From Candidatus Altiarchaeales archaeon (lineage in GTDB: Archaea; Altiarchaeota; Altiarchaeia; IMC4; SCGC-AAA252-I15), in contig WJJK01000045.1 of assembly GCA_014729705.1 (NCBI GenBank), forward strand, positions 1 through 49,586: a stretch of 49,586 nt of DNA. Reading direction: 5' to 3'. The notes below the pieces were generated by a model. The model was not told the origin of the DNA. It did no database searches and worked only from the letters and a program-made list of their open reading frames with translations. The translations under genes and the position numbers were made by a program. Positions within the stretch are counted from its first letter, which is position 1, and every line of letters starts with the position of its first letter. Below are positions 1-49,586 of the stretch, piece by piece.

Positions 1-2
1 AT

Positions 3-1061
3 TTGTCTGCAGATTTCATCTTCTGTGTTTCTCGTTTAGATGGAGCAGAAGGACCTCAAGGACCCCAAGGTCCTTCAGGGAGTACGGATAAGAAACAGTT
101 TCACGGTTATCTGGGATCCTCAAATGTAGCCTTGGGGGGCTCTTTTACCGCTATACCTTTGGACGTACAAGTGGTAGCTTCTGGATTCACACACAGCCCC
201 GGGGATGCAGCGGTTACTTTTGATACGGCGATGTTAGCTGACATAACCTATTACGCTGCTGTAGATAACGTTTCAGGTGGAAATAGAAGCGAATCATCTT
301 CTATTTTACAAGTGGATACTGGATCCGGGTTTTCCTCCGTAGAAGGAACTGAAGCCCCCATGTACCACCGAAACAGTTCCCAGGGAGCTACCAACGCTTG
401 CGTTCGTATCATCAGAGAATTCAACGTTGGAGATAAAGTTCGAATAGCCGCCAGAGAGGTTTCTGGGGGTAACACATTAGAAGCCATAGGTCAACAATGT
501 GGCTTAGTTATAGTGGATTCAAAGGCTTCTGGGTCTCAGGGACCCCAAGGAATACAAGGACCCATAGGTCCTCAAGGTCCTCAAGGTCAGCCCGGAAATC
601 CTGAGGCTTCTTTACAGGGTTCTTTCCCTATTCAGGTTGTTTCAGGTACAAACACTATAACCATCAATAGTCTGGGGATAGGCGGTGTGGAGTTTGCCAA
701 AGATGATACCACTTCTACCACCACTTCTACCTCTCCTACCAATAAACTTACTTTAACTACCAGCAATCTACAAGCAGGCACTTACCGCGTTGGTTGGTCT
801 TATGAATGGAATCGAGACAATAGTCTTTTTGGAGCCTCTACTTTTAATGCCAGAGTTCAGTTAGATAATAGCACAAACCTGGCTGAGCAAGAAGTAGGTT
901 TCGGAGGACTTCCGATTTCTTCTTTTATACCCGCTTCTGGATTTGATTATAGAACTCTTTCTGCGGGAGTTCATACTATAGATTTGGATTTCTGGGGCGA
1001 AACAACTGGAAATACTTCCCGTATCCGCAGAGCAAGACTTGAAATAATGAGGATAGCATAA
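3..1061 (+). CDS. collagen-like tail-fibre protein, probably 5'-truncated by the window edge; two stalk-plus-globular-head units
   Basis: The frame is open from the window edge. Gly-X-Y tracts GAEGPQGPQGPSGS and GSQGPQGIQGPIGPQGPQGQPGNP are each followed by a ~150-aa beta-rich globular segment. Confidence 0.75.
   Translation: MSADFIFCVSRLDGAEGPQGPQGPSGSTDKKQFHGYLGSSNVALGGSFTAIPLDVQVVASGFTHSPGDAAVTFDTAMLADITYYAAVDNVSGGNRSESSSILQVDTGSGFSSVEGTEAPMYHRNSSQGATNACVRIIREFNVGDKVRIAAREVSGGNTLEAIGQQCGLVIVDSKASGSQGPQGIQGPIGPQGPQGQPGNPEASLQGSFPIQVVSGTNTITINSLGIGGVEFAKDDTTSTTTSTSPTNKLTLTTSNLQAGTYRVGWSYEWNRDNSLFGASTFNARVQLDNSTNLAEQEVGFGGLPISSFIPASGFDYRTLSAGVHTIDLDFWGETTGNTSRIRRARLEIMRIA
42..80 (+). repeat. 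collagen-like Gly-X-Y triplet tract 1
   Basis: Codons gga gca gaa gga cct caa gga ccc caa ggt cct tca ggg encode GAEGPQGPQGPSG. Confidence 0.85.
531..602 (+). repeat. collagen-like Gly-X-Y triplet tract 2 (8 triplets)
   Basis: GSQGPQGIQGPIGPQGPQGQPGNP read in frame. Confidence 0.9.
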
Positions 1062-2077
1062 TGGTTTTACAGGGTTATTCATTTGACGTTTCCGAAAAAG
1101 AAATAAACCCCTCACAACTTACGGAAGAGATAAGGAACAGTGAGATCACAATCTCCGTGGACTCAAGTAAAATAGTAGAACTAGATCGCGGGTCTGTGCA
1201 GCTGACCGTTCTTTTTAAGTCTGAACTTTCGGACGAAGAAGAGTTAATCCTTAATCTTCTAGTTCAGGAACATCAGGCGGACTTTACACCCCCTTCTAAC
1301 ACTGTAATACTTGGACATCAGGTTAAAAGTACCGGAAAAGTAGTTCCAGGTCCCTTTACCTCTGATGGAAAGATGCGCATTCTTTCCAGCCATAAACCAG
1401 TTATTGACGGCAAAGAGTCTTATAACTACTTCGCTGGTAGCGGAGACGATGTAGATAAAGCAGAAATAGGCGGAGGACCACTATTCTCCATTGCGGCTTC
1501 CGGTTCAGGCTACTACACACAAGACGTCCGATTTTTAAACTCCCACCCAGAAGTACAAGAAGTAATCTGGTTGTACGGGGGCTCTATGTCCTGGGATGGC
1601 GCGGGATGGGGGGATAGTATGGATTTTGAAACTCGGGCGGATCCCACAACAGTAGTCCCACGAAGTGAGGCTGAAGGAATGGGGCTACCCGTTGATTACA
1701 ATTTAGATGGTACTAGAGTTTATTATGCGGGTCCGGGATCCGGCACTCATGCCCTGGGCAGCTTTCCGGTCTGGGTACCCAATTTTTCTGGTTCCGGTTA
1801 TTGGGATCTGGACAAAGAAACCATGACGCCCGTCCCCAATACTCAGGGGAAAGGTGCGCACGATTGGCATACAGAAGAGAAAAGTACCGGTTTCTTTCTT
1901 AAGAACGTTAGCATCTACAAAAACAGTTATAATCCTACGATCATTGACGCCACGGAGTCAATACCCTTGCCTTATGGTTGGTGGTTCAGATTGGGCTTAA
2001 ATGTGGTTTCTAATAACAACGTTAAAATCTGGGGATTTTTAAGATTGTACAGAGAAAGATTAGCCAACGATCGTTAA
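1061..2077 (+). CDS. hypothetical protein (fibre-associated by position only)
   Basis: 338-aa ORF whose start overlaps the upstream stop (TAATG). No motif recognised. Confidence 0.5.
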   Translation: MVLQGYSFDVSEKEINPSQLTEEIRNSEITISVDSSKIVELDRGSVQLTVLFKSELSDEEELILNLLVQEHQADFTPPSNTVILGHQVKSTGKVVPGPFTSDGKMRILSSHKPVIDGKESYNYFAGSGDDVDKAEIGGGPLFSIAASGSGYYTQDVRFLNSHPEVQEVIWLYGGSMSWDGAGWGDSMDFETRADPTTVVPRSEAEGMGLPVDYNLDGTRVYYAGPGSGTHALGSFPVWVPNFSGSGYWDLDKETMTPVPNTQGKGAHDWHTEEKSTGFFLKNVSIYKNSYNPTIIDATESIPLPYGWWFRLGLNVVSNNNVKIWGFLRLYRERLANDR

Positions 2078-2102
2078 ACTTATTTAATATTTTGGGGTTT
2101 CC

Positions 2103-2444
2103 ATGGCAAGACTTAACCATGAGGGCGGGTTACCAGAGTTAGTATCAGAAATAGGTTTTTCTTCTGTAAAGTATTTTGAGACCTCCGTTGGAAGTACTCC
2201 CTATACTTTGTCTATAGACCCACCAGCCAAAAGAATCATTTTGAGGAACACAAGTAGTAGTGATGATGTTTTTCTCCGGCTTGATGGAGAAGAAGCCAGT
2301 AATAATGTGGGTGCTCTACCGGGAGATAACATTAAGATCTCACCACAAGCTGTATTTAGTATAGATTACGACACTATAAGCACCTTATCCGTAGTAGCTT
2401 CTGGTACTGCTTCCGTGGAAGGTATTTTAGGATTTAAGGGTTAG
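2103..2444 (+). CDS. hypothetical protein
   Basis: 113-aa ORF on the coding strand. No motif recognised. Confidence 0.45.
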   Translation: MARLNHEGGLPELVSEIGFSSVKYFETSVGSTPYTLSIDPPAKRIILRNTSSSDDVFLRLDGEEASNNVGALPGDNIKISPQAVFSIDYDTISTLSVVASGTASVEGILGFKG

Positions 2445-2447
2445 GAT

Positions 2448-2476
2448 TTGTTATTATGCATTATTTACCGTATTAT
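2448..2476 (+). promoter_or_regulatory. sigma70-like promoter candidate
   Basis: TTGTTA (2448-2453), a 17-nt spacer, then TATTAT (2471-2476), lying in the gap upstream of the HNH gene. Confidence 0.35.
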
Positions 2477-2498
2477 TAAAACACAACGGAGGAAATAA

Positions 2499-3155
2499 AT
2501 GGGTAAACTTAACGGGGATACTCTGGTTTTAAACAGGAGCTGGATGGCTGTACAGATTTGTTCTGTAAAGAGAGCTATTTCCTTGCTTTACCAAGGGCAT
2601 GCCAGGGTAGTAGACACTGAGGACTTTAGAACCTACAACTTTGAGGACTGGTCAGAAGTTTCGCAGCAGTTAGTACAGGTAGACGAAAACGATTTTATCT
2701 GCTCTCCTACCTTGAGCATTCGCATTCCCCGTGTTATAGTTCTAATGCTTTACGACAGACTCCCTAAAAGGCATGTGCGTTTTAGTCGAAAGAACATCTT
2801 CGAGAGGGACAAGTGGCAGTGCCAGTACTGTGGTATAAAGCCTTCCAACAAGAAGGATGCGTTGTCTTGGATGAAATCTAATGTTCTAAATTTAGATCAT
2901 GTAGTACCAAGAGCACGGGGAGGAAAAACCACCTGGGAAAACGTAGTAGCTTCTTGCTATAAGTGCAACTCAAAAAAGGGAAGCAAGACCCTCAAGGAGC
3001 TTGGCTGGAAGCTTAAGAAAGAACCGAATAAGCCCAGATGGCACCCGACTCTAAACATTCCTCTCAAGGTAGTGCCCCACAAAGAGTGGGTGAGCTTCCT
3101 TGATCTGGCTTATTGGAACACAGAGCTCGAGAATGACAACGACAACATCGGCTAA
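2499..3155 (+). CDS. HNH endonuclease
   Basis: CQYCG...LNLDHVVPRARGGKTTWENVVASCYKCNSKKG is a classic HNH/zinc-finger core. AGGAAAT lies upstream of the ATG. Confidence 0.9.
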   Translation: MGKLNGDTLVLNRSWMAVQICSVKRAISLLYQGHARVVDTEDFRTYNFEDWSEVSQQLVQVDENDFICSPTLSIRIPRVIVLMLYDRLPKRHVRFSRKNIFERDKWQCQYCGIKPSNKKDALSWMKSNVLNLDHVVPRARGGKTTWENVVASCYKCNSKKGSKTLKELGWKLKKEPNKPRWHPTLNIPLKVVPHKEWVSFLDLAYWNTELENDNDNIG

Positions 3156-3495
3156 TCAGATTTTCAACTTTGTTAGGGGCGCCATTAGAGGCGCTTACGG
3201 ACAAGAAGAAATAAGAGGAAAGAGGATTTTGCTCCGGGGAATGAATACTCTGGGTCAGCAAATCCTAACGATGTTTTGTACAGATGAAGTGAGACTCTTC
3301 TTCACGGAGAAAAGTTTGGTCAACTATACGCGGGCGCACATGGTTTGCCCACAAGTTAGAACTTACACCAGACAAAAGATAGACATAACCATAGATTTGG
3401 AGGAGGGTTTTATTAGTGTTAAAGGCAAATCTTTTTCTATTGACAAAATAGGAGAAGATGCCTACAACCAGGGGATACACGAATACTATTTGTAG
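3100..3495 (+). CDS. hypothetical protein; start uncertain (TTG 3100 or ATG 3133)
   Basis: ORF overlapping the HNH 3' end. No motif recognised. Confidence 0.4.
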   Translation: MIWLIGTQSSRMTTTTSANQIFNFVRGAIRGAYGQEEIRGKRILLRGMNTLGQQILTMFCTDEVRLFFTEKSLVNYTRAHMVCPQVRTYTRQKIDITIDLEEGFISVKGKSFSIDKIGEDAYNQGIHEYYL

Positions 3496-3518
3496 AAGCG
3501 GGGAGACGGGGAGGATGA

Positions 3519-3794
3519 TTGTCATTTCTCGATCCCGTCAACCAGTTACAAATGCGAGCGGAGTTTATCCAGGGTATTATGGAGGTAGCCCGACTTTGCA
3601 ACTGGCCGGAAAAACAAGCGGAGGAACTCAGATCTCTTCTATTGGAAGAACTGGCTTCCATAGACAACTTTATGTATGAAGTTTACGAAAGCACCGAACA
3701 GCGTGACGTGGCTTTTGCTGTGTACGAAGCGCAAATGGAAAACCTTAGACGCTGGCTTAGCTTGATGTTGGGCATCAAGATTAAGTATGTTTAG
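3519..3794 (+). CDS. hypothetical helical protein
   Basis: TTG start with GGAGG 4 nt upstream. Its translation looks more protein-like than the overlapping 3458..3679 frame. Confidence 0.45.
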   Translation: MSFLDPVNQLQMRAEFIQGIMEVARLCNWPEKQAEELRSLLLEELASIDNFMYEVYESTEQRDVAFAVYEAQMENLRRWLSLMLGIKIKYV

Positions 3795-3803
3795 GAGAAA
3801 AAA

Positions 3804-4034
3804 GTGAGAGAAACTATAATAACCTCTATTCTTGTGCTTATAGTAGCTTCAGTTACATTAGCCGGGGGAGGTCCTCCTCCGCAGCAGCAGATGGGACCTC
3901 TTCAACCTAATGTAGTAGTTCAATCAGAGGGAGGAAACTTTGGAGCTTATGTAGGCGCAGCAGCCACTTTAGCTTCAGCCATAATCGGTTATCTTGGCGT
4001 CAGATACGGCAGGAAGAAGAAAAGCAAGGATTAA
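3804..4034 (+). CDS. small two-TM membrane protein (holin-like topology; function unproven)
   Basis: GTG start after AGGAGA. Hydrophobic segments IITSILVLIVASVTLAGG and FGAYVGAAATLASAIIGYLGV are followed by a basic tail RKKKSKD. Confidence 0.55.
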   Translation: MRETIITSILVLIVASVTLAGGGPPPQQQMGPLQPNVVVQSEGGNFGAYVGAAATLASAIIGYLGVRYGRKKKSKD

Positions 4035-4036
4035 AA

Positions 4037-4354
4037 ATGAAGGCAGTATTAGATATTTCTGATTTAGAGGAAATGACCAAAGAGCTTTTGGATCTAACTC
4101 CGGACGGATGGACAAGATCTATTTATTTTGACGTATCTAAGCTTTTAGAAGAAGTAGGAGAAGTAGCTGAAGCCTTAAATAAAAGCAAGTATACAGATGA
4201 GGATGTTGCAGACGAGATTACAGATGTTATAGTATGTTGTTTTGTTATAGCTTTAAAAAGAAAAATAGATCTAAATAGGGCTATGATAAACAAGCAAGAA
4301 AAAAGAGTAAAGAAACTTCTTAAGAGATTTCACGATAAAGAGTGCCCCAAGTAG
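4037..4354 (+). CDS. MazG-like nucleoside triphosphate pyrophosphohydrolase
   Basis: LLEEVGEVAEAL and VADEITDVIV match the EExxE / ExxD metal-binding helices of small phage MazG proteins. Confidence 0.6.
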   Translation: MKAVLDISDLEEMTKELLDLTPDGWTRSIYFDVSKLLEEVGEVAEALNKSKYTDEDVADEITDVIVCCFVIALKRKIDLNRAMINKQEKRVKKLLKRFHDKECPK

Positions 4355-4366
4355 AGGCACTCTTTT
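4340..4366 (+). terminator. intrinsic-terminator-like hairpin
   Basis: GAGTGCC (4340-4346) pairs with GGCACTC (4356-4362) and is followed by TTTT. It overlaps the MazG stop codon. Confidence 0.4.
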
Positions 4367-4448
4367 ACAAAAAAAATCCCCGATAACAAAATCTCTGCCT
4401 AAACAAAACGCGGGTGTTGCAGAGATCCCGTATGTAGAGGAGGAAGTT

Positions 4449-5189
4449 ATGATGGCTTATGATCGCCAGTTTGTGCTGGCAGTTCTACACAATGGTTCCC
4501 CCGTAAGGGAAATCAATGGCAAGGTAACGATACCTTTTCACTCTGAATACAAAATAAGACTTAAGAATAAGAACTCTGATCTACGTGCTAAAGCCTGTGT
4601 CTGGGTAGATGGAAGAAAAGTTTCTAACTTAGGGGATTTTATCCTCAACCCTGGGGAAACTTTAGATCTTGAAAGATTTCTAACCGAAAGCATGGAATCA
4701 GGAAGGCGGTTTAAGTTTGTACCCCTGTCAGATAGCAGAGTTAACGACCCAACAGATGAAGAGAACGGTATTATCAGAGTAGACTTTTATAGAGAAAAGG
4801 GATCCTTTAACTGGTTTAAGTTAAACTACAAGGACCCAGTATATCCTTTATATAAACTAAATATGGGACCCAACAGATCTAACGACTATTCTACTTTGAA
4901 ATACGGCACTATTGTAATTACAAACCTTTCCCAACAAGGAGCGACAGTAGAGGGAGGACGTTCTGATCAGAAGTTTATCAAGGGGTCTGATTTTGAAACC
5001 GACCTCTTCCCTATAACTTTGACCTTGAGAATACAAGCCCCAGAGGAAGACGATTTAAGAAAAACAAAAGGTCCCAAGAAGTCAACGCAAGTTCGCTTTT
5101 GTCCAAGGTGTGGAGCAAGAAGGATGCGTAAAGCCAAATTCTGCCATCGGTGTGGGGAACGTTATCCTAAACGTTTAGGTAAAACATAG
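4449..5189 (+). CDS. hypothetical protein with C-terminal double zinc ribbon
   Basis: C-terminus reads FCPRCGARRMRKAKFCHRCGERYP. The N-terminal domain was not recognised. Confidence 0.6.
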   Translation: MMAYDRQFVLAVLHNGSPVREINGKVTIPFHSEYKIRLKNKNSDLRAKACVWVDGRKVSNLGDFILNPGETLDLERFLTESMESGRRFKFVPLSDSRVNDPTDEENGIIRVDFYREKGSFNWFKLNYKDPVYPLYKLNMGPNRSNDYSTLKYGTIVITNLSQQGATVEGGRSDQKFIKGSDFETDLFPITLTLRIQAPEEDDLRKTKGPKKSTQVRFCPRCGARRMRKAKFCHRCGERYPKRLGKT

Positions 5190-5236
5190 TATTAAAATCC
5201 TATCCTCACATAGGGGGTAGGATACCAGGAGTTTTT

Positions 5237-5485
5237 ATGGAACCGTGGAAAGCTATTCTATGCGACAGTGAAGAATGCATGAGCCTAATGTTTATTCCAG
5301 AAAACATGAAGGCTAAGAACAATAGTCTTACCCCGGAAGCCGTAGAGAAGTTTAAGATCTACCCTGAAATAGATACCAACGAGTTAACCCAGTTTACTTG
5401 TCCTCGATGTGGTAAGGTCACTACCTGGGGAATAACCAGAAGAAATGTAGCAAAGCAACTTTACGAAAGGTACTCTAATGTATGA
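5237..5485 (+). CDS. small zinc-ribbon protein
   Basis: CDSEEC...CPRCG cysteine pairs in an 82-aa protein. Confidence 0.5.
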   Translation: MEPWKAILCDSEECMSLMFIPENMKAKNNSLTPEAVEKFKIYPEIDTNELTQFTCPRCGKVTTWGITRRNVAKQLYERYSNV

Positions 5486-6362
5486 AGATTTTATGACCTG
5501 GCTGATGACCGAAGGTACATGGCAACACAGCGCTTGGTTTGCGTATGTTACCTTCCACGACTTGATTCAGTGGGCTATAGTGAGTATACTTGGTTTGACT
5601 GCTTGGGGACAAAGAAAGCACAAGGAAAAGTTGAACGAGCTTGTTATAGAGTTGAAGGATGAACTACAGCATGTCCATGAAGAAATACATAACCACATTG
5701 ATGAGGATGCAGCCCTACACGCAGATTTAGGACAGGAAGGAAAGATGTCCGAAGGAAAGCCTCACAAAGAAGAAAGATTTCTCATAGAACCTCTGAGCAG
5801 AGATCATTTTCAGCAGGTGGTTGATTTAGGGAATAAAGTACACGGCGATAACTACCTATCCCTGAAAGACATGGATGAGATTTTGGAGATAAGCCAAAAG
5901 AACGGACGTAACGCCAGCTTTGTGGCTCTAACAGAAGACAGAGGATGTTTAGTAGGTTTCAGGTTGGCCTTCGCTCCGGGAAAATGGATAAACAGGTATT
6001 CCAAAAAGTTAAGCCCGAAACTTTGGCCTTTTCCTGCCGAAAAAATAGCTTACTTCAAATGTAATACTGTAGACGCAAGGTACCGTAGAAGAGGTATAGG
6101 AAAACAGCTGCTCTACAGATCTATACAGGAGTGCAAGAAACAAGGCGCTAAAGCGGGCATAGCCCACATCTGGGTAAATAGCCCTGGAAACAGCGCCTAC
6201 AACTATTTCACCCGTTCTGGAGGCAAGCCTCTGGTAATGTATCGTAACTACTGGGCAGAAGAATGGCGACAGAAAGGCGCAGGTTGCTCTGCTTGTGGTA
6301 AAGAATGTGGTTGCTCGGGTATAGAGATGATTTTAAAATTCTCTCACTTTAAGGAGATTTAG
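5478..6362 (+). CDS. GNAT-family N-acetyltransferase with an N-terminal membrane/coiled extension
   Basis: YRRRGIGKQLLYRSIQECKKQGA is the acetyl-CoA motif A (R/QxxGxG). A hydrophobic segment WAIVSILGLTAW lies near the N-terminus. Confidence 0.65.
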   Translation: MYEDFMTWLMTEGTWQHSAWFAYVTFHDLIQWAIVSILGLTAWGQRKHKEKLNELVIELKDELQHVHEEIHNHIDEDAALHADLGQEGKMSEGKPHKEERFLIEPLSRDHFQQVVDLGNKVHGDNYLSLKDMDEILEISQKNGRNASFVALTEDRGCLVGFRLAFAPGKWINRYSKKLSPKLWPFPAEKIAYFKCNTVDARYRRRGIGKQLLYRSIQECKKQGAKAGIAHIWVNSPGNSAYNYFTRSGGKPLVMYRNYWAEEWRQKGAGCSACGKECGCSGIEMILKFSHFKEI

Positions 6363-6656
6363 ATGTCCAAGAGATTAGAAGATGGTGTGTGGGTCGTAGT
6401 TTGTGATTGGGAGGACCCTAAAACAGGAGAAGGCTGTACCTTAGGAGTAGAAGGTAATCCCGCCATGTATGTTGACCCCGACGGAGGGCGTAATCCTAAA
6501 CTTCATTTCCAGTGTGGTAGACACCACGGGATAGTGAAGCAAGAAGAGAAACCTGAGTTCCAACTGCCTGAAGGACACAAGTTGAACCAGGAAGTAGTTT
6601 CCAGTGATGTAGATAAAACTCAAGTAGAAGAGGTAGAGGAAGATGAGCGAGAATAA
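6363..6656 (+). CDS. hypothetical protein
   Basis: 97-aa ORF immediately after the upstream stop. Acidic C-terminus. Confidence 0.45.
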   Translation: MSKRLEDGVWVVVCDWEDPKTGEGCTLGVEGNPAMYVDPDGGRNPKLHFQCGRHHGIVKQEEKPEFQLPEGHKLNQEVVSSDVDKTQVEEVEEDERE

Positions 6657-6933
6657 CCAGGAGGAAAAGTCCACCCTATCTTTCGGACAGTACACTATAG
6701 AACTTTCCAATGGACCCAGCATGGTATACAGAATAAATCAGGAGGGGCATAAGGAATGGATAGCGGCTTGTCCTGAACCAGAAACGGCTATGGCCGTAGT
6801 AGAAGGTATGGTACTAGTAGAAAACAAAAGGTTCTACTACCCAGACTCAAAACCAACCATAAATTTTGAGAATAGTAACGAACCAAAGCAGAATAAAGAA
6901 GTCCCCAAGTTTCTGCAAAGGAAGAGATCGTGA
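6643..6933 (+). CDS. hypothetical protein
   Basis: 96-aa ORF overlapping the upstream gene's end. Confidence 0.45.
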   Translation: MSENNQEEKSTLSFGQYTIELSNGPSMVYRINQEGHKEWIAACPEPETAMAVVEGMVLVENKRFYYPDSKPTINFENSNEPKQNKEVPKFLQRKRS

Positions 6934-7340
6934 AAATCGGAGAAGCTGTCCTGGAGATAGAGCACCTGGAGCAGCGCTTAGAAGTCCTACAAGCGCGTAT
7001 GCGCAACGATCATGGACAGGGACGACCCCTGACCTATCTTCTGGAAAAAGTAGAGAGCACAGCGAATAGGCTGCGTGATCTTCAAATAGCTACAGAGTGG
7101 ACTTACCAGAATGTGGTCATCAACAAAATGCCTTTGGGTTCCTATGCAGCAAAGAGGGAACAAATAGAAAGACTGCTTGAGATTTTAGAAAGCGTCGATT
7201 CTCCCGACTTGCGGGAGAAAATCGATGAGCTTCATGAAGCCAAAAAAGAAATCACACGTGTTATAAACACGGTGTACTGGACTTATGATTTGATGCTGCC
7301 GGAAGTAAAGGTACCAAATAAGTCCGAGGAGGAAAACTAA
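6930..7340 (+). CDS. hypothetical coiled-coil protein
   Basis: GTG start in a GTGA overlap with the upstream stop. Helical, heptad-like sequence. Confidence 0.45.
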   Translation: MKIGEAVLEIEHLEQRLEVLQARMRNDHGQGRPLTYLLEKVESTANRLRDLQIATEWTYQNVVINKMPLGSYAAKREQIERLLEILESVDSPDLREKIDELHEAKKEITRVINTVYWTYDLMLPEVKVPNKSEEEN

Positions 7341-7675
7341 TGGGTTTCTTCATCAGACCAAAGTCCTCTACTCGCGATAACGAGCAGGGACTTAATAACG
7401 TAGAAGCCGTCGGTGTGGTACAAGACTACGAAGACGAGTACATACCCACCAGCGGATTTGATCCAGCGGATAACACATCTGGCGCTCGCCACAACCGGGA
7501 CCCCAAGCGAAGAGAAGCCGCACCAGGCGCACCGTTGCCTACTGGTGCAAGACCTGCAGGAGCACCAGCCGGTGCCTCCGGAGGTGTTCGGGGTTGGAGA
7601 GGTGCTACTACCCGAAACGTTTCCAGCGGATTTGGTAAAGGTACTCGCGCAGGAAAGACTGGCGTTAGGAGATAG
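7340..7675 (+). CDS. hypothetical protein; the C-terminal half is G/A/P/R low-complexity and is double-open with frame 7413..7679
   Basis: TAATG-coupled start. See the finding on the two competing frames. Confidence 0.35.
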   Translation: MGFFIRPKSSTRDNEQGLNNVEAVGVVQDYEDEYIPTSGFDPADNTSGARHNRDPKRREAAPGAPLPTGARPAGAPAGASGGVRGWRGATTRNVSSGFGKGTRAGKTGVRR

Positions 7676-7678
7676 TTA

Positions 7679-7948
7679 ATGGGTGATTTTAGGATTGTTC
7701 AATGTTTCGGTGTAAAAAGACGTCCCGGTAAGCCAGCCAAGATCTGCCGAAGAAGGTTTATTTGGACAGCTGCAGATGCAGGACGGAATAACTTCGGTAG
7801 AAGAGGCACGCAGGCTTGCCCTCATTGTGGCACCCTTCCAGATTTTACACATCCTTATAATCGTTATTTGGGAGGCGAGCTTTCCTATGAACAAGCAGTG
7901 GGAATGATGCCCGAGTGGCAAGAAGAGAAAAAAAGATTAGGTAAATAA
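7679..7948 (+). CDS. small zinc-ribbon protein
   Basis: CRRR...CPHCG in an 89-aa protein. Confidence 0.45.
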   Translation: MGDFRIVQCFGVKRRPGKPAKICRRRFIWTAADAGRNNFGRRGTQACPHCGTLPDFTHPYNRYLGGELSYEQAVGMMPEWQEEKKRLGK

Positions 7949-7957
7949 AAAAACTTC

Positions 7958-7986
7958 TTGACAAACTCTGATTTTTATCTTATGTT
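7958..7986 (+). promoter_or_regulatory. sigma70-like promoter candidate upstream of thyA
   Basis: TTGACA (7958-7963), a 17-nt spacer, then TATGTT (7981-7986), in a 144-nt gap. Confidence 0.5.
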
Positions 7987-8092
7987 CTCAGGGACGAAAT
8001 CGGACAGGGTTTATTATAGATTTAGAAAGTATGAGAGTATAGGCCCTATATAGAAGTATAGAAATGCAGCGAACCAATGGGAGAGCTTTAAA

Positions 8093-8899
8093 ATGCGCCA
8101 ATATTTAGATTTACTTTCCTTTGTTCTTGAAAATGGTACTCAGAAGGAAGACCGCACGGGTACCGGAACAATCAGCCATTTTGGTTACCAGATGAGATTT
8201 GATTTGGGAGAAGGTTTCCCGCTGGTAACCACAAAGAAGATACATTTCAAAGCTGTTGTACATGAACTTCTATGGTTTTTGGCCGGAGATACAAACATCA
8301 AATACCTTCAAGACAACGGTGTCCGTATTTGGAACGAGTGGTCCACCGAAGACGGCCACGCCGGGCCAATTTATGGATGGCAGTGGCGCAACTTTGGTGC
8401 TGATTATAACGGACAAAGGTTGACTGGAGTAGACCAGATTGCTCAGGTAATCGAACAGATTCGAAATAACCCCGATTCTCGCAGGCACATTGTATCTGCT
8501 TGGAACCCTCAGCAAATAGATCAAATGTCTCTACCTCCCTGTCATACGCTATTCCAGTTCTACGTTGGTAGTGGTAAACTAAATTGTCAAATGTACCAAA
8601 GAAGCGCTGACGTTTTCCTTGGGGTCCCATTCAACATCGCTTCCTACGCCTTACTCACGCACATGGTGGCACAGGTTTGCGATTTAGATGTAGGTGATTT
8701 TGTTCACTCCTTTGGTGATGTTCACATTTATAACAATCATCTGGAACAAGTTAAGTTACAACTAACCCGAGAACCCAGACCTTTACCACGTATAAAACTT
8801 AATCCTGAAGTAAAAGATATAGACAAGTTTAAGTTCGAGGATGTAGAACTTGAAGGTTATGATCCTCATCCGCACATAAAAGGAAAGGTTTCCGTATGA
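8093..8899 (+). CDS. thyA: thymidylate synthase (ThyA type)
   Basis: MRQYLDLL...DRTGTGT...[11 protein letters not shown]...[21 protein letters not shown] are canonical ThyA blocks. At 268 aa the gene is uninterrupted. Confidence 0.97.
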
Positions 8900-9480
8900 T
8901 TATTTCTGTTATAGCTGCTTACACAAAGGACACAAAGGGAAGACAGATTATAGGTAAAGATAATAAGTTGCCATGGAGTATATCCCAAGATATGGCCTGG
9001 TTTAAGTCCTGCACTTCCGGACACGCAGTCCTAATGGGCAGAAAGACACACGAATCAATCGGAAGGGTTCTTCCTAAACGAGATAACATCATTTTAACCC
9101 ATGACAAGGATTATAGAGTTCCCGGGGCTTACGTTTTTAACGATCTCGAAGATGCCCTTCAGTTTGCTGCTCCTCGGGACTCAGAGCTTTTCGTTATAGG
9201 TGGGGAACAGATTTACCGCCAGGTTATAGATCGAGTGGATAGACTTTATCTCACCTGTATAGAGAAAAACCCAGGCTATGAAGGGGACACTTTCTTTCCT
9301 TCCTGGAACCAGACACATTTTAAGGTAATAGATAAACATGAAATAGAAGATCCTAAAAACGGGAAGGTTTCTTTCAAAGTTTACCACAGACATGTTTATC
9401 GACAGCCCAAGCACTTTAATGCTGATGTAGTAGCGGCTTATAGTTCAGATCCTCACAACCCTTATGCCCATGGAATCTAA
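8896..9480 (+). CDS. folA: dihydrofolate reductase with a ~30-aa C-terminal extension
   Basis: IGKDNKLPW...[12 protein letters not shown]...FVIGGEQIY are DHFR motifs. ATGA overlap with thyA. Confidence 0.9.
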
Positions 9481-9778
9481 TCGTTTCAGAGTAATAGTTA
9501 ATCAGGATAGCAAAGGTGAGATACTTTGCTTCTGTCCTTATGATGAGTACCTCAAGGGTCTTTGTGTTTGTAGGGAAAAGTACGACTGCCCGGAAGCTAT
9601 AATAGAGTTAACAGTCCTTCCTAACTCCCGTCCCTCTGACAAAGTAGTGGCGGCGGTTGAAAAAGGGAAGCGGGAAGTTAAATCCGCAGAACGTGAGATA
9701 AAGCGATCTGCGGATAGGATAAAGCAAGGCGTTAACCGTTTGGAGAGAGTAGCCGGTAAAAACCGATGGAGGATTTAA
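9464..9778 (+). CDS. hypothetical protein
   Basis: 104-aa ORF with Cys-rich N-terminal and basic C-terminal halves. Confidence 0.45.
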   Translation: MPMESNRFRVIVNQDSKGEILCFCPYDEYLKGLCVCREKYDCPEAIIELTVLPNSRPSDKVVAAVEKGKREVKSAEREIKRSADRIKQGVNRLERVAGKNRWRI

Positions 9779-9779
9779 G

Positions 9780-10382
9780 ATGTCGGAGATTTTGGGTTTT
9801 GGGTCTACGGCGCAGGTGGGTAAGGACACCGCTGCCAATCATTTAGAGGAAGTTTTTGGAGAAGCGAAGAGAGTGGCTTTTGCGGATAAGTTGAAGCAGG
9901 TAGCCATGCTTCTTTTTGGACTTTCTTATGAACAGTGTTACGGTCCAGTGGAAATCAAAGAGAAAGTGGACCCTCGCTATAACCTAACGCCGCGGGAGAT
10001 ACTTCAGGGTATTGGTGAAAACATGAGAAAGGTTTATGAAGATATCTGGATAGACACTGTTTTCAATACCACCATTCCTGATTTAGAACAGCAGGGTTAT
10101 AGTAAGTTTGTCATTTCGGATGTACGTTATCCTAATGAAGCAAGAAAAATAACAAAAGAAGGTGGCGCTGTAGTTCGTATTGATAGAGAAGGTTCTGGTG
10201 TTTCGGTAGGTAAGGGGCATTCTAGCGAGACAGCCATGGAGGATTACAAAGACTACACCGCTATTTTGAAAAACAACGGGACTCTGGAAGAGTTTTTTGC
10301 CAGCGTTGAGGCCCTAGTGGAGGAGCTCGGATGGCAAAAATTGAAAGAAGAGACGGAACAAGTACAGAAGGCAGAGGCTTAG
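9780..10382 (+). CDS. deoxynucleoside monophosphate kinase-like P-loop protein
   Basis: GFGSTAQVGKDTAA P-loop variant plus ISDVRYPNEA, as in phage dNMP kinases. It sits next to thyA and DHFR. Confidence 0.65.
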   Translation: MSEILGFGSTAQVGKDTAANHLEEVFGEAKRVAFADKLKQVAMLLFGLSYEQCYGPVEIKEKVDPRYNLTPREILQGIGENMRKVYEDIWIDTVFNTTIPDLEQQGYSKFVISDVRYPNEARKITKEGGAVVRIDREGSGVSVGKGHSSETAMEDYKDYTAILKNNGTLEEFFASVEALVEELGWQKLKEETEQVQKAEA

Positions 10383-11182
10383 GTCATTCCTTCGCTGCTG
10401 ATAATGTAGACAGGGGTGATCCCGAACTTAATCAGTTTATTAAGAGAAGGCCTACGTATCCCTGGGGAGACAACCCTCGCGGTAGAGAAATAGAGTTTCA
10501 AGATCAATCACAACCTAAAGAGAGAGAAACTTTTAGAGCTTATAGAGGACTTGTTCCTATTGAAGGTCAGGACCCTCTGAAGCCCAAGCAGGTTATTAGG
10601 GTTGGTAGCATCAAGGAGATTAGACCAGAACTTCCTAATCGAACTGTAGATACCGCCGCTCTGGATGCAGCAAAAGAGGCCGAGCGCCAAGCACTTCTTG
10701 CTGCTGATTTTGGGTCTCTCTTCCCGTCGGCGGAAATACTTTCCCCTTCCCCCGGAGCTACTTTTTCTCCCGGAGATCGTATCACGATCCGCGCCAAGGG
10801 AACTGACATTCGTGGTATTTATTCTTGCACCCTATTTGTTGACGGTAGCCCTGTTGATAGAAGAAACTTAGATCGAAGAGATCAGGACCACAACAAGAAG
10901 CAGGAGTTTATTTTCCTCTATGACGTCCCTGCTGATAGAGCTTTGGGCAGCATGGATATTATGATTAGAGTTTTTGACGTGGAATCTTCTGCCCAAGGTG
11001 TTATTGCTGACGATGCCATTAATGATTCTCCGGTACAGTTCAGAGGCGCAGTTGGGTCCCAGGACGGAAGAATAGGAAGAACAGGCTCTACTCCCAAAAC
11101 TAATCCCCAGTTGGAGATCGACCCTCACCAGTATCTTCGAACCCCAGAAGGTATTGCTACTATAACGGTAAACATAGTGTAA
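10331..11182 (+). CDS. hypothetical protein with an Ig-like central segment
   Basis: GGAGGAG lies 5 nt before the ATG. The gene overlaps the upstream one by 52 nt. SPGATFSPGDRITIRAKGTDIRGIYSCTLFVDG resembles a Big/Ig-like strand pattern. Confidence 0.5.
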   Translation: MAKIERRDGTSTEGRGLGHSFAADNVDRGDPELNQFIKRRPTYPWGDNPRGREIEFQDQSQPKERETFRAYRGLVPIEGQDPLKPKQVIRVGSIKEIRPELPNRTVDTAALDAAKEAERQALLAADFGSLFPSAEILSPSPGATFSPGDRITIRAKGTDIRGIYSCTLFVDGSPVDRRNLDRRDQDHNKKQEFIFLYDVPADRALGSMDIMIRVFDVESSAQGVIADDAINDSPVQFRGAVGSQDGRIGRTGSTPKTNPQLEIDPHQYLRTPEGIATITVNIV

Positions 11183-11191
11183 GGAGATTTT

Positions 11192-11698
11192 GTGCCTAAA
11201 AAGAATAACAAACCTTCAAAAAGTGTGAACATCGACGCTATCAAAAGAGATGCTTCAAAGTTGGGCAAGCAGCTATCTAAAGAAAACCCTGCCTCTTTTG
11301 GAAAAGAACTTTCTCCGGGCTCTGTGCGTCGGGAGTCTCCTTTAGAACAGGAGATAGGAAGTACCAAATACCGGGAGATGATCCACCAGCATAATAAGAA
11401 AAACGAGCACATTTTGGATAGGCTCCCCTTTACTTTTCCCAAGAAGAAAGTGGTACGTTCCCACCTGAATGTGGTTGTAGAGTGTGTTGAATGTGGTCAC
11501 CAAGCTGTAGCTAATGAGAATACCGTAGGTATTACTTGCCCTGAGTGCAAGGACTACTGCCGGGTTATCAACCCCGAGCGAGAGAAGCGTTATGGGGACG
11601 AGAGCGACAAAGTGGGTATTTTTGGTACTGCTTCAGACCTTTTGGAGCTTCGAGAAAAAAGACGTGCATCAGAAGATAATGGGAAAAAAGAACAATAA
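11192..11698 (+). CDS. zinc-ribbon protein
   Basis: GTG start after AAGGAG. Contains CVECG...CPECKDYC. Confidence 0.5.
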   Translation: MPKKNNKPSKSVNIDAIKRDASKLGKQLSKENPASFGKELSPGSVRRESPLEQEIGSTKYREMIHQHNKKNEHILDRLPFTFPKKKVVRSHLNVVVECVECGHQAVANENTVGITCPECKDYCRVINPEREKRYGDESDKVGIFGTASDLLELREKRRASEDNGKKEQ

Positions 11699-11700
11699 AC

Positions 11701-11729
11701 TTGATAAATTTGTGATTTTCCTTTATTAT
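11701..11729 (+). promoter_or_regulatory. sigma70-like promoter candidate upstream of the NusG-like gene
   Basis: TTGATA (11701-11706), a 17-nt spacer, then TATTAT (11724-11729). Confidence 0.5.
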
Positions 11730-11754
11730 TGTCTTGGAAGTCGAGGTGGTACTC

Positions 11755-12288
11755 ATGGGCGAAAATAAAAGTTGGTATGCTTGGGTCATTAAAAGGAACC
11801 GTCTGGATAATGTGGTTAAGTTTATCCGAGAGCAGGTTCCGGAAATAGATAAGTACTTCTACCCTCTGATTAAAAAGGAGTATCAAACAAAGCGGGGGGT
11901 TCGTGTTAAAGACCGTCCCCTTTATGAGGGCTACATCTTCTTACGCTATAATGATCATGATGTAGTCTTTCACAAGCTAAGTGCTTACCCTTTCGTGACT
12001 ACCTACGCGGGGCCTGTTTCTGAAGATGAAATTGAAAGAATGCAGGCCTCCCAAGGTAAGCTTCTCACCGAAATCAAAACCAGTAAATTTTCCGCCGGTG
12101 ATCCCGTAAACCTCCTGGACGGACCCTTTAAGGGGTTTGAGGGGGTAGTCGTAGAGACTCAAGGGGATGCCGTCAAGGTGAGAATAGACGCTCAGATCCT
12201 TGGTAAGGGCGTGGAAATGGCTTTCAACGAGGATGTATTAGAGCGTAAAACTGAGCTGCAAAATACTGAAGTGCAGGATATTGGATAA
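11755..12288 (+). CDS. NusG/Spt5-like transcription elongation factor (NGN + KOW)
   Basis: ATG 11755 follows GAGGTGG; the track starts the ORF earlier, at 11734. The NGN-like part reads SWYAWVIK...RPLYEGYIFLRY...AYPFVTTYAG. The KOW part reads FSAGDPVNLLDGPFKGFEGVVVE...VKVRI. Confidence 0.8.
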   Translation: MGENKSWYAWVIKRNRLDNVVKFIREQVPEIDKYFYPLIKKEYQTKRGVRVKDRPLYEGYIFLRYNDHDVVFHKLSAYPFVTTYAGPVSEDEIERMQASQGKLLTEIKTSKFSAGDPVNLLDGPFKGFEGVVVETQGDAVKVRIDAQILGKGVEMAFNEDVLERKTELQNTEVQDIG

Positions 12289-12294
12289 ATCTAA

Positions 12295-12783
12295 ATGCAA
12301 CGAGGGAGAAAGCCTGGCTATAAACACTCTGACGAGACCAAGGATAAAATACGACAAGGACGTCAGGGCAAAGGTCAGGACGAGGAAACGCGTTCTAAAA
12401 TAAGTAAATCTATGCGGGGAAGATCCAAGAACCCCGAGCACCGAGAGGCTCTCTCGGACAGCTTGCGCGACCTTGAACGAAAATGTATGCGTCGTTTCCT
12501 GGAACTCAAAGCAGAGTACCCCGGACACGAAGATTTTTTTGAAGCACATAAATCTGAAATCCTCTTTGCTATGCGCTCCATAAAGTCTGAGAAGGAGCTT
12601 AGGGACATTCGAAAGTACTTTGAAACGGTTCCTATAGAATATGCTCCGGAGAATGTTACCAGTTATCAGTATGCCAGCAGTTCGTGCTACGCACAAGAAG
12701 ATGCCATGATTGCCTTATTGGATGCTGCGTCTTTCCTGCGGAAGTTTAGAAGTACCAATACTGAAAATCCCACAATCCACTGA
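12295..12783 (+). CDS. NUMOD3-repeat DNA-binding protein with no recognisable nuclease domain
   Basis: Three tandem G(x)K/HSxETKxKI-type motifs: GYKHSDETKDKIRQGRQGK, GQDEETRSKISKSMRGR, SKNPEHREALSDS. Confidence 0.45.
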   Translation: MQRGRKPGYKHSDETKDKIRQGRQGKGQDEETRSKISKSMRGRSKNPEHREALSDSLRDLERKCMRRFLELKAEYPGHEDFFEAHKSEILFAMRSIKSEKELRDIRKYFETVPIEYAPENVTSYQYASSSCYAQEDAMIALLDAASFLRKFRSTNTENPTIH

Positions 12784-12832
12784 AAATAAAAGAAAAAGTC
12801 CTTTTTTAACTAACTTACCTGTTCTTTAATGA

Positions 12833-12866
12833 GGGGTGAACTGTCTATGGTTGTTCCCCTTTATTT
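12833..12866 (+). terminator. terminator-like imperfect hairpin plus T-rich tail
   Basis: GGGG..AAC / GTT..CCCC arms (12833-12859) followed by TTTATTT. Confidence 0.35.
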
Positions 12867-12884
12867 GTATGTTCGGGTTTCTAA

Positions 12885-13553
12885 ATGAGCAAAAAAACGG
12901 AAATCAACGAAAAAGATTTAGACAATAAGGCGGAAAAGGACCCTAAGTCCAAGCGCTGGAATAATGCCAATAGTCGTAAGAACCTGAAGCAGTACCAAAA
13001 AGATAAGAAAGAAGAGCCTGTAGTTCCCGAGGTTGTCTCTGAAGATGAGGAGGACAACACGCAGGCGCAAGCACTGGTTGTAGGTCGCAAGATAAGTCCT
13101 GATTTAGTAAAGAAACTCATGCCGCAGCGGGGAGTACTTACTGCAGCAGAAAAGAAAAGATTTAATGGTATTGTTATCACGTATTTGGCAGATTTTAAAA
13201 ACGAAGAACCAACAGCCGCAGACGTTGATGACATTTTCGAAATAGCCAAAAGCGACATTATGGAGACGCGCCTTTTGCAGGCGTCAAAAAGCGACCCTCA
13301 AGCTTTGGTTAGTATTTCTCAAGCTATTGAAAAGCTTAATAAGAGAAAGCAGCAGGCTAAAGAAAACCTGTCCAGCCGTCGAGTGGATCGCAAAGGAACG
13401 CGAGCTTCTGCTGACGTGAACATCATCGACCTTGTAGTTCAGTTTGATAGTCTCCGCAAGAATGAACAGAGAGACAAAATCGATGCTCTCATGGCCGAAG
13501 AGGACGAGACGTCGCAGAAGCTGCGGAAAGTCCTGGAAGACGACGGGTACTAA
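12885..13553 (+). CDS. putative small terminase subunit (by position)
   Basis: 222-aa basic/charged protein directly upstream of TerL and TAATG-coupled to it. Confidence 0.4.
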   Translation: MSKKTEINEKDLDNKAEKDPKSKRWNNANSRKNLKQYQKDKKEEPVVPEVVSEDEEDNTQAQALVVGRKISPDLVKKLMPQRGVLTAAEKKRFNGIVITYLADFKNEEPTAADVDDIFEIAKSDIMETRLLQASKSDPQALVSISQAIEKLNKRKQQAKENLSSRRVDRKGTRASADVNIIDLVVQFDSLRKNEQRDKIDALMAEEDETSQKLRKVLEDDGY

Positions 13554-16500
13554 TGCTAAAACAAGACGATCCCGAGTTTCTTTCTGCATCCGCAGAACTA
13601 ATACAATTCTATAGACAATACCCTGAAATAGCCGCAGAAGAACTTTTTGGAACTCCGCAGAAACCTTTTCGGTTATCCAACATCCAGAAAGTAGTCTTGC
13701 GGTCTATGTGGTTTAAGAACTACGTCATGGCTGTTATGTGCCGCGGCGCCGGAAAATGCGTAGGCAAGGATTCTTACATATTCACAGACCGTGGGATCTA
13801 TCGAATAAAGGACTTGATGGCAAAGACATCTGTCCTACAAGATGCTGATTTTTCTATATCTGATGGACAATCTCTGGCACCTGCACAAAAGGTTTACTAT
13901 GATGGTATTCAAACGGTCAATATTTTGGAAACATCATTGGGCTATTCTATAAATGTAACCGATGATCATCCATTACTCGTTATGGGTAGTTCTGGCAAGT
14001 TGGAGTGGAAGAAAGGCTGCGATATTTCAGAGAATGATTATGTGTGTATTTCACGAGGCGACAATGTTTGGTCTAACAAAACTTCTACTGGGCAACTAGC
14101 ATATTACTTAGGACTTTTAGTTGGTGATGGGTGTTTAACTCGACGGAACATTATATCTTTTTCTAGTGAAGATGATGAACTATTGTCTGAATTCTGCAGA
14201 CTTACTAAAGAAATATTTGGCTATGATGCCAAGATTAGTGCCCCGAAAGGTAAATGTCGTGAAGTTAGAATTTATTCTGTAAATATATGTGCGCAACTCT
14301 TAGGGTTAGGTTTAGATTATAGTAAAGCATCTGAAAAAAAGTTCCCCTCTTATTTATTAGATAAGGATAGAGATTCTATAATATCTTTTCTTCAAGGATT
14401 ATTTGATACCGATGGTACAGCAGATAGCAGAAGATTGGCAGTTTCTTTTTGTACATCTAGTGCCGAGCTGGCTGAGATTGTTCATTTATGTTTATTGAAT
14501 TTAGGTATAGTTTCCAGAAAAAGATTTAAGAAGAATAGTAAATCTGGTGCTTACATTATTGATTTATCAGGTAAGGATGCTGTCTTATTCAAAGAGATTG
14601 TTGGTTTTAGATTGGAACGTAAACAGAATATTCTCAAAGATAAATGTACGGATGTAAAAATAAACACCAATAAAGATGTTATTCCCCACCAACACGCACG
14701 TTTTTCCAGATTGTTTGCATCAACCTACGGTTTAATACCCAGAGAAAATCGACAACGCCTACATAAATACTCATGCTATTATGATATTTCCTATGAATCT
14801 TTGGACAGAACTTTATCCGATATAAACAAGAATGACGAAGATTTTTCATATTTACAAAAACTTCTAAAGTTAAATTATCGTTTTGATAAAATTGTGAAGA
14901 AGAGTCTTGCTGCGGAGGAAGTTTATGATCTTTGCATGCCGGAAGAAAATCAGCACGCATTTGTTTGTAATGGTTTTATTAACCATAATACTTTCTTATT
15001 AGGAACATTGGCGTGTCTAAAGGCTATGCTTTATCCAGGACACCGTGTTGGCCTTATTGCACCTACTTTCCGTCAGTCCAAGTTGATTTTTGACGAGTGT
15101 AATCGTATTTTTCAAAGGTCTCCTATACTACAGGATGCCTGTGAGAGAAAACCCACACAGCAGTCAGATAACTGCTACATAAGATTTAAATCAGTAGCCG
15201 GACAGCCTGGTTCTCTGGTTCAAGCTATTCCGTTAGGTGATGGTACCAAGATACGAGGTTCTCGTTTCTTTACCATTGTCTGCGACGAGTTTCCGCACAT
15301 TCCTGAAGAAATCTTCAATATGGTTATTCGTCCTATGGCCGCTACTGTTAGCGATCCCATGGAGAACGTAGAGCGTTTAGAGCAGCAGCGTGTTCTACTC
15401 GAAAAGGGACTTATAACAGAAGAGCAGCTGGAAGAGGAAACAAATGCTAACCAGATAATCATTACCTCGTCCGGCTATTTTACGTTCAACCACATGTATA
15501 CTTTGTATTGCGTCTACCGAGATGAGATGCTAAAAGGAAATCTAAAGTATGCTGCTTTCAGGGTTCCCTATACATTACTTCCTCCGGGATTTCTGGATGA
15601 GGATAACGTGGAAGCTGCCAAGAGGGAAATGTCCAGCCTTGAGTTTCGCATGGAATACGAGGCAGCTTTTATTCCGGATACGGATGCTTTCTACAAAGCT
15701 TCTCTTTTGGAGGCTTGTAGTAAGACAAGTTTCTCAACCCAGGTTGTGGGGGAGCCAGGAAAATCTTATTGTTTAGGTATAGACCCTGCTAGAAGTGAGG
15801 ACTCTTTTGCCCTAGTCGTAGTAGAAATCGGGCAGCCTGCTAAGGTAGTTCACGCTCTAGAAATCCACAAACAACCCTTCCCTAAGATGGCACAAACCAT
15901 TGAAGATCTTTGTACTGCTTTTAATGTTCAGCATATCTACATGGACTCCCAAGGAGGAGGTCATGCCATTAAAGACATTTTAGCAGAAAATCCTACCGGC
16001 AATCAATCTGGTCCCATCTTAGACCCCGAGGACGAAGTCCACCAGAGAAAATCAGGACGGCACATTCTAACTATGTGCAATTTTTCTACTGATTTTATTT
16101 CCGAATCTAACTACGCCGCTCTTAGGTTGTTGGAACACCGAGAGCTTCTATTTCCTAATGTTCCTAAGGATACCGAGCCCACTCCTGCGCAGGAAAGATC
16201 TTGGCAGACCATTCAGGATATGAAAACTCAAATGCAGACTATTGAGTTGAGTGAAACCCCTACAGGCAAGCAGCATTTTGATGTGCCCAAGGGAGGAGGT
16301 CACGGAAAGCAGAAGAAGGACTTGTATACAGCATTTATGTTGGCTGCACGTTGCGTCTATGACCTTGTGTGGTCCGAAGGTCTGCCCGATGAGATTCTGC
16401 ATCACGGTGGAGTGATGCAGCCCCGTAACAGAAATAGAAATGACAAAGAAATGGAAGACGCCTTTGGAGGCGAGATTCCTCAAGCCCTAAGAGATAAGAT

Positions 16501-16624
16501 AGAAATAGCTCAGGATCCGGAAGGTTTTAAAAGGAAGATGATTCACCAAGCCTTCCATGGAAGAAAGGTAATAACAAGCAGCGCTGCCTGTTTGACGCCC
16601 AAGCCTAAAAAGAAGGGGAAATAA
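13553..16624 (+). CDS. terL: terminase large subunit precursor containing a 411-aa intein
   Basis: The Walker A motif is split: CRGAGK | intein | TFLLGTLAC. Removing residues 69-479 restores GAGKT. The remaining 612 aa fits TerL in size and position. Confidence 0.85.
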   Translation: MLKQDDPEFLSASAELIQFYRQYPEIAAEELFGTPQKPFRLSNIQKVVLRSMWFKNYVMAVMCRGAGKCVGKDSYIFTDRGIYRIKDLMAKTSVLQDADFSISDGQSLAPAQKVYYDGIQTVNILETSLGYSINVTDDHPLLVMGSSGKLEWKKGCDISENDYVCISRGDNVWSNKTSTGQLAYYLGLLVGDGCLTRRNIISFSSEDDELLSEFCRLTKEIFGYDAKISAPKGKCREVRIYSVNICAQLLGLGLDYSKASEKKFPSYLLDKDRDSIISFLQGLFDTDGTADSRRLAVSFCTSSAELAEIVHLCLLNLGIVSRKRFKKNSKSGAYIIDLSGKDAVLFKEIVGFRLERKQNILKDKCTDVKINTNKDVIPHQHARFSRLFASTYGLIPRENRQRLHKYSCYYDISYESLDRTLSDINKNDEDFSYLQKLLKLNYRFDKIVKKSLAAEEVYDLCMPEENQHAFVCNGFINHNTFLLGTLACLKAMLYPGHRVGLIAPTFRQSKLIFDECNRIFQRSPILQDACERKPTQQSDNCYIRFKSVAGQPGSLVQAIPLGDGTKIRGSRFFTIVCDEFPHIPEEIFNMVIRPMAATVSDPMENVERLEQQRVLLEKGLITEEQLEEETNANQIIITSSGYFTFNHMYTLYCVYRDEMLKGNLKYAAFRVPYTLLPPGFLDEDNVEAAKREMSSLEFRMEYEAAFIPDTDAFYKASLLEACSKTSFSTQVVGEPGKSYCLGIDPARSEDSFALVVVEIGQPAKVVHALEIHKQPFPKMAQTIEDLCTAFNVQHIYMDSQGGGHAIKDILAENPTGNQSGPILDPEDEVHQRKSGRHILTMCNFSTDFISESNYAALRLLEHRELLFPNVPKDTEPTPAQERSWQTIQDMKTQMQTIELSETPTGKQHFDVPKGGGHGKQKKDLYTAFMLAARCVYDLVWSEGLPDEILHHGGVMQPRNRNRNDKEMEDAFGGEIPQALRDKIEIAQDPEGFKRKMIHQAFHGRKVITSSAACLTPKPKKKGK
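13757..14989 (+). mobile_element. LAGLIDADG-type intein in the TerL P-loop
   Basis: Starts at Cys (CVGKDSYIF), has a TDDH block B, LAYYLGLLVGDGCL and FLQGLFDTDGTA dodecapeptides, ends ...NGFINHN and is followed by a +1 Thr. Confidence 0.9.
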
Positions 16625-18511
16625 ATGGCGGACGACCTCAAAAAGCAGATTAATGAGAAGTTAGAACATGCCAAAATTCTCTCCCACGAAGAGGCCCGTC
16701 CTGGAGTTCACGAAATGGAGGTCGAGGTCGGCCCCGGTGGGAGATCTTTTCAGGATCTTGCCTACTTAAGCGGTGAAGATGGAGATCCTTCTCCTGTGAA
16801 GTTCTGGGAAGGGGGCCGTAACATCTCCCGCGATTGGCTTCGTCGCGTCGATTTAGATTTGCTCATTGGTAAGCCTCAGGTAGTTCAGGCTCGCCCGGAG
16901 CAGCTCTATGACAATGCTCTTAACACCTATCATTCGCAAGGAATGGTTGGTACCATAATAGATACTCTTACAAACTTTGCTTCCAAGGGATTTAAAAACG
17001 ACATAGATGACGAGGAGATTAAGTTATTCTACGATACTTGGGTCAGAGAAATAGGTTTCCAAGAAGTAGTAGAAAAAATCTTTTTTGATTTCTTTAGGGT
17101 AGGTACGGTCACTACTTTTAAAATCGTAGGTAAGTTTGATCCGAAACTAAGACCTGAAGATTTTGATAGAACTGTAAAAAATGCTTCCGCAAAAGCTCAG
17201 TTTAAAACCAACGCAGAAATGCAGCAGTTGATGGCTTATAGAGATTGGGCAGCCGCAAAAAAGGTTTGGTCTAAATCTTATGTGCCCCTTCACTATACTA
17301 TTTTAGATCCTCGTTTGGTTACTCACGAAGGGCCGCTTCTCTTTGATCAGACGCAGACTTTTCTGAAGCCAGAAGCTTTCAAGGAAATGAGAGACATTCT
17401 GAAAAAACCTGCTAGCCAGCGCCCTAAGGAAAAGCAAGAGGTTATAAGGAAACTTCCTACTGAGTTTGTAGAACAGATAAAAAAGAATAAACCTGTAAGG
17501 CTTCCCCAGGAGTTGGTAGGTAGGTGTGATTATAGAAGGCAAGACTACGAGCGTTATGCTAAGCCAAAGATTGCTCGTCTTTTGGATGACATTCGCTACA
17601 AGGAAGAACTAAAGAAGGCTGATTTTTCCACTCTGGACGGAATCACAAACTATATCCTCAAGATTACTATTGGAAATGACGACCACCCAGTCACGGATCA
17701 ATCTCAGCTAGAGGCGGTTGCTAAACTTTTTGATACCTCAAGTAAAAGTTTCGACATTGTTTGGAACCACACACTCCAGGTAGAGAAGATCACCTTTCCT
17801 GAAATAGATACGATTTTAGGACAGAATAAGTTTGCCCAGGTAAATGACGATTTGAGTCAAGCTTTCGGTGTAACCCGAGCACTTCTTGATGGACAGGTAA
17901 GCGGTAATGCTAAAGCCATAGAAGCAGCCACTAAAGCTTTTGCCGAAGAAATAAACTATGCTCGACGCTGCATAAAGCGGTGGATAGATCGTGAATACGA
18001 GGAAATAGCTCTGGCTATGGGCTTCACTCGTTATCCTAAAGTACGCTTCGACGAGAATACTCTCAAGGATGAGATCATGCTTATGAGTGTTGTTCAGGGT
18101 ATGATAGACAGGCGCATTATCTCCTACGAGACCGGTATCGAGAAGTTAGGCTTTGACTTTGGTAATGAGCTGTCGAACATGATGCAGGAGCATCCTATGG
18201 TTCAGGCAGGTGTTCTTGGTGTTATCGGTTCTCCTTATAATCCTAAGGCTCTTCCTCCGGAAAATCCTCCGGCCGAAAAGGACACCACCAAGGATGGTAA
18301 GGAAACTACTCTTACACAAGATGATTTGGAAGAGTTCAGAAAGAACATGGAGCAACAACTACAAGGTCTTAAAGATAACATACAGGAAGTTCAAAGAACT
18401 CCCAAGGGAACTCCAAGCGAGGGCCGGCCTCGAAAGGGCCGGGGAAAGCCTCGTCAGAAATCCACAAAACCCAACACTAGGCCACGCAAGCCAAATAAAC
18501 AATCTACGTAA
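16625..18511 (+). CDS. portal protein (by position and size)
   Basis: 628 aa with a TAAATG junction after TerL and a basic C-terminal tail. No motif verified. Confidence 0.6.
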   Translation: MADDLKKQINEKLEHAKILSHEEARPGVHEMEVEVGPGGRSFQDLAYLSGEDGDPSPVKFWEGGRNISRDWLRRVDLDLLIGKPQVVQARPEQLYDNALNTYHSQGMVGTIIDTLTNFASKGFKNDIDDEEIKLFYDTWVREIGFQEVVEKIFFDFFRVGTVTTFKIVGKFDPKLRPEDFDRTVKNASAKAQFKTNAEMQQLMAYRDWAAAKKVWSKSYVPLHYTILDPRLVTHEGPLLFDQTQTFLKPEAFKEMRDILKKPASQRPKEKQEVIRKLPTEFVEQIKKNKPVRLPQELVGRCDYRRQDYERYAKPKIARLLDDIRYKEELKKADFSTLDGITNYILKITIGNDDHPVTDQSQLEAVAKLFDTSSKSFDIVWNHTLQVEKITFPEIDTILGQNKFAQVNDDLSQAFGVTRALLDGQVSGNAKAIEAATKAFAEEINYARRCIKRWIDREYEEIALAMGFTRYPKVRFDENTLKDEIMLMSVVQGMIDRRIISYETGIEKLGFDFGNELSNMMQEHPMVQAGVLGVIGSPYNPKALPPENPPAEKDTTKDGKETTLTQDDLEEFRKNMEQQLQGLKDNIQEVQRTPKGTPSEGRPRKGRGKPRQKSTKPNTRPRKPNKQST

Positions 18512-18527
18512 GGAGGGATAGCAATCC

Positions 18528-21164
18528 ATGGTAGATAACAAAAACGTAGAGGAGGGAACCGATAAAGTTTCCGCCCGCGACCTTCTCAAGGAAATGAGAG
18601 AGTTCGCTATCACTGTAGGTGAAGAATGTCCCGAAGGGCATCGAAGAGACCCCAGCAGCGGTCGCTGCCTGCCTATCGGCAGTACAGATCACACTGCCTT
18701 TACTCGAAGCCTCAACGATGATCAAGGTGATGAGTGGAGAGGTCTTGTCGATAAGGACAACGAGACTTTTGATAACGAAGAAAATGTAGCAGATAGAGAG
18801 TCTGCTTCTAATACAGAGAAAGCAGTCGATGCTGATCTGATGGACGAACCTGAAAGTTGTGCCCACGGTACGACTTTTTCTTTTGTTCAAAGAAAATGCG
18901 TTTCTCCTGAGGAGGCTGAAGCTGAAAATAACGATGACAAGGCCATGACCGCCTCTGATGAGTACATTCTTGAGGACGCTAAGAACGGACACGAAGAGGT
19001 TGTTTCTAAGGATCCCCGCGGACGAAGAGATCCAGTGGGGTTTGATTGTCCTCCTAATCAGTTCTTTGACTTCAAGAGGCGTGAATGTATTCCACTCAAC
19101 AAAGATACCGTAATGGCTTCTATCGCTTCTGGTGGCCTGAAGGAAGAAGCTTTTCATGGTGTGGCTTGGACCTCTCCGGATCCTGTTGATGGCCACCGCC
19201 ACGCGGTTACTGTTGATATGGAAGGAAGTGGTAGAACTTCCGTGGCTGTTGGTGGAATCATGGAGCGTTATCCGCACAGCCATGATGTGGAAGATTTCGA
19301 GGTTATTCCCCACGAAGAAGGTGACTACACTTCCCGCCACCCCGGCGGTGTTAATCCTATGGCAGATACTTATGAGATGGAAGCAATGCCTTTGGTAGGT
19401 TCGGAAAGCAAGTTGATGACTGATGCGGAATACGCGGCTGACGAGAAGGAAGCCAAGAGGTCTGATCTTCCAGATGATGCTTTTGGTGTTCCCGAGGATA
19501 GGAAGTTCCCCCTCGATACTTGCGACCGTGTAAGAAACGCAATGGCTCGTTTTAACCAAGCCAAGGGGCTTTCTGCTTCTGATAAGAAGGATCTTAAGAG
19601 AAACATTCTTGAGCGTGCTCTTGAATGTAAGATAGACGTCGAGGAGTTCAAGAACGTAGGTCCTGATGTAGGAGAAGAGACCATCAGAAAGATCGAGAAG
19701 AAAGTAAACGGCTCTTCTGAGGAAGGAAAGAAACTTTCTACCAAGAAGAGGAAGGGGCTCCCTGCGAGCGCCTTTGGTGTTCCTGGAAAGAGAAAGTTCC
19801 CTCTCGATACCTGCAACAGAGTTCGTAATGCAATGGCTCGATTCAATCAGGCCAAGGGACTTACTTCCAGCGAGAAAGCGACTCTACGCCGAAAGATTAT
19901 GGCCAGAGCTAAGAGTTGTGGTATTAAGGTAGACGAGTTTGCCAAGGCTACTACCGCTGAGGATTTTGAAAAGGTTTTCGCTCAGCTTATTGTTCCTTTC
20001 CAGAGGGAAAAGGCTAAGCGCTTGGATGCCTACCACGCCGATAAGGCCAAGGATAAAAAAGGACCTTGCCCTCCAGGGATGGAATGGGATCCAAAGACTA
20101 AGCGCTGCATTAAGATGAAGGCTTTCTATGATAAGGTAGTCGACAAGGCCAGCCACCAGGAAATCATTTCCAAGGACCCTGCTGGTAGAAGAGATACCGA
20201 GGGCTTCCAGTGCCCAGACGGATGGTTCTTCGATTTTAAGAACAGAAAGTGCATCCCTCTTGACCCAGAAGAAAAGAGAAACTTCCAGCCTGGTGATACC
20301 ACTAAGGCCGCGGAAGAAGACGCTGCCAAGAGGGATCTTGCTCCCTCCCCTAAGGGTAAGCCTGCCCGACTTCCTCAAGATTGTCCAAAGGGAACTATTT
20401 GGGATCCTAGGCTCAGGAAGTGTCGTCCATTAGATCCTCCGGACGGTGCGCAACCTCCTCGTGGTAAAGCCTCTGATGATGAGGGCTCTACCAATCCCAA
20501 CGGCCCTGGCAAAGAGAAAGACACTAAGGGTTGCCTGCCTTTCCAGGTTTGGAACCCAAAGACTCAAAAGTGTGAGACGCGAAAGAAGCAGTTCAAAGGA
20601 AAGTCAGATTCTGAGAAGGCTGTTAACGCTCAGCCCAGCAATAGAGAAGGACTGGTTGGAGCCCCAGCCGGCAAAGTAAAGCATGCTACGGATTGTCCTC
20701 CTGGAACTATTTGGGACGGAAAGAACAGGCTTTGCAGGCCGCTGGACTCTATGGACAAGAGTCGTCCTGACGGAAACAGCCCCCAGAATCCGCAGAACTT
20801 TGCTACAGTAGAGGATGTTGTAGAGAACATGTCCTTGGCAAAGCTCATAGCTCACCTGGATCAGATCATCAGAGAAGAGGTTCAGGATACTCGAAAGGAG
20901 AAAGCCAAGGTAGCTGCTAAGGATCTTCCCAACGAGGCCTTCCCGCCTTCCTTGGTAGGCTCTACTCGCCGAAGTCTCATGCACCACTCTCCTGATGTAA
21001 CCGATCCTTATGACACCGGTACTGTGGATGTTGCCCGCCTTCGCAATGCCCTTGCTCGCGTGAATAAGATAAGTGGTTATTCGGAAAGGGCTGTTGATGA
21101 GGCTTATGATCATCTTCTATTCCATGCCCGAGAGGTTGTCGCCCAGCATTTGGGAAAAAAGTAA
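18528..21164 (+). CDS. head-module protein with 8 Cys-pair modules and a duplicated FPLDTC..RVRNAMARFNQ module
   Basis: 878 aa. Contains repeats of the form CPxGxxWDxxxxxCxPLD and two ~63-aa tandem copies. Confidence 0.7.
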   Translation: MVDNKNVEEGTDKVSARDLLKEMREFAITVGEECPEGHRRDPSSGRCLPIGSTDHTAFTRSLNDDQGDEWRGLVDKDNETFDNEENVADRESASNTEKAVDADLMDEPESCAHGTTFSFVQRKCVSPEEAEAENNDDKAMTASDEYILEDAKNGHEEVVSKDPRGRRDPVGFDCPPNQFFDFKRRECIPLNKDTVMASIASGGLKEEAFHGVAWTSPDPVDGHRHAVTVDMEGSGRTSVAVGGIMERYPHSHDVEDFEVIPHEEGDYTSRHPGGVNPMADTYEMEAMPLVGSESKLMTDAEYAADEKEAKRSDLPDDAFGVPEDRKFPLDTCDRVRNAMARFNQAKGLSASDKKDLKRNILERALECKIDVEEFKNVGPDVGEETIRKIEKKVNGSSEEGKKLSTKKRKGLPASAFGVPGKRKFPLDTCNRVRNAMARFNQAKGLTSSEKATLRRKIMARAKSCGIKVDEFAKATTAEDFEKVFAQLIVPFQREKAKRLDAYHADKAKDKKGPCPPGMEWDPKTKRCIKMKAFYDKVVDKASHQEIISKDPAGRRDTEGFQCPDGWFFDFKNRKCIPLDPEEKRNFQPGDTTKAAEEDAAKRDLAPSPKGKPARLPQDCPKGTIWDPRLRKCRPLDPPDGAQPPRGKASDDEGSTNPNGPGKEKDTKGCLPFQVWNPKTQKCETRKKQFKGKSDSEKAVNAQPSNREGLVGAPAGKVKHATDCPPGTIWDGKNRLCRPLDSMDKSRPDGNSPQNPQNFATVEDVVENMSLAKLIAHLDQIIREEVQDTRKEKAKVAAKDLPNEAFPPSLVGSTRRSLMHHSPDVTDPYDTGTVDVARLRNALARVNKISGYSERAVDEAYDHLLFHAREVVAQHLGKK

Positions 21165-21215
21165 GCGGGTGGAAGAATCATAGTCAGATTACTGACCCCA
21201 GAAAGTTCCACCCGC
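21155..21215 (+). promoter_or_regulatory. candidate -1 programmed frameshift signal (A_AAA_AAG plus stem-loop)
   Basis: The slippery heptamer 21155-21161 is in the zero frame, immediately before the TAA. A perfect 10-bp stem pairs GCGGGTGGAA (21165-21174) with TTCCACCCGC (21206-21215). Confidence 0.55.
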
Positions 21216-21589
21216 AGTGCAGACCAGAGGAGGTATTTGATCCGGACGCCGGAGCCTGTGTTCCTATAACCAATGTTAAGGGGGCGGACCCCGTGGGTAC
21301 TTTGGAATGTCCAGAGGGGTTTGTTTTAGATGAACGCCTTGGTCTTTGTGCTCCCGAAAATCCCACTATCCAGGCATCGTACAAAAAACCCAAAAAGAGT
21401 AAAAATAAAAAGACTTCTGCAATCGATCTTTTGCGGCAGGTCAGAAAAAATGCACAGCAAAAGTTTTCCGGCAAAATGGAGAAATGTATCCAGGATGTAA
21501 AGGCGGATCTTCGTAAGGATGATCGTCTTGACGAGTCCACCGTGAAAAGTCGAGCCATAGCCATTTGTCGTAGTCAGTTAGGAGAATAA
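21161..21589 (+). CDS. -1-frame continuation of the 878-aa protein (the track lists only 21293..21589 from a GTG)
   Basis: The frame is open from 21161 with no start codon before 21293. It still encodes two more Cys-pair modules, CRPEEVFDPDAGACVP and CPEGFVLDERLGLCAP. Confidence 0.55.
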   Translation, partial: VSGWKNHSQITDPRKFHPQCRPEEVFDPDAGACVPITNVKGADPVGTLECPEGFVLDERLGLCAPENPTIQASYKKPKKSKNKKTSAIDLLRQVRKNAQQKFSGKMEKCIQDVKADLRKDDRLDESTVKSRAIAICRSQLGE

Positions 21590-21591
21590 TC

Positions 21592-22110
21592 ATGCGTAAG
21601 ATTAAGAGAACACAGTATAAGGACAAGGCTTTCCATCTTCCTGATAACGAGAGGGAGGCTGTTGCTCGCGGATTGTTCCACTTAGTAGCTGATACTTTTG
21701 CCATGGCCATAAAGGGTTACCATTTCCATTGGAATGTTGTATCTCCTATTTTTGAAGATCTTCACGAGATGTTCCAGGAAGATTATGAACAAATTTTGGG
21801 GCATGCTGATTTGCAAGCCGAAAGAATAAGGGCACTTGGATTTTCGGTTCCCGGTAGCCTTTCTTCGTTCTCCTCTGAGAGTAGTATTATGGACCAGAAT
21901 GGACTTCCAGACTGGAGGTTTATGGTAGAGGAATGGATTAGAGATCACGTACACATGGCTCGAGAGGCCAGGCAGGTGCAAAGCGTGGCCGAAGCTGCTG
22001 GAGACCAGAACACTTTAGCCATGTTAGATAGCGTTATTCTTTTCCACGATAAAAGGGCTTGGATGTTTAGAAGTGTAGTCCAAATGAGTCCTGATAGATT
22101 TCCGAGGTAA
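21592..22110 (+). CDS. dps: Dps-family ferritin-like protein
   Basis: HFHWNVVSPIFEDLHEMFQEDYEQILGHADLQAERIRALG and AGDQNTLAMLDSVILFHDKRAWMF match the Dps ferroxidase and helix pattern. Confidence 0.8.
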   Translation: MRKIKRTQYKDKAFHLPDNEREAVARGLFHLVADTFAMAIKGYHFHWNVVSPIFEDLHEMFQEDYEQILGHADLQAERIRALGFSVPGSLSSFSSESSIMDQNGLPDWRFMVEEWIRDHVHMAREARQVQSVAEAAGDQNTLAMLDSVILFHDKRAWMFRSVVQMSPDRFPR

Positions 22111-22136
22111 AACTATGATGGAGGCAGCTTCTAAAA

Positions 22137-22415
22137 ATGTGGGAGTTCTTCTCGGCAGTATTCCAACAAACAGGAATCTTAGGGCTATCTTGTGTAGTCG
22201 AAGCTGCAGTTATAGCTTACTTAGTTAGGCTTTACCGTCAAAAAGACAATCAAGCGGATGCACTGAACAAGCGTCTTTTCGAAATGTCTGAGAAAAGACT
22301 GAAAGACGTGGTAGAAGAGAGAGAAAAATACGAGGACTTATCTCAGGATCTAAACAAATCTATAAATCTTCTTATAAAAGTCTTTCGGAAGAAGAACGGT
22401 ATTAATGGGGATTAG
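22137..22415 (+). CDS. small membrane-anchored coiled-coil protein
   Basis: N-terminal hydrophobic segment GILGLSCVVEAAVIAYLV followed by a charged helix. Confidence 0.45.
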   Translation: MWEFFSAVFQQTGILGLSCVVEAAVIAYLVRLYRQKDNQADALNKRLFEMSEKRLKDVVEEREKYEDLSQDLNKSINLLIKVFRKKNGINGD

Positions 22416-22427
22416 AAGGAGTTATTC

Positions 22428-22634
22428 ATGCCGGCACTACCAAAGGAGGTAGAAACTTCCATGAATATTATCGAAAAAAACGAGAGATTAGTAGAGCAAG
22501 AAAAGATTAGAGGTCTTTTCTGTGTCCAAACTATGAAGCAAGCCATCGAGGATCTAAACGAAGCTCTTGAAGAAGACTTGGAAAACTCAGAAGAGAAAAC
22601 CGCCCCGGCTGAAGCCGGGATGGGAGGAAAATAA
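22428..22634 (+). CDS. small acidic protein
   Basis: 68 aa, with AAGGAG upstream. Confidence 0.4.
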   Translation: MPALPKEVETSMNIIEKNERLVEQEKIRGLFCVQTMKQAIEDLNEALEEDLENSEEKTAPAEAGMGGK

Positions 22635-24067
22635 TGACTACCGAAGATAACAAGATCAGACTCTATGCCCCGATAGAAGTTGAGGAGCAAGTAGAGAAAT
22701 CTGCCCAGGAGAAGGCTTCTTTTCTAACCTTCCCAGAGGAAAAGCAGCAAGATCTGCAATACATCAGATCCTGCCTGGTTTCAGCAGGAACCAATAAAAA
22801 CGGAGCCCACTTTCTACCTTCGGAAATGATGCAAGCCCACAACACCGTAGTTAACAAGGCTATAGACATCGAGCATGAAGAGGAAAGAGTAATAGGTCAT
22901 ATTTACGATTGTGCCTATTTGTTCAAGGATGGTAGTCAGTTTGATCCTCTTAAGATTATGGCAGAGTACGAAGAGGCCCAGCAGGATCTCGACGATTTGG
23001 ACATCGACATAGCGATAGCCGGCGTTATTCATAAGATGCGTTTCCCAGATTATGCTGAAGAAATCTCCAATGGTGAGTGGAAAGTAAGCATGGAGTGTTT
23101 CTTCAAAGATTTTGACATCAAGATTGGTAGTACTATCATCACCCGCGACGAGGCCCAGGCTTTGGGTTACGATCCCAATCAGCTTATCGGAGGTTTCGTT
23201 AAAGTGGTTGCAGGCCAGAAGGCTTTAGGCAAGCACATGGTGGCTCGCGTTTTGCGCAACATCACCTTTAGCGGTATGGGTATTGTTAAGAATCCCGCTA
23301 ACCCTCACTCTATTATCATGGAGACCGCGTCTCACCGTGAGCTCATGGAAAAGGGTGAGCAAGTAGTAGACCTGGAACAGGTCGACAATGTGCGTGGCCA
23401 TCAAGTAGTCCTGTCCGAAAAGGCCGGGGAAGAAACCCAGGTTGACAAGGAGGAAAAAGTGGCAGATAATTTAGTAGAACTAAATCTTGCTTCTGAAGAA
23501 GCGTCTGAAGAGAAGCCCAAGCTTTATGTAGAGCTGGACAAAGAAACTGGTGGGATAAAGAGAGTTCTCACCGTAAGTCCCAATCAGGAAGTCGCTGCCC
23601 GCTGGAACGGAGGAGGTCTTCCCGGCCCTGGCAGTGTTTCTACCCAGGTAGACAGTATTTGTAAGAGCTTCAAGAAGAGAGTAACCAAGTTTAATGCTCT
23701 CGATCAGTCTGAAGCTGTTGTGGTTCATGAACACTGGTGCGCTCTTTTTGAAGAGCCTTGCCCCGTAATCGGAGCCTCTGCTAAAGCCCCTGAGTGTTTG
23801 AGGAACCAGAGAAACTCGGTTACCCGGGATCCCGAAAGTACAACCATCACCAAGACCGTGCGTGAGCACGTAGATGACGGTCCTGGAAATACTTTTACCA
23901 CCACCCTGCAGCAGCAGTGGACTCCTTCCTCTCCTCGTGCTACTGCTTCTGAAAATTCTATGACCGAACGCAAGGAGCAGATAGCGCGGCTTCGAGAAGA
24001 TGCCGAATCCCTACGAAACTCTATCAGAGATTTTGTAGTGGATGATGAAAAAAAAAGTTCAAAGTAG
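22634..24067 (+). CDS. putative prohead protease / scaffold-like protein
   Basis: Lies between portal and capsid. GTNKNGAHFLPSEMM...AIDIEHEE..VIGHI resembles the NxNGxxF...H block of T4 gp21-type prohead proteases, recalled from memory. Confidence 0.4.
   Translation: MTTEDNKIRLYAPIEVEEQVEKSAQEKASFLTFPEEKQQDLQYIRSCLVSAGTNKNGAHFLPSEMMQAHNTVVNKAIDIEHEEERVIGHIYDCAYLFKDGSQFDPLKIMAEYEEAQQDLDDLDIDIAIAGVIHKMRFPDYAEEISNGEWKVSMECFFKDFDIKIGSTIITRDEAQALGYDPNQLIGGFVKVVAGQKALGKHMVARVLRNITFSGMGIVKNPANPHSIIMETASHRELMEKGEQVVDLEQVDNVRGHQVVLSEKAGEETQVDKEEKVADNLVELNLASEEASEEKPKLYVELDKETGGIKRVLTVSPNQEVAARWNGGGLPGPGSVSTQVDSICKSFKKRVTKFNALDQSEAVVVHEHWCALFEEPCPVIGASAKAPECLRNQRNSVTRDPESTTITKTVREHVDDGPGNTFTTTLQQQWTPSSPRATASENSMTERKEQIARLREDAESLRNSIRDFVVDDEKKSSK
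24048..24056 (+). promoter_or_regulatory. A9 slippery run (candidate -1 frameshift or transcriptional slippage site)
   Basis: The sequence gaAAAAAAAAAgt places A_AAA_AAA in the zero frame, 3 codons before the TAG. Confidence 0.5.
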
Positions 24068-24384
24068 TTAGTAGGTCCATCGAGGCTTCTTCCGTTATTA
24101 CTGATGAGGAAGTAGAGAGATTTAAACATAAAATTGACGCTTTTAAGAGGGCCCAGTCCCTTAACCCTTCCGCTGATCGCCAGAAGACTTCCGGCTTTCT
24201 CCTTTTAATAGGTTCCGCCCCTCGTATTGTAGAGGGCGGAGAGGATCGCGAGCACGCGATAGAGAAAGCTGTGGAAATCATTAACGAGCAGGACACCGTG
24301 GTTTTTCTCTCCAAAGCGGTGTTCGACATTGGCCAATCCAAGATTACCAAAGATCAGCTGATTTTTACAAGAGAGACTGTATAA
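24055..24384 (+). CDS. -1-frame 109-codon extension of the 477-aa protein (not in the ORF track)
   Basis: The frame is open over 24049-24381 with no ATG/GTG/TTG before 24271. It fills an otherwise empty 330-nt gap and ends in TAA just before the next gene's AGGAGG. Confidence 0.5.
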   Translation, partial: KFKVVSRSIEASSVITDEEVERFKHKIDAFKRAQSLNPSADRQKTSGFLLLIGSAPRIVEGGEDREHAIEKAVEIINEQDTVVFLSKAVFDIGQSKITKDQLIFTRETV

Positions 24385-24396
24385 GGAGGAAACAAC

Positions 24397-24597
24397 ATGG
24401 CAAAGCCAGATCTTCAGGGTGTTAGAGTTACTCCTGCTGGAGAACTTCGCCGAGACGACGGTAAACTCGGCCTCGCCCTCGCCTTTGATAACCTGCTTAC
24501 TGCTGAGGGCCCTCTTGATGCTACCGCCAGTGGCGTTCCTGTAGGAGGCCTTTATGTCGATTCCACTACAAGCGGAATCGCAGTTCGCCTGAGTTAA
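24397..24597 (+). CDS. small head-module protein
   Basis: 66 aa, with a strong TAAGGAGGA SD. Confidence 0.5.
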   Translation: MAKPDLQGVRVTPAGELRRDDGKLGLALAFDNLLTAEGPLDATASGVPVGGLYVDSTTSGIAVRLS

Positions 24598-24751
24598 GTT
24601 TATTTTAGTTTTAGGTTTTTGGTGACCGGATTAAAACCAAGGAAACGGAGTAGATGAGAGGAAGCGTGACACAAAGAGCACGCAGTGATAAGGTTGCGTT
24701 GGGGGACGTCAACTTTGTCCGACATAACCCTAAAAAGGAGGAAGAGCGACC

Positions 24752-25657
24752 ATGAACAAAGTATTGGAGATGACTCCTGAAGAGTTCAGCGCTGCTGTCC
24801 AGGATAAGGTCGATGAGATCCTTTCCTCGAAAGAGGAGGCTCAGGCCAGACAGGAAGCAGAGGAAGCTCTCGCCGAGGCAAAGTCCACTTTTGAAAAGCT
24901 CCGCGCGGCCCTTGAGGCAAAGGACGCAAAGATCGCTGAGTATGAAGAGGCCCTTGCTAATCTTGACAACTACAACCCGTCTGACGGGGAAGTTGCTGCT
25001 AATGAGAGAGTTGTTGAACTCGAAGAGCTTGTAAACACTTACAAGCATCGCGCAGAGGTGGCTGAGGCCGCCCTGGATACGCTCGCTCGAGAAGAGACTG
25101 CCGCCAGCCGTATGTCCGAGCTGGAGGAGGCAGGCGTCGCTCTTGAGGACGAAGAGGCCGAGCGACAGTACGCTAAGGTCCGAGACCTCTCTGACGAAGA
25201 CTTTGAGTCTTATAAGAGCGAGCTCATTGCTCTAAGAAGTAAGTACGCATCCTCTTCCGCAGAAGCAGGAGAAGACTCCGAGGTAGCTGAGCTTTCAGAC
25301 GAAGAAGTTCGAATGATTGCCCAGAGCCTTGGTTGTGATCCACAAGACGCAAAGTGCGTATCTATGGTACGCGAGGTAGCTGAGAAGATGGCCGAAGTTT
25401 CTCGAAATCGAAAGGCCCCTGCTGATTCCCAGGAAAAGGCAGAGCAGCCCGAAGATACCGAGGAGAAGGCTAAGGAAGAGAAAGTAGAGGAGCCCCAGAA
25501 AGAAAAGGCTTCTGTAAGAAAAACTCTTTCCCTCGGCGAGGCTATCAGCAAGTCTATGGATCAGGAGATTCGAGTTAACGCCAATCTCCGAGATCAAGCC
25601 ACCCAAGCATGGGAACAATACTACGCTGAGAGGCGTGGTGAAACTAAATCCGAATAA
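24752..25657 (+). CDS. scaffolding protein (acidic coiled coil)
   Basis: 301 aa, E/A/K-rich and heptad-like, located directly upstream of the decoration and capsid genes. AAAGGAGGA SD. Confidence 0.6.
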   Translation: MNKVLEMTPEEFSAAVQDKVDEILSSKEEAQARQEAEEALAEAKSTFEKLRAALEAKDAKIAEYEEALANLDNYNPSDGEVAANERVVELEELVNTYKHRAEVAEAALDTLAREETAASRMSELEEAGVALEDEEAERQYAKVRDLSDEDFESYKSELIALRSKYASSSAEAGEDSEVAELSDEEVRMIAQSLGCDPQDAKCVSMVREVAEKMAEVSRNRKAPADSQEKAEQPEDTEEKAKEEKVEEPQKEKASVRKTLSLGEAISKSMDQEIRVNANLRDQATQAWEQYYAERRGETKSE

Positions 25658-25671
25658 GGAGGACATGAGAC

Positions 25672-26142
25672 ATGGTATTCATTCCACGAGACCCTGTAGT
25701 CCAGAATCAGTTCCTTGTACATGATTCATCCAAGGGAACTACTGCGACCGCTGGTGCCGCTGTCTCTCTTTCTGCGAGTGAGAAGGTTGAAACCGTAAGT
25801 GGTTCTAACACCAAGCCTTACGGCTTCCTCATGCAGAATGTAAAGGCTGAGTCTTCCGCACATCCGACTGGTTTCCAACTCCCAGGCGATCTGGGTAGTT
25901 CCGATGCCTTCACGGGTGATCCGGTTGGTGTTGCTCACCTTGGTCTGTATGACACAACTCACTACGACACCACTCAGACTTATACTGCCGGAGATCAACT
26001 CCAGGTAGCTGCCGACGGAAAGGTAACCCCTTCCGGTTCCGGTAACGAGCTCCACAGCGACGTAGTTGCTGTTGCTCAGAATACCCTTGATTCTAACGCC
26101 GTATCGGCTGGTAGGAATCTAAGGATTAAGCTTCTTATATAA
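25672..26142 (+). CDS. head decoration/cement-like protein
   Basis: 156-aa beta-rich protein immediately upstream of the major capsid gene. Confidence 0.45.
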   Translation: MVFIPRDPVVQNQFLVHDSSKGTTATAGAAVSLSASEKVETVSGSNTKPYGFLMQNVKAESSAHPTGFQLPGDLGSSDAFTGDPVGVAHLGLYDTTHYDTTQTYTAGDQLQVAADGKVTPSGSGNELHSDVVAVAQNTLDSNAVSAGRNLRIKLLI

Positions 26143-26165
26143 ACCCAAAGGAGGAAAAATCTATC

Positions 26166-27233
26166 ATGGATAGAACAAAGCTACAAGAGCTCTTCAAGGC
26201 AACTGCGGCTATCGACACTCCTGAGGGTGTTGAAGCATATAAGGCCTTCGCGCAGGCTTTGACTGTACCTATTCTCCAGGAGATTCGCGATGCTTCGATC
26301 ATGCGTCAGCTGTTCGCTGTTGAGCGTCTTGCCCCTGGTGCGCAGGCAGTCTACCCAGTTGCCGATGACTTCGACATCCCGGTATTCGTTCTTCCGGGAC
26401 TCGGATACATCGCGCAGAACTTCGTTGAGGGTGTAGGTGAGGAAGTGTACGTACCTACTTTCTCCATCTCCGTTTCCGCGGACTGGAAGGTAACTTACGC
26501 ACGCGATTCCCGAATCGACATCCCTGAGCGCTCCGCACGAAACGCCGCTCGTGCTATTGCTGACTACGAAGAGGAGTCCGGTTGGCGAGTAATCGTTCCC
26601 GGTGCTACTACTAACTTCGCTGGTCAGGGCCTACTTGGTCCACGCAATGCTCCGATTTATCAGGTACCTACCGGCCAGACCGGTGAGAAGTTCCTCTCCA
26701 AGGAACTCCTAAACCTGATGATGGTTGGTATGAAGAGGGTACGCCGCTCTTTGACCGATCTTTACATTTCCCCTGAGGATGCCGCTGACATTCGTGAGTG
26801 GACTGATACTCAGGTTGATCCTATTACCCGACGCGAGATCTTCACCGCTTCCGGTATGGGACGCATCTGGAACATCAATCTTCACGAGGTATTCCAGCTC
26901 GGTGCTACTGGTCGATACAACATCAACCAGAACGGTGCTCAGTTCGGAGTATTCCAGGTTGATGGCTCTGGTGACTTCAACGACTATACTCCAACCAACG
27001 TTAACACTGTGGATGCTAACGGAAACGTTACTGCCGCAGGTGAGACTCAGGTCTACGGATTTGACCTCTCCGTTAACGACTCTCTGGTTATGCCTGTCCG
27101 CAAGGAGTTCGAGGCTCACGACGATCCTACTCTCCTTCGACAGCAGAAGCAGGGATTCTTCGGTTGGGAAGAGGTTGGTTTCGCCCTACTCGATTCCCGT
27201 ATGGTACAGATGGGTGTTATCGATCGTTCTTAA
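26166..27233 (+). CDS. major capsid protein (HK97-fold expected)
   Basis: 355 aa with a strong AAAGGAGGA SD, lying after the scaffold and decoration genes and followed by a large hairpin. Confidence 0.7.
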   Translation: MDRTKLQELFKATAAIDTPEGVEAYKAFAQALTVPILQEIRDASIMRQLFAVERLAPGAQAVYPVADDFDIPVFVLPGLGYIAQNFVEGVGEEVYVPTFSISVSADWKVTYARDSRIDIPERSARNAARAIADYEEESGWRVIVPGATTNFAGQGLLGPRNAPIYQVPTGQTGEKFLSKELLNLMMVGMKRVRRSLTDLYISPEDAADIREWTDTQVDPITRREIFTASGMGRIWNINLHEVFQLGATGRYNINQNGAQFGVFQVDGSGDFNDYTPTNVNTVDANGNVTAAGETQVYGFDLSVNDSLVMPVRKEFEAHDDPTLLRQQKQGFFGWEEVGFALLDSRMVQMGVIDRS

Positions 27234-27247
27234 TCGTTGTTCTATTT

Positions 27248-27281
27248 CCCAGAGGGAGGGGCAACGCCCCTCCCTCTTGGG
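27248..27281 (+). terminator. 15-bp GC-rich hairpin after the capsid gene (no U-tract)
   Basis: CCCAGAGGGAGGGGC aac GCCCCTCCCTC(T)TGGG. Confidence 0.55.
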
Positions 27282-27318
27282 AGCCAGGATTGTAGATTCT
27301 ATAACGGGGGAAAGATAG

Positions 27319-30300
27319 TTGCCCAAACCAAACGCACTTCCTACTTATTCAAAGGATAACGTACTTTATGCCGATGAGGGGCTTTCTGATCTAACCCCCG
27401 TCGGTGTTATTATTTCAAGTGGTACGTTGATTAGCGGTGCATTGACTTTCGGCTCTTTGGTCGGAGACATTGACACTGCTAATGGTGCGTTCTCTGAGAC
27501 CTTAACTGTTTCCGGTATACCGGTAGACATCTCTGCTGGTGGTGGTCCTGGAGCGGGAGTTTCTTCTCTGAATAGTCAGCAAGGCGCTATAACCTTGCAA
27601 GGTCAAGGCGGGACTACTATTACTACCGTCGGCCAAACTATAACTATTTCTGGAGCCACAGGTGGAGGAAGCAATGACCACTCTGCCTTGAATAACTTGG
27701 ACTTTGCAAGTTCAGGACACACTGGTTTTGCGTCCGAAGCGGCGCTAACAACCACCAGCGGACATCTACAAAATCAGATTGATGGTATAGATGATCATCC
27801 CCGCTACACAGACGCAGAAGCAGTTTCTGGCACAGAGGCTGCACGGGTCACCCTTTCAGGGCACCTACAGTCGGAAATAGATCTAAACGCTTCTGCTATT
27901 CTGCAACTTGACGGTGAGGTTGGGGCTCTCGATTCCGAACTGGTTACGGTTAGTGGTCATCTACAGGATCAGATAGATAATCTGCCAGCATCTTCGGGTA
28001 CAGCAGCTTCCGTTAATGCGCTTCAGGGTAGTGATGGTATAACCGTAATCTCCGGTTCTAATGTAGATACTATCCAGGGTTTCCGTCCTGAGTTTATTGC
28101 AGCTTCAGGTTCTCTACAAACACAAATAGATTCAATAGATACAGGAAGTTCTACAGGCGGCAAAGCTCTTGTAGGCTCTGATGGCATTACGGTAGTTTCT
28201 GGGTCTAACCAAGTAGATATTCAAGGTTTCCGTGGAGAATTTGTGAGTGCTTCGGGGACCTTACAGTCCCAGATAGATAGTAACAGTTCTGCGACTTCAA
28301 TCAACACCTCTAACATTGCAGATAATACCTCGCAGATACTTACTACTTCAGGGCATCTTCAAAACCAAATAGATTCTATCCAAATAGACGAACTTGAGCC
28401 TGCTATCGTGGGTCAAGACGGCATAACGGTAACCAGCGGCACTAACACGACTCTTACCGGGTTTAGGCCCGAATTTGTTGCAGCATCTGGGTCTCTTCAG
28501 TCCCAGATAGATTCCCTTGGGGCATCTGAGTTAGATACTGCTATAGTTGGTTCAGACGGTATAGCTGTAGTCTCGGGTTCTAACGAAGTAGAAATACAAG
28601 GTTTTCGAAATGAATTTGTAGCCTCTTCTGGTAGTTTACAAAACCAGATTGATAATCTGGATGACATTTATGCTACCGATGCCGAACTTGTATCTGTTTC
28701 TGGGCATCTCCAATCTCAAATAACAGGATCAAGTGATTTACAATCAGCTTATGATGCTGGGGACGGGATAATCACTACCAGCAGCGGCAAGCCCGCGGAG
28801 CTGGATGGCACCGGAGAGTTGGTTGCTGTCACTGGGACCTTCACTCAGGGCTTAACTATTGGTTCTACTTCCGTTGACATCTATGAGAACTCAATCACAA
28901 TAGATGGGGACAGAGTAGTAGTTGAACCTGATTTCGTCTCTGCTTCAGGGTATTTGGACAGTCGTATTACCTCCATGGATCCTAATGGTATTAGTTTCAA
29001 AGGGGCTATTGTTTCTAAAACTAACAACCAGAATCTCCCCAGCGGCGCTAATACCCCTGTTAACTTTCAGTCTGTACAGTATGATCATGGGGGTTGGTTT
29101 GACGCTTCTCAGCCAACCCGTTTCACGGTACCTTCGGGTGTTTCCCGGGTAGTAGTTTTTGCTAATGTTAGCTTGGAAAATAGTGGGGCTACGGGTAAGC
29201 AGCAGGTTAAGATTACCCGTAATGATCAATTTGGGCAGCCCGGATTTCCTATTGCAGGACACGCTCAGGAGACCAGCTCGTCAGATGATCTTTATAATGT
29301 TTGCACTGCCCCGATAGAAGTAACTCCCGGTGACTACTTTGAAGTTCAGGTATTTCATAATCAAGGGGCGGGGATCGATGTTTTTGGGACAGGAAATACC
29401 TGGTTTGGTATTGCCGCAGACAGGACTGGGTTTGAGATTCCTCTGGTTGGTGCTGGCAACGTAACCGTAGTTTCAGGTACTGACGTTATCACTATTTCTG
29501 GCAGCGGTTCTGGAGGAGGTGATCTAACCGATGCCATCGTGGGTGCCGGTGGAAACACCGTCATCTCTGGTTCCAACACAGTCACTGTATCTGGATTCCG
29601 CGATGAGTTTGTGTTGGCTTCTGGCTCTCTACAAGGCCAACTAGACTCTCACACGGGCGATGCAACGCTTCACTTCACTGAAGCCAGCATCGACCACACG
29701 AACATTCAGAACGTAGGTAGTAATACCCACGCCCAGATTGATTCGCACATCTCTGATAGCACCATTCACTTCACCGAAGGCTCTATCGACCACGACAACA
29801 TCCAGAACAACGGGTCGAACAGCCACGCGGAGATCGATACACACCTCGCGGCTCTGGCCACCAGCGGAACTACTAATGCTTCTAACCTTTCCTCACACAC
29901 CGGGGACTCCACCATCCACTTCACCGAAGGTTCCATCGACCATGGCTCTATCTCCGGGCTTGGGGATGACGACCATACCCAGTACACGCGCGCGGATGGA
30001 ACTCGGGCGTTTACTGGTGACCAGAGTTTCGGAAGTAACAACATTACCGATGTGGACACTCTTTATGCCACTCTTATCAGCGGCTCTGAAGATGCCACCC
30101 TGGGAGACGCGGGTTTCGAGGGAGACGGGGTAGTAATCGATGGTACTCTAAGACGCTCAGTTCTGAAGTCCTCGGACATAGGAAGCAACCGTCTGATTTT
30201 GATACACAAGCATAGGCACGATACAACCTTCCCTCCAGCAGAAGCATTCTCCCGCTCTAATACAGACGACAATTCTCACGCTGCGGTGACTAACGGGCAA

Positions 30301-32844
30301 GCCCTTGGCCGGGTTTACTACACCGGTTATGCAGACACTGGTTACGAAGTCGCCGGAATGACCGAAGTTACGGTAGATGATAGCGGTGCTATTTCAGATT
30401 CGTCGATGCCCGGTGTCTTCAACGTCCGGCTGAACGATAACGGTAGTGCTGCCGTAAATCCTCCTGTTGTTGTCTCCGTTTCTGGTAGTGGAGGTATGGG
30501 TGTTGCCGGCGGGATTACTGCCCAGTCAGCGAACATCGGAACCGGTACCTTCACCGAATCTCTGACCATCTCTGGTGTTGCTGTCGACATCGCAAGTGGA
30601 GACGTCACGGACTACGGAGCGACTGGAGATGGCGTAACAGACGATACAGCAGCCATCCAGGCCGCTATGGACGCAGGGGGCGTTATAGTTGTACCATCGG
30701 GTGTATATTCTATAAATCAGGTAGATGTTACTTCCAAGGTAGACGTACGCGCATCTTCAGGGGCCGTCTTCCGGCAGCGCAGCACTGGAGATGAGAACAT
30801 CGCTTGTATCCGGTTTACCACAGGCTCGGACGGCTCGACGTGGGACGGAGGACAGTTCGACGGTGACGCCAGTACCCATGCTTCCAGCTACACGGGCAGC
30901 ACCGAGACCAACAAGCGCGTGTGGACTGGCATTCGGGTGGACGGGGCACCCGCGAATCTCCGCTTCCGCAACATCCACATGTACGACTTCCTGATGAGCG
31001 GCTTCTGGCACCAGAACGCTAACCAGACAGTGTGGGAGAACATTCTTATCGAGCGGTGCGGGAAGGCATTTATTTGTCAGAGAAACGATAGCGGAAGACT
31101 TGCCAACATCGTCTGCCACGAGATTCAAAACCGTAATAAAGCCATCTTCCAACACGCGATTGAGATTCGCGATGCCACCAATCTCACCGTGCTCGACATC
31201 GTCGTCACCGACTTCCAGCCGGACAACGCTGGTGTGGAGCCCACTCCCGGTGCGATTGCGTTCGAGCGGATGCGAGGTATGACTGCAGTCGGCCTCTCCG
31301 CCGACGGGTTTTCCGGGTCGGGCAAAGCAGGCATCGGATTCATTATCGACACCCTCGAGAAATCGAGCGTGACCGGCTTGCTGTGCCGGGACGGTTACGA
31401 GTCGGCTGCAACGGTCAACACATGCTGGGATTCCGCCATCGACCACTTCCACTTTGATCTGGCCTACGAGGACACCATCGGAGGAGGTGCCGAGGGAATC
31501 CGGATTCGAGGAGGAGGGCTCTTCCCGGCTATCGGAGACGGCACTGTGTCTGAGAACGCGAGGGCCAACGAGGGATGTAGGAATTTGCGTCTGTCGAATG
31601 GTCTCGTTATGCGTGCCGTGGGGCAGGGCTACCTGGTGCAGTCAGGGTTTGTGCAGTTCGTCAACTGTCACGCTCTGGGAAACACGCTGCACGGGTTCCA
31701 AAGCAATGAGAACTTGACGGGTGTGGGGACTTTCTCTGGCGGCAGTGCCGTCCCAGTAACTAACGTAGATTTACTGGGATGTTCAGCCACTTATAATGGG
31801 CTTACAGGCTTCTTTGTAGAAGAAGGCGCAAGTATGCAAATCATCGGAGGTTCCTATTCCAATAATGGTAGTGACACCACCGGAGGAAACCAGAGAGCCG
31901 GGATTAGATTACAAAATGCCTCTAAAATTCGCATCGTGGACGCAGATCTGGGCGACACCCAGGACTGGGCGACTAAGAGCCCCGGAGCCTCGTTCGAGCC
32001 TGGCAGCACCACCAACAACCAATTTGATTTGAGTTTGGTAGACCCCAGCTTTGTGCAGGTTGGCCAGTATCTGGTGCTCAAGAATGCCGATGGTTCTGGA
32101 GACGTGACGGCTAAAGTAATAGATAAGCGCAGAGATGACATTACGGTGGAGACATCAAGTCCAGTAACTTTCTCTGCTACGGGCAACACTTCTGCCCTAA
32201 CAGGCACTATTTCTACCACCGGCGTAACGGTTAATGGGACATCGACCGCCTTTCTAACTGAATTAACCGGAAGGACTTATATTGTCAACGGCGGCAACTA
32301 TCGACGTGTGATTCGGGTTAACTCAGACACTAGTGCCGTCATCGAAGAGGCGTTTCCGTCCGACCTGTCCGGTGCCAGCGTCTCCAAGCTGGAGATTGAC
32401 GTGGACCCCTCTTCTAACAATCGCCAGCAATTTGGGATTAGGATGGAAACTGCTGCTTCGGGGATTTATGTGCGGGGTTTGTATGGGGAGGTTTCTAACA
32501 CTTTCTGGAACTTCGCTGCTACCGCAGACCAGGGACTTGAGGCTGGGTCGGAGGTGCTCGGAACTGTAAGGCAGGTAGCCTCCGCTTCTTCGATGTCTGT
32601 GCCTAAAATACAGAACGGTTTTTTCCGGGTTACTGGAACCAACTCAATACAAACTATCCCTGCCCATCCTGAAGGGTCTCAGATTACTCTGTTGTTTAAT
32701 TCTACTGCTGATGTTGAACATAATGCCGGTAACATTTTGCTCCAGGGTGCCTCAGACTGGACCACTATATCCACCAACGATACTCTCACGCTCATAAGCG
32801 ATGGTGTGAACTGGGTTGAGGTGGGACGTTCCGACAATTCTTAG
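27319..32844 (+). CDS. giant mosaic fibre/tailspike protein (repeat stalk, C1q-like domain, His-repeat segment, pectate-lyase-like beta-helix)
   Basis: TTG start. About 10 SG[HS]LQxQID repeats. DVTDYGATGDGVTDDTAAIQAAMDAGGVIVVPSGVYSI is the typical N-cap of right-handed beta-helix depolymerases. Confidence 0.8.
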   Translation: MPKPNALPTYSKDNVLYADEGLSDLTPVGVIISSGTLISGALTFGSLVGDIDTANGAFSETLTVSGIPVDISAGGGPGAGVSSLNSQQGAITLQGQGGTTITTVGQTITISGATGGGSNDHSALNNLDFASSGHTGFASEAALTTTSGHLQNQIDGIDDHPRYTDAEAVSGTEAARVTLSGHLQSEIDLNASAILQLDGEVGALDSELVTVSGHLQDQIDNLPASSGTAASVNALQGSDGITVISGSNVDTIQGFRPEFIAASGSLQTQIDSIDTGSSTGGKALVGSDGITVVSGSNQVDIQGFRGEFVSASGTLQSQIDSNSSATSINTSNIADNTSQILTTSGHLQNQIDSIQIDELEPAIVGQDGITVTSGTNTTLTGFRPEFVAASGSLQSQIDSLGASELDTAIVGSDGIAVVSGSNEVEIQGFRNEFVASSGSLQNQIDNLDDIYATDAELVSVSGHLQSQITGSSDLQSAYDAGDGIITTSSGKPAELDGTGELVAVTGTFTQGLTIGSTSVDIYENSITIDGDRVVVEPDFVSASGYLDSRITSMDPNGISFKGAIVSKTNNQNLPSGANTPVNFQSVQYDHGGWFDASQPTRFTVPSGVSRVVVFANVSLENSGATGKQQVKITRNDQFGQPGFPIAGHAQETSSSDDLYNVCTAPIEVTPGDYFEVQVFHNQGAGIDVFGTGNTWFGIAADRTGFEIPLVGAGNVTVVSGTDVITISGSGSGGGDLTDAIVGAGGNTVISGSNTVTVSGFRDEFVLASGSLQGQLDSHTGDATLHFTEASIDHTNIQNVGSNTHAQIDSHISDSTIHFTEGSIDHDNIQNNGSNSHAEIDTHLAALATSGTTNASNLSSHTGDSTIHFTEGSIDHGSISGLGDDDHTQYTRADGTRAFTGDQSFGSNNITDVDTLYATLISGSEDATLGDAGFEGDGVVIDGTLRRSVLKSSDIGSNRLILIHKHRHDTTFPPAEAFSRSNTDDNSHAAVTNGQALGRVYYTGYADTGYEVAGMTEVTVDDSGAISDSSMPGVFNVRLNDNGSAAVNPPVVVSVSGSGGMGVAGGITAQSANIGTGTFTESLTISGVAVDIASGDVTDYGATGDGVTDDTAAIQAAMDAGGVIVVPSGVYSINQVDVTSKVDVRASSGAVFRQRSTGDENIACIRFTTGSDGSTWDGGQFDGDASTHASSYTGSTETNKRVWTGIRVDGAPANLRFRNIHMYDFLMSGFWHQNANQTVWENILIERCGKAFICQRNDSGRLANIVCHEIQNRNKAIFQHAIEIRDATNLTVLDIVVTDFQPDNAGVEPTPGAIAFERMRGMTAVGLSADGFSGSGKAGIGFIIDTLEKSSVTGLLCRDGYESAATVNTCWDSAIDHFHFDLAYEDTIGGGAEGIRIRGGGLFPAIGDGTVSENARANEGCRNLRLSNGLVMRAVGQGYLVQSGFVQFVNCHALGNTLHGFQSNENLTGVGTFSGGSAVPVTNVDLLGCSATYNGLTGFFVEEGASMQIIGGSYSNNGSDTTGGNQRAGIRLQNASKIRIVDADLGDTQDWATKSPGASFEPGSTTNNQFDLSLVDPSFVQVGQYLVLKNADGSGDVTAKVIDKRRDDITVETSSPVTFSATGNTSALTGTISTTGVTVNGTSTAFLTELTGRTYIVNGGNYRRVIRVNSDTSAVIEEAFPSDLSGASVSKLEIDVDPSSNNRQQFGIRMETAASGIYVRGLYGEVSNTFWNFAATADQGLEAGSEVLGTVRQVASASSMSVPKIQNGFFRVTGTNSIQTIPAHPEGSQITLLFNSTADVEHNAGNILLQGASDWTTISTNDTLTLISDGVNWVEVGRSDNS

Positions 32845-32853
32845 TAGTTGCTT

Positions 32854-32893
32854 CTGTTCTCGGTTGCAGTTATTGAGAACAGTTGTTATTATT
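32854..32893 (+). terminator. intrinsic terminator
   Basis: CTGTTCTC (32854-32861) pairs with GAGAACAG (32875-32882), followed by TTGTTATTATT. Confidence 0.6.
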
Positions 32894-33183
32894 ATATTGA
32901 TAAATTTCTTGTGGGGCATAAGAGCAAGGAGATAAACTACGGTAAAAGAATACCTTGTAGTTACAAGTGGAGGTCCTTTAAATCAGGACCAACTAAAACG
33001 GGCGCGCCGGTAATGATTGGCTATTAGAGCGGTTCATTCAATCTGAAGATGGCTTAGTCTGGTATCATATTTTCCATAAGGGTTCAGGGGTTTAATCATC
33101 GCCAGGGAGTGGTTTAGTCCTAGGCAGAAACTGAAGTCTCCCCGCTTCATACCACTCTCTGGCCCAAGGTTAGGAGATTTATT

Positions 33184-33528
33184 ATGGCATTCTATTTGTT
33201 TGTACTTTTGGTTGTAAGTTTTGCTGTTGAGGCATTAACAGAAATAGTAATCAAGTCTGAGGTCTTTCGTCCCTTTAGGGAGCTTATTTTCAAGTTAGGG
33301 CCCTTTTTCCAAAAGCTGTTTACTTGCGGCTATTGTTTTTCTGTGTGGGTGGCTCTGGCGGCTGTGTCCGCCGTGCCAGATCTTGTATTGCCATTATCAG
33401 GTGTTTTTGGTGTCAACATGCTGCTAACTATTTTGGTGGTACACCGACTTTCCAATGTAATACACAACGTTATCGATAAGTGGACAGATAAGTACTACAG
33501 TATGTCTCATGTAAATAGTGGAGATTAG
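33184..33528 (+). CDS. multi-pass membrane protein (DUF1360-like TCGYCFSVW motif)
   Basis: Three hydrophobic segments. FTCGYCFSVWVALAAV resembles the DUF1360 signature, recalled from memory. Confidence 0.6.
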   Translation: MAFYLFVLLVVSFAVEALTEIVIKSEVFRPFRELIFKLGPFFQKLFTCGYCFSVWVALAAVSAVPDLVLPLSGVFGVNMLLTILVVHRLSNVIHNVIDKWTDKYYSMSHVNSGD

Positions 33529-33549
33529 GTTTAAGGAAAGGAGTTAATC

Positions 33550-34134
33550 GTGGAAGGTTTTATACGGAATGAAACAGGAAGGGCAGTTTTCAAGCTTCAA
33601 AGACCTCTTCCTCCCGGATCTGTTCTTAAGTTGGAGGATGCCTACATGATTGTAGGTGAAAAGAGTGGGAAAAATAGAGGCATGGCCTTTGTTAAGTGGC
33701 TCAAAGAAAACGTTTTTCGGGAAGAAGGCTGGGTTTTCTACAAGGAAGAAGGAGTTCCTTACTCCGTTGGTTCTCAGGCTAAAAAAGCCCGTAAAGTGAA
33801 CTCTTCCAGAGTAGAGAAGTCTGTTTCAGAAGAAGAAAAGGTGGACGGTGTTGCTGCTGGTGGTGAGCCTGTAGAAGAAGCCTCTCCTAAAAAGGAGCGC
33901 GTGTCTCCTTCCCGGGGCGCAGGCCGTAGATTAGTTAGAAAGAACAAGAAGATCTCTAAGAACAATAACACCGCTGCTTCCATAATCGATGCCGATGCTG
34001 CGCAGGCCCGTCGTATCGTTAGCAAAGTAAAGGACCGGTCAGTTCTCAAGAAGGCTCTCGCTCTGAGCAACCATTTCGCAAATAAGGAAGAGCATCGTCG
34101 CTTGATTCAGAGGAGACTCGAAGAAGTTTACTAA
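33550..34134 (+). CDS. hypothetical basic protein
   Basis: GTG start after AAAGGAG. 194 aa. Confidence 0.45.
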   Translation: MEGFIRNETGRAVFKLQRPLPPGSVLKLEDAYMIVGEKSGKNRGMAFVKWLKENVFREEGWVFYKEEGVPYSVGSQAKKARKVNSSRVEKSVSEEEKVDGVAAGGEPVEEASPKKERVSPSRGAGRRLVRKNKKISKNNNTAASIIDADAAQARRIVSKVKDRSVLKKALALSNHFANKEEHRRLIQRRLEEVY

Positions 34135-34152
34135 AGGAGGAATTTCGTATAA

Positions 34153-35109
34153 ATGTCAGTCCTCAAGCCTATCATTGATAGCATTGTCAATGGTACTTTG
34201 ACGATTACTGCAACGTCACCCTCGGCCGTGGGGACGATGTTTGATAAGATTCAGATCTTTAGGGCTACTTCTGTAAATGGTCCCTTCAGTCTTATAGCCA
34301 CTATAGATTTTTCTTCTCCTGCAGCCTACTGTGATTTAACCAGTACTCCTAAACTTTATTACAAAGCTCAGTATTACAATAGTACCACTATGGTTTCCAG
34401 TACGTTTTCTGATGTGGCACAGGAAACTGGTGTATTCTCCGAGTATAGCGTACCGGAAAGCACGGCTACCTATCCGCCAGAGTTGGCTCTTTCTGACAAC
34501 GATAGGGAAATCGTTGAGTCTATAAGGATAACCGTAGGAGATAGCGGTCTGATAGAGCGGGATCTTTACGATTCTTCTGACCCGCAGTCGGCAGCTGCTT
34601 GCGCTGCTAATATAGACCCAGCTGGTTGTACTTGGGAGTTAACAGAATGGAAAGGTTGGCCACAAAAGGTAGTTCTTAATGGGGAAGAGAAGACCAACAT
34701 CAACGACCCTCAGGTACTTGGTTATCGCTACCTTGTTTTTAGTGGTTCTGGGCCGTGTATTACAGGCTCTTTAGACGTTTTCTATAACCACTTCCGCTTC
34801 TCCGATCGTGAGATTTTATTGGCTTACGATCGGGCCAGAAATCTTTTGATTACTTGTGGTTTGCCGGAATCTAAGGTTACGACAGAGATGCGTATAATGC
34901 AGGCTGCCATTCTTCTTCTTGAAGGAGAGATTAGGGAGCTGTCTCAAAATGCGTTCCGCATTGTGGATGGAGATACTACCTATGATAATAGTGCTACCAT
35001 TCGTTCCCGAACTACTGATTTGGAGGACCTCAAGAGAAAGATTGACAGACTGATTGAATGTGCTCGCTATGAAGCGGCGTACGACATCCAAGGTTGTAGG
35101 ATAGACTAA
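34153..35109 (+). CDS. hypothetical virion-module protein
   Basis: 318 aa, with an AAAGGAGGA SD. Confidence 0.5.
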   Translation: MSVLKPIIDSIVNGTLTITATSPSAVGTMFDKIQIFRATSVNGPFSLIATIDFSSPAAYCDLTSTPKLYYKAQYYNSTTMVSSTFSDVAQETGVFSEYSVPESTATYPPELALSDNDREIVESIRITVGDSGLIERDLYDSSDPQSAAACAANIDPAGCTWELTEWKGWPQKVVLNGEEKTNINDPQVLGYRYLVFSGSGPCITGSLDVFYNHFRFSDREILLAYDRARNLLITCGLPESKVTTEMRIMQAAILLLEGEIRELSQNAFRIVDGDTTYDNSATIRSRTTDLEDLKRKIDRLIECARYEAAYDIQGCRID

Positions 35110-36866
35110 TGCCCAAAAAACTGGTCACCAACAAAATGAAGAAGGACTATAAAAGGCTGATGTCTCAGCTTGTTAGAGATCTTTCCCAGGAGCTGGTAAT
35201 AGTTCAGGAAAGTCCTATGTTTGTAGATTGTCCTAACTGTTTTGAAGCAGGAACCCTTATAGAGACACCTTTTGGAATGAAGAAGATAGAAGACTTCCAA
35301 CCAGGGGATTATATTTTGGACGGCAATGCAGAGCCTCGACTTGTGGATAAAGTATTTCATAGACATACTGACGCATCTTTCACGTCCATTTTTACACACG
35401 GTAACAATGTGGGGTTGACAGCCACTTCCAATCACCACTTAATGGTACATGAAAACAGGGGCACAGCCTACCATCCCATTTTAGGTGGGTCGAAAGAAAA
35501 AGAGATAGGTAACATACAAAAAGGCGATATAGTTTCTAAAGCGATCAGAAAACTACCCCAAGAGCCTTTAGAAAAGCTATGGGTTGATTGGAAAACAAAT
35601 ACACATGGACCTAAAAAAGTTTTGCCAGAAATCTTGGAAGTTACCGATGATTTCTTATTTGCTGTGGGTTTGTATTTGTCCGAAGGCGTTACAAGCAAAA
35701 GCCGAATAGTAAGTTACTGTCTTAATGACTTGGAAGAAGAAATAGGTCATAAAGTTTGTGCGTATTGGAAATCGGTTGCAGAATGTAACTACACGATGTG
35801 TACTAGAGGAGGGGGTAGGAATAGGATTTTTGAGATATATAGTTCTTATTTGGCTGATCTATTAGATAGTTGGTGTGGACACGGCGCGCAAAATAAAAAA
35901 ATACCCACCTCCTTGTATTACAGGTTGAATGCCCGTCAAACTTTAGTGTTGTTGTTTGGTTTGTTTGTCGGCGCTGGTCATTATGAAAAACAATATGATA
36001 GTGTGGTATTTAGTACTATTTCTAAATCGTTGGCATATCAAGTTTACAATCTACTTCTATCTTGTGGATTCGGTGCCAGTATACTTTCTCAGCCTAGTAA
36101 GGTGGGATCGGACGGCATTTTTAGACAAGAATCGTTCGTAGTTAGATATTGGACAAATAAAGATAAGGCACAAAGAGGGACAATAAGAACTGAGGATAGA
36201 ATCTATCAGGTAGTAAAATCTGTAGCGCACAGTCATAAATCAGTACCTGTTTGGAATCTAGAGGTTCAAACCGAACACAGTTATATTGCAGATGGCTTTA
36301 GTGTACAGAACTGCATATGGGATTCTGTTAATAAAAAATCCTCTAATGTCTTTGATGGTTCTTTTACGTCCGCAACTACTATTTTTTCTGGTACCAGTGA
36401 GGAGCGGGTTATAAATCCTATATCTTTCACTGTTGGACGTTGTCCTGTTTGTATAGGTGAAGGTCAGATTTTTACCAACAAAGAAATCTGCATTCCTGCT
36501 ATGATAAATTTTTTCTCTGGAACCGGCATGCGCCGTGGTTTATTTATGAGCACTGCTGCAGGTAAGGAAGGGATGAACTTGGTGGTGGTTAAGACTCTCG
36601 CCTGCCACTATGAACTTTTACAGAACAATGAAACTTTTTTTATTCATAACAATGTTAAATGTGTGAAGTTCAAGCCTCCTTTCCTAAGAGGGTTGGGTGG
36701 AGAAGAGACTGTTTGTGAGACTATTCTTCAGACTGCCGACGAAGGACAAAGGACTTCTGGTAAGTTTGGTGGTGGAGACAAGTTAAGTCGAGATGATGAT
36801 CCAAGAAAGAGGATAAGAGGTCCTTCTGATATTCTGGATCAGAGAGGTAAACTGAGAGGTAGGTAA
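35109..36866 (+). CDS. virion-module zinc-knuckle protein precursor containing a 358-aa intein
   Basis: Layout is ...FVDCPN | CFEAGTLIE...GFSVQN | CIWDS.... The 227-aa extein carries CPNC and CPVC pairs. Confidence 0.75.
   Translation: MPKKLVTNKMKKDYKRLMSQLVRDLSQELVIVQESPMFVDCPNCFEAGTLIETPFGMKKIEDFQPGDYILDGNAEPRLVDKVFHRHTDASFTSIFTHGNNVGLTATSNHHLMVHENRGTAYHPILGGSKEKEIGNIQKGDIVSKAIRKLPQEPLEKLWVDWKTNTHGPKKVLPEILEVTDDFLFAVGLYLSEGVTSKSRIVSYCLNDLEEEIGHKVCAYWKSVAECNYTMCTRGGGRNRIFEIYSSYLADLLDSWCGHGAQNKKIPTSLYYRLNARQTLVLLFGLFVGAGHYEKQYDSVVFSTISKSLAYQVYNLLLSCGFGASILSQPSKVGSDGIFRQESFVVRYWTNKDKAQRGTIRTEDRIYQVVKSVAHSHKSVPVWNLEVQTEHSYIADGFSVQNCIWDSVNKKSSNVFDGSFTSATTIFSGTSEERVINPISFTVGRCPVCIGEGQIFTNKEICIPAMINFFSGTGMRRGLFMSTAAGKEGMNLVVVKTLACHYELLQNNETFFIHNNVKCVKFKPPFLRGLGGEETVCETILQTADEGQRTSGKFGGGDKLSRDDDPRKRIRGPSDILDQRGKLRGR
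35238..36311 (+). mobile_element. intein with a (possibly degenerate) LAGLIDADG domain
   Basis: Starts with Cys1 (CFEAGTLI), has a TSNH block B, motifs FLFAVGLYLSEG and LLFGLFVGAGH, ends VWNLEVQTEHSYIADGFSVQN and is followed by a +1 Cys. Confidence 0.8.
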
Positions 36867-37525
36867 TGAGTTTCAAGGTAAACGTAAAGTTAGACGTTCC
36901 TTCTCTTAAGAAAGCCATCGAGAAAAAACAGAAGCTTGTTAGAGATAACATCGTTACCGTGATCCGAACCGAGGCCATCCCCCATCTAATAGATCTTATT
37001 ATGCAAGGGTATGATGATTTAAGCGACAGGGCTGATCAGCTTCCCGAAGACCCTACCAATCCTGCTAACTGGAGAACAGAGTTTCGCAACAAACTTGAGC
37101 GGGACTTTGAACAGAACTTGATTTTCTCTGACAACAGGATTATTGTTCGTTTAGGTGACAAGGAGTTTATGGGCTACGACAGTAGTGGGCGCGCCCCGGA
37201 AGGAAACGAGCCCCTTGTATGGTTAGTTTACTATATAGAAGGTCTCGCTGGAGATTGGGGATTCATTACTCCAGAGCTCTATGAAGAACTTAGAGGTAGA
37301 GGTTCTTACGAGGCGGACTGGGGCCGTTTTGGACAGGGATTTCTCATTAGTCGCCAGCAGTTTGAAGATGAGGGTTGGAGTGATTTGATTTCCTTTGATT
37401 CTATTAGACATCCTTTCTCTGGATTTTCTCCTGTAGACATTTTTACCGAAGCCCTACGGGAGTTTACTTTTAGAAGGTTTGTAGAGAAGGCTATCAAGGC
37501 CGCTGCTGAAGGGAGGAAGCTATGA
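36866..37525 (+). CDS. hypothetical virion-module protein
   Basis: 219 aa, TAATG-coupled. Confidence 0.5.
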   Translation: MSFKVNVKLDVPSLKKAIEKKQKLVRDNIVTVIRTEAIPHLIDLIMQGYDDLSDRADQLPEDPTNPANWRTEFRNKLERDFEQNLIFSDNRIIVRLGDKEFMGYDSSGRAPEGNEPLVWLVYYIEGLAGDWGFITPELYEELRGRGSYEADWGRFGQGFLISRQQFEDEGWSDLISFDSIRHPFSGFSPVDIFTEALREFTFRRFVEKAIKAAAEGRKL

Positions 37526-38364
37526 CCGTAACCTTAGCCAGAATGGAGGATATGAGTATCCAACACTGGCTTAAGCACGTCCTTCTTCCCTTGAAATGGG
37601 TTGAGAAAGTGGTTAATGCTCCACTTACTTTTAACCCCGATAAAAATCGTTTTGAGGCTCAGATAGTTTGGCTTCCAAATTTTTTAGATGAGGGACGGGG
37701 TTGGGTAATCTTTGAGCCCCAGGGAGTGAACTCCTGTGTCGTTAATAACATACCTGCTACCGAGCAAACAAGCCGGGTAACGGTATACAATCAATCAGGT
37801 TCAGAAATAGATCGTAGCCACTACACTATTAACTATGCGGACGGTGCTATAATAGCCAGTGGTGGAAATACTACTCCAGACGGTACTCCTACTACCATTG
37901 ATTTTACCCAGCACTACGTTTCTGTTGTAGACGGCTGGCCGGGGGTAGACCCTCCTGCTGCCCCTCTGGTGGCAGTAGAGATGGGTCCCTACAGAAAGGA
38001 CCCTCTTCAGTTGGGTCCTGGAAGAATAGCCAAGAGGAATGTATCTGTACACGTATTTGCCACGTCGAGCGCAGAGAGGGATGATCTGACTGAGTTCCTT
38101 TATGATGCGTTTTATAATCGACACCTTCCCGTTTTTGACTTTAGAAAAGGGGAGCCACTTAAATACGATGGAACTTATAACAGCGATTGGTCTGGGGATC
38201 TCCTGAAACTTAACAATAATGATGATGCTCTTTTCTATTTTAGAGATGTTCGAGCTGAGCCCATTAGTGTTAGAAAAGAATGGGGAGACCTGAACATGTG
38301 GAGATCTAAGGTTTCCTTTATCGCTGAATCCTACCGACAGGGCTTGGATTTCAACGCCCTGTAG
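37522..38364 (+). CDS. hypothetical virion-module protein
   Basis: 280 aa with an ATGA overlap. Confidence 0.5.
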   Translation: MTVTLARMEDMSIQHWLKHVLLPLKWVEKVVNAPLTFNPDKNRFEAQIVWLPNFLDEGRGWVIFEPQGVNSCVVNNIPATEQTSRVTVYNQSGSEIDRSHYTINYADGAIIASGGNTTPDGTPTTIDFTQHYVSVVDGWPGVDPPAAPLVAVEMGPYRKDPLQLGPGRIAKRNVSVHVFATSSAERDDLTEFLYDAFYNRHLPVFDFRKGEPLKYDGTYNSDWSGDLLKLNNNDDALFYFRDVRAEPISVRKEWGDLNMWRSKVSFIAESYRQGLDFNAL

Positions 38365-38368
38365 CAAG

Positions 38369-38384
38369 GGGTGCTGCCGCACCC
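38369..38384 (+). terminator. short GC hairpin after gene 37522..38364
   Basis: GGGTGC tgcc GCACCC, with no U-tract. Confidence 0.3.
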
Positions 38385-38489
38385 AGGCACGGTACAGGAC
38401 TTTCCTCCAAAGTTGCCTCACTTTGGTAGGCACCGCACATTTCCCCCAATGTTGCGAAAATCAAAACTCGTAAAGGAGGAAGACCTGAA

Positions 38490-40367
38490 ATGGCAAGACG
38501 TAACCGAATTATCTACCCAAGCAATTCGGTTTGGGCAAACGGTAATGTGCTGTATCGGGTACAGACCTTCGGTTCAACCACCGCGTTTAACACCGAAGAC
38601 GTCTTCGAACTTGGTCAGCTAAAGGTTATTGACGTTGTGGATGACTCCCCAACGGTTACCGTAACCATTGAAACTGGCGAGTTCGGCTCTCTATCCAACC
38701 TTTACCATCTGTCTAACCTTGAGTTTGATAGCGTTATTTCCAATGACGCTGTTGCTGCTTCTGGTCACTTGACTGTGGTAAGTGGACTTGGAGATGATGC
38801 AGTTAACATTGCACACTACCACGGTGTAGCCCTGACTGACTTCGGTCTTTCTGGATGCGAGACTGGTTCGGCTGTTGAGATTTGGGCGCCCATTCAGAAT
38901 GAGTGCTCTCTCGGTACCGACAATGACGAGATTGATCAGACTATGTATCTGCCACGAGTGTTCGTCAACTCTATTGAGTGGACCTACTCCGCAGGTGCTA
39001 ACGCGGCTGAAAACTTCGGTGCAGAAACCGATGCTAAGTTCTGGTTTACAAATGATGGTAGGTTTATCTCTAATGAGGAGTTCGTATACACTTCTTCCCC
39101 ACCAGAAACTGACACCAACACAGGTGTAACTGGTGGTACCGGATTTAAGGTTGACGCTTCCGAGACCTCGGTTTACCTTGGTCTGGATCAGAATGCTGCT
39201 ACTGCCGAGCTTGTTTCTACTCGCTCTACCGGTCAGCTTGCGTTCTTACGCTTTGACGTGTTCGGTACTCCTTCAGTAAGGTACTACAACCGATCTACCA
39301 AGACTTCTTTTGAGGTCCCGGTAGAGGCTGGTACCGCTGCTAAGGCAGGTACTTACGTATACGACAGTACTGACAACCAGCTCTATGAGCCAACTGACTT
39401 GACCACCAACAACGAGCTTCTTGGTGAGGCTAAGGCAGATGGCGACATTCTGTTCGTTGTCTACGCTGCTAATCACTACGCCCGCCGATGGGAAGATCTT
39501 GATTCCACCACTCAGACTGACCGTGGTGGTGCTAAGAGCACTTCCAAGATGGCTACGCGTCGTGACGCAGAGTACTTTGCTCCGATTGAGATTGATCCAG
39601 GTGATAAGCCCGAAGACGTCGGCGCTGTTCGTCAGGGTCAGATCGAGATCTACCTCGTTGATAAGGACGTTCTACCGCCCGACTTCAATCTCGACAATGA
39701 GCTTGCTCTTAGAGTAACTTCCGTAACTATTACGGCAGATCTTACTCGTGAGCCGCTCTTTGAGCTCTCGCACCTTCGACCTTACGACCGATCGTTGACT
39801 TTCCCGATTCCATTCACAGTAACTGTTGAGACAACCGCATCCGATCTTACCGAGTATGCAACCTTCGCTTCCAAGAAGCAGGGAGTTGCAATCGATTTGA
39901 CCACGGATGAGGTTTCCATCTACGACTTCATGTCCGCTAATGAAAGACTCGACCTTGTCGTGCTCATTTATCAGCAGACAGATGAGGAAGCAGGTGGTGT
40001 AGGTTCTCAGCGAAGAGTGGTAACTCGAGAGATGGTTGGTGATGAATACTATCAGAGAGGACAGAGGTTCATCTATTACGATGGCACCACTTCCGATCCT
40101 GATACTGGTATCAACTACGGTACTAGCATCCCGGTTTCTCCAACAAAGGATAACACTCACCGCGAGCGACCTCTTAAGACCGTTATTGCGAAGGATCTGC
40201 GAATCACTGACGAAGCGTACAACCTCACCCTTGGTGAGAACGCTACTCAGACATACGGTTTCCGAGGTACCAACCGAGTCTTCGCCGTTCTTGGTGAAGT
40301 CGATACTGGTGACCTTGTTGCCGATCCTGGATTCCAGGTCAATCCGGACGCTCCACGAATCTTCTAA
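38490..40367 (+). CDS. major tail structural protein (sheath-like by size and position; family not verified)
   Basis: 625 aa. It has its own 125-nt upstream gap, a strong AAGGAGGA SD, and is followed by two tandem hairpins. Confidence 0.45.
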   Translation: MARRNRIIYPSNSVWANGNVLYRVQTFGSTTAFNTEDVFELGQLKVIDVVDDSPTVTVTIETGEFGSLSNLYHLSNLEFDSVISNDAVAASGHLTVVSGLGDDAVNIAHYHGVALTDFGLSGCETGSAVEIWAPIQNECSLGTDNDEIDQTMYLPRVFVNSIEWTYSAGANAAENFGAETDAKFWFTNDGRFISNEEFVYTSSPPETDTNTGVTGGTGFKVDASETSVYLGLDQNAATAELVSTRSTGQLAFLRFDVFGTPSVRYYNRSTKTSFEVPVEAGTAAKAGTYVYDSTDNQLYEPTDLTTNNELLGEAKADGDILFVVYAANHYARRWEDLDSTTQTDRGGAKSTSKMATRRDAEYFAPIEIDPGDKPEDVGAVRQGQIEIYLVDKDVLPPDFNLDNELALRVTSVTITADLTREPLFELSHLRPYDRSLTFPIPFTVTVETTASDLTEYATFASKKQGVAIDLTTDEVSIYDFMSANERLDLVVLIYQQTDEEAGGVGSQRRVVTREMVGDEYYQRGQRFIYYDGTTSDPDTGINYGTSIPVSPTKDNTHRERPLKTVIAKDLRITDEAYNLTLGENATQTYGFRGTNRVFAVLGEVDTGDLVADPGFQVNPDAPRIF

Positions 40368-40380
40368 AGGTCGATTTTCT

Positions 40381-40432
40381 GCTGTCCCGGGTCCCGCCCG
40401 GGGCAGCAACAAGTTCCTCCGTCTTTCGGAGG
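40381..40432 (+). terminator. two tandem GC-rich hairpins
   Basis: GCTGTCCCGGG tcccg CCCGGGGCAGC (11 bp including one G-U pair), then CCTCCG tcttt CGGAGG. Confidence 0.5.
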
Positions 40433-40469
40433 GGTAAGGAATGAGTTTAAGGGAAAGGAGATTATTCTC

Positions 40470-40748
40470 ATGGTTTCCAGGGAAGAAAAGTCCCTGGGTA
40501 AATCCCAGGAAAAGCTCAAGAGAGATGTGGAGAGAAGCGTCCTCAAGAGCGCTGATGAGATCCTGAACATTGCTGAAGTCGCAATAGCTGATTCCCAGCG
40601 GTACAGGGCTTTTAGATCTAAGGTTCTTCGTTCAGTCAATGACGCTGTTCGGGAAGTTAAGAAGAACCTTGATCTTCATTACAAGGTGGTGTACGTGCCT
40701 ACTAACGAAGACGTTATAGAGGTACAGCAGCCAAGAGTTAGAAGTTAG
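40470..40748 (+). CDS. hypothetical small helical protein
   Basis: 92 aa, with an AAAGGAG SD. Confidence 0.45.
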   Translation: MVSREEKSLGKSQEKLKRDVERSVLKSADEILNIAEVAIADSQRYRAFRSKVLRSVNDAVREVKKNLDLHYKVVYVPTNEDVIEVQQPRVRS

Positions 40749-40769
40749 GCAAAGGATAAGGAGACATAA

Positions 40770-41639
40770 ATGGCAACCGCAAAGGACGTCAAGGACGTGC
40801 TGGATACACGTCGCGAGTTTACTCTTGAAAACCCTGACGGAGAAACTGAAAGTTATTTTATTGCCCAGCCGAGCGCTGCGGACATAAGAAAAGCAGATTG
40901 GCAATACTCCAAGGTTTATAACCAGGCTATTGTTGATGGTTTTTTAACTCAATCCCAGATGTTGGAAGTTCTTAAGGACAAGGGTATTCTTTCCGAGGAG
41001 TACACCGAGCAGCTTGAGAGCGTGAGAATCAATCTGGCAGCAGAACTTTTTAAGCTTGAAAATCTCGGAAATGAAACCCCCGATGATGACCGTGAAGCTG
41101 TTGCTATGGAAGTGGCGCGCTTAAGAGATCAGCTCTTCCGGCTAAATCAGCAAGTTAACGGTCCTATGGGGAATACCTGTGAGAACTTAGCCGAAGATGC
41201 CCGAACCGAGTTTCTAACCAGTAGGGTAGTTCAGAAGCAAGATGGATCTCGTCTGTGGGAAACCTTTGATGATTATCAGAACGAAGAAAACTCCGGTTTA
41301 TCTGTTAAGGCTCGTTTTGAAGTTATGCTTTGGATGCAGGGACTTGAAAGCAACTTCATGGAAAATACTCCAGAGCAATCTACTCTCAGGGAAGTAGCCC
41401 AAAAGAGATTAGACAACGCCCTTGAAGAGGCCAGAAAATCTGCTTTGGAACAGTCTGAGAAAGAAGAAAAGGAAAAGCGGTCCGGAGAAGATTCCGAGAA
41501 AACCAAGGCTGAGAAGAAGGCTCCACGAAAGAAGAAGACTCCTAAAAAGAAGGCTTCCTCCTCCAAGAAAGAGGAGAGTTCTCCTGCTCCCAAGAGACGA
41601 AGAGGTCGTCCTCGAAAGGATGAGAAGAAGGAAGAATAA
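40770..41639 (+). CDS. chaperone-slot protein A with a Lys-rich tail and AT-hook-like RRGRPRK
   Basis: 289 aa and a paralogue of the next gene (both share W[EK]TFDD[YF]xNE). Tail reads KKAPRKKKTPKKK...KRRRGRPRKDEKK. Confidence 0.5.
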   Translation: MATAKDVKDVLDTRREFTLENPDGETESYFIAQPSAADIRKADWQYSKVYNQAIVDGFLTQSQMLEVLKDKGILSEEYTEQLESVRINLAAELFKLENLGNETPDDDREAVAMEVARLRDQLFRLNQQVNGPMGNTCENLAEDARTEFLTSRVVQKQDGSRLWETFDDYQNEENSGLSVKARFEVMLWMQGLESNFMENTPEQSTLREVAQKRLDNALEEARKSALEQSEKEEKEKRSGEDSEKTKAEKKAPRKKKTPKKKASSSKKEESSPAPKRRRGRPRKDEKKEE

Positions 41640-42781
41640 TGTCTGAAGAGGGGACTTCTGGGGAGAAGATAAGTCTTTCTTTTCAAGAAGTGGAATCTCT
41701 ACTGGATTCTGTTCTTAATAACCAAAGACTCCAGCAAATAGACTTACCTGATGGCTCTCCGAGATTTGTTGTTTTTTGTTTTCCGACTGGCCCAGAACTT
41801 TTGGCTGCTCGCTATACGAGGGACAAGACTTTGGCGGAGGCGGCAGCCGAGGGTTTGCCCACCATAGAAGAAATGGATAGGCAGATACAAGAGAGGGGTT
41901 TACTTGAAGACGTAGACCAGAGTATAAAGGATTTGGAAGAACGTCTTGAAGGACAAAGGGCCATTCTTAACAAGACACAAATACCGGGGCGTAGATCGGC
42001 CGTAGAAGAAGTTATTAGCAAGATACAGAGTGATCTTTATGGCCTTAGATCTAAGAAAGAGTCCTATTACTATTTAACCCAGGAAAGAAAAGCCGATGAA
42101 GTTTCTTACAGATACTTAGCCTGGGCATCTACTTATTCTATTGAGGGTGGTAAGTATTGGAAGACCTTTGACGATTTTGAGAATGAGACAGACATTTATT
42201 TTCAAACTGAAGTTCTTGGGCATTTTGCTAAATTTAACTCAGGTCTTCCTGCCAAAAAGGTCCGTTACCTAGCCCGACATAATCTTTGGCGCATACGTTT
42301 CGTAGCAGCCACCAAAACGGGGGCGGGACCGTCCCTGTTTTGTCGTAGATTTAATGATTTGACTCCAGACCAACTTGGCCTCCTATACTGGAGTAACTAT
42401 TATCAATCCATTTACGAAATGCTTCCGGATGATCAACCTGATCAAGAGATCATCGAGGACGACGAGAAGCTTGATAAGTACATGGAGGATTATTTCAAGC
42501 AAAAGGAGGCGGAGAGGAAAGAAGGAAAGGCTGAAAAGAGGAGCGATGTCTCTGGACATCCTAAGGGTTATAAGCCCAAGCTTAACGCTTGGGAGCGAGG
42601 AGAGGAGCTAATCATTACCCCTTCCCACCCAGAATACCAAAGTCTGGCATACACCGAGAAAAGAATAAACGCCCCTGAGGGCACTTCTGAGGTAGAAGTT
42701 ATTTCTCCTAATAGTAGGAGGGCCAGGAACAGAAGAGCCCAGGCGCGAAGCCAGTCCAGTATGCGTGGAAGGAAACGATAA
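41639..42781 (+). CDS. chaperone-slot protein B (paralogue of A) with an Arg-rich tail
   Basis: 380 aa, TAATG-coupled. Shares the PDG...G(L/F)(P/L)T and WKTFDDFENE blocks. Tail reads RRARNRRAQARSQSSMRGRKR. Confidence 0.5.
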   Translation: MSEEGTSGEKISLSFQEVESLLDSVLNNQRLQQIDLPDGSPRFVVFCFPTGPELLAARYTRDKTLAEAAAEGLPTIEEMDRQIQERGLLEDVDQSIKDLEERLEGQRAILNKTQIPGRRSAVEEVISKIQSDLYGLRSKKESYYYLTQERKADEVSYRYLAWASTYSIEGGKYWKTFDDFENETDIYFQTEVLGHFAKFNSGLPAKKVRYLARHNLWRIRFVAATKTGAGPSLFCRRFNDLTPDQLGLLYWSNYYQSIYEMLPDDQPDQEIIEDDEKLDKYMEDYFKQKEAERKEGKAEKRSDVSGHPKGYKPKLNAWERGEELIITPSHPEYQSLAYTEKRINAPEGTSEVEVISPNSRRARNRRAQARSQSSMRGRKR

Positions 42782-42804
42782 TCCTACGGCGGAGGAAAAG
42801 GTAG

Positions 42805-45800
42805 TTGGTAGAAGAGAGCTTCAAGCTTAATCTAAATATAGAACTTGATGAAAGTGGCCTTGCGGGACTTCAAAAGCAGATAGAAAGAAGTGTAAATAAA
42901 GCTTTCTCTGATGCTTTTAGAAAGGTCAAGTTGCCTACGCCCGGCGCTACAGGAGGTGGCGCTGGTCCTACTCCGGCAACTGCACGAAGTGCCCGTGAGG
43001 CTATTTCTGTATCTGGGCAAGATCTTGGAAAGAGTGTCCAGCAAGCTTTGAGAGGCGAGCTACGCGGATTCGAAGCTGCTGCTAAACGTATGGAACAGGC
43101 GGTAGACAGATTGGCGCGCGTCATGGGAGGAGGACGCGGAGGCGGAGCTGCTTCTGGAGGCCCTTCCAGAAGACAACAACAGGTTGAGGAAGTTTTTAGG
43201 GCCCGCGTTGGTCGTATATCCGAGATGCGAGGGAGGCAAAGAACTGCCCGAGAAGCTGGAACTCCTGCCGGAGAACGAGAAGCCGAGCGCCTTGAGGTGG
43301 AGATAGCCAGAGAAAAGAAAAAGGCTTTTAGAACAGCACAGAGACGCCAGCGCCTCCAGGAACAGTCTGCTAAGGCGGCCGAAAGAACTGCCAAGTCTGA
43401 GGAAGACCTAGCCCGCTCCACAGAGAAGCTGGCGGCTGCACGTCGGAGAGAGGCTGCTGCTACCGAAAGCAGAGGGCGTCAAGGTGCCGGTCCTTCCGGC
43501 CCTGCCCCTACACGTGGAAGAGAACAGGTAGCTTCCCGGCAAGTAGGTGCTTCCAATCAACAGACAGGTGCTAATATAGATGTCACCCGACGTTCGGGTT
43601 CTCAAAGGACCGCCGGATCCACTGGAGAAATTGTAACCGATGCCCCTCGTATTCGCGATAACAGAGTAGGTACTGTACAGGATAGGCCTCAGTTTAGAAA
43701 GGAAGCACAAGAAAGAGAGAGGGCCAGGGCCGGAGCCGGTGCGGAATATATAAAGAGTGCTCAGGCTACCTCCGAACGGGTTGCTGCAAGCATAGGAAAG
43801 CTTGAAGCGGCTATTAGAACTATGCCTCAGTTTAGGGATGTTGATCTTTCCAAGGCTCTTGGGCTGCCAGGCAAGGAGTCCCTTGGTGTTGGTAGAGGAG
43901 CAGCTGCCACCGTTAAGCTTCCTTCTGGAGAAGAGAGGGTTATACGCCAGGCAGTTAATATTCTATCAGATGAGATGGGCAAAGTTTCTGTTGAGGCTGG
44001 GGACGTAATCTCCAAGCGTATTGACAAATTGCTTTCCAGTGAAGCTATGAGTAAGATAGGTAAGACAGCCCGTTTCCGACCTGAGCGCGCCGAAAATATG
44101 CTCAGGGCGGAAATAGGCAAGATATTTGAAGCTCCTAAGCTTGAATCTACTAAGGTAATGGGCGGTTTTGCTACAGCCGGACAGTCCCATATGACTTTCA
44201 AGCCTACAGAAGAACAGCGCAAAAGAATAGCATCCAAGGCCCCTGGGGCAGAGCAGATAGCAGAGGCTATGGTAGTTCTGCAGGAAATGTCCAGGGAATC
44301 CGAATCCTTCAAAAAGGCAGGGCTTGAGGTTGTACATGTTTTGGGTATGGCGGAGCAGGACGCTGCTGCAATGGCAGATTCTATCGAAGCTTTTGCTAAG
44401 GGAGCTTCTGATAGTATAGAGGGAATTGTTCAGACAAGAAATCTGGCGGCTATGGGTGTTGGTGGTGCCGGAACTATGAGACAAGCACGTTCCTTCCTTG
44501 TTACCCAAACACAAGAGATGGTAGGGGGAGAGGAACCCAAGATTAAGGGAATAGGAGAAGAAGCAGCATACGCTGGTGATATTTTTGGAAAGAGAGCGGT
44601 AAAGCATCTCAAAACTGCTGTTGTTTCTGCGGACCTTATGCCCGAGCTTAAGGAAGATCAGTTCCTACTGGACAAAAAAGCAGCAGAACAGATGGGTATG
44701 ATAGAGAAAAAGAGTAAGCTTGTTAAAGATGTTGGTGAGGACATAGTTCCTGGTATGAAGTTGCAACATAAGCAGGTACTGGGGGCTGATGTAAAGGGTA
44801 GAGCTGTAGAGTTTGACCTTAAAGGGGCTGAGGCCGAGGTTAAGAGAGTAGAAAAAGTCATAAAGAATGGTGTTGAGGCTTGGAAGATTCATTATGAAGA
44901 GCTCAACCAGATGGTTACGGGTGGTAAGATGACCACCCGCGCCGGCGGTAAGGGTATAGTACGAGTTGAGGAGGATATTGCCGGTAAATACGGTCTTCCT
45001 AAGGGAACTCAAGTGGCTATGTCGGCTGAAGGTATGGCCAAGAGAGGCGATTTAAGGAGCATGATTGAGATGCATGCTTCTAACATTTCTGAGGCTACTA
45101 CTAAGTCAGGACAAGAAGTGGCTGACATGATAGTAGATAGAATGAAGCACGGTTCTGATTATATGGGAGAAACCATTGATCAGGCCATAAAGAACGTCGC
45201 GTCTGAGTTAGGTATTAAGGGCTATACTGGTGCAGAGGTTATGCGGGAAGGTCCTCTGGCTAAGGGCAAGGGAGGCGAAGCGGCAGTTATGACCGGTGAG
45301 CTGGCTTGGATGCGCCTGGCAAAGGAGGGACAGAGAGGTCCGGCCCCTGTGGACCCTCGTTTCTTGGATAAGCCCGCCCAACAGGCCATGGAGCAGCGCG
45401 CCGAAACTGTTGCCCAGTCCAAAGCCATGCAGAGTGAGATGTCAAAGGTTATAGAAAGTAACTACGAGTACGTAGCTACCTTGCAGTCTATTGCTGGCGC
45501 TACGGACGAGGTCACAGAAGGTTTGAAGGAAGTCAAGCCGGAGAGATTCAAAGGACTCACTGGCGGAATGATGGATCCTTCTACACTTAAGGGAACCCTC
45601 TTAGATCCTGATCTTGCCGAGCCCCTAAAGGTTATGTTGCCCAAGAGGGGTGGCGGTGAGGAGGCTATGCGCTTGCCCTCTATGGGAAGGGGTCTGGGTA
45701 AGCGTGATTATTTTGAGACTGAACTAGGTCAGGTGGGTGCCAGTGACATAACTAAACTTTATGATAAAATAATCCAGCAAGCCAAACAAATAAGAGTGGC

Positions 45801-48800
45801 TACTGGACAAGTAGACATTACCGAGGATGCTGAGGCTTATGGAGAGGCAGCTCAAATAACTTCCAGGGCCATGAAGGACCAGATACAAACGATCTATAAG
45901 TTGGGTTCTAAAACTGAAGAAGGTAAGGCGGCGATGAAAGAGTTCATCGATTCCTTTATGCCTTTAATAAAGCAGCTTGAAGGACCTGCAGGTATTGAGT
46001 ATCAGAAGGTAAAGAAGACAGGAGAAAGGGAAACAGTTGCTTATCAAGGTACCGCAGAAGAGTACGTACAGAGCCGTAAAACTCTTGAACAAAAGATGTT
46101 CGGTATTCAGGACTTGCTGTCTGAAAGATCGGCCCGCCGGGCCAAAGTAAGTCCTCAGAGCGCTTGGGGTAGGCAGGGTTATGTCGCAACCGAAAACGTA
46201 CCTCGCGCAGGTGCTATGTTTGATCCTAAAAATGCAGAAGTACTTAGAAAGTCTATGGATCTTTTGGGAGTATCCTTAGAGGAGGATGCGGAGCATGTTG
46301 ACAAGCTTCATGACAGGTTAGAGAGGCTTAAGTCAATACTTGTAGAGACTCTGTCCATGGCAGGTGTAGGAACCGCGGGCGGACGCCCTGCTTCCGAGTC
46401 TTTGCGCCCCTACGCTCAGGCCATGGGGGGCGGTATAGCTGAGGCACCTATGGGGGTCGCTACAGAGTTTAGAACAGATATATCTGCTTCTCTTGCGAAG
46501 GCTAAAGAAAGATTAGAGCAGCTGGCTGATTCTGGTAAGAACGTAGATCAGGCCCTTGCGGCGGTGGAGAGGATTTCTGCCCTCCAGACTGATGTGGAAG
46601 GTTTGCCTCGCGACGCTGTTATGTTGAGTGAGACAGATTATGAAAATCTCAAGCAGTCTATTATGAAGCGGCAGCGAATAGGCGAAGCTGAAGCCACCAA
46701 GAGAATGGAAAGAGGTGTTTCTCTGCGCTACCCAGTGACTGGTGGTCAGAGTATGCAGGCAGTTAAGATTCTAAAAGATACAATGGGTAAGCTACCGGAA
46801 GGTAAGATTGGCGTTGCAGGACCTCCTGCCGGAGAACCTGAGGACATTGAAAAGGTCACAGGTCAACTTAGTGAGTTTAGAGCTTCCCTTGCCAAGGTTA
46901 TAGAGGATAATAAGGGTTTCGGTGCTGAAGCGGATCAAGCACGCTCTGAAATAGCCGAACTGGATCCAGTTATAGAGGGACTTCGACAGTCTTTCCTTAG
47001 CGCTACTCAGAATCTTGATTTCGACGGAGACAAGATTGCTGTATTTGGAGCGCTGACAGAGGAGGCATCGAAGTCTCTTCGTACGTTCACTGAAGTTGCT
47101 ATGAGAGGAGGAATGTCCTTTGAAAACATAATGAGTACTATTTTGACTGCTTCCAAGGGCAAGCCTGGCGGAGGAATGGGAGGTGTCGAAGAATACGCTC
47201 AGTTGTTCGGCCAGGTTGCTAAGGGCAGGACTGGTAAGTACCGTCAAGCAGTTATGGCTCCTGACACTACAGAGACTACGCGTTTTGAGTCCACAGCCCA
47301 CACAGCCGGAAAGTTGTCCGTTAGTTTGCTCACTGATGCCTTCAATAAGCTTCAGATGTCTATTCTAGGGGGAGCTGAGCAGACCGGAGACGCGATGTCT
47401 ACTGCGGTAGAGCGTATAATGTTGTTTATTAACAAATCCCTGGCACAAAAGCACGGCGGTGGGGGAGCCGGCGGGGCTGACCCTATGGAATTTATAGAGT
47501 CCTTCCGTAGAGGACCTGAAGGTCTTAAGGAAATCTTTTCCGGTATGGATGAGATGGGAGATGATATCTACGGAGAGCTCGGTAAGTTCAACAAAGAATA
47601 TCGTGAGCGTATGTACAACATGCTCATCGCTCAACCAAGAGATACTGTTCAAGAGTTAGCTAAGCAAGCTGGGGTTTTGGAGAGCGAAGCGGACCTAACT
47701 CCGGAAACTTTTATACCTGTTATAAAGGACATGGTTAATGAGCTGGACCTAAAGGGACAGTTTAAGCGTATGTGGGAAATGCTTGAAGACAACATGAAGC
47801 AATCTCTTATGAAGGAGGGTATGTCTGCGGAAGAAGTATCTGCCAAGATGAGGGATATGCTTACAAAGCCTACCAAACAGACTGGTAAACCGGCAGGACT
47901 GGATCTAAATAGACTGATGAAGAACATGTTCCCGGAGTACAGGGCTACCCGAAAGGTAGGGGTAAGGGAGATGGAGGGAGAATCTCCTATGGGTAAAGCC
48001 CAACAAGTACTTAAGATGTTGGGGCTTCATGTGGCCGAGAGAATAGAAGAGACAGAGGAATACTTTGATGAAGACGTAATACAAGGGGCAGCAGTACAAC
48101 TTATATCTAAGATTCATTCTTTCTTAGAGTCTGTTTCTGATCAGTTTGAGATATCTACCACTGCTGAGTTTGCCCAGAGACTCGGAAGAACTCCCGAACA
48201 AGCTGCTGGAGTAAGAGGTCAGTACATTAGAGGAAAGGGCGATGAGCCTGGTAAGATAATGCTTTCCGAGGAGAAAATTTTCAAGCCCCTTATAGAGGCC
48301 ATTGCTACCTTGGATAGGGTCGCTAAGGGAGAGATACCTCCAACAGTTGAAGCTTTCCAAAGCCTTGGTGAGGCTTTGTCTAGGTTTGCTTCTACCATGT
48401 CCCACGAAGGTATCCATAAGGCCGCAGACCAGTTCCCTGAAGTTATACAAAATCTGGTCCGACGTATAACTTCCTCAAGTGGTGATCTAAGCCAGCACTC
48501 GGGAGCTATTTATGAAGCCTTAAGTAAGCTTTCCAATGTGGCTAAACTTAGAGGTAAGTTTGAGCAGGTTTCCAAGGCCCAGAAGGGAGGTGCTACTGAG
48601 TTTGCAGGGATGCCTATAAAGGAGGCCAAGCAGGAGATAGGTCGTCGTTTGGCCAGAGTTTCTACAGAGGAGTTAGTCGCTCACCTGGCCGATCGCCAGA
48701 AGTGGCAAAAGGTATTTGGTCACCTTCCAGAAACTGTACAGCAAGCAGCCAGGGATGCATTTGAAGAACTCTCCCAGTCTGCACCTGACATTGTAAAGCC

Positions 48801-49586
48801 TGTTCAGAATTGGTCAAATGAAATTCTATCTTCTCTTGTTGAAATAATGACTTCTACTTTCCAAGGACAAGGTGTGGGGGCTGCCAGAGAGGCTGCCCAG
48901 CAGAGAAGAGATGCCTTGGAGTCGGGGGAGCCTTACCCCGGTAGAGAAAGATTCCATCAAATGCGCGAAGTTTTGGGTAAGGGAGAAGAAACCCTGGCAT
49001 ATGGTAGAAGAACCCATGGACTTGCTCCTTTTCAGAAAGCAGAAGGAAGAGTTGGTATAGGTGGTCGCCTCGAAATAGGAGGGGAGCAGGTAGTAGGTCA
49101 GATAGGTGCCCAGGTACGCAATCTTTTGGAGAGCGCTCTTAGAGGAGGAGCATTTGATGATCCTGGTGCTGCAGCTGAGTTGGAGAAAGATTTTAAAGCC
49201 GCTGCCCGTCAGTACTATGAGGCTTTGAAGGGCCTTGGTAGGGATCAGTTTAGCGGAAACGCTTGGAAGGAATACAACAAGGTTCTTCTCGAGTTCCAGG
49301 CAGCTGAGGCGCAGTCTCTTATAAACAAAGCGCGCCAGATGGAAGAGCAGATTTCAGAAATGAGAAAGGCAGGTCAGACTGACATGCCTGAGTTCCGCGA
49401 TCTGCTGGATAGATTTAATGAAACGGTTCAAGAACTTTTCCGTTCCTACGAGAAGAACATTAAGTTAGGAGGCAAAGGAAGAGGTACTGCCTCCGGACTG
49501 GCCGTTACCCCGGACCAGCTAATCTCTGAACCGGCATTGGAGATGGGTGTTAAGCCTACGGGCGCACAATATCAGCAAGTAATGCA
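42805..49586 (+). CDS. giant virion-module protein (>2,260 aa, 3'-open) containing RpoB-like and RpoC-like double-psi beta-barrel motifs: candidate single-chain RNA polymerase
   Basis: Hand translation of frame 1 is open from TTG 42805 to the window end, with GGAGG at 42791-42795 and an in-frame TAG at 42802-42804. GGKMTTRAGGKGIV lies at 44920-44961, RYPVTGGQSMQAV at 46726-46764 and NLDFDGDKIAVF at 47011-47046. The ORF is absent from the supplied track. Confidence 0.8.
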   Translation, partial: MVEESFKLNLNIELDESGLAGLQKQIERSVNKAFSDAFRKVKLPTPGATGGGAGPTPATARSAREAISVSGQDLGKSVQQALRGELRGFEAAAKRMEQAVDRLARVMGGGRGGGAASGGPSRRQQQVEEVFRARVGRISEMRGRQRTAREAGTPAGEREAERLEVEIAREKKKAFRTAQRRQRLQEQSAKAAERTAKSEEDLARSTEKLAAARRREAAATESRGRQGAGPSGPAPTRGREQVASRQVGASNQQTGANIDVTRRSGSQRTAGSTGEIVTDAPRIRDNRVGTVQDRPQFRKEAQERERARAGAGAEYIKSAQATSERVAASIGKLEAAIRTMPQFRDVDLSKALGLPGKESLGVGRGAAATVKLPSGEERVIRQAVNILSDEMGKVSVEAGDVISKRIDKLLSSEAMSKIGKTARFRPERAENMLRAEIGKIFEAPKLESTKVMGGFATAGQSHMTFKPTEEQRKRIASKAPGAEQIAEAMVVLQEMSRESESFKKAGLEVVHVLGMAEQDAAAMADSIEAFAKGASDSIEGIVQTRNLAAMGVGGAGTMRQARSFLVTQTQEMVGGEEPKIKGIGEEAAYAGDIFGKRAVKHLKTAVVSADLMPELKEDQFLLDKKAAEQMGMIEKKSKLVKDVGEDIVPGMKLQHKQVLGADVKGRAVEFDLKGAEAEVKRVEKVIKNGVEAWKIHYEELNQMVTGGKMTTRAGGKGIVRVEEDIAGKYGLPKGTQVAMSAEGMAKRGDLRSMIEMHASNISEATTKSGQEVADMIVDRMKHGSDYMGETIDQAIKNVASELGIKGYTGAEVMREGPLAKGKGGEAAVMTGELAWMRLAKEGQRGPAPVDPRFLDKPAQQAMEQRAETVAQSKAMQSEMSKVIESNYEYVATLQSIAGATDEVTEGLKEVKPERFKGLTGGMMDPSTLKGTLLDPDLAEPLKVMLPKRGGGEEAMRLPSMGRGLGKRDYFETELGQVGASDITKLYDKIIQQAKQIRVATGQVDITEDAEAYGEAAQITSRAMKDQIQTIYKLGSKTEEGKAAMKEFIDSFMPLIKQLEGPAGIEYQKVKKTGERETVAYQGTAEEYVQSRKTLEQKMFGIQDLLSERSARRAKVSPQSAWGRQGYVATENVPRAGAMFDPKNAEVLRKSMDLLGVSLEEDAEHVDKLHDRLERLKSILVETLSMAGVGTAGGRPASESLRPYAQAMGGGIAEAPMGVATEFRTDISASLAKAKERLEQLADSGKNVDQALAAVERISALQTDVEGLPRDAVMLSETDYENLKQSIMKRQRIGEAEATKRMERGVSLRYPVTGGQSMQAVKILKDTMGKLPEGKIGVAGPPAGEPEDIEKVTGQLSEFRASLAKVIEDNKGFGAEADQARSEIAELDPVIEGLRQSFLSATQNLDFDGDKIAVFGALTEEASKSLRTFTEVAMRGGMSFENIMSTILTASKGKPGGGMGGVEEYAQLFGQVAKGRTGKYRQAVMAPDTTETTRFESTAHTAGKLSVSLLTDAFNKLQMSILGGAEQTGDAMSTAVERIMLFINKSLAQKHGGGGAGGADPMEFIESFRRGPEGLKEIFSGMDEMGDDIYGELGKFNKEYRERMYNMLIAQPRDTVQELAKQAGVLESEADLTPETFIPVIKDMVNELDLKGQFKRMWEMLEDNMKQSLMKEGMSAEEVSAKMRDMLTKPTKQTGKPAGLDLNRLMKNMFPEYRATRKVGVREMEGESPMGKAQQVLKMLGLHVAERIEETEEYFDEDVIQGAAVQLISKIHSFLESVSDQFEISTTAEFAQRLGRTPEQAAGVRGQYIRGKGDEPGKIMLSEEKIFKPLIEAIATLDRVAKGEIPPTVEAFQSLGEALSRFASTMSHEGIHKAADQFPEVIQNLVRRITSSSGDLSQHSGAIYEALSKLSNVAKLRGKFEQVSKAQKGGATEFAGMPIKEAKQEIGRRLARVSTEELVAHLADRQKWQKVFGHLPETVQQAARDAFEELSQSAPDIVKPVQNWSNEILSSLVEIMTSTFQGQGVGAAREAAQQRRDALESGEPYPGRERFHQMREVLGKGEETLAYGRRTHGLAPFQKAEGRVGIGGRLEIGGEQVVGQIGAQVRNLLESALRGGAFDDPGAAAELEKDFKAAARQYYEALKGLGRDQFSGNAWKEYNKVLLEFQAAEAQSLINKARQMEEQISEMRKAGQTDMPEFRDLLDRFNETVQELFRSYEKNIKLGGKGRGTASGLAVTPDQLISEPALEMGVKPTGAQYQQVM

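What the first reader, a model, noticed from the sequence alone, without database searches (positions are those of the whole stretch)
11701..12288. Phage-encoded NusG/Spt5-like factor with its own promoter
The protein has an NGN-like N-terminal domain and a clear KOW motif (GDPVNLLDGPFKGFEGVVVE..VKVRI). It is preceded by TTGATA-17-TATTAT and a GAGGTGG SD. NusG-family factors clamp onto the beta-prime clamp helices of two-barrel RNAPs. A phage that also encodes a two-barrel RNAP-like protein may therefore carry a dedicated polymerase-plus-processivity-factor pair. Alternatively the factor may reprogramme host RNAP past the many hairpins seen in the late region.
Basis: partly seen in the sequence, partly recalled or inferred. 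Interest (0 to 1): 0.6.

Follow-up and report, generated by a model that had tools for sequence, protein, structure and literature searches.

The report
Phage NusG-like factor heading late genes
A roughly 300-kb uncultured bacteriophage carries its own copy of the universal transcription elongation factor NusG, placed behind a conserved promoter and just upstream of a conserved terminator-like hairpin that guards the virion genes, so it most likely lets RNA polymerase read through into the late genes.

Summary
ORF 11755-12288 (177 aa) is a NusG-family protein. The NGN domain passes Pfam's cut-off. The AF2 model shows an NGN fold plus a beta-barrel KOW, and every top Foldseek hit is NusG, RfaH or Spt5. 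The TTGATA-17-TATTAT promoter and the GAGGTGG Shine-Dalgarno site are real, and the promoter is kept in 36 of 38 related loci.

The window is one piece of a ~300-kb jumbo phage that was mis-binned into an archaeal MAG. Besides the giant tail-fused polymerase, the phage encodes a second, 1,056-aa single-chain two-barrel RNAP with a clamp-helix-like hairpin, and a sigma70-family factor. Sister phage lineages keep that RNAP and sigma but have no NusG-like gene, so the factor is a lineage-specific add-on.

Downstream lie a NUMOD3 protein gene, a unique conserved box (TTTAAyTAAC) and a conserved hairpin with a T-tract, only ~18 nt before the first packaging gene. The late genes must therefore be transcribed through this hairpin.

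Best reading: a specialised, RfaH/LoaP/UpxY-like antitermination or processivity factor for the late operon. It probably acts on host RNAP, and possibly on the phage's own RNAP. It is a new variant of a known kind, and no biochemistry was tested.

The parts
11701..11729 (+). Sigma70-type promoter P_nusG: TTGATA, 17-nt spacer, TATTAT (family consensus CTTGCwwA..TTATwATT)
   Evidence: 10 of 12 matches, best in the region. Conserved in 36 of 38 loci. Unique matrix hit of 28.3 bits in the window. The same class occurs 12 and 7 times on the coding strand of complete relatives against 1 in the control.
11743..11749 (+). Shine-Dalgarno GAGGTGG, 5 nt before the ATG
   Evidence: Purine-rich GGAG-type motifs sit at the same place in relatives.
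11755..12288 (+). NusG-family gene, 177 aa. NGN is about residues 5-96 (11767-12042), KOW about residues 111-165, and a conserved disordered tail ELQNxEVQDI covers residues 167-177.
   Evidence: More than 170 metagenomic relatives at 53-89% identity, all in the same synteny.
12295..12783 (+). Co-transcribed 162-aa protein with NUMOD3 DNA-binding repeats and a conserved C-terminal domain, with no nuclease domain detected
   Evidence: Pfam NUMOD3 at 29.2 bits. Homologous in 13 of 14 aligned relatives; L041 has a DUF559 endonuclease there instead.
12803..12819 (+). Conserved non-coding box TTTAAyTAAC(yTACC), made of TAAC-like repeats, single copy in the window
   Evidence: Pattern TTAAYTAACYT occurs once in the window. 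Its role is inferred: a recruitment site or a late promoter.
12828..12866 (+). Terminator-like element: A-rich flank, GGGG..CCCC hairpin (core 12833-12859), then TTTATTT
   Evidence: MFE -14.1 kcal/mol. All 19 distinct relatives fold into a -9 to -17.5 kcal/mol hairpin with differing inner-stem sequences, and most are followed by a T-run. Only ~18 nt remain before the next start codon.
12885..18511 (+). First late genes that must be read through the hairpin: 222-aa protein (small-terminase position), TerL with intein (13553-16624), portal (16625-18511)
   Evidence: Gene order is conserved in all loci.

Best explanation
The gene encodes a specialised phage paralogue of NusG, a NusG_SP in the sense of RfaH, LoaP and UpxY.

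Proposed sequence of events:
1. The gene is transcribed from its own conserved -35/-10 promoter, together with a NUMOD3 DNA-binding protein.
2. Early transcripts from this promoter stop at the conserved hairpin and T-tract at 12828-12866.
3. Once the factor accumulates, its NGN domain binds the clamp helices of the transcribing RNAP.
4. It may be recruited at the adjacent TTTAAyTAAC box and hairpin.
5. The elongation complex becomes resistant to pausing and termination. It then reads through this hairpin and the later intergenic hairpins into the packaging and virion operon of at least 37 kb.
6. The beta-barrel KOW keeps an I-L-G-K loop in place of NusG's I-F-G-R, so it may tie the complex to the lead ribosome via S10.

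The polymerase is most likely host core RNAP, because the promoters are of the sigma70 type and the signal is an intrinsic-terminator type.

Shown here: family membership, fold, the conserved promoter, the conserved box and hairpin, and synteny. Inferred: binding partner, read-through, timing and recruitment.
For: - Fold and family.
- The best curated subfamily matches run full-length to the specialised paralogues: UpxY 50 bits, LoaP 41, RfaH 36. Housekeeping NusG matches only residues 45-157.
- Aromatic and hydrophobic residues align with RfaH's clamp-helix pocket: F51/Y54/F56/F81 correspond to Y57/Y60/F62/Y84. An invariant K13-R14-N15-R16 aligns with RfaH K10-R11-G12-Q13. The residue roles come from established RfaH literature, so this is an inference.
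- The gene always sits at the head of the (TerS)-TerL-portal block, even in distant relatives.
- The promoter is conserved.
- The box and hairpin with T-tract are conserved, and there is no room for a promoter downstream of them.
- Further strong hairpins occur in late intergenic gaps.
- Other phage NusG-like genes (PHROG 6386, a 41-kb Sinorhizobium phage) occur in phages too small to be expected to encode an RNAP (their gene content was not checked here).
- Three sister genomes with a full-length homologue of the phage RNAP, plus G018 with only a partial match, lack any NGN gene.
Against: - No binding or read-through was tested.
- The generic terminator scan did not call this hairpin. Its T-tract is interrupted, and in 4-5 relatives it is weak.
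- The shuffle z-score of the window's hairpin is only -1.9.
- The box could instead be a late promoter for a phage polymerase, with the hairpin serving as a 5' stabiliser.
- More distant relatives have the gene abutting its neighbours, with neither a gap nor this element.
- The phage's own sigma and RNAP offer an alternative partner.
- The host is unknown.
Confidence: 0.5

Rival explanations
1. The factor is the elongation subunit of a complete phage-encoded bacterial-type transcription set. The 1,056-aa single-chain beta-beta' RNAP initiates with the phage sigma70-family factor at the CTTGC..TATAAT promoters. It then swaps sigma for the phage NusG-like factor on its clamp-helix-like hairpin.
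For: - The window's phage encodes that RNAP and a sigma with regions 2 and 4, on contigs C110 and C40 of the same bin.
- The AF2 model of the RNAP (pLDDT 89.6) has a helical hairpin, H669-685 and H691-709, exactly where beta' clamp helices lie before the DFDGD barrel. Foldseek confirms a cellular-type RNAP.
- RNAP and sigma co-occur about 13-15 kb apart in several lineages.
- A divergent polymerase would explain why the phage needs its own NusG.
Against: - Four near-complete sister genomes with a match to this RNAP (three full-length, one partial) have no NGN gene at E<=1. The RNAP therefore works without such a factor.
- Conservation of the hairpin tip is no higher than the protein average.
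- Phage sigma factors usually redirect host core (review PMC7598289).
Confidence: 0.25
2. One reading: the factor pairs with the giant tail-fused virion RNAP (ORF 42805-49584+).
For: - The giant ORF carries NLDFDGDKIAVF.
- Relatives give weak Rpb1 domain 2 hits of 13-14 bits.
- Earlier notes read it as a tape-measure-fused virion RNAP.
Against: - A virion polymerase acts on injected DNA before any phage protein is made, whereas this factor is expressed from a -35/-10 promoter at the head of the virion gene block.
- There is no co-variation or adjacency (30 kb apart).
- No test of a clamp-helix site in the giant ORF was done here.
Confidence: 0.04
3. The factor is a general NusG competitor with no specific site. 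It occupies host RNAP, displaces host NusG, and so blocks Rho-dependent silencing of phage DNA or enforces transcription-translation coupling genome-wide.
For: - The NGN pocket residues are retained.
- The KOW is predicted as a barrel rather than an autoinhibitory helix pair, so there is no sign of RfaH-type gating.
- Sigma70-like promoters are spread over the whole genome of relatives.
- No E. coli-type ops element occurs above chance.
Against: - The strictly conserved position at the head of the late block, and the unique conserved box and hairpin right after it, are not explained.
- Invariant basic NGN residues suggest nucleic-acid contact.
Confidence: 0.12
4. It is an archaeal-virus Spt5 mimic, because the contig sits in an archaeal MAG.
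For: The bin's RNAP is archaeal, with split A'/A'' subunits. The bin also has its own Spt5, on C256.
Against: - The phage encodes a sigma70-family factor and uses -35/-10 promoters and strong SD sites.
- The NGN matches the bacterial Pfam model.
- ThyA's nearest relatives are bacterial.
- No spacer-like matches to the window were found in the bin.
- Several phage contigs are co-binned, which fits mis-binning by coverage or composition.
Confidence: 0.02

Closest known systems
UpxY family (Bacteroides capsule-operon antiterminators, NusG_SP)
   Same: - It is the best curated subfamily match (NF033644, 50 bits, residues 7-146).
- It has the NGN plus KOW architecture.
- It is encoded as the first gene of the long operon it is proposed to keep elongating.
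   Different: - The score is half the family cut-off of 100.
- It is phage-borne.
- Strong SD usage argues against a Bacteroidota host.
- It has an extra conserved C-terminal tail.
- The target leader element is unrelated.
RfaH (E. coli; ops-dependent NusG paralogue)
   Same: - Size and domain order.
- The aromatic clamp-helix pocket residues and a K-R-x-x basic motif align.
- The proposed role is suppressing termination across a long, horizontally mobile operon.
   Different: - TIGR01955 scores 36 against a cut-off of 144.5.
- The KOW is modelled as a beta-barrel, not an alpha-hairpin.
- No ops consensus occurs above chance.
LoaP (Bacillus/Clostridia NusG_SP that binds a leader RNA hairpin and reads through intrinsic terminators)
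   Same: - A conserved hairpin with a conserved loop (GTCTA) in the leader of the controlled genes.
- A terminator-like signal to be bypassed.
- The factor gene lies adjacent to its target.
   Different: - NF033641 scores 41 against a cut-off of 125.
- RNA binding is untested.
- Here the hairpin itself looks like the terminator.
Lambda N/nut and Q/qut late-gene antitermination
   Same: - Circuit logic: the antiterminator gene lies upstream of a terminator that gates late genes.
- A linear box, a spacer and a hairpin resemble boxA-boxB.
- The box shares TTTAAC..AA with rrn boxA (from memory, not tested).
   Different: - The proteins are unrelated (N and Q are not NusG-like).
- The boxA resemblance rests on about 8 nt only.
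Thermus phage P23-45 (virion tape-measure-fused RNAP plus gp39 antiterminator acting on host RNAP)
   Same: The phage has an injected polymerase for early genes and a small phage factor that makes host RNAP resistant to termination for later genes (PMC3351154 abstract; earlier notes).
   Different: - gp39 is not a NusG homologue.
- This phage additionally has a second RNAP and a sigma factor.

Membership tests
NusG/Spt5 superfamily | N-terminal NGN domain | tested here: met
   PF02357 at 27.7 bits, above the 22.2 cut-off, residues 5-96; 28.9 bits on the DNA. The model shows an alpha/beta NGN.
NusG/Spt5 superfamily | C-terminal KOW beta-barrel | tested here: met
   PF00467 at 20.9 bits, just under the 22.3 cut-off for this copy, but on record for most relatives. 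The model shows a five-strand barrel. Full-length Foldseek alignments go to NusG chains.
NusG/Spt5 superfamily | Binds the clamp helices of a two-barrel RNAP | not testable with these tools
   Only alignment of pocket residues with RfaH and NusG is available. No complex prediction was possible.
Housekeeping bacterial NusG (TIGR00922) | Score above the equivalog cut-off | tested here: not met
   46 bits against 135.7, covering residues 45-157 only.
RfaH (TIGR01955) | Equivalog score | tested here: not met
   36 bits against a cut-off of 144.5.
RfaH (TIGR01955) | Alpha-helical autoinhibited KOW | tested here: inconclusive
   The KOW is modelled as a beta-barrel, but a single AF2 model cannot exclude fold switching.
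RfaH (TIGR01955) | ops element in the target leader | tested here: not met
   GGCGGTAGNNTG gives 28 matches at up to 2 mismatches against 28 expected by chance, with none in the leader.
UpxY (NF033644) | Subfamily score cut-off | tested here: not met
   50.1 bits against 100. It is nonetheless the best-scoring named subfamily.
LoaP (NF033641) | Model cut-off | tested here: not met
   41.3 bits against 125.
LoaP (NF033641) | Specific binding to a leader RNA hairpin | not testable with these tools
   A conserved leader hairpin exists, but binding is untested.
PHROG 6386 'transcription antiterminator' | Profile match over the full length | tested here: met
   E 4e-16, 60 bits, residues 2-163 against profile positions 10-177 of 179. 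The family name is an annotation, not a tested function.

The most novel reading that the evidence does not exclude
This jumbo-phage lineage carries a self-contained bacterial-type transcription apparatus. It would consist of a single-chain beta-beta' RNAP, a sigma70-family initiation factor and a NusG-family elongation factor with its own nut- or ops-like loading site. That would make this the first NusG homologue known to serve a virus-encoded polymerase.
Probability: 0.22. Interest if true: 0.85.

Novelty: new variant of a known kind. Interest (0 to 1): 0.6.

Why it matters
NusG/Spt5 is the only transcription factor conserved in all cellular life. Its specialised paralogues (RfaH, LoaP, UpxY) are the known way to protect long, horizontally acquired operons from termination. 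In the paper library searched here, no functionally studied phage-encoded NusG paralogue turned up.

This family offers several things:
- It is large (more than 170 clusters) and well conserved.
- It has a clear candidate control region of promoter, box and hairpin that can be tested directly in a reporter assay.
- It sits in a phage that also encodes two polymerases and a sigma factor. Working out which enzyme the factor serves would show how such phages divide labour between host and viral transcription.
- If it serves the viral enzyme, NusG-type regulation would extend to minimal two-barrel polymerases.

Tried and rejected
- Generic terminator and promoter scans of the late region were not significantly above shuffles and did not call the key hairpin. 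The 'many hairpins' claim was checked by reading the intergenic gaps instead.
- RNAalifold on the MAFFT alignment recovered only the GGGG/CCCC base, because the inner stems differ in length and sequence. Each copy was therefore folded on its own.
- An E. coli ops search gave chance level.
- An Rfam scan of 11400-13100 gave nothing credible.
- The TTAAYTAACYT box is not a repeated promoter class in the window; it occurs once.
- An archaeal host was rejected (see rivals).
- A prophage origin is unlikely, because there were no relatives in 185,579 reference genomes.
- Moraphages (PMC12619734) were checked as a possible identity for the lineage and rejected. They lack RNAP genes and are T4-like.
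- Comparing conservation of the clamp-helix-like tip between the NusG-bearing and NusG-less RNAP lineages was inconclusive.
- A host hint from ThyA: 64-71% identity, mostly to Bacteroidota. This conflicts with the phage's strong SD usage and canonical -35/-10 promoters, so the host is left open.

Full report
**1. The observation**

The + strand ORF runs from ATG 11755 to the stop at 12288 and gives 177 aa. The ORF lister's TTG at 11734 is only 5 nt past the -10 hexamer, so it lies at or before the likely transcript start. All aligned relatives begin at the ATG position.

- Pfam finds the NusG NGN domain above its cut-off: 27.7 against 22.2 bits, residues 5-96.
- Pfam finds KOW just below its cut-off: 20.9 against 22.3 bits, residues 121-145.
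- PHROG 6386 'transcription antiterminator' matches over the full length at E 4e-16.
- A sequence search of the PDB returns only NusG (about 1e-6), RfaH (about 1e-4) and, more weakly, Spt5 and KOW-containing ribosomal proteins.
- An AF2 model built on 28 family members (pLDDT 72) has an alpha/beta NGN and a five-strand KOW barrel, with residues 167-177 disordered.
- Its 50 best Foldseek PDB matches are all NusG, RfaH or Spt5, with E down to 5e-11.

The promoter is the best sigma70-like match in 9-14 kb.

**2. More than chance**

The protein has more than 170 metagenomic cluster representatives at 53-89% identity. All lie in the same gene order: ThyA, DHFR, an ORF, dNMP kinase, a 283-aa Ig-like protein, a 168-aa zinc-ribbon protein, the NusG-like gene, a ~150-aa protein, a ~225-aa protein, TerL, portal.

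In 36 of 38 loci the short gap before the gene contains CTTGC(w)(w)A, 17 bp of spacing and TTAT(w)ATT. An SD follows, and the start codon lies mostly 20-33 nt after the -10 (up to 39 nt; L030's 60 nt reflects an offset start call). The sequence around this element is not conserved. A position matrix from those loci scores the window's site at 28.3 bits and finds no other site above 12 bits in 49.6 kb.

A looser pattern of this promoter class occurs 12 and 7 times on the coding strand of two complete relatives, against 1 in the reversed control. In the window it occurs in two further intergenic gaps (2448, 32864), and a related site lies before ThyA at 7958.

**3. What the window belongs to**

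The window is a whole contig (C373) of a 2.3-Mb, 405-contig MAG. That MAG is archaeal. Its RNAP large subunit is split into A' and A'' with NADFDGDEMNLH, and it has its own Spt5 on C256.

The bin also holds other pieces of the same phage:
- C75 overlaps the window's first 141 nt.
- C110, C40 and C22 form a chain.

Complete relatives are 295,848 bp (with terminal repeats) and 297,725 bp. No relative exists in 185,579 reference prokaryote genomes.

The phage encodes a sigma70-family protein with regions 2 and 4. It uses -35/-10 promoters and strong SD sites throughout, and its ThyA is bacterial. The host is therefore a bacterium, and the archaeal bin is a binning artefact.

**4. Polymerases in the phage**

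The giant ORF at the window's end contains NLDFDGDKIAVF. Earlier notes of this scan read it as a tape-measure-fused virion RNAP. I did not re-test that beyond the motif and weak Rpb1 hits in relatives.

New here: the complete relatives and the window's own phage (C110/C40, 74% identity) encode a second polymerase. It is 1,056 aa (1,118-aa open frame) and carries an Rpb2-type and an Rpb1-type barrel in one chain.

- Its AF2 model is confident (pLDDT 89.6, pTM 0.84).
- The model shows a helical hairpin, residues 669-685 and 691-709, immediately before the DFDGD barrel. This is the position of the beta' clamp helices.
- Foldseek matches bacterial RpoB and eukaryotic or archaeal Rpb2 chains.

The sigma gene lies 13-15 kb from this RNAP gene in several lineages.

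**5. Is the factor tied to that polymerase?**

Homologues of the 1,056-aa RNAP at 36-41% identity occur in sister jumbo-phage lineages. Four near-complete genomes with a match to it (87, 86, 100 and 95% complete; the last, G018, has only a 26% partial match) have no match to the family profile or to Pfam NGN at E<=1. The two complete genomes of the window's lineage each have exactly one. Most sister records do have the sigma.

The RNAP and sigma pair is therefore old, and the NusG-like gene is a lineage-specific addition.

More distant NusG-like relatives (profile E about 1e-27) sit in other phages in the same slot, just before a ~250-aa gene, TerL and portal. There they have no flanking gaps.

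**6. The element downstream**

After the NusG-like gene comes a conserved ~150-aa protein with NUMOD3 DNA-binding repeats and no nuclease domain. A 70-130-nt gap follows. In the window, 12784-12884 holds three parts:
- a box, TTTTAACTAACTTACC (12803-12819), unique in the window;
- a 10-nt spacer, followed by the A-rich TTTAAT flank;
- AAUGAGGGGUGAAC..GUUCCCCUUUAUU, a hairpin of -14.1 kcal/mol followed by TTTATTT.

Nineteen distinct relatives have the same layout. All fold into hairpins of -9 to -17.5 kcal/mol. The GGGG/CCCC base is kept, while the inner stems differ (GAAC/GTTC, GTAG/CTAC, CTGCA/TGCAG, AAGTTT/AAACTT). The loop often reads GTCTA, and most copies are followed by a T-run.

In the window only ~18 nt, with the SD, separate the element from the start codon of the first packaging gene (about 11-25 nt in most relatives). 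Any polymerase expressing TerL, portal and the virion genes must therefore pass this hairpin. It would come either from P_nusG or from a start inside the box. In three relatives a DUF559 endonuclease gene, or its remnant, is inserted at the hairpin.

**7. Mechanism proposed**

The arrangement is: promoter, antiterminator-family gene, terminator-like hairpin, long late operon. This is the logic of lambda N and Q. The protein family is that of RfaH, LoaP and UpxY, which act in just this way on long operons.

Curated models support a specialised paralogue. UpxY (50 bits), LoaP (41) and RfaH (36) align over the full length, and housekeeping NusG (46) aligns only from residue 45. None reaches its cut-off.

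Aligned with E. coli RfaH and NusG taken from the MG1655 record:
- The pocket aromatics are kept: Y57, Y60, F62 and Y84 correspond to RfaH F51, Y54, F56 and F81.
- The family-invariant K13-R14-N15-R16 lies on RfaH's K10-R11-G12-Q13.
- The KOW loop reads I-L-G-K where NusG has I-F-G-R.

The functional roles of those RfaH and NusG residues come from the published literature, not from tests here. The family also has an 11-residue conserved, disordered tail (ELQNxEVQDI) that neither NusG nor RfaH has.

I therefore commit to this reading: a late-operon antitermination or processivity factor, confidence 0.5. Host RNAP is the likelier client and the phage's sigma-dependent RNAP is the main rival at 0.25.

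**8. Limits**

The hairpin's T-tract is imperfect, and its shuffle z-score is modest at -1.9. The box may instead be a late promoter. The host is unidentified.

**9. Verdict**

This is a new variant of a known kind. It is an uncharacterised, widespread phage NusG paralogue with a directly testable control region, in a phage with an unusually complete transcription toolkit.

Noticed in passing
whole genome G000 (contigs C373, C75, C40, C110, C22): The MAG is archaeal (split RpoA'/A'', own Spt5 on C256). It also contains at least five contigs of a ~300-kb bacterial jumbo phage. The window's first 141 nt overlap the end of C75.
   Followed up: partly
G000 C110 + C40; L058:3437-6790 (G001): A 1,056-aa single-chain RNAP carries both an Rpb2-type and an Rpb1-type barrel (NLDFDGD) and a clamp-helix-like hairpin. 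A sigma70-family gene with regions 2 and 4 lies 13-15 kb away. The pair is conserved across several jumbo-phage lineages.
   Followed up: partly
G000 C107:34541-35281 (L089:14541-15278): A second, different NGN/KOW-like protein (246-265 aa, lysine-rich N-terminus, LFEGYVFI motif) lies between a clamp-loader gene and a 5'-3' exonuclease. The contig is 41.8 kb at 42% GC and carries bacterial-type replication genes and an intein-bearing RNR. It is probably another large phage in the bin.
   Followed up: partly
window 12295-12783: A conserved 162-aa protein has three NUMOD3 DNA-binding repeats and an unknown C-terminal domain, with no nuclease domain. It is always co-located with the NusG-like gene and is a candidate binder of the adjacent box.
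   Followed up: partly
L041:11085-11582; L005 and L006 at the equivalent site: A DUF559 (Vsr-like) endonuclease gene or its remnant is inserted exactly at the conserved GAGGGG hairpin. This suggests a homing element that targets this conserved non-coding site.
   Followed up: partly
window 11192-11698: A conserved 168-aa protein with a CxxC..CxxC zinc ribbon and basic N- and C-terminal tails always lies immediately upstream of P_nusG. It has no significant family match, and an Spt4-like role was not supported by any hit.
   Followed up: no
window 27240-27290; 32854-32892; 38365-38440; 40375-40440: Strong GC-rich intergenic hairpins occur in the late region. One example is CCCAGAGGGAGGGGC-AAC-GCCCCTCCCTCTTGGG after the 355-aa gene. 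Most lack T-tracts. At 32864 a TTGCAG-17-TATTAT promoter-like site overlaps a hairpin.
   Followed up: no
window 7958-7986: CTTGACA-17-TATGTT, of the same promoter class as P_nusG, lies in the gap before the ThyA-DHFR-dNMP kinase block.
   Followed up: no
window 8093-8899: The closest cellular relatives of ThyA (64-71% identity) are mostly Bacteroidota with a few Bacillota. This conflicts with the phage's strong Shine-Dalgarno usage as a host hint.
   Followed up: no

Follow-up and report, generated by a model that had tools for sequence, protein, structure and literature searches.

In the dnaX cassette of E. coli the slippery heptamer A_AAA_AAG is combined with a Shine-Dalgarno (SD)-like element approximately 10 nt upstream and a hairpin approximately 6 nt downstream, and the shift truncates the product. 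The phase requirement of the X_XXY_YYZ heptamer and a downstream RNA helix are hallmarks of ribosomal shifting. In phages, programmed -1 ribosomal frameshifting (-1 PRF) is found to extend structural proteins, as in gene 10A/10B of T7, the major head protein of T3 and of Lactobacillus phage A2, and in the Listeria phages A118 and A500, and the extensions are often repeat or adhesion-like (Ig-like) domains (PMC5009743, PMC10885494). Documented shift sites of phages and archaeal viruses include G_GGA_AAG/AAC and A_AAA_AAN (PMC5009743). Programmed -1 frameshifting is known in itself, while its probable occurrence in the protein family described here is new. Comparison with related loci strongly supports the suggestion of an initial annotation of this DNA that an 878-aa protein is fused by a -1 shift to an extension of about 142 aa, and we find it highly probable from the sequences that a programmed ribosomal frameshift generates an isoform of 1,020 aa that has two additional Cys modules.

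The window, by which we mean the whole stretch of 49,586 nt that was analysed, belongs to an uncultured tailed virus, and the 878-aa gene (18528-21164, plus strand) encodes a portal-adjacent head-module protein deposited as the hypothetical protein MBD3260357.1. It adjoins the portal gene (16625-18511) and is situated between this and the capsid genes, the major capsid protein being encoded by a separate ORF (26166-27233). The protein is a member of DUF6582 (59.9 bits against a gathering cutoff of 27.3, in two stretches), and its C-terminal domain is a third, degenerate DUF6582-like copy. To our knowledge no function has been assigned to this family, and a literature search for DUF6582 found no paper. 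Searches of Pfam, NCBIfam, PHROGs and PDB sequences gave no capsid-family match for the 878-aa protein; the PDB search with the main protein returned no match at all, and NCBIfam and PHROGs held nothing informative for either the main protein or the extension. The region had no blastn match among 50,697 phage records, and tblastn of the 878-aa protein against phages gave a single DUF6582 fragment (8%) and no cultured-phage homologue.

Like the T7 10A/10B group, the locus is a tailed-virus morphogenesis gene with, as we propose, a major short and a minor longer product that share the N-terminus and differ in extra C-terminal modules, and the shift is placed in the last codons of the 0-frame ORF. 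Unlike the 10B type, the shifted gene does not encode the HK97-fold major capsid protein but a protein of 800-880 aa by the portal, and the added modules are C-x12-C hairpins instead of Ig-like domains. The lambda G/GT pair (G_GGA_AAG) resembles our locus in its near-identical heptamer class (G_GGA_AAR), in the -1 direction, in the low-abundance fusion, here proposed, and in having kept the frameshift among divergent phages even as their sequences turned over (PMC5009743). It differs in its position between tail tube and tape measure, in the size of the shifted protein (approximately 100-150 aa), and from the strong stem-loop at 6 nt and the 0-frame stop inside the spacer seen here. With its 878 aa and its place between the portal and capsid genes, the protein is not a tail assembly chaperone of the G/GT type.

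The 0-frame ORF ends CAT TTG GGA AAA AAG TAA, with the TAA at 21162-21164. The initial annotation had read this end as a dnaX-type site, and its description of the elements was largely reproduced: A_AAA_AAG (21155-21161, plus strand) is in phase, a perfect 10-bp stem with an inner hairpin follows the 878-aa ORF, the -1 frame runs open to 21589 with GTG 21293 as its first start, and the Cys-pair module repeated eight times upstream recurs in the extension. Starting at 21110, the -1 frame meets no stop until 21587-21589, and its first ATG, GTG or TTG is this GTG (21293-21295, plus strand), the database start of a separate 98-aa ORF (MBD3260358.1). Overlapping A_AAA_AAG is a second in-phase heptamer, G_GGA_AAA (21152-21158, plus strand), and a shift at either would give the identical fusion product (...HLGKKVSGW...), which would total 1,020 aa. 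The extension (21158-21589, plus strand; 143 codons after the shift plus the stop) is, as we propose, translated only as part of this fusion. The predicted junction peptide is ...AQHLGKKVSGWK..., with AQHLGKKVSGWKNHSQITDPR as the junction-spanning stretch. It should be noted that both heptamers occur in the window at chance frequency (GGGAAAA 8 times against 12.6 expected, AAAAAAG 19 times against 18.8), so the signal lies in conjunction and conservation, not in a heptamer alone. A second GGGAAAAAAG at 11681-11690 was rejected as a further frameshift, since it lacks the correct phase and a stop at 11713 closes the -1 frame.

The comparison set comprised 33 related loci with 23 distinct junctions, down to approximately 52% aa identity. 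None of the relatives has A_AAA_AAG, which is present in the window because the spacer codon there is AAG; in the relatives this codon is GCG, GAG, GAA, AGC, GCA, GCC, TTC, TCC, AAT, ATC or GAC. The conserved site is G_GGA_AAA one codon upstream, found at the shift position in 19 of the 23 junctions in the context (C/T)TG GGA AAA nnn TAR, while the four most divergent junctions carry A_AAA_AAA (GAA/ACA AAA AAA nnn TRA). This swap keeps the position and phase of the heptamer and changes the encoded residues from LGK to EKK or TKK, and the third base of the codon before the heptamer covaries with the heptamer type. Among the last 40 codons only two third-codon positions are invariant, both inside the heptamer, at a pS of about 0.8, i.e. 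near saturation. The spacer, formed in the window by the sense codon AAG and the 0-frame stop TAA (21159-21164, plus strand), is 6 nt in 23/23 junctions and always consists of one variable codon and TAA, TAG or TGA. An in-phase X_XXY_YYZ heptamer (G_GGA_AAA or A_AAA_AAA) is accordingly present at every junction, and the spacer falls within the approximately 5-9 nt that are canonical for -1 PRF. We suggest G_GGA_AAA as the family-wide shift site, to which the window-specific A_AAA_AAG may add slipperiness with the same product. In E. coli, X_XXA_AAA has been reported to be less shift-prone than X_XXA_AAG (PMC5009743), which counts against the frameshift reading.

The assignment as dnaX-type could not be upheld. 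The in-phase A_AAA_AAG of the window and its stable downstream hairpin are reminiscent of dnaX, but the hairpin is located 3 nt from A_AAA_AAG (6 nt from G_GGA_AAA), the outcome is an extension, and neither A_AAA_AAG nor an SD-like element approximately 10 nt upstream is conserved in the junction sequences. The conservation that the initial annotation had asked about in relatives thus applies to the slippery position, the 6-nt spacer and the presence of a helix, and not to A_AAA_AAG or to the exact stem, which recurs in L005 only.

Homopolymer runs are error-prone, and the initial annotation had itself raised a miscalled A-run as an alternative. The window is one MAG contig, for which the records contain no further assembly of identical sequence, and an exact look-up of its 98-aa ORF in other assemblies found none; an A6 sequenced or assembled in place of A7 would conceal one continuous ORF, and an inactivating frameshift mutation would leave a decayed C-terminus. 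Against this, the 0/-1 layout recurs in 22 further distinct junctions, which come from independent samples; most of these have only A4, and none is in frame. The extension is also no decaying remnant, as purifying selection acts on it while synonymous divergence is saturated. We consider an error or decay of this kind extremely improbable. Slippage of RNA polymerase on the A-run, giving an mRNA equivalent to a -1 shift, is in our view very improbable as well. Long A/T runs are known to cause such slippage in bacteria and IS elements (PMC5009743), and runs of A7-A8 are found in four divergent relatives and A6 in the window. However, 19 of the 23 junctions have only A4 (GGGAAAAG/T), far under the lengths that support polymerase slippage (PMC5009743), and both the X_XXY_YYZ phase and a conserved RNA helix 6 nt downstream are irrelevant to a polymerase.

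The putative stimulator is a stem-loop at 21165-21215 (plus strand), in which GCGGGTGGAA (21165-21174) pairs perfectly with TTCCACCCGC (21206-21215) and encloses an inner hairpin, GTCAG (21183-21187) with CTGAC (21192-21196). Its minimum free energy is -26.9 kcal/mol (z = -6.6, -5.2 or -5.8 depending on the window taken, with 0/200 shuffles as stable), and among the 411 same-size windows within 1.5 kb on either side it ranks first in stability. The exact 10-bp stem is common only to the window and its closest relative, L005. Other clades have a helix at the same position with different pairing, giving at least three downstream pairing schemes; the 5' arm differs completely between clades (GCGGGTGGAA, GAGGATGG, GCACTGAGG, GCGCTGTGGG) and always has a pairing partner. 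All 22 complete junctions have a helix of at least 6 bp beginning 5-8 nt past the heptamer, at least 9 bp long in 12 of them, and in 21/21 loci the junction window exceeds the local mean in stability (median rank 5.7%). Two compensatory changes (G-C to A-U and the reverse; A-U against U-A in L018 and L019) and a register switch of the helix between clades were also seen. Covariation on the window's own 10-bp stem is weak, with the inner 6 bp kept within the clade and not significant in shuffle controls; these 6 bp are also constrained as G-W and F-H-P codons. In several relatives the margin of the junction fold over shuffled sequences is modest (z -0.1 to -2). An Rfam scan of the junction found no frameshift-element family, its one match being a chance sRNA hit (E 0.89).

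As the stem is GC-rich and stands directly 3' of a stop codon, it might also be taken for an intrinsic transcription terminator or an mRNA-stability element of the 878-aa gene, unrelated to recoding. The probability of this seems close to nil: the hairpin has no T-tract, a terminator scan makes no call there, the stem is itself part of the sequence translated in the -1 frame, and the genes downstream, which share its strand, are not preceded by promoter-like sites.

Further evidence comes from the extension itself. Relative to the main ORF, all 29 loci with both halves have it at -1, and none has it in frame or at +1. The 47 codons just 3' of the stop, which precede GTG 21293, have a pN/pS of 0.22 in the -1 frame, whereas the other frames give 1.15 and 2.0, and this purifying selection implies that they are translated. 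L017 and L028 have no more than 3 nt of open -1 frame before the heptamer, so here the frame change must fall within 13 nt around it. As in canonical -1 PRF, a coding -1 ORF with no conserved initiation signal of its own abuts the end of the 0 frame.

Two independent genes, with the heptamer and stem incidental, would be an alternative, and it is the one followed by the NCBI annotation, in which the 878-aa and 98-aa proteins are separate. A weak AAGG is located 11 nt 5' of GTG 21293. In one clade (L001-L004, L007-L012 and L027) the -1 frame has a GTG 33 nt 5' of the heptamer, preceded at 8-9 nt by AGGAG or AGGA, L005 has a TTG at -12, and gene callers picked these upstream starts in relatives (P0001, P0005). 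Yet the candidate starts are not positionally conserved: GTG 21293 reads GTA in L001, L004, L005 and others, and the SD-like AGGAG decays to AGGAA in several clade members. Moreover, 12 of the 23 junctions have no ATG, GTG or TTG before the conserved first Cys module of the extension (module 9), the interval from the stop to 21293 has no promoter-like site, and independent genes account neither for selection on the 47 codons before the window's GTG nor for the invariant heptamer, the fixed 6-nt spacer and the heptamer swap. We regard independent genes as quite unlikely, although independent initiation could contribute in those relatives with the GTG at -33 or the TTG at -12. Judged by sequence conservation, the two-frame layout, the slippery site, the spacer and the downstream helix are maintained together, the extension is under protein-coding selection, and it has no conserved means of initiation. 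The ribosomal nature of the shift, together with the efficiency and purpose ascribed to it, is inferred.

The main protein has exactly eight C-x12-C modules, and the extension has two more at the same spacing, which align with those of the main protein by BLASTP (E 0.002-0.01). Module 9 (CRPEEVFDPDAGAC, 21218-21259, plus strand) lies 5' of every start codon, whereas module 10 (CPEGFVLDERLGLC, 21308-21349, plus strand) is 3' of GTG 21293; of the two modules that the initial annotation placed before any start, only the first is so positioned. Both the main protein and the extension have partial matches to Pfam CBM_14 (peritrophin-A), the modules matching profile positions approximately 26-50 (CPxGxxFDxxxxxC) with a summed E of 1.8e-16 over the main protein. 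They are not full CBM_14 domains, which have about 53 residues, six Cys and three disulfides; there are two Cys per module and no individually passing stretch. Module 10 is followed by a predicted disordered Lys-rich linker, KKPKKSKNKK (21383-21412, plus strand), and a C-terminal two-helix domain (...KMEKCIQDVK...KSRAIAICRSQLGE; 21413-21586, plus strand). The latter is restricted to this protein family, as HMMER against 1.84 billion representatives returned only family members and one repetitive chance match (P0010). An AlphaFold2 model of the extension reached a pLDDT of 61.5 from a 3-sequence alignment, too weak for a fold search.

The distal part of the extension is swapped between lineages and is in some a Dps/ferritin domain, fused in frame to the extension in L002, L007 and L008. 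L002 has no internal start for Dps and L007 a possible internal ATG with GGAG; in both, no frameshift would be needed for an extension-Dps protein if translation began at the GTG at -33. In the window a ferritin/Dps-like gene (21592-22110, plus strand) starts 3 nt beyond the extension stop.

We propose that most ribosomes on the 878-aa gene would stop at the TAA, while in a fraction of them the stem-loop 6 nt downstream would block the mRNA entry channel and so cause a pause, GGA then occupying the P site and AAA the A site. Both tRNAs would then re-pair one base back (GGG, AAA), and translation in the -1 frame would run to 21589. In the window, where the spacer codon is AAG, the overlapping A_AAA_AAG could also slip to give the same protein. 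The added 142 aa would comprise two C-x12-C beta-hairpin modules, the Lys-rich linker and the small two-helix domain. The shift likely serves to keep the two isoforms of a virion or head-assembly protein, short and long, at a constant ratio, and the long isoform likely carries a variable accessory C-terminus, in some relatives a Dps/ferritin-like domain. Further, we speculate that the frameshift might act as a stoichiometry device, with the C-terminus of the long isoform loading or tethering Dps/ferritin-like cargo to the head, covalently in the L002/L007 lineage (Dps fused) and possibly non-covalently through the AIAICRS two-helix domain in the window's lineage (Dps as next gene); we consider this unlikely, but conceivable.

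If the frameshift operates as we suggest, the recoding event lies in a gene class without a documented case, that of large head-module proteins encoded beside the portal gene, here in an uncultured virus lineage. The database annotation would then be in error, and its hypothetical proteins MBD3260357.1 and MBD3260358.1 would have to be replaced by a single joined CDS, with the short form listed beside it. The family also offers a natural experiment in the evolution of frameshift signals, with two heptamers and at least three pairing schemes around a constant 6-nt spacer containing the stop. The fusion and fission of a Dps/ferritin domain on the extension hint at the purpose of the long isoform, and cargo loading, if true, would be a phage counterpart of the loading of encapsulins, its copy number governed by how efficiently the frameshift occurs.

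The main ORF (18528..21164, forward strand; 878 aa) ends in CAT TTG GGA AAA AAG TAA. The initial annotation had proposed that a -1 frameshift at A_AAA_AAG (21155-21161), followed by a 10-bp stem, fuses an extension to this protein, and in the window sequence we confirmed that this heptamer is in phase with the main ORF and that the -1 frame is open to 21589, with no ATG, GTG or TTG before the GTG at 21293. The stem is perfect, GCGGGTGGAA (21165-21174) pairing with TTCCACCCGC (21206-21215), and it encloses a GTCAG/CTGAC hairpin; the junction fold (MFE -26.9 kcal/mol; z -5.2 to -6.6; 0 of 200 shuffles equally stable) ranks as the most stable among 411 equal-size windows within +/-1.5 kb. The reported continuity of the Cys-pair repeat also held: C-x12-C modules number eight in the main protein and two, identically spaced, in the extension, and the modules of the two parts align mutually and yield the same partial CBM_14 match. 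It should be noted that in the window A_AAA_AAG and the overlapping G_GGA_AAA, each taken alone, are about as frequent as expected by chance. A second GGGAAAAAAG lies at 11681-11690, near the end of ORF 11192-11698, where the NusG-like ORF that comes next is in the -1 frame; being out of phase and with a -1 frame TGA at 11713, 30 nt on, this copy was rejected as a frameshift site and offers a negative control from within the window. On the window sequence alone, therefore, the evidence is suggestive, not sufficient.

Protein-guided scans of IMG/VR, JGI/ENA metagenomes and Logan assemblies yielded 33 related viral or metagenome loci (L001-L033) with 23 distinct junction sequences, at amino acid identities from 87% to ~52%. 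By tblastn, all 29 loci with both halves have the extension in the -1 frame with respect to the main ORF, and none has an in-frame fusion or a +1 layout, which excludes assembly error or a private mutation. Sequencing error in the A-run is thereby excluded for the family; we found no independent assembly covering the A6 run of the window, the outcome for which would leave the family conclusion unaltered. Over the 47 codons after the stop, pN/pS was 0.22 in the -1 frame versus 1.15 and 2.0 in the remaining frames (pS ~0.8), and this stretch is therefore translated and no decaying remnant. Further, L017 and L028 have a -1 frame stop 3 nt before the heptamer and a 0-frame stop 10 nt after the heptamer start, confining the frame change to 13 nt. 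Independent initiation of the downstream ORF at its own start codon finds partial support in one clade, where a GTG at -33 is preceded by AGGAG/AGGA at 8-9 nt, and in the TTG at -12 of L005. However, the candidate start positions are not conserved, the SD-like motif stems from Q-E codons and is degraded in some members, and 12 of the 23 junctions have no start codon ahead of the conserved first Cys module; this explanation fails for the window, L006, L017-L022 and L028-L032.

The junction alignment identified the conserved shift site as G_GGA_AAA (window 21152-21158), 19 of the 23 junctions reading (C/T)TG GGA AAA nnn TAA/TAG. At the other four, the most divergent, the sequence is GAA AAA AAA GAC TGA or ACA AAA AAA GCC/GAC TAA, so that the canonical slippery A_AAA_AAA replaces G_GGA_AAA at unchanged position and phase, accompanied by a residue change from LGK to EKK/TKK. 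RNA polymerase slippage on the A-run, instead of a ribosomal shift, is implausible on A4 runs, which are too short. Of the third positions in the last 40 main-ORF codons, only the two that lie in the heptamer are invariant. The codon just before it covaries with heptamer type in its third base (G before GGA_AAA, A before AAA_AAA); the Leu codon before GGA_AAA is variable in its first base (CTG/TTG). A_AAA_AAG, on the other hand, was not borne out as the functional site, as it is found in the window and not in the relatives, the single variable spacer codon of the window happening to be AAG. It lies 3 nt from the stem, and G_GGA_AAA the canonical 6 nt; a slip at either heptamer gives the identical protein, ...AQHLGKKVSGWKNH... 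(877 + 143 = 1,020 aa). In E. coli A_AAA_AAG is reportedly the most shift-prone heptamer and X_XXA_AAA less so (PMC5009743), and by analogy with this ranking the window may shift more efficiently than its relatives.

Every junction has a 6-nt spacer, made up of a sense codon and the stop. Each of the 22 complete junctions has a helix of 6 bp or more that begins 5-8 nt past the heptamer (9 bp or more in 12), and the stability of the junction window was above the local mean in 21 of 21 loci (median rank 5.7%). The pairing scheme differs between clades: the window and L005 share the GCGGGTGGAA/TTCCACCCGC stem; the L001-type clade has GGATGG/CCATCC only, or GAGGAT/ATCCTC stacked on a TCTGAC/GTCAGA hairpin; L006, L019, L020, L028 and L029 have GCACTGAGG(GT)/(AT)CCTCAGTGC, with the 3' arm shifted ~5 nt; and L018 has GCGCTGTGGG/CCCACAGTGC. 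Slippery position, spacer and a downstream helix are kept among the relatives, whereas A_AAA_AAG is not and the exact pairing varies; the proposed stem, sound in the window, had been over-generalised. Two compensatory changes were found, G-C<->A-U (both synonymous in the -1 frame) and A-U<->U-A. For the 10-bp stem within its clade the formal pair count was not significant against shuffles, and the G-W and F-H-P-Q-C codons place a constraint of their own on its paired bases. Given this, selection for a structure at the junction position seems likely, a rating we do not extend to conservation of the exact stem. The element had no Rfam family match, and was rejected as a transcription terminator, not being terminator-like.

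The main protein carries two DUF6582 copies and a degenerate third; we found no solved-structure relative and no literature coverage of it or of DUF6582. At residues ~210-290 (19150-19400) a His-rich motif, DGHRHAVTVDMEGSGRTS...YPHSHDVEDF (conserved in L002 as DGHTHLATLDAEGNGKTS...AHSHDVSDY), matches no known family and looks like a metal-binding site. The extension has a universal core of ~70 aa bearing both extra Cys modules (shortest extension 74 aa, L017/L027) and a modular tail, one part of which is a Lys-rich linker. A tail domain of ~45-60 aa ending KSxAIAICRSxLG occurs in the window, L005, L018, L022, L028, L029 and L031/32, and nowhere outside the family among 1.84 billion representatives. 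The AlphaFold2 model of the extension is of low confidence (pLDDT 61.5); in it each Cys module forms a beta-hairpin, the linker is disordered and two C-terminal helices form a hairpin (pLDDT ~80). In L002 (4849-5343), L007 (3424-3918) and L008 a complete Dps/ferritin-like domain is fused in frame to the extension, and no plausible start codon of its own was found ahead of the L002 domain. In the window (21592-22110, within the head-morphogenesis module), L005 and L028 the gene that directly follows encodes this domain on its own; for L001, L004, L017, L020, L027, L029 and L031/32 no Dps-like sequence was found in the 2.8-3.7 kb of downstream sequence available.

In the window the large terminase (13553-16624) and portal (16625-18511) genes precede the main gene, and the ferritin/Dps-like gene, small ORFs and a 477-aa protein lead to the HK97-fold major capsid gene (26166-27233); the order terminase-portal-main gene-capsid is that of a tailed-virus head module. 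A phage-record search found no counterpart of the main gene in cultured phages, and the portal shares only ~23% identity with Bacillus siphophage portals. The 49,586-bp contig, here taken entire, was deposited in a MAG under the name Candidatus Altiarchaeales archaeon. By its genes (terminase, portal, HK97 capsid, tail-fibre-like) it is part of the genome of a tailed virus, incomplete as judged from the absent terminal repeat, and either mis-binned or from a virus of this archaeon. A bacterial host is hinted at by the NusG-like ORF (11734-12288), a match to PF02357, the NGN family of bacterial-type NusG. At 1,023 aa the terminase ORF is unusually long and may be a fusion or contain an inserted element; helicase/endonuclease-type PHROGs match its first ~490 residues, and the terminase match runs from ~residue 480. 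Directly 3' of the capsid gene, a 1,841-aa ORF (27319-32844) has a pectate-lyase-like (RHGA/epimerase) domain and is probably a tail fibre or spike with depolymerase activity. ORF 35109-36866 (585 aa) has Hint/intein-splicing and LAGLIDADG homing-endonuclease matches, an intein within a structural-region gene. Auxiliary genes at 8093-8899 and 5478-6362 encode a full-length thymidylate synthase ThyA (E 3e-125) and a GNAT acetyltransferase. The left-end ORF (3-1061), with a weak collagen-like G-x-y repeat match, reaches the contig end; the contig starts ...GGACCTCAAGGACCCCAAGGTCCTTCAGGG. In L007 an HNH endonuclease gene (6121-6798) is inserted downstream of a 469-aa homologue of window ORF 22634-24067, and is absent at the matching place in the window. 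L027 and L033 have the family junction on very long IMG/VR contigs (196,567 and 297,725 bp), so that some members of the lineage may be jumbo phages, or else these two are integrated or chimeric assemblies.

The shared -1 layout, the pN/pS and the conserved heptamer strongly support the proposed fusion, and we consider it highly probable that this is a real, conserved programmed -1 ribosomal frameshift; by its sequence features the mechanism type is the canonical -1 PRF cassette. A dnaX-type cassette was rejected for this junction. The frameshift-extended structural proteins of T7, T3, A2 and A118/A500 are biologically the closest, and the heptamer class matches that of lambda G/GT, although the present gene belongs to none of these families. 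No new principle is involved. The two ORFs, entered as separate hypothetical proteins (MBD3260357.1/MBD3260358.1; locus tags GF334_01545/01550), have their annotation corrected, and the family provides a new recoding case with an instructive turnover of shift signals and a hint of Dps tethering.

Follow-up and report, generated by a model that had tools for sequence, protein, structure and literature searches.

In the dnaX gene (tau/gamma) of Thermus thermophilus, nine consecutive A's within the coding sequence are known to cause transcriptional slippage, as reported by Larsen et al. (2000) and outlined in PMC5009743. In general, runs of nine A or T residues allow efficient slippage by bacterial RNA polymerase, of which the hybrid is 9-10 bp in length (PMC5009743). 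For the E. coli polymerase, which may not be the polymerase acting at the locus described herein, slippage is undetectable on less than 8 A's (PMC6260861). The C-terminal extension of phage head and tail proteins by ribosomal frameshifting has been described for gene 10 of T3 and T7, for phage A2 and for the Listeria phages A118, A500 and PSA (PMC5009743), and in the tail-chaperone genes of some T4-like phages the long form is reported to be produced by plain gene fusion (PMC10885494).

In this study, a stretch of 49,586 nucleotides (referred to as the window) was analysed with respect to a homopolymer of nine A's, located at positions 24048-24056 on the plus strand with G on both sides, which is here proposed as a recoding signal. 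No other homopolymer on the two strands of this 49.6-kb window reaches 9 bases. The A9 run lies close to the 3' end of a listed ORF for a head-region protein of 477 aa (plus strand, 22634-24067; C-terminus ...RDFVVDDEKKSSK*), hereafter the body gene, of which the last codons read GAA (24047-24049) AAA AAA AGT TCA AAG TAG. The zero-frame stop TAG (24065-24067) is thus placed three codons past the run, and the heptamer A_AAA_AAA (24049-24055) is in the X_XXY_YYZ phase of the body-gene frame and is where the ribosome would slip if the frame were changed during translation. The -1 frame is free of stop codons from 24049 to 24381 and closes with TAA at 24382-24384 (KKKFKVVSRSIEASS...LIFTRETV), giving 111 codons from 24049, or 109 codons after the slip (the extension, plus strand, 24055-24384 including the TAA; KFKVVSR...FTRETV), and its earliest ATG, GTG or TTG is the GTG at 24271. 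These features, together with the location of the extension in a gap otherwise devoid of genes (24068-24396), had been pointed out in a preliminary description of the sequence and came out the same after re-reading and re-translation. One detail had to be corrected: the extension, said to stop 4 nt before the AGGAGG of the next gene, ends with a TAA that actually abuts or overlaps this Shine-Dalgarno sequence (24384-24389), which together with the ATG of the next gene (66 aa) forms the 3' boundary of the extension (plus strand, 24384-24399).

The genes are arranged in the order of terminase (13553-16624), portal (16625-18511), body gene, cement-like protein (25672-26142) and major head (capsid) protein (26166-27233), and the proposed recoding site, 3 codons from the stop of the body gene, is located within this virion morphogenesis module. 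The phage lineage is uncultured, with contigs of up to about 300 kb and a capsid protein distantly similar to that of Bacillus phage G.

An open frame of 111 codons is expected by chance with a probability of roughly 0.005 after our own arithmetic, (61/64)^111, and chance is ruled out as the explanation because the open frame is conserved in relatives. For the analysis of coding signal, we used codons 8-28 of the extension, which lie upstream of nearly every candidate start. The pairwise differences within this segment were 1422, 826 and 2831 at codon positions 1, 2 and 3, respectively, and the synonymous share of differing codons was 50% in the -1 frame versus 15% and 3.5% in the other frames. 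The Phe residue just past the run is invariant, with variation between TTC and TTT of which the consequence in the zero frame is a change from Ser to Leu. Conservation of the extension frame as coding in relatives, singled out in the preliminary description as a point to be checked, is borne out by this synonymous bias, which begins at the run and lies ahead of the possible starts. The extension is under purifying selection, as judged from these substitution patterns.

The run consists of 9 or 10 A's in all 48 related loci, in the same phase and never shorter. These loci comprise 37 distinct sequences and come from over 30 metagenome samples or assemblies independent of each other (IMG/VR, JGI, ENA/NCBI and Logan), obtained with several assemblers; A9 was found in 32 and A10 in 5 of the 37, with none shorter, although the ratio 37/37 overstates the independence because the sequences are related by descent. 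In the five A10 sequences the extra A arose by substitution of a flanking base, leaving the frames unaltered. The phase GAA AAA AAA Axx is kept in every one of the relatives, and the -1 ORF is about 110 codons long throughout. The zero-frame stop is present 2-3 codons past the run in 39 of 39 distinct junctions and the +1 frame closes within 2-9 codons, which is weak evidence for slippage given the relatedness of the sequences. The sole change at the Glu codon, from GAA to AAA in one relative (L043), makes the run longer, and the codons flanking the run vary freely. In these genes AAA is a minor codon, used for about 30% of Lys with AAG as the preferred one, and GAA is used for about 47% of Glu, so the combination GAA AAA AAA is expected in only about 4% of independent lineages. 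The first and the last A of the run (a1 and a9) are superfluous to the heptamer and yet invariant, an invariance that could in part reflect an amino-acid constraint in both frames. The conservation of run length thus goes beyond the heptamer, as indicated by the minor status of the AAA codon, the variation of the neighbouring codons and the variation of the control site upstream described below.

In a sister lineage, the body and the extension are encoded by one plain ORF (P0077, 569 aa; P0095, 567 aa), of which the junction reads GAG AAG AGT GTC... without A-run, the longest A-run being 5. When the junction-spanning protein of the window was compared with P0077, the two were colinear across the junction, with 50% identity over 135 aa (E = 7e-41). 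At the a8a9x codon, Ser or Thr is accepted in the fused lineage, for which the short form is evidently dispensable. The conserved signal, the coding character of the extension from the run onward and the colinear single-ORF fusions support the proposal of the preliminary description that the A9 run gives access to the start-less -1 extension, whether through -1 slippage of the ribosome or through slippage of RNA polymerase.

We consider it very probable that recoding, of either kind, takes place at the A9 run, and infer that two isoforms of 477 aa and 583 aa are made from the body gene. Most expression would stop three codons past the run, yielding the 477-aa protein, and a fraction would go on in the -1 frame to yield a 583-aa isoform, ...VVDDEKK-KFKVVSRSIEASS...TRETV, composed of the first 474 residues of the body and the extension, and thereby bearing at its C-terminus an additional alpha/beta domain some 105 residues long. 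The trans-frame junction of the predicted long form is ...DDEKKKFKVVSRSIE, and its junction-spanning Glu-C peptide is KKKFKVVSRSIE. In the transcriptional route, RNA polymerase would slip on the nine-base rA:dT hybrid with the addition of one A, and the resulting A10 mRNA would be translated in the ordinary manner into the long form. From mRNAs carrying A8, A9 or A11, in contrast, translation would end within a few codons and give near-identical short forms, on the same principle as in Thermus dnaX. A part may also be played by -1 slippage of the ribosome on A_AAA_AAA.

As to the main route of the frame change, our judgement that it is transcription stands at an even balance, ranked above the ribosomal route on three grounds: a minimum run length of nine, the lack of a conserved stimulatory RNA element, and the tolerance of runs of 4-8 at the site upstream. 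The complete reading, in which the strictly conserved A9 run of these large tailed phages, a widespread lineage, is a programmed transcriptional-slippage signal by which the late phage transcription machinery would set the ratio of the 477-aa and 583-aa forms, with a ribosomal -1 site 2.9 kb upstream in the same operon, is put forward tentatively, with slightly less than even confidence.

The strongest competitor, to which we assign an appreciable but lower probability, yields the same two isoforms mainly by translation, through a tandem -1 slip of two tRNA-Lys on the heptamer at 24049-24055 of an unedited A9 mRNA, comparable to dnaX, lambda G/GT or T7 gene 10. The exact X_XXY_YYZ phase of the heptamer in every relative is in its favour, and almost all the characterised recoding in phage structural genes is ribosomal. 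Moreover, the same genomes clearly employ -1 sites of the heptamer type at the end of the gene for an 878-aa protein, and the host translation must therefore support slippage on Lys codons. This upstream site, GGA AAA AAG TAA at 21153-21164 in the window, lies 2.9 kb upstream of the A9 run and is indeed present as a second -1 site at an A-run before a stop, as the preliminary description had stated. The heptamers used there in the same genomes are G_GGA_AAA, A_AAA_AAG and A_AAA_AAA, and the in-phase heptamer is kept while the A-run is 4, 6, 7 or 8. The A9 run, in contrast, is never 7 or 8 although the heptamer would survive such shortening, and the preferred Lys codon AAG is never used in it; in E. 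coli, A_AAA_AAA is far less prone to shift than A_AAA_AAG (PMC5009743).

Against the ribosomal route stands also the finding that neither a conserved stimulatory structure nor a conserved Shine-Dalgarno-like element was detected among the relatives. The consensus fold predicted with RNAalifold over positions -45 to +105 relative to the run is -0.47 kcal/mol, indicating no conserved structure; the 84 nt downstream of the run gave a fold z of -0.86 and no stimulatory structure, the search of Rfam gave no match at the junction, and no conserved Shine-Dalgarno-like element (GGAGG) was found upstream of the run among the relatives. In the window, a stable hairpin (plus strand, 24007-24043; -16.1 kcal/mol, z = -4.2), as stable as none of 200 shuffled sequences, ends 4 nt upstream of the run, and may, in the nascent RNA, stimulate slippage of the polymerase in this genome alone. 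A hairpin is also present in some close relatives. As a family-wide stimulator of slippage it was rejected, with a median z of -0.35 over 37 related sequences and no consensus structure by RNAalifold.

A separate small gene within the 330-nt stretch, translated from an internal or a non-canonical start (ATT, or the GTG at 24271), is regarded as improbable. Homologues of the extension are carried in the databases as stand-alone ORFs of 71-96 aa, and 14 of 40 distinct sequences have an ATG at codon 28 when the second in-run AAA codon is taken as number one (codon 29 if numbering begins with the first). The window has ATT where many relatives carry this ATG. The internal starts of the annotated ORFs, however, are not conserved. 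With the same numbering, the earliest in-frame ATG, GTG or TTG among the relatives can be as early as codon 18 or as late as codon 74, and initiation at the later ones would remove invariant residues. Ahead of the extension-frame starts, a Shine-Dalgarno sequence was found in 0 of 40 distinct sequences, in contrast to the next gene, which is preceded by a strong one in 30 of 38 relatives; independent initiation of the extension was thus rejected for lack of both a conserved start and a Shine-Dalgarno sequence. The approximately 28 codons upstream of the candidate starts are always open and coding-like, and in the AlphaFold2 model of the fusion they form beta-strands belonging to the alpha/beta domain of the extension (pLDDT 67-85). 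The single-ORF fusions of the sister lineage also speak against a separate gene, and no promoter or terminator was found at the junction between body and extension. To judge from these comparisons, the extension appears to be no separate gene and, with no start of its own, would be reached only from the upstream gene.

Even less probable, to the extent that we give it very little weight, is an artefact or decay, that is, a miscalled A10 within one plain ORF, or a frameshifted pseudogene. Homopolymers are classic places for both sequencing errors and mutational indels, but the identical out-of-frame arrangement recurs in 37 of 37 distinct sequences from the independent assemblies, more than 30 samples and several assemblers as listed above, and disposes of the plain A10 ORF that had been left in the preliminary description as the alternative outcome. 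The five natural A10 sequences with intact frames and the purifying selection on the extension likewise argue against it. No junction-spanning ORF of the A10 type was found among the few close relatives retrieved from a collection of 5.8 billion proteins, a word-limited search by which divergent true fusions were missed too.

An origin of the coding signal from the antisense ORF at 24024-24350 (108 aa, minus strand), which is open in the window and shares its third codon positions with the extension frame by coordinate arithmetic, hardly deserves consideration and was rejected, since in 39 of 40 distinct sequences the antisense frame is broken by 1-6 stops over the length of the extension, the window included, where the open 108-aa ORF ends short of the 3' end of the extension, and the neighbouring genes as well as the fusions are all on the plus strand.

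Relatives of the body protein are numerous (415 found, nearly all of 450-480 aa), divergent ones at 33% identity exist as well, and its sole family match is phrog_16389, itself without known function. By single-sequence and profile searches no Pfam, PDB or named PHROG family was detected, nor any capsid, tail or chaperone family, and tblastn against 50,697 phage genomes gave no match. The body part of the AlphaFold2 model for the 583-aa fusion (pLDDT 46) is too poor to use, and its Foldseek matches are meaningless. The label "protease/scaffold-like", given to this gene in the preliminary description, is not borne out, as the searches of Pfam, PHROGs and PDB turned up no protease and no scaffold family, and similarity was detected neither to the prohead protease families S78/HK97, S77/T4 gp21, S49/ClpP and S80 nor to scaffold families. 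The label was dropped because of this lack of family match and the unusable model; it fits by gene position only.

For the extension, no significant match was found in Pfam or PHROG, none in PDB by profile, and nothing significant in PDB or BFVD by Foldseek with the model, and only 8 representative clusters match it among 1.84 billion proteins. No relative was found among GenBank phages by blastn with the region or by tblastn with either the extension or the body, and no relative of the extension was found among GTDB genomes. An alignment mixing the stand-alone short ORFs with full-length proteins misaligned them and was not used.

In the public databases, all relatives of this locus are annotated as a protein of 450-480 aa plus a spurious ORF of 71-96 aa from an arbitrary internal start; the actual products, if recoding operates as proposed, would be the short form and one about 580 aa long. 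The extension, with its roughly 105 aa, is thereby marked as a functional domain worth characterising, and the uncultured phage lineage may use recoding to adjust the relative amounts of two head-region proteins. With 37 distinct sequences, in-frame fusions and a further site of the operon serving as internal control, the locus makes an unusually clean comparative case of recoding. The comparison argues for selection on the length of the homopolymer rather than on the heptamer, and thereby for slippage of the polymerase in a gene of phage morphogenesis, and a site of the A9 type would not be modelled by predictors built on heptamer plus structure. If transcriptional slippage is true, two recoding mechanisms could be compared side by side in one natural system, and this would be, to our knowledge, the first case in which programmed slippage of RNA polymerase serves a virion-module protein in a double-stranded DNA phage.

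Among the described systems, Thermus dnaX resembles the present locus in the homopolymer of exactly nine within the coding sequence, in needing no stimulatory RNA structure, in the stops that follow soon in the non-extended frames, and in the mixed mRNAs, predicted for the present locus, giving a long and a short product with a common N-terminus. The two differ in direction, because in Thermus the zero frame without slippage yields the long product and slippage leads to the short one, whereas here slippage with one added A would give the long form. Thermus dnaX is also a cellular replication gene, whereas slippage is predicted here for a gene of the phage structural region. Another parallel is given by the Shigella spa13 and mxiE genes (PMC5009743; Penno et al. 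2005), in which slippage on A or T runs adds about 110 aa at the C-terminus (112 aa in Spa13) in a fraction of the product, as proposed here, and the run is needed to join two overlapping frames into a functional long form. They are, however, bacterial virulence genes of type III secretion with the slippage site located early, and are not homologous to the phage protein. In E. coli dnaX and the IS elements using A_AAA_AAG, an A-rich X_XXY_YYZ sequence, tRNA-Lys, the -1 shift and two products with a shared N-terminus are all as proposed for this locus. The E. coli dnaX site has AAG in the A site, a Shine-Dalgarno-like element upstream and a stem-loop downstream, in contrast to A_AAA_AAA within a strictly conserved A9, for which neither stimulator was found here.

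Parallels in biological setting are 10A/10B of T7 and T3, the head and tail genes of A2, the genes of A118, A500 and PSA, and G/GT of lambda, all of them morphogenesis-module genes recoded close to their 3' ends to yield a minor longer isoform; A2 and the Listeria phages in addition carry, as the present phages do, two recoding sites in one structural region. Here an A9 homopolymer takes the place of the heptamer with structure, and the extended protein belongs to an uncharacterised family, distinct from the major capsid protein and from tail chaperones. Its extension is not of the Ig-like type and no structural relative of it was detected, whereas those of T3, A2 and others are typically Ig-like or decoration domains. 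The fused relatives resemble the tail-chaperone fusions of T4-like phages. No new principle is involved, the recoding of phage structural genes into two isoforms being established, as is slippage on A9, and what this locus adds to the described systems is a known viral trick in a new, uncultured phage lineage.

The window carries a single homopolymer of at least 9 bases within its 49.6 kb, a run of nine A's at 24048-24056 (A9), embedded in ...GTG GAT GAT GAA AAA AAA AGT TCA AAG TAG, of which the TAG terminates a 477-aa ORF (the body; 22634-24067, forward strand). Because this ORF ends at that TAG, the heptamer A_AAA_AAA (24049-24055) stands in the X_XXY_YYZ phase with it. The -1 frame (the extension) is free of stops over 24049-24381 (KKKFKVVSRSIEASS...LIFTRETV) up to TAA at 24382-24384, and its earliest ATG, GTG or TTG is GTG at 24271; AGGAGG (from 24384) and ATG (at 24397) of the downstream gene follow. 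The in-phase A9 and the open, start-less -1 frame claimed in the preliminary description are thus borne out by the window sequence, its ORFs and their translation, and the predicted trans-frame product is 583 aa (474 + 109).

For comparison, we used the DNA around homologues of the extension and of the 477-aa protein from IMG/VR, JGI, ENA/NCBI WGS and Logan assemblies, a set of 48 loci (37 distinct sequences) from more than 30 samples. In all loci the upstream gene has GAA AAA AAA Axx at its end (in locus L043, AAA AAA AAA Axx), and the A-run is 9 long in 32 of the 37 distinct sequences, 10 in 5 and shorter in none, while the codons flanking it are free to vary. In these genes Lys is encoded by AAA, its minor codon, about 30% of the time and Glu by GAA about 47% of the time, a usage that predicts GAA AAA AAA for only about 4% of independent lineages. 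In every locus of the set the zero-frame stop lies 2-3 codons past the run and the -1 frame stays open for 108-115 codons.

Over codons 8-28 of the -1 frame, which lie past the stop of the zero frame and precede nearly all candidate starts, pairwise differences numbered 1422, 826 and 2831 at codon positions 1, 2 and 3, respectively, and 50% of differing codons were synonymous in the -1 frame versus 15% and 3.5% in the two alternative frames, as the recoding proposal of the preliminary description requires. The motif IEA[SA]SVI and a Phe directly after the A-run are kept among relatives; the Phe codon varies between TTC and TTT, a silent change in the -1 frame that replaces Ser by Leu in the zero frame. 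Judged from these sequences, the extension should be translated from the A-run onward. AlphaFold2 predicted that the extension folds into a compact domain of alpha/beta type, to which the 'linker' residues 478-497 contribute beta-strands in the fused model (pLDDT 67-85).

Among 415 relatives of the body, nearly all of 450-480 aa, two are single ORFs holding both body and extension, P0077 (569 aa, NCBI) and P0095 (567 aa, JGI). At the junction their DNA lacks an A-run (GGT GAG AAG AGT GTC GAG..., longest A-run 5), and ORFs of this sister lineage, 567-569 aa, lie at 1016-2725 of locus L031, 1155-2858 of L032 and 1032-2735 of L033. Right through the junction, the 583-aa product of the window is colinear with P0077 (50% identity over 135 aa, E = 7e-41, one 1-residue gap). 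With the two parts joined in a plain ORF that has no A-run, the fused lineage is predicted to make the long form only, which in turn suggests that it is this form that cannot be dispensed with. Given the conservation of the run, the coding signal from the run onward, and the fusions, colinear alignment and domain model, recoding is the sole economical reading of the junction, and we regard recoding of either kind, ribosomal or transcriptional, as highly probable.

Slippage by RNA polymerase and -1 slippage by the ribosome would give the same protein, ...EKK-KF.... We favour transcription as the main route over the ribosome, and put its chance at about even. Bacterial RNA polymerase slips efficiently at nine A's or T's, its hybrid being 9-10 bp (PMC5009743), and for that of E. 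coli no slippage is detected below 8 A's (PMC6260861). By this route, A8, A9 and A11 transcripts would all yield near-identical short forms because the zero and +1 frames are both shut within 2-9 codons at 39 of 39 junctions. As in hairpin-stimulated slippage, a very stable hairpin in the coding sequence of the window (24007-24043, -16.1 kcal/mol, z = -4.2) ends just 4 nt upstream of the run; it takes an altered form in some close relatives, is not conserved family-wide, and is possibly a lineage-specific stimulator.

Ribosomal slippage on A_AAA_AAA is a somewhat less likely candidate for the main route, with perfect heptamer phase, phage precedents (PMC5009743) and a second, clearly heptamer-type site 2.9 kb upstream. 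This further -1 site before a stop, correctly noted in the preliminary description, closes an 878-aa gene with GGA AAA AAG TAA (21153-21164), where both G_GGA_AAA and A_AAA_AAG lie in phase immediately ahead of the stop; its -1 frame is open to 21589 and carries on the Cys motif CPEGFVLD...C.P repeated in the 878-aa protein. It looks like classical ribosomal -1 frameshifting, as far as sequence can tell. As an internal control, however, it speaks against the ribosome at A9, since relatives keep its in-phase heptamer and conserved extension while the A-run is 4, 6, 7 or 8 long (G_GGA_AAA with A4 in L001, a close relative; A_AAA_AAG in the window; A7 or A8 elsewhere). At A9, by contrast, the run never falls below nine, though the heptamer needs neither the first nor the last A of the run; Ser or Thr is accepted by the fused lineage at the codon holding the ninth A, and the sole Glu-codon substitution seen makes the run longer. 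In E. coli, A_AAA_AAA is far less shift-prone than A_AAA_AAG (PMC5009743), yet AAG, the preferred Lys codon in these genes, is never present at the A9 site. Nor is a stimulatory element conserved: no conserved RNA structure was found at the junction (RNAalifold, -0.47 kcal/mol), the fold downstream of A9 has z = -0.86, and Rfam yielded no match.

In public protein sets, homologues of the extension appear only as stand-alone ORFs of 71-96 aa with differing internal starts, as if it were a separate gene. This ORF starts at GTG in a 90%-identical relative (GTA in the window) and at ATG in more distant relatives (ATT in the window), and the first in-frame canonical start falls anywhere from codon 18 to codon 74. 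A Shine-Dalgarno sequence precedes 0 of 40 such starts versus 30 of 38 at the downstream gene, and no promoter-like or terminator-like site was found between the two ORFs. A separate gene is contradicted by these wandering starts without Shine-Dalgarno sequences, the coding nature of the upstream codons and the fusions. An antisense ORF (24024-24350) has its wobble positions in common with the extension frame, but because stops interrupt it in 39 of the 40 distinct sequences it is rejected as the source of the coding signal. Sequencing error or a pseudogene is contradicted by the same junction across 37 distinct sequences, the coding pattern and the fusions.

The region around A9 is a tailed-phage morphogenesis module, comprising a large terminase gene (13553-16624, 1023 aa) with an intein (LAGLIDADG endonuclease domain) inside, a portal-like protein (16625-18511), the 878-aa repeat protein (18528-21164), a Dps/ferritin-like gene (21592-22110; Pfam Ferritin, E = 9e-20) between the 878-aa and 477-aa genes, and, after the 477-aa protein, a 66-aa and an acidic 301-aa protein, a cement-like protein (25672-26142) and a major head protein (26166-27233) that distantly resembles gp27 of Bacillus phage G. 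The Dps/ferritin-like gene is kept at the same place in L001 and its identical copies (L002). The 878-aa protein has two DUF6582 modules and many short Cys-x-Pro-x-Gly...Cys-x-Pro repeats scoring as CBM_14/peritrophin-like, an odd make-up for a head-module protein. Another gene (35109-36866, 585 aa) likewise has Hint/intein and LAGLIDADG domains. No GenBank phage is similar to the region in either DNA or protein sequence, its relatives being metagenomic contigs only, some up to about 300 kb. A nucleotide-metabolism cluster at 8093-10382 (thymidylate synthase, dihydrofolate reductase and dNMP kinase) and the 200-300 kb length of related contigs suggest a large phage genome of which the window is a piece.

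The body matched no protease, scaffold or other named family and its structure model was unusable; the protease/scaffold-like label in the preliminary description, drawn from gene position only, is unsupported. The extension family is restricted to this phage group, and no structural relative of it was found. Distant relatives of the body (33-34% identity across residues 1-399) reach 695-750 aa and carry DUF6582-like C-terminal modules without A-run and extension (L061:1507-3594, L062:1495-3603 and L064:1489-3741). Because these bear other C-terminal modules on the same body, its C-terminus seems to be an attachment place for accessory domains. Modules of this type are also present in the 878-aa protein of the window.

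The A9 site is well supported and corrects the database annotation, and together with the site of the 878-aa gene it offers a natural side-by-side comparison of two recoding sites. At the sequence level it shows the features of both recoding classes except a ribosomal stimulator, which is absent. The case extends an already established principle to a new protein family and an uncultured phage lineage; if polymerase slippage is confirmed, the strictly conserved homopolymer would be a new variation on known recoding. The A9 arrangement works like Thermus dnaX and Shigella spa13, in which slippage on A/T-runs gives long and short products, and like the C-terminal extensions that recoding adds to phage structural proteins in T7 (10A/10B), A2, Listeria phages and lambda (G/GT).

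Follow-up and report, generated by a model that had tools for sequence, protein, structure and literature searches.

The ORF at nt 35109-36866 of the window, by which we mean the whole 49,586-nt stretch of DNA analysed here, raises the question of whether a single 585-aa protein is encoded or a shorter virion protein interrupted by an intein and, if the latter, whether the intein can still splice and its endonuclease still cleave. The window comes from an uncultured phage, on a contig from a metagenome bin. A first-pass annotation had placed an intein with atypical features inside a zinc knuckle of a virion-module protein. Our analysis indicates, with a probability of roughly 85%, that nt 35238-36311 encode a genuine and most likely splicing-competent class-1 intein in a neck/stopper-like zinc-ribbon protein. 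This reading combines observed boundaries, an observed empty site, motifs, fold, distribution and constraint with inferences on whether the precursor splices, whether the extein binds zinc and acts in the neck, and how far the endonuclease still works. The precursor gene is organized as follows:

35109..36866, + strand: precursor ORF, 585 aa
35109..35237, + strand: N-extein, aa 1-43, comprising the N-terminal helix and first strand and ending C41-P42-N43 (nt 35229-35237); placed by end-to-end alignment with intein-free homologues
35238..36311, + strand: class-1 intein, 358 aa, with a nested LAGLIDADG homing endonuclease; supported by Pfam, the empty site and AF2/Foldseek
36312..36866, + strand: C-extein, 184 aa plus stop, with the remainder of the putative zinc ribbon and a beta-rich core of predicted neck/stopper-like fold
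36312..36314, + strand: Cys+1 (precursor C402, mature C44), predicted splice-junction nucleophile and second Cys of CPNC; invariant in carriers
36441..36452, + strand: second knuckle, CPVC (mature C87-C90), with no insert at this site in the window

The intein comprises precursor residues 44-401, from CFEAGTLIE to ADGFSVQN, with CPN directly before it and C directly after, which places C41 at position -3 relative to the intein. When the spliced 227-aa sequence was used as a query, 141 homologues were recovered at E<=1e-3, and the best 120 of these 141 were nearly all 224-231 aa long, aligning with ~100% coverage and up to 94% identity. VDCPNCIWDS was unbroken in 20 of 20 aligned homologues, which confirms VDCPN/CIWDS as the insertion point in the 227-aa extein, and at the DNA level the joined flanks of the window (684 nt) aligned without gaps, at 79% identity, to an intein-free gene of 684 nt. 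The coordinates and terminal sequences originally proposed for the intein were therefore exact. The frame runs continuously through the insert, with no frameshifts or stops, and the same segment is found in 12 full-length homologues of 538-599 aa. Since the frame is continuous and no Rfam match at E<=0.1 was found within nt 34500-37000, a group I or group II intron was rejected as an explanation of the insert. This gene is best annotated as encoding a 227-aa protein and an intein rather than one protein of 585 aa.

Within the extein, C41, C44, C87, and C90 were invariant in the 20 aligned close homologues, in agreement with the initial proposal that Cys+1 is also the second Cys of CPNC and pairs with CPVC. 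In a motif scan of the 154 family members shorter than 300 aa, 142 carried CPNC and 145 carried CPVC. In a wider alignment (A3), only C87 and C90 of the four Cys were fully invariant, and C44 was conserved in at least 90% of the sequences. Three family members carry Asp instead of C44 and, since one of them (P0101) is intein-free, the C44 ligand is not strictly required there. Pfam returned weak matches of the extein to zinc-ribbon families, and CPVCxGxG fits the CxxCxGxG type of DnaJ. From these patterns we infer that CPNC...CPVC forms a putative four-cysteine zinc ribbon. An AF2 model of the extein (pLDDT 81) was compared by Foldseek, and almost all matches were phage neck, stopper or head-tail joining proteins, with modest scores (E 4e-3 to 1e-1 in PDB and 9e-5 to 1e-2 in BFVD; probability up to 1.0; TM 0.3-0.6). 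The modelled extein thus resembles a phage neck or head-to-tail stopper protein, a likeness that does not establish membership. No PHROG family matched the extein, tblastn against 50,697 deposited phage genomes gave no match, and a profile search of PDB returned nothing meaningful. The host gene lies in an overlapping operon of genes for 318-, 585-, 219-, and 280-aa products, downstream of a major-capsid-like gene (26166..27233) and upstream of tail genes and a giant tape-measure-like ORF, and this head-tail gene order is kept in relatives. The remark made at the outset, that the host falls outside the classic intein targets, holds: it is a virion-module protein whose model is like neck/stopper proteins.

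The sequence elements expected of a splicing domain were located in the insert:

35238..35261, + strand: block A, CFEAGTLI, with Cys1 (precursor C44); C1 and F2 invariant in 14 alleles
35415..35444, + strand: block B, LTATSNHHLM, with the TxxH motif (T106, H109); both residues invariant, with a weak alignment to the TxNH of Prp8 intein block B
36249..36311, + strand: blocks F and G, VWNLEVQTEHSYIADGFSVQN; invariant His390, Asn383 at the usual Asp position, penultimate Gln400 and terminal Asn401

Cys1, T106xxH109, H390, N401, and C402 were invariant across 13 precursors (the motif table holds 14 alleles), and intein length varied only from 356 to 359 aa over all alleles. Pfam matched the insert to Hint_2, Intein_splicing and LAGLIDADG_3, two of the three below curated cut-offs. 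An AF2 model of the intein part (pLDDT ~90) found TliVMA by Foldseek at E 1.5e-19 (TMt 0.72), along with PhoVMA, PI-SceI, PI-PkoII, and PI-PfuI, the matches ranging from E 1e-19 to 1e-11. A precise in-frame insert, Cys at positions 1 and +1, the block B TxxH, a C-terminal Asn and a Hint fold, all typical of class-1 inteins, are thus present, and the penultimate His, common in this class though not obligatory, is replaced by Gln400. The penultimate Gln had been singled out as unusual; it is indeed there, but is not special to this copy, since the 14 alleles carry Gln (4), Asn (4), His (2), Tyr (2), Lys (1) or Gly (1) at this position. Class-1 inteins of phages often lack a penultimate His, yet splice (PMC5050341). 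The block F residue His390 could stand in for it. Neither Gln400 nor Asn383 is a canonical assisting residue, so splicing could nevertheless be slow or conditional. Comparison of the window with the allele P0121 gave pN of 0.01-0.05 for the extein and 0.20 for the intein, at largely saturated synonymous sites (pS 0.64-0.88).

A splicing route for this precursor can be derived from the canonical class-1 pathway. Translation would yield the 585-aa precursor, in which Cys1 would form a thioester that is then attacked by Cys+1. Asn401 would cyclise, probably aided by the invariant block F His, the penultimate His being absent, and the exteins would be joined, restoring ...VDCPN-CIWDS... at the junction. 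Since this sequence would be restored only by splicing, the putative zinc site would not have its fourth ligand in the final position until then.

The window holds one other intein:

13757..14989, + strand: intein in the large terminase ORF (13553..16624); Pfam matches Intein_splicing, LAGLIDADG_3 and Terminase_6C

The presence of two inteins within 22 kb had been remarked upon, and the terminase intein does lie ~21 kb upstream of the neck-protein intein; the two are only distantly related. Since they share just 27% identity over the endonuclease domain, we rejected the idea that the neck-protein intein is a recent copy of the terminase intein.

The distribution of the neck-protein intein was examined on a 161-row tree of the extein, where 13 carriers require 11 state changes. 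The intein-free P0001 and the intein-containing P0121 are 94% identical in extein DNA, and for the pair P0125 and P0126 the DNA of the inteins is more similar (75%) than that of the exteins (65%). A distant extein homologue (L014) has an intein at the same CPN/C site that is 27% identical. Such patchiness, together with disagreeing divergences of intein and extein, provides indirect signs of mobility at the level of the family. Most carriers have the intein before the second Cys of the first knuckle. In P0125 and P0126 an intein of the same family lies between V and C of the second knuckle (CPV/C); these second-site inteins form a clade with 100/100 support that is nested within the first-site diversity, and in both carriers the first knuckle reads CPND. 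Judged by these relationships, the intein family appears to be mobile within this phage lineage, a derived clade of the family having colonised the equivalent position in the second knuckle. Co-conversion was examined through DNA identity in sliding windows and through nearest-neighbour lists for aa 41-89. Since no part of the gene is better conserved than this stretch in any of the pairs, the result is suggestive, but not decisive, as to whether CPND arrived with the second-site intein. Degenerate DNA patterns found no second-site carriers in viral or metagenome contigs, and two CPND matches that they returned were discarded as chance occurrences in unrelated frames. A protein search (197-626 aa) found the same intein family only in the neck-protein extein family; outside that family, an IMG/VR scan found distant inteins only, e.g., in a C5-methyltransferase-like gene.

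The nested endonuclease has two LAGLIDADG motifs:

35652..35699, + strand: LAGLIDADG motif 1, FLFAVGLYLSEGVTSK, in which the acidic E192 is retained; E192 is invariant and aligns with YYVSEG of PI-PkoII
35949..35990, + strand: LAGLIDADG motif 2, LLFGLFVGAGHYEK, in which Ala289 (GCT, nt 35973-35975) replaces the catalytic Asp

Pfam LAGLIDADG_3 matched at 24.0 bits (cut-off 22.5), and Foldseek matched the endonuclease core to I-DmoI, I-Tsp061I, and I-SceI. Both LAGLIDADG helices are present in an endonuclease fold, but an acidic residue stands at the end of motif 1 only. In motif 2 (LLFGLFVGAGH), 12 of 14 alleles have GDG, GAG occurring only in the window and in P0121, and in the sequence alignment with PI-PkoII the Asp of IGDG stands opposite Ala289 of VGAG. 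In characterised double-motif LAGLIDADG enzymes, the acidic residue of each motif is needed to cleave one strand. Since one of its two active sites lacks the Asp, the endonuclease of the window copy can probably no longer introduce double-strand breaks, and would be either a nickase or inactive. The first annotation had called the enzyme decaying. The loss of the motif 2 Asp agrees with this; however, the domain is full-length, the motif 1 Glu is kept, and the core shows no relaxation of constraint (pN 0.185, compared with 0.22 for the splicing domain; pS ~0.86 in the core and 0.64-0.88 in the splicing parts). As far as these measures can tell, the endonuclease is otherwise not degenerated, and decay explains the data no better than nickase activity or a recent inactivation would.

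The same observations bear on the possibility that the endonuclease of the window copy is still functional, either by nicking one specific strand or with the help of some compensating residue, and that the allele is actively homing. Nicking endonucleases do drive homing in phages, e.g., I-HmuI of SPO1. The length and constraint of the domain and its motif 1 Glu are consistent with activity, as is the comparison of P0121, which shares GAGH with the window, and the intein-free P0001, whose 6% difference in extein DNA implies that the intein was gained or lost very recently. However, that difference could equally reflect precise loss of the intein or recombination with an intein-free phage, and the constraint measured may predate the D-to-A change. 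Given that the acidic residue of each motif is required for one strand and that Ala289 lies exactly opposite the Asp of PI-PkoII, we regard continued activity as possible but doubtful.

A further possibility is that splicing is conditional, a redox or zinc gate by which the intein would set when a virion joint protein matures. Cys-3 (C41) and Cys1 themselves read CPNC in the precursor and, with Cys+1, C87, and C90, could hold the catalytic thiols in a disulfide or a zinc site, such that the neck protein would mature only under reducing conditions, at low free zinc, or once the zinc site was correctly assembled. Cys-3 is invariant in 14 of 14 carriers, at both sites (CPN/C and CPV/C), and the Asp at the first knuckle of both second-site carriers would alter metal binding by the precursor. 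There are precedents as well: a Cys-3/Cys1 disulfide "redox trap" has been engineered in Ssp DnaE and is natural in the Pyrococcus abyssi MoaA intein, and in several inteins splicing is inhibited when catalytic Cys residues bind zinc or form disulfides (PMC3922620, PMC4031507). However, a CxxC context arises automatically when a Cys1 intein precedes the second Cys of a knuckle, and inteins, as selfish elements, tend to favour conserved sites. Moreover, ~90% of family members lack the intein, which is thus not needed for function, and the bacterial cytoplasm is reducing. Taken together, we consider gating unlikely. The broader proposal, that the family is specialised on CPxC knuckle codons, jumped from knuckle 1 to knuckle 2, and through zinc- or redox-gated splicing could control neck-protein maturation, is likewise improbable.

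That the intein is dead for splicing, leaving a non-functional 585-aa product in a phage genome that is itself defective or a dead end, appears very improbable. Its non-canonical assisting residues (the penultimate Gln and the Asn at the block F Asp position) and the origin of the contig in a metagenome bin might be taken to favour it; however, the nucleophiles and TxxH are all intact in an undisrupted frame, extein and intein are both under strong purifying selection, and the same non-canonical residues are common to 14 alleles from diverse phages, which cannot all be dead. Good splicing is also on record for phage inteins that lack the penultimate His (PMC5050341). Finally, an integral, non-excised domain of a longer protein variant, which the continuous frame and the full-length homologues with the segment would allow, was rejected as scarcely credible, since precisely this segment is missing from more than 140 homologues, the junction is seamless in those aligned and the empty site aligns without gaps, and the segment has the Hint and LAGLIDADG folds of inteins, is patchy over the extein tree and splits a putative four-Cys metal site.

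As a genuine and most likely splicing-competent class-1 intein, the element adds a zinc-ribbon, neck/stopper-like protein from an uncultured large-phage lineage to the few structural proteins invaded by inteins. The cysteines at -3, 1 and +1, which lie in or mimic a metal site, make it a candidate natural system for conditional protein splicing. Occupation of both knuckles by the same intein family offers a clean case of a move between look-alike sites in one protein, and this switch between knuckle 1 and knuckle 2 could be used to study the re-targeting of homing endonucleases. If gating were true, maturation of the phage neck protein would be a natural metal- or redox-controlled step of virion assembly.

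Among known inteins, TliVMA/PhoVMA, PI-SceI, PI-PkoII, and PI-PfuI share with the neck-protein intein the combination of Hint and double-motif LAGLIDADG domains, Cys1, TxxH, the terminal Asn and Cys+1. However, inteins of the TliVMA/PI-SceI type are only 12-17% identical to it in sequence and reside in a V-ATPase or polymerase instead of a phage structural protein, whereas the neck-protein intein has a penultimate Gln, Asn at the block F Asp position, and a motif 2 without Asp. On the side of the host, neck, head-to-tail stopper, head-tail joining and T4-type head completion neck proteins resemble the predicted beta-rich core of the extein (Foldseek probability ~1.0 for many neck chains, at modest scores) and are likewise encoded between capsid and tail genes. 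In contrast to these, the extein has no sequence-family match (structural E 1e-4 to 1e-2) and carries an inserted four-Cys ribbon and a basic C-terminal tail.

A further comparison is with the inteins of myco- and actinobacteriophages (Kelley et al. 2016, PMC5050341; bioRxiv 10.1101/2025.01.02.630785), which are likewise phage-borne class-1 inteins with LAGLIDADG domains and a variable penultimate residue, and which are likewise patchy, with discordant intein and extein trees and several insertion sites per protein. Portal, minor capsid and tape measure proteins are on record as phage structural proteins with inteins (bioRxiv 10.1101/2025.01.02.630785); structural-protein inteins are thus in principle already known, and it is the class of the host protein that is new, a zinc-ribbon neck/stopper-like protein being absent from the hosts listed in those studies. 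The neck-protein intein differs further in that its two sites are equivalent positions, in the two knuckles of one putative metal site, and in that its sequence relatives outside its own extein family are distant only. Redox-trap inteins (engineered Ssp DnaE and the natural Pyrococcus abyssi MoaA intein; PMC3922620) have the same Cys-3 and a C-x-x-C1 junction, whereas here the CxxC is part of the host's own putative zinc ribbon, in which Cys+1 would also serve as a ligand.

Translation of the open reading frame (ORF) showed that the coordinates and sequences assigned to this intein by the first-pass annotation were exact. The relevant features, all in nucleotides of the window, are:

35109..36866, + strand: intein-bearing ORF, 585 aa
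35238-36311, + strand: intein, residues 44-401, 358 aa, CFEAGTLIE to ADGFSVQN, between C41-P-N43 and Cys402
36441-36452, + strand: CPVC (knuckle 2), 43 residues into the C-extein

The ORF begins on the stop of the 318-aa gene before it, and the start of the 219-aa gene after it overlaps the ORF's own stop. With the conceptually spliced 227-aa sequence as query, 141 homologues were found at E<=1e-3, the best 120 of which were nearly all 224-231 aa long, with coverage of ~100% and identity of up to 94%. The junction VDCPNCIWDS was contiguous in an alignment of 20 intein-free homologues, where C41, N43, C44, C87, P88, and C90 (mature numbering) were invariant. Likewise, the window's joined flanks aligned without gaps to the gene of L002, an intein-free relative carrying the homologue P0001 (684 nt each, 79% identity), and the neighboring genes of the two were 79-84% identical. 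The insertion point is set by these two comparisons, which also rule out that the 358-aa segment is an integral domain of the protein. No intron-like RNA family matching the insert region was found. The intein has AAC^TG (Asn^Cys; carets mark junctions) at each of its junctions, which makes a direct repeat of 5 nt (35233-35239 and 36307-36313), and recombination between these repeats could in principle excise the intein precisely at the DNA level. The window comprises the whole of contig C373 (49.6 kb), from a metagenome bin of 2.3 Mb, and the phage is therefore uncultured.

The precursor matched Hint_2 and Intein_splicing in Pfam, both below the curated cut-offs, and LAGLIDADG_3, above its cut-off. 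Carriers were retrieved with the precursor as query (12, full length), with an intein-only query (one more), and from IMG/VR (three). Cys1, T106xxH109 (block B), His390 (block F), Asn401, and Cys+1 were invariant across 13 precursors; the intein motif table covers 14 alleles. An AlphaFold model of the precursor had a pLDDT of ~90 over the intein and best matched the TliVMA intein crystal structure (E 1.5e-19, TM 0.72 on target), with the PhoVMA, PI-SceI, PI-PkoII, and PI-PfuI inteins among further top matches, and its central domain matched free-standing LAGLIDADG enzymes, e.g., I-DmoI. The insert is a canonical class-1 intein with a nested LAGLIDADG homing endonuclease. The penultimate Gln, which had been singled out as atypical in place of His, is real but not special to the window copy: of the 14 alleles, four have Q at this position, four N, two H, two Y, one K, and one G. 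Judged from these alleles, its variability is a trait of the intein family and not a lesion of the window copy. Kelley et al. found that the penultimate His is often absent from class-1 phage inteins, that in one phage intein with a penultimate Gly the change of this Gly to His slowed splicing, and that the block F His can replace the role of the penultimate His (PMC5050341); the block F His is invariant in the window's intein family. Asp is the most frequent residue at another block F position (PMC4031507); by pattern comparison, and as placed by motif alignment only, all alleles of this family have Asn there.

An exhaustive search with the C-extein delimited an extein family of 39 cluster representatives at E<=1e-3, mostly 150-250 aa long. 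Profile searches for a structural role identified no family by sequence; Pfam, PHROG, and PDB yielded nothing beyond weak zinc-ribbon-type matches, and tblastn against deposited phage genomes gave no match. The CPVCxGxG of the extein is a DnaJ-type knuckle. An AlphaFold model of intein-free P0001, 94% identical to the window extein, had a pLDDT of 81 and comprised an N-terminal helix, a long hairpin region bearing both knuckles, and a beta-rich core. Its Foldseek matches in PDB and BFVD were almost all neck or connector chains, including the T4 portal-neck-tail complex, the necks of Pam3, SaPI1, XM1, and phage 812, and proteins named head-to-tail stopper, head-tail joining, or neck protein; their probabilities were near 1 but with E of 1e-4 to 1e-2 and TM of 0.3-0.6. 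The gene order (capsid-like gene, extein gene, then tail genes and a giant ORF) is kept in relatives. We estimate a probability of roughly 0.65 that the extein serves as a neck or stopper protein. Constraint on the extein is very strong: pN is 0.01-0.05, and synonymous sites are saturated.

Beyond the observed anatomy, empty site, conservation, fold, and distribution, splicing would, by analogy with the established class-1 pathway, proceed through an N-S shift at Cys1, trans-thioesterification to Cys+1, and Asn401 cyclisation followed by an S-N shift. This would regenerate CPNC, so that the zinc ribbon would be completed only after splicing. It follows from the insertion point that the precursor junction is C(-3)-P-N-C1. 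A disulfide between Cys-3 and Cys1 is a natural feature of the Pab MoaA intein and was introduced into Ssp DnaE by engineering, as a "redox trap", and zinc inhibits several inteins via catalytic Cys residues (PMC3922620, PMC4031507). Given this junction and these precedents, maturation of the putative neck protein might be gated by redox state or zinc, although this is unlikely.

Placing the 13 carriers on an extein tree of 161 rows requires 11 gains or losses. The exteins of P0001 (empty) and P0121 (filled at knuckle 1) are 94% identical in DNA. Between the window and P0121 the exteins are 79.5% identical but the inteins only 66.5%; P0125 and P0126, both filled at knuckle 2, have inteins 75% identical (dS ~1.0) and exteins only 65% identical (dS 1.3-3.3). 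By these comparisons, the intein is a mobile element of the window's phage lineage. In L014, a remote member of the extein family, the same CPN^C holds a 27%-identical intein, and occupation of this site is therefore long-standing. Free-standing LAGLIDADG and GIY-YIG genes lie close by in relatives, and the window's terminase holds a second, unrelated intein; in gene content, this lineage is rich in homing elements.

Several further elements were observed. The close intein-free relatives L001 (7551-8396), L002 (7496-8341), and L003 (7463-8308) carry a free-standing 281-aa LAGLIDADG_2 gene between a 280-aa gene and a large tail gene, where nothing but a 125-nt intergenic gap (38365-38489) is found in the window; a second homing element of the virion module is thus polymorphic for presence or absence. 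The same module of L004, the locus of P0125, has a GIY-YIG/NUMOD3 endonuclease gene (3371-4180) and a 150-aa LAGLIDADG_3 ORF (9655-10107). Contig C336 of the window's own bin (G000), from the phage or the binned cell, encodes a Hint + LAGLIDADG intein, 27% identical to the window's, in a long TPR-repeat protein (3238-4014; L011 880-3777; open frame of 1793 aa). A distant intein (25% identity) on a 159-kb IMG/VR contig (L015 1501-2574) starts CFEAGTLI and ends VHN^C in a putative gene of C5 cytosine methyltransferase type, assigned by eye only. Finally, a 256-kb IMG/VR contig of a large phage, from the same JGI sample as intein-free P0097, has an intein-like start, CAEFGTRVSTPSGYKNIEDFKPGD (L026 1501-1572), with a LAGLIDADG motif farther on, within a 736-aa open frame.

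The endonuclease had been suggested to be decaying. Of the 14 alleles, 12 have GDG in LAGLIDADG motif 2; the exceptions, both with GAGH, are the window (Ala289, codon GCT) and P0121 (codon GCC). In a sequence alignment with PI-PkoII, Ala289 lies opposite the Asp of IGDG, so that one active site is without its metal-binding carboxylate, and the Glu of motif 1 is retained. The loss of the acidic residue thus stands, but the intein is full length (356-359 aa in all alleles) and the endonuclease core is, in the comparison of the window with P0121 (pN 0.185, pS 0.86), no worse constrained than the splicing domain (pN 0.22), with no sign of wider decay. The window's endonuclease is probably unable to make double-strand breaks; it may be a nickase or may be recently dead. 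Homing in phages can be driven by nicking enzymes.

P0125 and P0126, from one sample and different extein clades, have their intein between V89 and C90 of knuckle 2, GRCPV^CFE...YN^C(L/V)GEGQ. These inteins are 46-51% identical to those at knuckle 1, inside the range among the latter, and an intein tree unites them, on a long stem, in a clade with 100/100 support. Since this clade is nested in the knuckle 1 diversity, movement from knuckle 1 to knuckle 2 is indicated. The window's two knuckle targets, ATTGTCCTAAC^TGCATATGGGA versus GTTGTCCTGTT^TGTATAGGTGA, share 15 of 22 central nt (counted by hand), a likeness that could permit an ectopic cut. Knuckle 1 is CPND (GAT) in both knuckle 2 hosts and in intein-free P0101 and in no other family member; CPND may have arrived with the intein by co-conversion, may protect against the knuckle 1 endonuclease, or may tune metal binding in the precursor. 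Degenerate DNA patterns found no further knuckle 2 carriers or CPND alleles in viral and metagenome contigs. A second natural variant without Cys at position 44 is intein-free P0114 (227 aa), where knuckle 1 is CHNS and CPVC is retained.

New here are the extein host family, the position inside a predicted four-Cys metal site with Cys+1 as a putative ligand, and the occurrence of one intein family at equivalent positions of both knuckles. Actinobacteriophage inteins are alike in that their penultimate residue varies, their distribution is patchy, one protein can have several sites, and their hosts are occasionally structural, there portal, minor capsid, and tape measure proteins (PMC5050341; bioRxiv 10.1101/2025.01.02.630785).

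Follow-up and report, generated by a model that had tools for sequence, protein, structure and literature searches.

A predicted single-chain RNA polymerase fused to the tape measure in the tail module of an uncultured long-tailed phage

Several phages encode RNA polymerases (RNAPs) that act independently of the RNAP of their host, such as gp66 of phi14:2, which is a crAss-like phage, YonO of Bacillus SPbeta and N4 vRNAP. Both gp66 and N4 vRNAP are large proteins that are packaged and ejected, and the two-barrel type includes both gp66 and YonO. Of the three, gp66 is a head or cargo protein and not a tape measure, N4 vRNAP has a T7-like fold and YonO is not known as a virion protein. We know the design in which a two-barrel RNAP is fused to the tape-measure protein (TMP) so far only from the Thermus phage P23-45. 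Its protein gp96 has been proven biochemically to be a TMP-fused, virion-borne and active two-barrel RNAP that transcribes the pre-early genes (Chaban et al., Nat Commun 2024, PMC10770324). Proteins of the gp96 type are also present in P74-26, G20c and TSP4, and in gp96, the only case tested, the RNAP part was found in virions (PMC10770324). Here we describe a locus at which this known design most likely recurs, in a family that is unrelated in sequence to gp96. A preliminary description of the locus had presented such a protein as novel, a claim that the published work on gp96 has overtaken.

The window, by which we mean the whole stretch of 49,586 nucleotides analyzed (Candidatus Altiarchaeales archaeon, GCA_014729705.1, WJJK01000045.1), contains the structural module of a tailed phage, with genes for an intein-containing TerL (13553-16624), a portal (16625-18511), a cement protein (25672-26142) and a major head protein of 355 aa (26166-27233). 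Further downstream, genes for products of 625, 92, 289 and 380 aa are followed by a giant ORF, all on the + strand; for this gene order, previously reported, both the coordinates and the open frame were confirmed. This region most likely groups the tail-assembly genes of a long-tailed phage that is uncultured, and we think it likely that its giant gene encodes an N-terminal, single-chain two-barrel RNAP of ~1,800 aa joined to a C-terminal tape measure.

The 625-aa gene (38490..40367, +) had been taken for a major tail gene, and the fold of its product agrees with a tail tube protein of the duplicated tube-domain type. Its AF2 model (pLDDT 73, pTM 0.74) has as best Foldseek PDB matches the tail tubes of T5 (9iny_A, E 8e-5) and P74-26 (8ed0_A, E 6e-4), whose duplicated tube proteins it resembles, and as next matches other tube/Hcp proteins. 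No Pfam domain was found in this protein, which has at least 436 homologues at 40-95% identity. The conserved small gene of 92 aa (40470..40748, +), for whose product no family match was obtained, has its slot kept in relatives by genes of 99 aa (L001), 96 aa (L004) and 122 aa (L027). The two genes in the chaperone slot (289 aa, 40770..41639, and 380 aa, 41639..42781; both +) are paralogous, as had been proposed: their products share the N-terminal ~170 aa, with 24% identity over 169 aa (E 4e-9). Synteny places two paralogues in the chaperone slot of L001, L004 and L027 as well, and the entire order of tube gene, small gene, two paralogues and giant is kept in these three relatives. Linkage of the giant to the tail module is thus conserved in these relatives, and its position after the tail-tube gene and the two chaperone-slot paralogues is that of a tape measure, in line with the preliminary description. 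Judging from their position, the 289- and 380-aa products would act as chaperones, and having the N-terminal domain in common would make them resemble the lambda G/GT pair, with two genes in place of the frameshift; for comparison, a two-gene chaperone is described for phage 0305phi8-36 (PMC2147016).

The giant ORF (42805..49586, +) starts with a TTG at 42805, with GGAGGAAAAGG upstream, and runs for 2,260 codons without a stop, far beyond chance, to the last base of the window, where it is cut by the contig end. We place the start at 42805 because the N-terminus, MVEExFK, is conserved in relatives. The product, which is identical to the NCBI partial protein GF334_01650, is predicted to be the N-terminal 2,260 aa of an RNAP-tape-measure fusion of ~4,600 aa. 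Its orthologue in L027 is 79% identical over all 2,260 aa and has a full length of 4,585 aa, with PF10145, and P0003 (4,653 aa) is 53% identical. The family, of which about 21 full-length relatives of 3,769-5,285 aa were found, belongs to uncultured phages with genomes often of ~300 kb.

All full-length relatives contain PF10145 or its equivalent ~1,100 aa after the DFDGD motif, together with a transmembrane segment. With phmmer, the same tape-measure domain was found in 21 full-length members (E 1e-67 to 1e-127), and PF10145 matched P0002, P0003 and P0013 at E 1e-23 to 2e-25. In P0003, PF10145 lies at 2577-2772, with a hydrophobic segment after it, and the giant aligns with this protein up to P0003 aa 2301. 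The TMP domain and the transmembrane segment of the giant are therefore expected C-terminally, ~250-300 aa past the window end, and PF10145 did not match the 2,260 aa present in the window because the contig ends there. As its orthologues carry the TMP domain, the giant is probably a fusion, with a tape-measure part that most likely comprises ~2,000-2,800 C-terminal residues beyond the contig end. Of the two options that had been considered, an RNAP fused to a tape measure or one replacing it, the full-length relatives thus favor the former, the TMP domain itself being expected outside the window. Consistent with this, the stretch downstream of the giant was read in two relatives, L001 and L003, and neither has a separate TMP gene there.

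The preliminary description had looked for the tape-measure-like part in the first ~500 aa of the giant, on account of their richness in R, E, A and G. The composition is as described, but the low-complexity segment concerned extends only over ~aa 100-350 (43105..43854, +, in 100-aa windows), these four residues making up 61% of aa 101-200 and 47-48% of aa 201-400; GGGRGGGAASGG, at aa 108-119, is an example. The segment is poorly conserved, being mostly 'x' in the family consensus and shorter in P0002, and its tape-measure-like role was not upheld, since homology places the TMP domain at the C-terminus. A helical region (aa 1751-2260, 48055..49586, +) leads from the RNAP core toward that domain beyond the contig end.

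The resemblance of the giant to an RNAP, on the other hand, stood up: both catalytic signatures are invariant and the structural model matches RNAP beta/Rpb2 subunits. AF2 prediction of aa 600-1750 (44602..48054, +) from a 13-sequence alignment gave a moderate model (pLDDT 68.5, pTM 0.37), for which Foldseek returned 311 PDB matches at E<=1e-3 (best E 6.8e-7, prob 1.0). The best 50 of these 311 are all RNAP beta/Rpb2/RpoB chains, from bacteria, archaea, eukaryotes and poxvirus, so that no beta'-type match is among them. In BFVD the model matched the second subunits of giant-virus, poxvirus and phiKZ-like RNAPs (best E 2.4e-7). Searches of Pfam, PHROG and PDB sequences with the giant itself gave no direct RNAP match, and the curated RNAP models PF00562 and PF00623 left it unmatched; one of the 13 members matched PF00623, at E 0.16.

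In the predicted RNAP, the beta-like barrel most likely precedes the beta'-like one. The beta-like barrel (DPBB-B) block comprises aa 699-754 (44899..45066, +; TGGKMTTRAGGKGIV...GTQV...GMAKRG) and contains the beta-type signature TGxK-x5-GxKG at aa 705-717. All 13 sequences have T705, G706, K708, G714, K716 and R747 without variation, and the sole hhalign match to E. coli RpoB pairs this block with beta 1058-1128 (GDKMAGRHGNKGV..GVPSRMN; E 0.037). It is followed by a long connector of mixed alpha/beta structure (aa 755-1298, 45067..46698, +), which has mostly pLDDT 70-88 and is possibly clamp-like. The beta'-like barrel (DPBB-A; aa 1299-1424, 46699..47076, +) reads R-Y-P-V-T-G-G-x-S, a helical hairpin insert and N-L-D-F-D-G-D; the model predicts strands for aa 1304-1339 and 1410-1415 and places long helices after the barrel. 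The motif NLDFDGD occupies aa 1403-1409, and direct translation places the DFDGD metal-binding triad at aa 1405-1409 (47017..47031, +). R1308, P1310, T1312, G1313, S1316, N1403, D1405, D1407, G1408 and D1409 are invariant in 13 sequences whose mutual identity is only 27-63%, and all family members whose sequence extends over this part contain DxDGD. Because the DFDGD and RYPVTGG loops have pLDDT <50 in the AF2 model, the case for a beta'-like barrel rests on these motifs together with a weak hhalign match, the sole one to E. coli RpoC (NADFDGD, beta' 454-497, E 0.0021).

The closest recognizable relatives of the RNAP module are stand-alone beta-beta' fusion RNAPs of ~1,100 aa from uncultured viruses (L025:2143-5436 and L026:2158-5598, on IMG/VR contigs of 79 and 141 kb). 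hhalign of the family profile against these ORFs gave a probability of 96% and E 2.9e-9 over the beta-like barrel. They contain the same NLDFDGD but, unlike the giant, are not fused to a tape measure, are more canonical (THGNKGVI), have their barrel motifs closer together (~455 aa) and match Pfam directly, with PF00562 RNA_pol_Rpb2_6 at E 1.3e-8 (above threshold) and PF00623 at E 7.9e-5; against PDB beta subunits they gave E 0.004. Since the link of the giant to the Pfam RNAP domains runs through these ORFs, it is only transitive.

The similarities to gp96 concern architecture. Both are encoded by one giant ORF (5,002 aa for gp96, a predicted ~4,600 aa here) located after tail-tube and chaperone-slot genes, and gp96 combines, as the giant is predicted to do, an N-terminal single-chain two-barrel RNAP containing DFDGD with a C-terminal tape measure containing a membrane segment. 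However, phmmer found no similarity between gp96 and the family, hhalign aligned them out of register at E 0.11-0.12, and none of the structural proteins of the window is similar to those of P23-45. The analogy is therefore functional and not phylogenetic. The RNAP module also lies later in the giant, with DFDGD at 1405 versus 779 in gp96, and its barrel motifs are ~690 aa apart versus ~230 aa. The short connector of gp96 is disordered, whereas that of the giant is large, which is hard to reconcile with a flat shape lacking a clamp, as invoked for gp96; the giant is probably not clampless. Furthermore, the TMP part of gp96 contains a metallopeptidase domain, whereas P0002, P0003 and P0013 have only PF10145, the family profile gives better alignments to E. 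coli beta/beta' than to gp96, and the genome of P23-45 is 84 kb, whereas the contigs of the relatives reach ~300 kb.

With the multisubunit RNAPs of cells and giant viruses the giant shares the lysine and aspartate signatures, the fold of the beta-like module and the order of beta before beta'. It differs from them in having both barrels in one chain that is predicted to be fused to a virion tail protein, in its lack of Pfam-level similarity and in that no alpha/omega-type partners are evident. As for the crAss-like gp66, YonO and N4 vRNAP, no match was obtained by tblastn or megablast among 50,697 phage records, nor in PHROGs, which at the sequence level bears out the earlier impression that the locus is unlike the crAss-like and N4 groups and extends it to the YonO type.

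We consider it unlikely that the giant is a polyprotein whose RNAP module is released by cleavage, at the latest while the tail is being assembled, to serve as a non-virion RNAP in the producing cell, only the C-terminal part being packaged. Tape-measure proteins such as lambda gpH are often processed, an RNAP core that is bulky and includes a connector of ~540 aa would be hard to fit in a tail tube, and the existence of related stand-alone RNAPs indicates that the module can function unfused. However, all ~21 full-length members have retained the fusion although they are only 27-63% identical, which argues for selection on physical linkage; neither a protease site nor a protease domain was found, and in gp96 the RNAP part does reach the virion (PMC10770324). 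Rather less probable still is an exapted module that no longer polymerizes RNA and plugs the tape measure, in a structural role or by binding the DNA end. The activity of the giant is inferred, its catalytic loops are poorly modelled and the Pfam RNAP models do not recognize it, but in an alignment with only about 5% invariant columns, the three aspartates and the Asn before them, both lysines and RxPxTG are all invariant, as in an active site that works.

The two-barrel core is common to other enzymes (PMC10770324), and the tape measure might thus deliver a QDE-1-type RNA-dependent RNA polymerase, a primase-like enzyme or a PolD-like DNA polymerase. This is improbable, given that the best 50 structural matches are beta subunits of DNA-dependent RNAPs, with no QDE-1 or PolD among them, that the stand-alone relatives match Rpb2_6 and Rpb1_2, and that N-x-D-F-D-G-D is the beta' signature. 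Although the window comes from a metagenome, as a contig that was binned to an archaeal MAG, independent contigs in JGI, Logan, ENA and IMG/VR have the same uninterrupted architecture, and two genes merged by mis-assembly or chance read-through would be a most implausible source of it.

Based on the analogy with P23-45 gp96 and on general tape-measure biology, a mechanism can be proposed for the RNAP-tape-measure fusion, for which we infer virion packaging, ejection and catalytic activity. The protein would be built into the tail lumen during assembly and expelled at infection, its transmembrane and tape-measure part forming or lining a conduit through the envelope. The N-terminal polymerase would adjoin the leading DNA end because it would leave the tail last, and would transcribe the first-entering phage genes independently of the host RNAP; its template or promoter specificity and its coupling to DNA entry would be features of this scheme. 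Such transcription might help to draw in a very large genome. It is not obvious how a folded polymerase of ~1,500 aa, in at least three copies, would fit in the tail lumen.

The tube gene is flanked by two further features. Directly 3' of it lie a GC-rich stem-loop (40380..40408, +) and a second small hairpin (40415-40432, +). Unlike a classical intrinsic terminator, the stem-loop has no T-run, and no terminator-like site is listed on the + strand in this 3' region. The RNA fold of 40368-40440 has an energy of -38.5 kcal/mol (z -4.3), and none of 200 shuffled sequences was equally stable. On its 5' side, the gene is preceded by a 125-nt leader of its own, in which the RBS is strong.

The giant ORF, a stop-free frame of 2,260 codons that is open on the + strand from 42805 until the window ends, starts with a TTG codon preceded by GGAGGAAAAGG, and its product begins with VEESFKLNLNIELD, of which relatives keep MVEExFKIGI. 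NCBI lists this product among the proteins of a Candidatus Altiarchaeales MAG, where it is called hypothetical and partial. Every gene of the window is encoded on the + strand. The giant ORF is preceded by a 625-aa gene encoding a protein with a tube-like fold (38490-40367), a 92-aa gene (40470-40748), and genes of 289 aa (40770-41639) and 380 aa (41639-42781) at the chaperone-slot position, whose products are indeed paralogous (24% identity, E 4e-9, over the N-terminal ~170 residues). Upstream of the 625-aa gene lies a head module of the tailed-phage type, with TerL (13553-16624; 1,023 aa), which is split by an intein with a LAGLIDADG homing-endonuclease domain close to its N-terminal ATPase part, the portal (16625-18511), a cement protein (25672-26142) and the 355-aa major head protein (26166-27233). 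The preliminary description had placed the giant ORF in the slot of a tape-measure gene, and comparison with homologues bears this out: the order tube gene, small gene, two paralogues and giant is kept in the related loci L001 and L004 and in L027, the closest orthologue, showing that the synteny with the tail module is conserved. No second tape-measure gene was present among the genes that follow the giant in the related locus L003.

The 625-aa protein had no match in family searches. Its AlphaFold model, built from 26 sequences (pLDDT 73, pTM 0.74), was nearest to the tail tubes of phages T5 (9iny_A, E 8e-5) and P74-26 (8ed0_A, E 6e-4), followed by further tube and Hcp proteins. In T5 pb6 and the P74-26 tube protein, which build long non-contractile tails, the tube domain is duplicated, and the modelled resemblance to them therefore supports, at the level of the fold, the earlier designation of this gene as the major tail gene. 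The gene is preceded by a separate 125-nt leader with a strong RBS, and more than 400 homologues of its product were found, many at 70-95% identity. Its conservation is far above that of its neighbours, with more than 90 clusters at 70-95% identity; the adjacent giant, by contrast, is 27-63% identical across its family and 79% identical in its closest relative. A very stable GC-rich hairpin follows the tube gene (40380-40408; -38.5 kcal/mol, z -4.3), and another is located directly 3' of the capsid gene (27245-27282; -36 kcal/mol, z -5.0). These hairpins, beside what are presumably the two most abundant virion genes, probably stabilise or attenuate the transcript. Immediately upstream of the tube gene, L027 contains a 281-aa LAGLIDADG_2 homing-endonuclease gene (7494-8339), whereas the equivalent position in the window (38365-38489) is a 125-nt spacer only; mobile endonucleases seem to travel through the structural module.

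Direct searches with the giant were silent: no RNAP match was obtained in Pfam, PHROGs or PDB sequences (phmmer and a two-sequence profile), nor any match in the 50,697 phage genomes of INPHARED (tblastn and megablast). Despite this, four independent lines of evidence agree that the giant is RNAP-like. In an alignment of 13 family members (27-63% identical), in which about 5% of the columns are invariant, the invariant residues include T705, G706, K708, G714 and K716 (TGGKMTTRAGGKG) together with R747 in a beta-like block, and R1308, P1310, T1312, G1313 and S1316 (RYPVTGGQS) together with N1403, D1405, D1407, G1408 and D1409 (NLDFDGD) in a beta'-like block. The two blocks carry the barrel signatures of beta (E. 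coli GDKMAGRHGNKGV...GVPSRMN) and beta' (NRAPTLH...NADFDGD). When the family profile was aligned by hhalign, its sole match in E. coli RpoC fell on NADFDGD (beta' 454-497, E 0.0021) and its sole match in RpoB at 1058-1128 (E 0.037). The model of aa 600-1750 (pLDDT 68.5, pTM 0.37) gave 311 PDB matches at E<=1e-3, the best of them with E 6.8e-7 and probability 1.0 over ~300-400 aligned columns, and the best 50 were all second-largest RNAP subunits, from bacteria, archaea, Pol I-V, plastids and vaccinia. In a viral structure library, the model matched Rpb2-like subunits of poxviruses, giant viruses, nudiviruses and phiKZ-like phages. Finally, two IMG/VR contigs, 79 and 141 kb long, encode stand-alone single-chain beta-beta' RNAPs of ~1,100 aa with THGNKGVI and NLDFDGD (L025:2143-5436 and L026:2158-5598). 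Both score above the Pfam threshold for PF00562 RNA_pol_Rpb2_6 (best E 1.3e-8) and match PF00623 (E 7.9e-5), and the L025 product aligns with the beta-like block of the family (96% probability, E 2.9e-9) and with PDB beta subunits (E 0.004). Among recognisable RNAPs, these are closest to the polymerase module of the giant. The only other DxDxD matches in the window, in the TerL intein and a 477-aa protein, were chance ones and were rejected as a second RNAP. Also rejected was the distant DFDGD match P0041, a fragment that comes from a 3-kb contig and had no match in the PDB.

The tape-measure part became apparent once the family was revealed by an exhaustive profile search of protein representatives, which found 42, about 21 of them full-length (3,769-5,285 aa); a word-indexed homologue search had returned the window's own protein and P0002 only, and with a profile P0019 only. 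All full-length relatives contain a domain homologous to residues 2341-2600 of P0002 (phmmer E 1e-67 to 1e-127), which Pfam names PF10145 PhageMin_Tail in the representatives P0002, P0003 and P0013 (E 1e-23 to 2e-25); a hydrophobic segment lies C-terminal to it, and the full-length relatives that span the RNAP region also have DxDGD, ~1,100 aa ahead of it. PF10145 was not found within the 2,260 residues encoded in the window. However, the orthologue on L027, the 65-kb Logan contig SRR17165180_57595, is 79% identical to the giant across all of these residues, and its complete product of 4,585 aa does contain PF10145. Furthermore, the giant aligns to residues 1-2301 of P0003, in which PF10145 begins at 2577, and the domain of the window virus should therefore start about 250-300 residues (~0.8 kb) beyond the contig end. 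The earlier proposal of an RNAP fused to a tape measure thus appears largely right, given the domain content of the full-length relatives. The N-terminal low-complexity stretch, which had been regarded as tape-measure-like, is not a tape-measure domain, as that domain is C-terminal in the relatives; its enrichment in R, E, A and G is real (for example GGGRGGGAASGG at aa 108-119), but it extends over about aa 100-350 and not over ~500 aa.

The only precedents considered in the preliminary description had been N4 and crAss-like phages, but a full-text search identified a direct one, gp96 of Thermus phage P23-45, a tape-measure-RNAP fusion that is already published, and the concept of such a fusion is therefore known and not novel (Chaban et al., PMC10770324). 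This protein transcribes pre-early genes and has a flat, clampless structure, and its authors proposed that the polymerase is active at the tape-measure pore during DNA entry (PMC10770324). Membership of the giant in the gp96 family is not supported: homology was rejected in three tests with phmmer and hhalign, which showed no similarity, and the structural proteins of the window had no match to those of P23-45. The barrel motifs are ~690 aa apart in the giant versus ~230 aa in gp96, E. coli beta/beta' gives a better alignment to the family profile than gp96 does, and the tape-measure part of P0002, P0003 and P0013, which has PF10145 and no metallopeptidase domain, counts as a further difference. 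At the level of the fold, the two groups do share a T5/P74-26-like duplicated tube protein. Beyond P23-45, literature searches yielded no description of the giant's family. The family is a new form of this published kind of system, unrelated to gp96 in sequence and distinct in its architecture.

If the giant behaves like gp96 and like tape measures in general, the paralogous pair from the chaperone slot would keep hold of it as the tube protein assembles around its C-terminal part. Upon infection the giant would be expelled and its hydrophobic segment would go into the membrane; the N-terminal polymerase would exit the tail last, beside the leading DNA end, and could transcribe the first-entering genes without host RNAP and perhaps aid genome intake. 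The beta' barrel is the weak point of the RNAP case: because its catalytic loops are modelled at pLDDT <50, it rests on the motifs and a modest hhalign score. It is conceivable that the RNAP part is cleaved before packaging, that it is an inactive exapted domain, or that the module is another two-barrel enzyme; taken jointly, we consider these readings unlikely, though they carry some weight.

We tentatively propose, as a possibility that we would not yet favour, that the family is a second, independently evolved TMP-RNAP lineage, carried by long-tailed phages whose genomes reach ~300 kb. Its ancestor would be a beta-beta' fusion RNAP of cellular type, with L025 and L026 as relatives, and not a member of the gp96/gp64 lineage, and a large clamp-like connector would have been kept. 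If so, tethering an RNAP to the DNA conduit would be a convergent and general way to launch infection, perhaps also serving to pull in very large genomes, and a polymerase that is bulky and not flat would then need to be kept either in an unfolded state or away from the lumen of the tube. Previously, the tape-measure-RNAP fusion was known from one small genus of Thermus phages. The same architecture now appears in a sequence-unrelated family, some members of which are on ~300-kb contigs, and the fusion would therefore be a recurrent infection strategy and not a curiosity. The family would add a new, more cellular-like branch to the single-chain two-barrel RNAPs, and it sharpens the puzzle of how a tail can store a large polymerase or let it pass. 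For annotation, it is a warning that polymerases can hide in giant "hypothetical" or "minor tail" proteins, and that such phage contigs can be mis-binned into MAGs, here an Altiarchaeales bin.

Assemblies from JGI, ENA, Logan and NCBI and 14 loci in IMG/VR contain relatives of the giant, which come from several metagenome sources and form at least 20 clusters at 50% identity. Contigs of 295,848 and 297,725 bp are among those that encode them, the IMG/VR genomes UViG_3300023278_002893 and UViG_3300022719_000329, of ~296-298 kb, are complete, and homologues of the tube protein occur on contigs of up to ~320 kb; the group is therefore jumbo-sized, at least in part. Three IMG/VR contigs of 144-256 kb (L022, L023 and L024) contain more distant giant ORFs with QNLDFDGD that exceed 2,150 aa and run off both ends of the retrieved loci, which suggests that a superfamily of putative RNAP-bearing giants extends past the 21 full-length members. 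The MAG labels of the window and related contigs (L006-L010) are mutually inconsistent (Gammaproteobacteria, Saccharibacteria, Woesearchaeota and Altiarchaeales), and these are therefore probably mis-binned phage contigs, the archaeal label being a binning artefact. Scans for sigma-70 promoters and terminators showed no enrichment over shuffled sequences and gave no host clue.

Several other genes in the window, all on the + strand, deserve mention. In the neck/tail block, a 585-aa gene (35109-36866) encodes a Hint/intein splicing domain and a LAGLIDADG domain; its counterparts by position in L004 and L027 have 226-227 aa and no such domains listed, and the window therefore has, besides TerL, a second virion gene with an intein. 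The 1,841-aa ORF at 27319-32844 has a pectate-lyase/rhamnogalacturonase-like domain (PF12708, E 1e-8) and is placed between the capsid and neck genes, which is odd for a fibre or depolymerase; this slot is occupied in L004 by small genes and an HNH endonuclease and in L027 by an ORF of >=850 aa. A ferritin/Dps-like gene (21592-22110; PF00210, E 9e-20; PHROG 3636) lies inside the head module, where it separates the portal region from the putative scaffold. An 878-aa protein encoded after the portal (18528-21164) matches DUF6582 repeatedly and, weakly, CBM_14-like chitin-binding domains; it may be associated with the head or serve as an ejection protein. The left, non-structural part of the window encodes the thymidylate synthase ThyA (8093-8899, E 3e-125), an HNH endonuclease (2499-3155) and a GNAT acetyltransferase (5478-6362).
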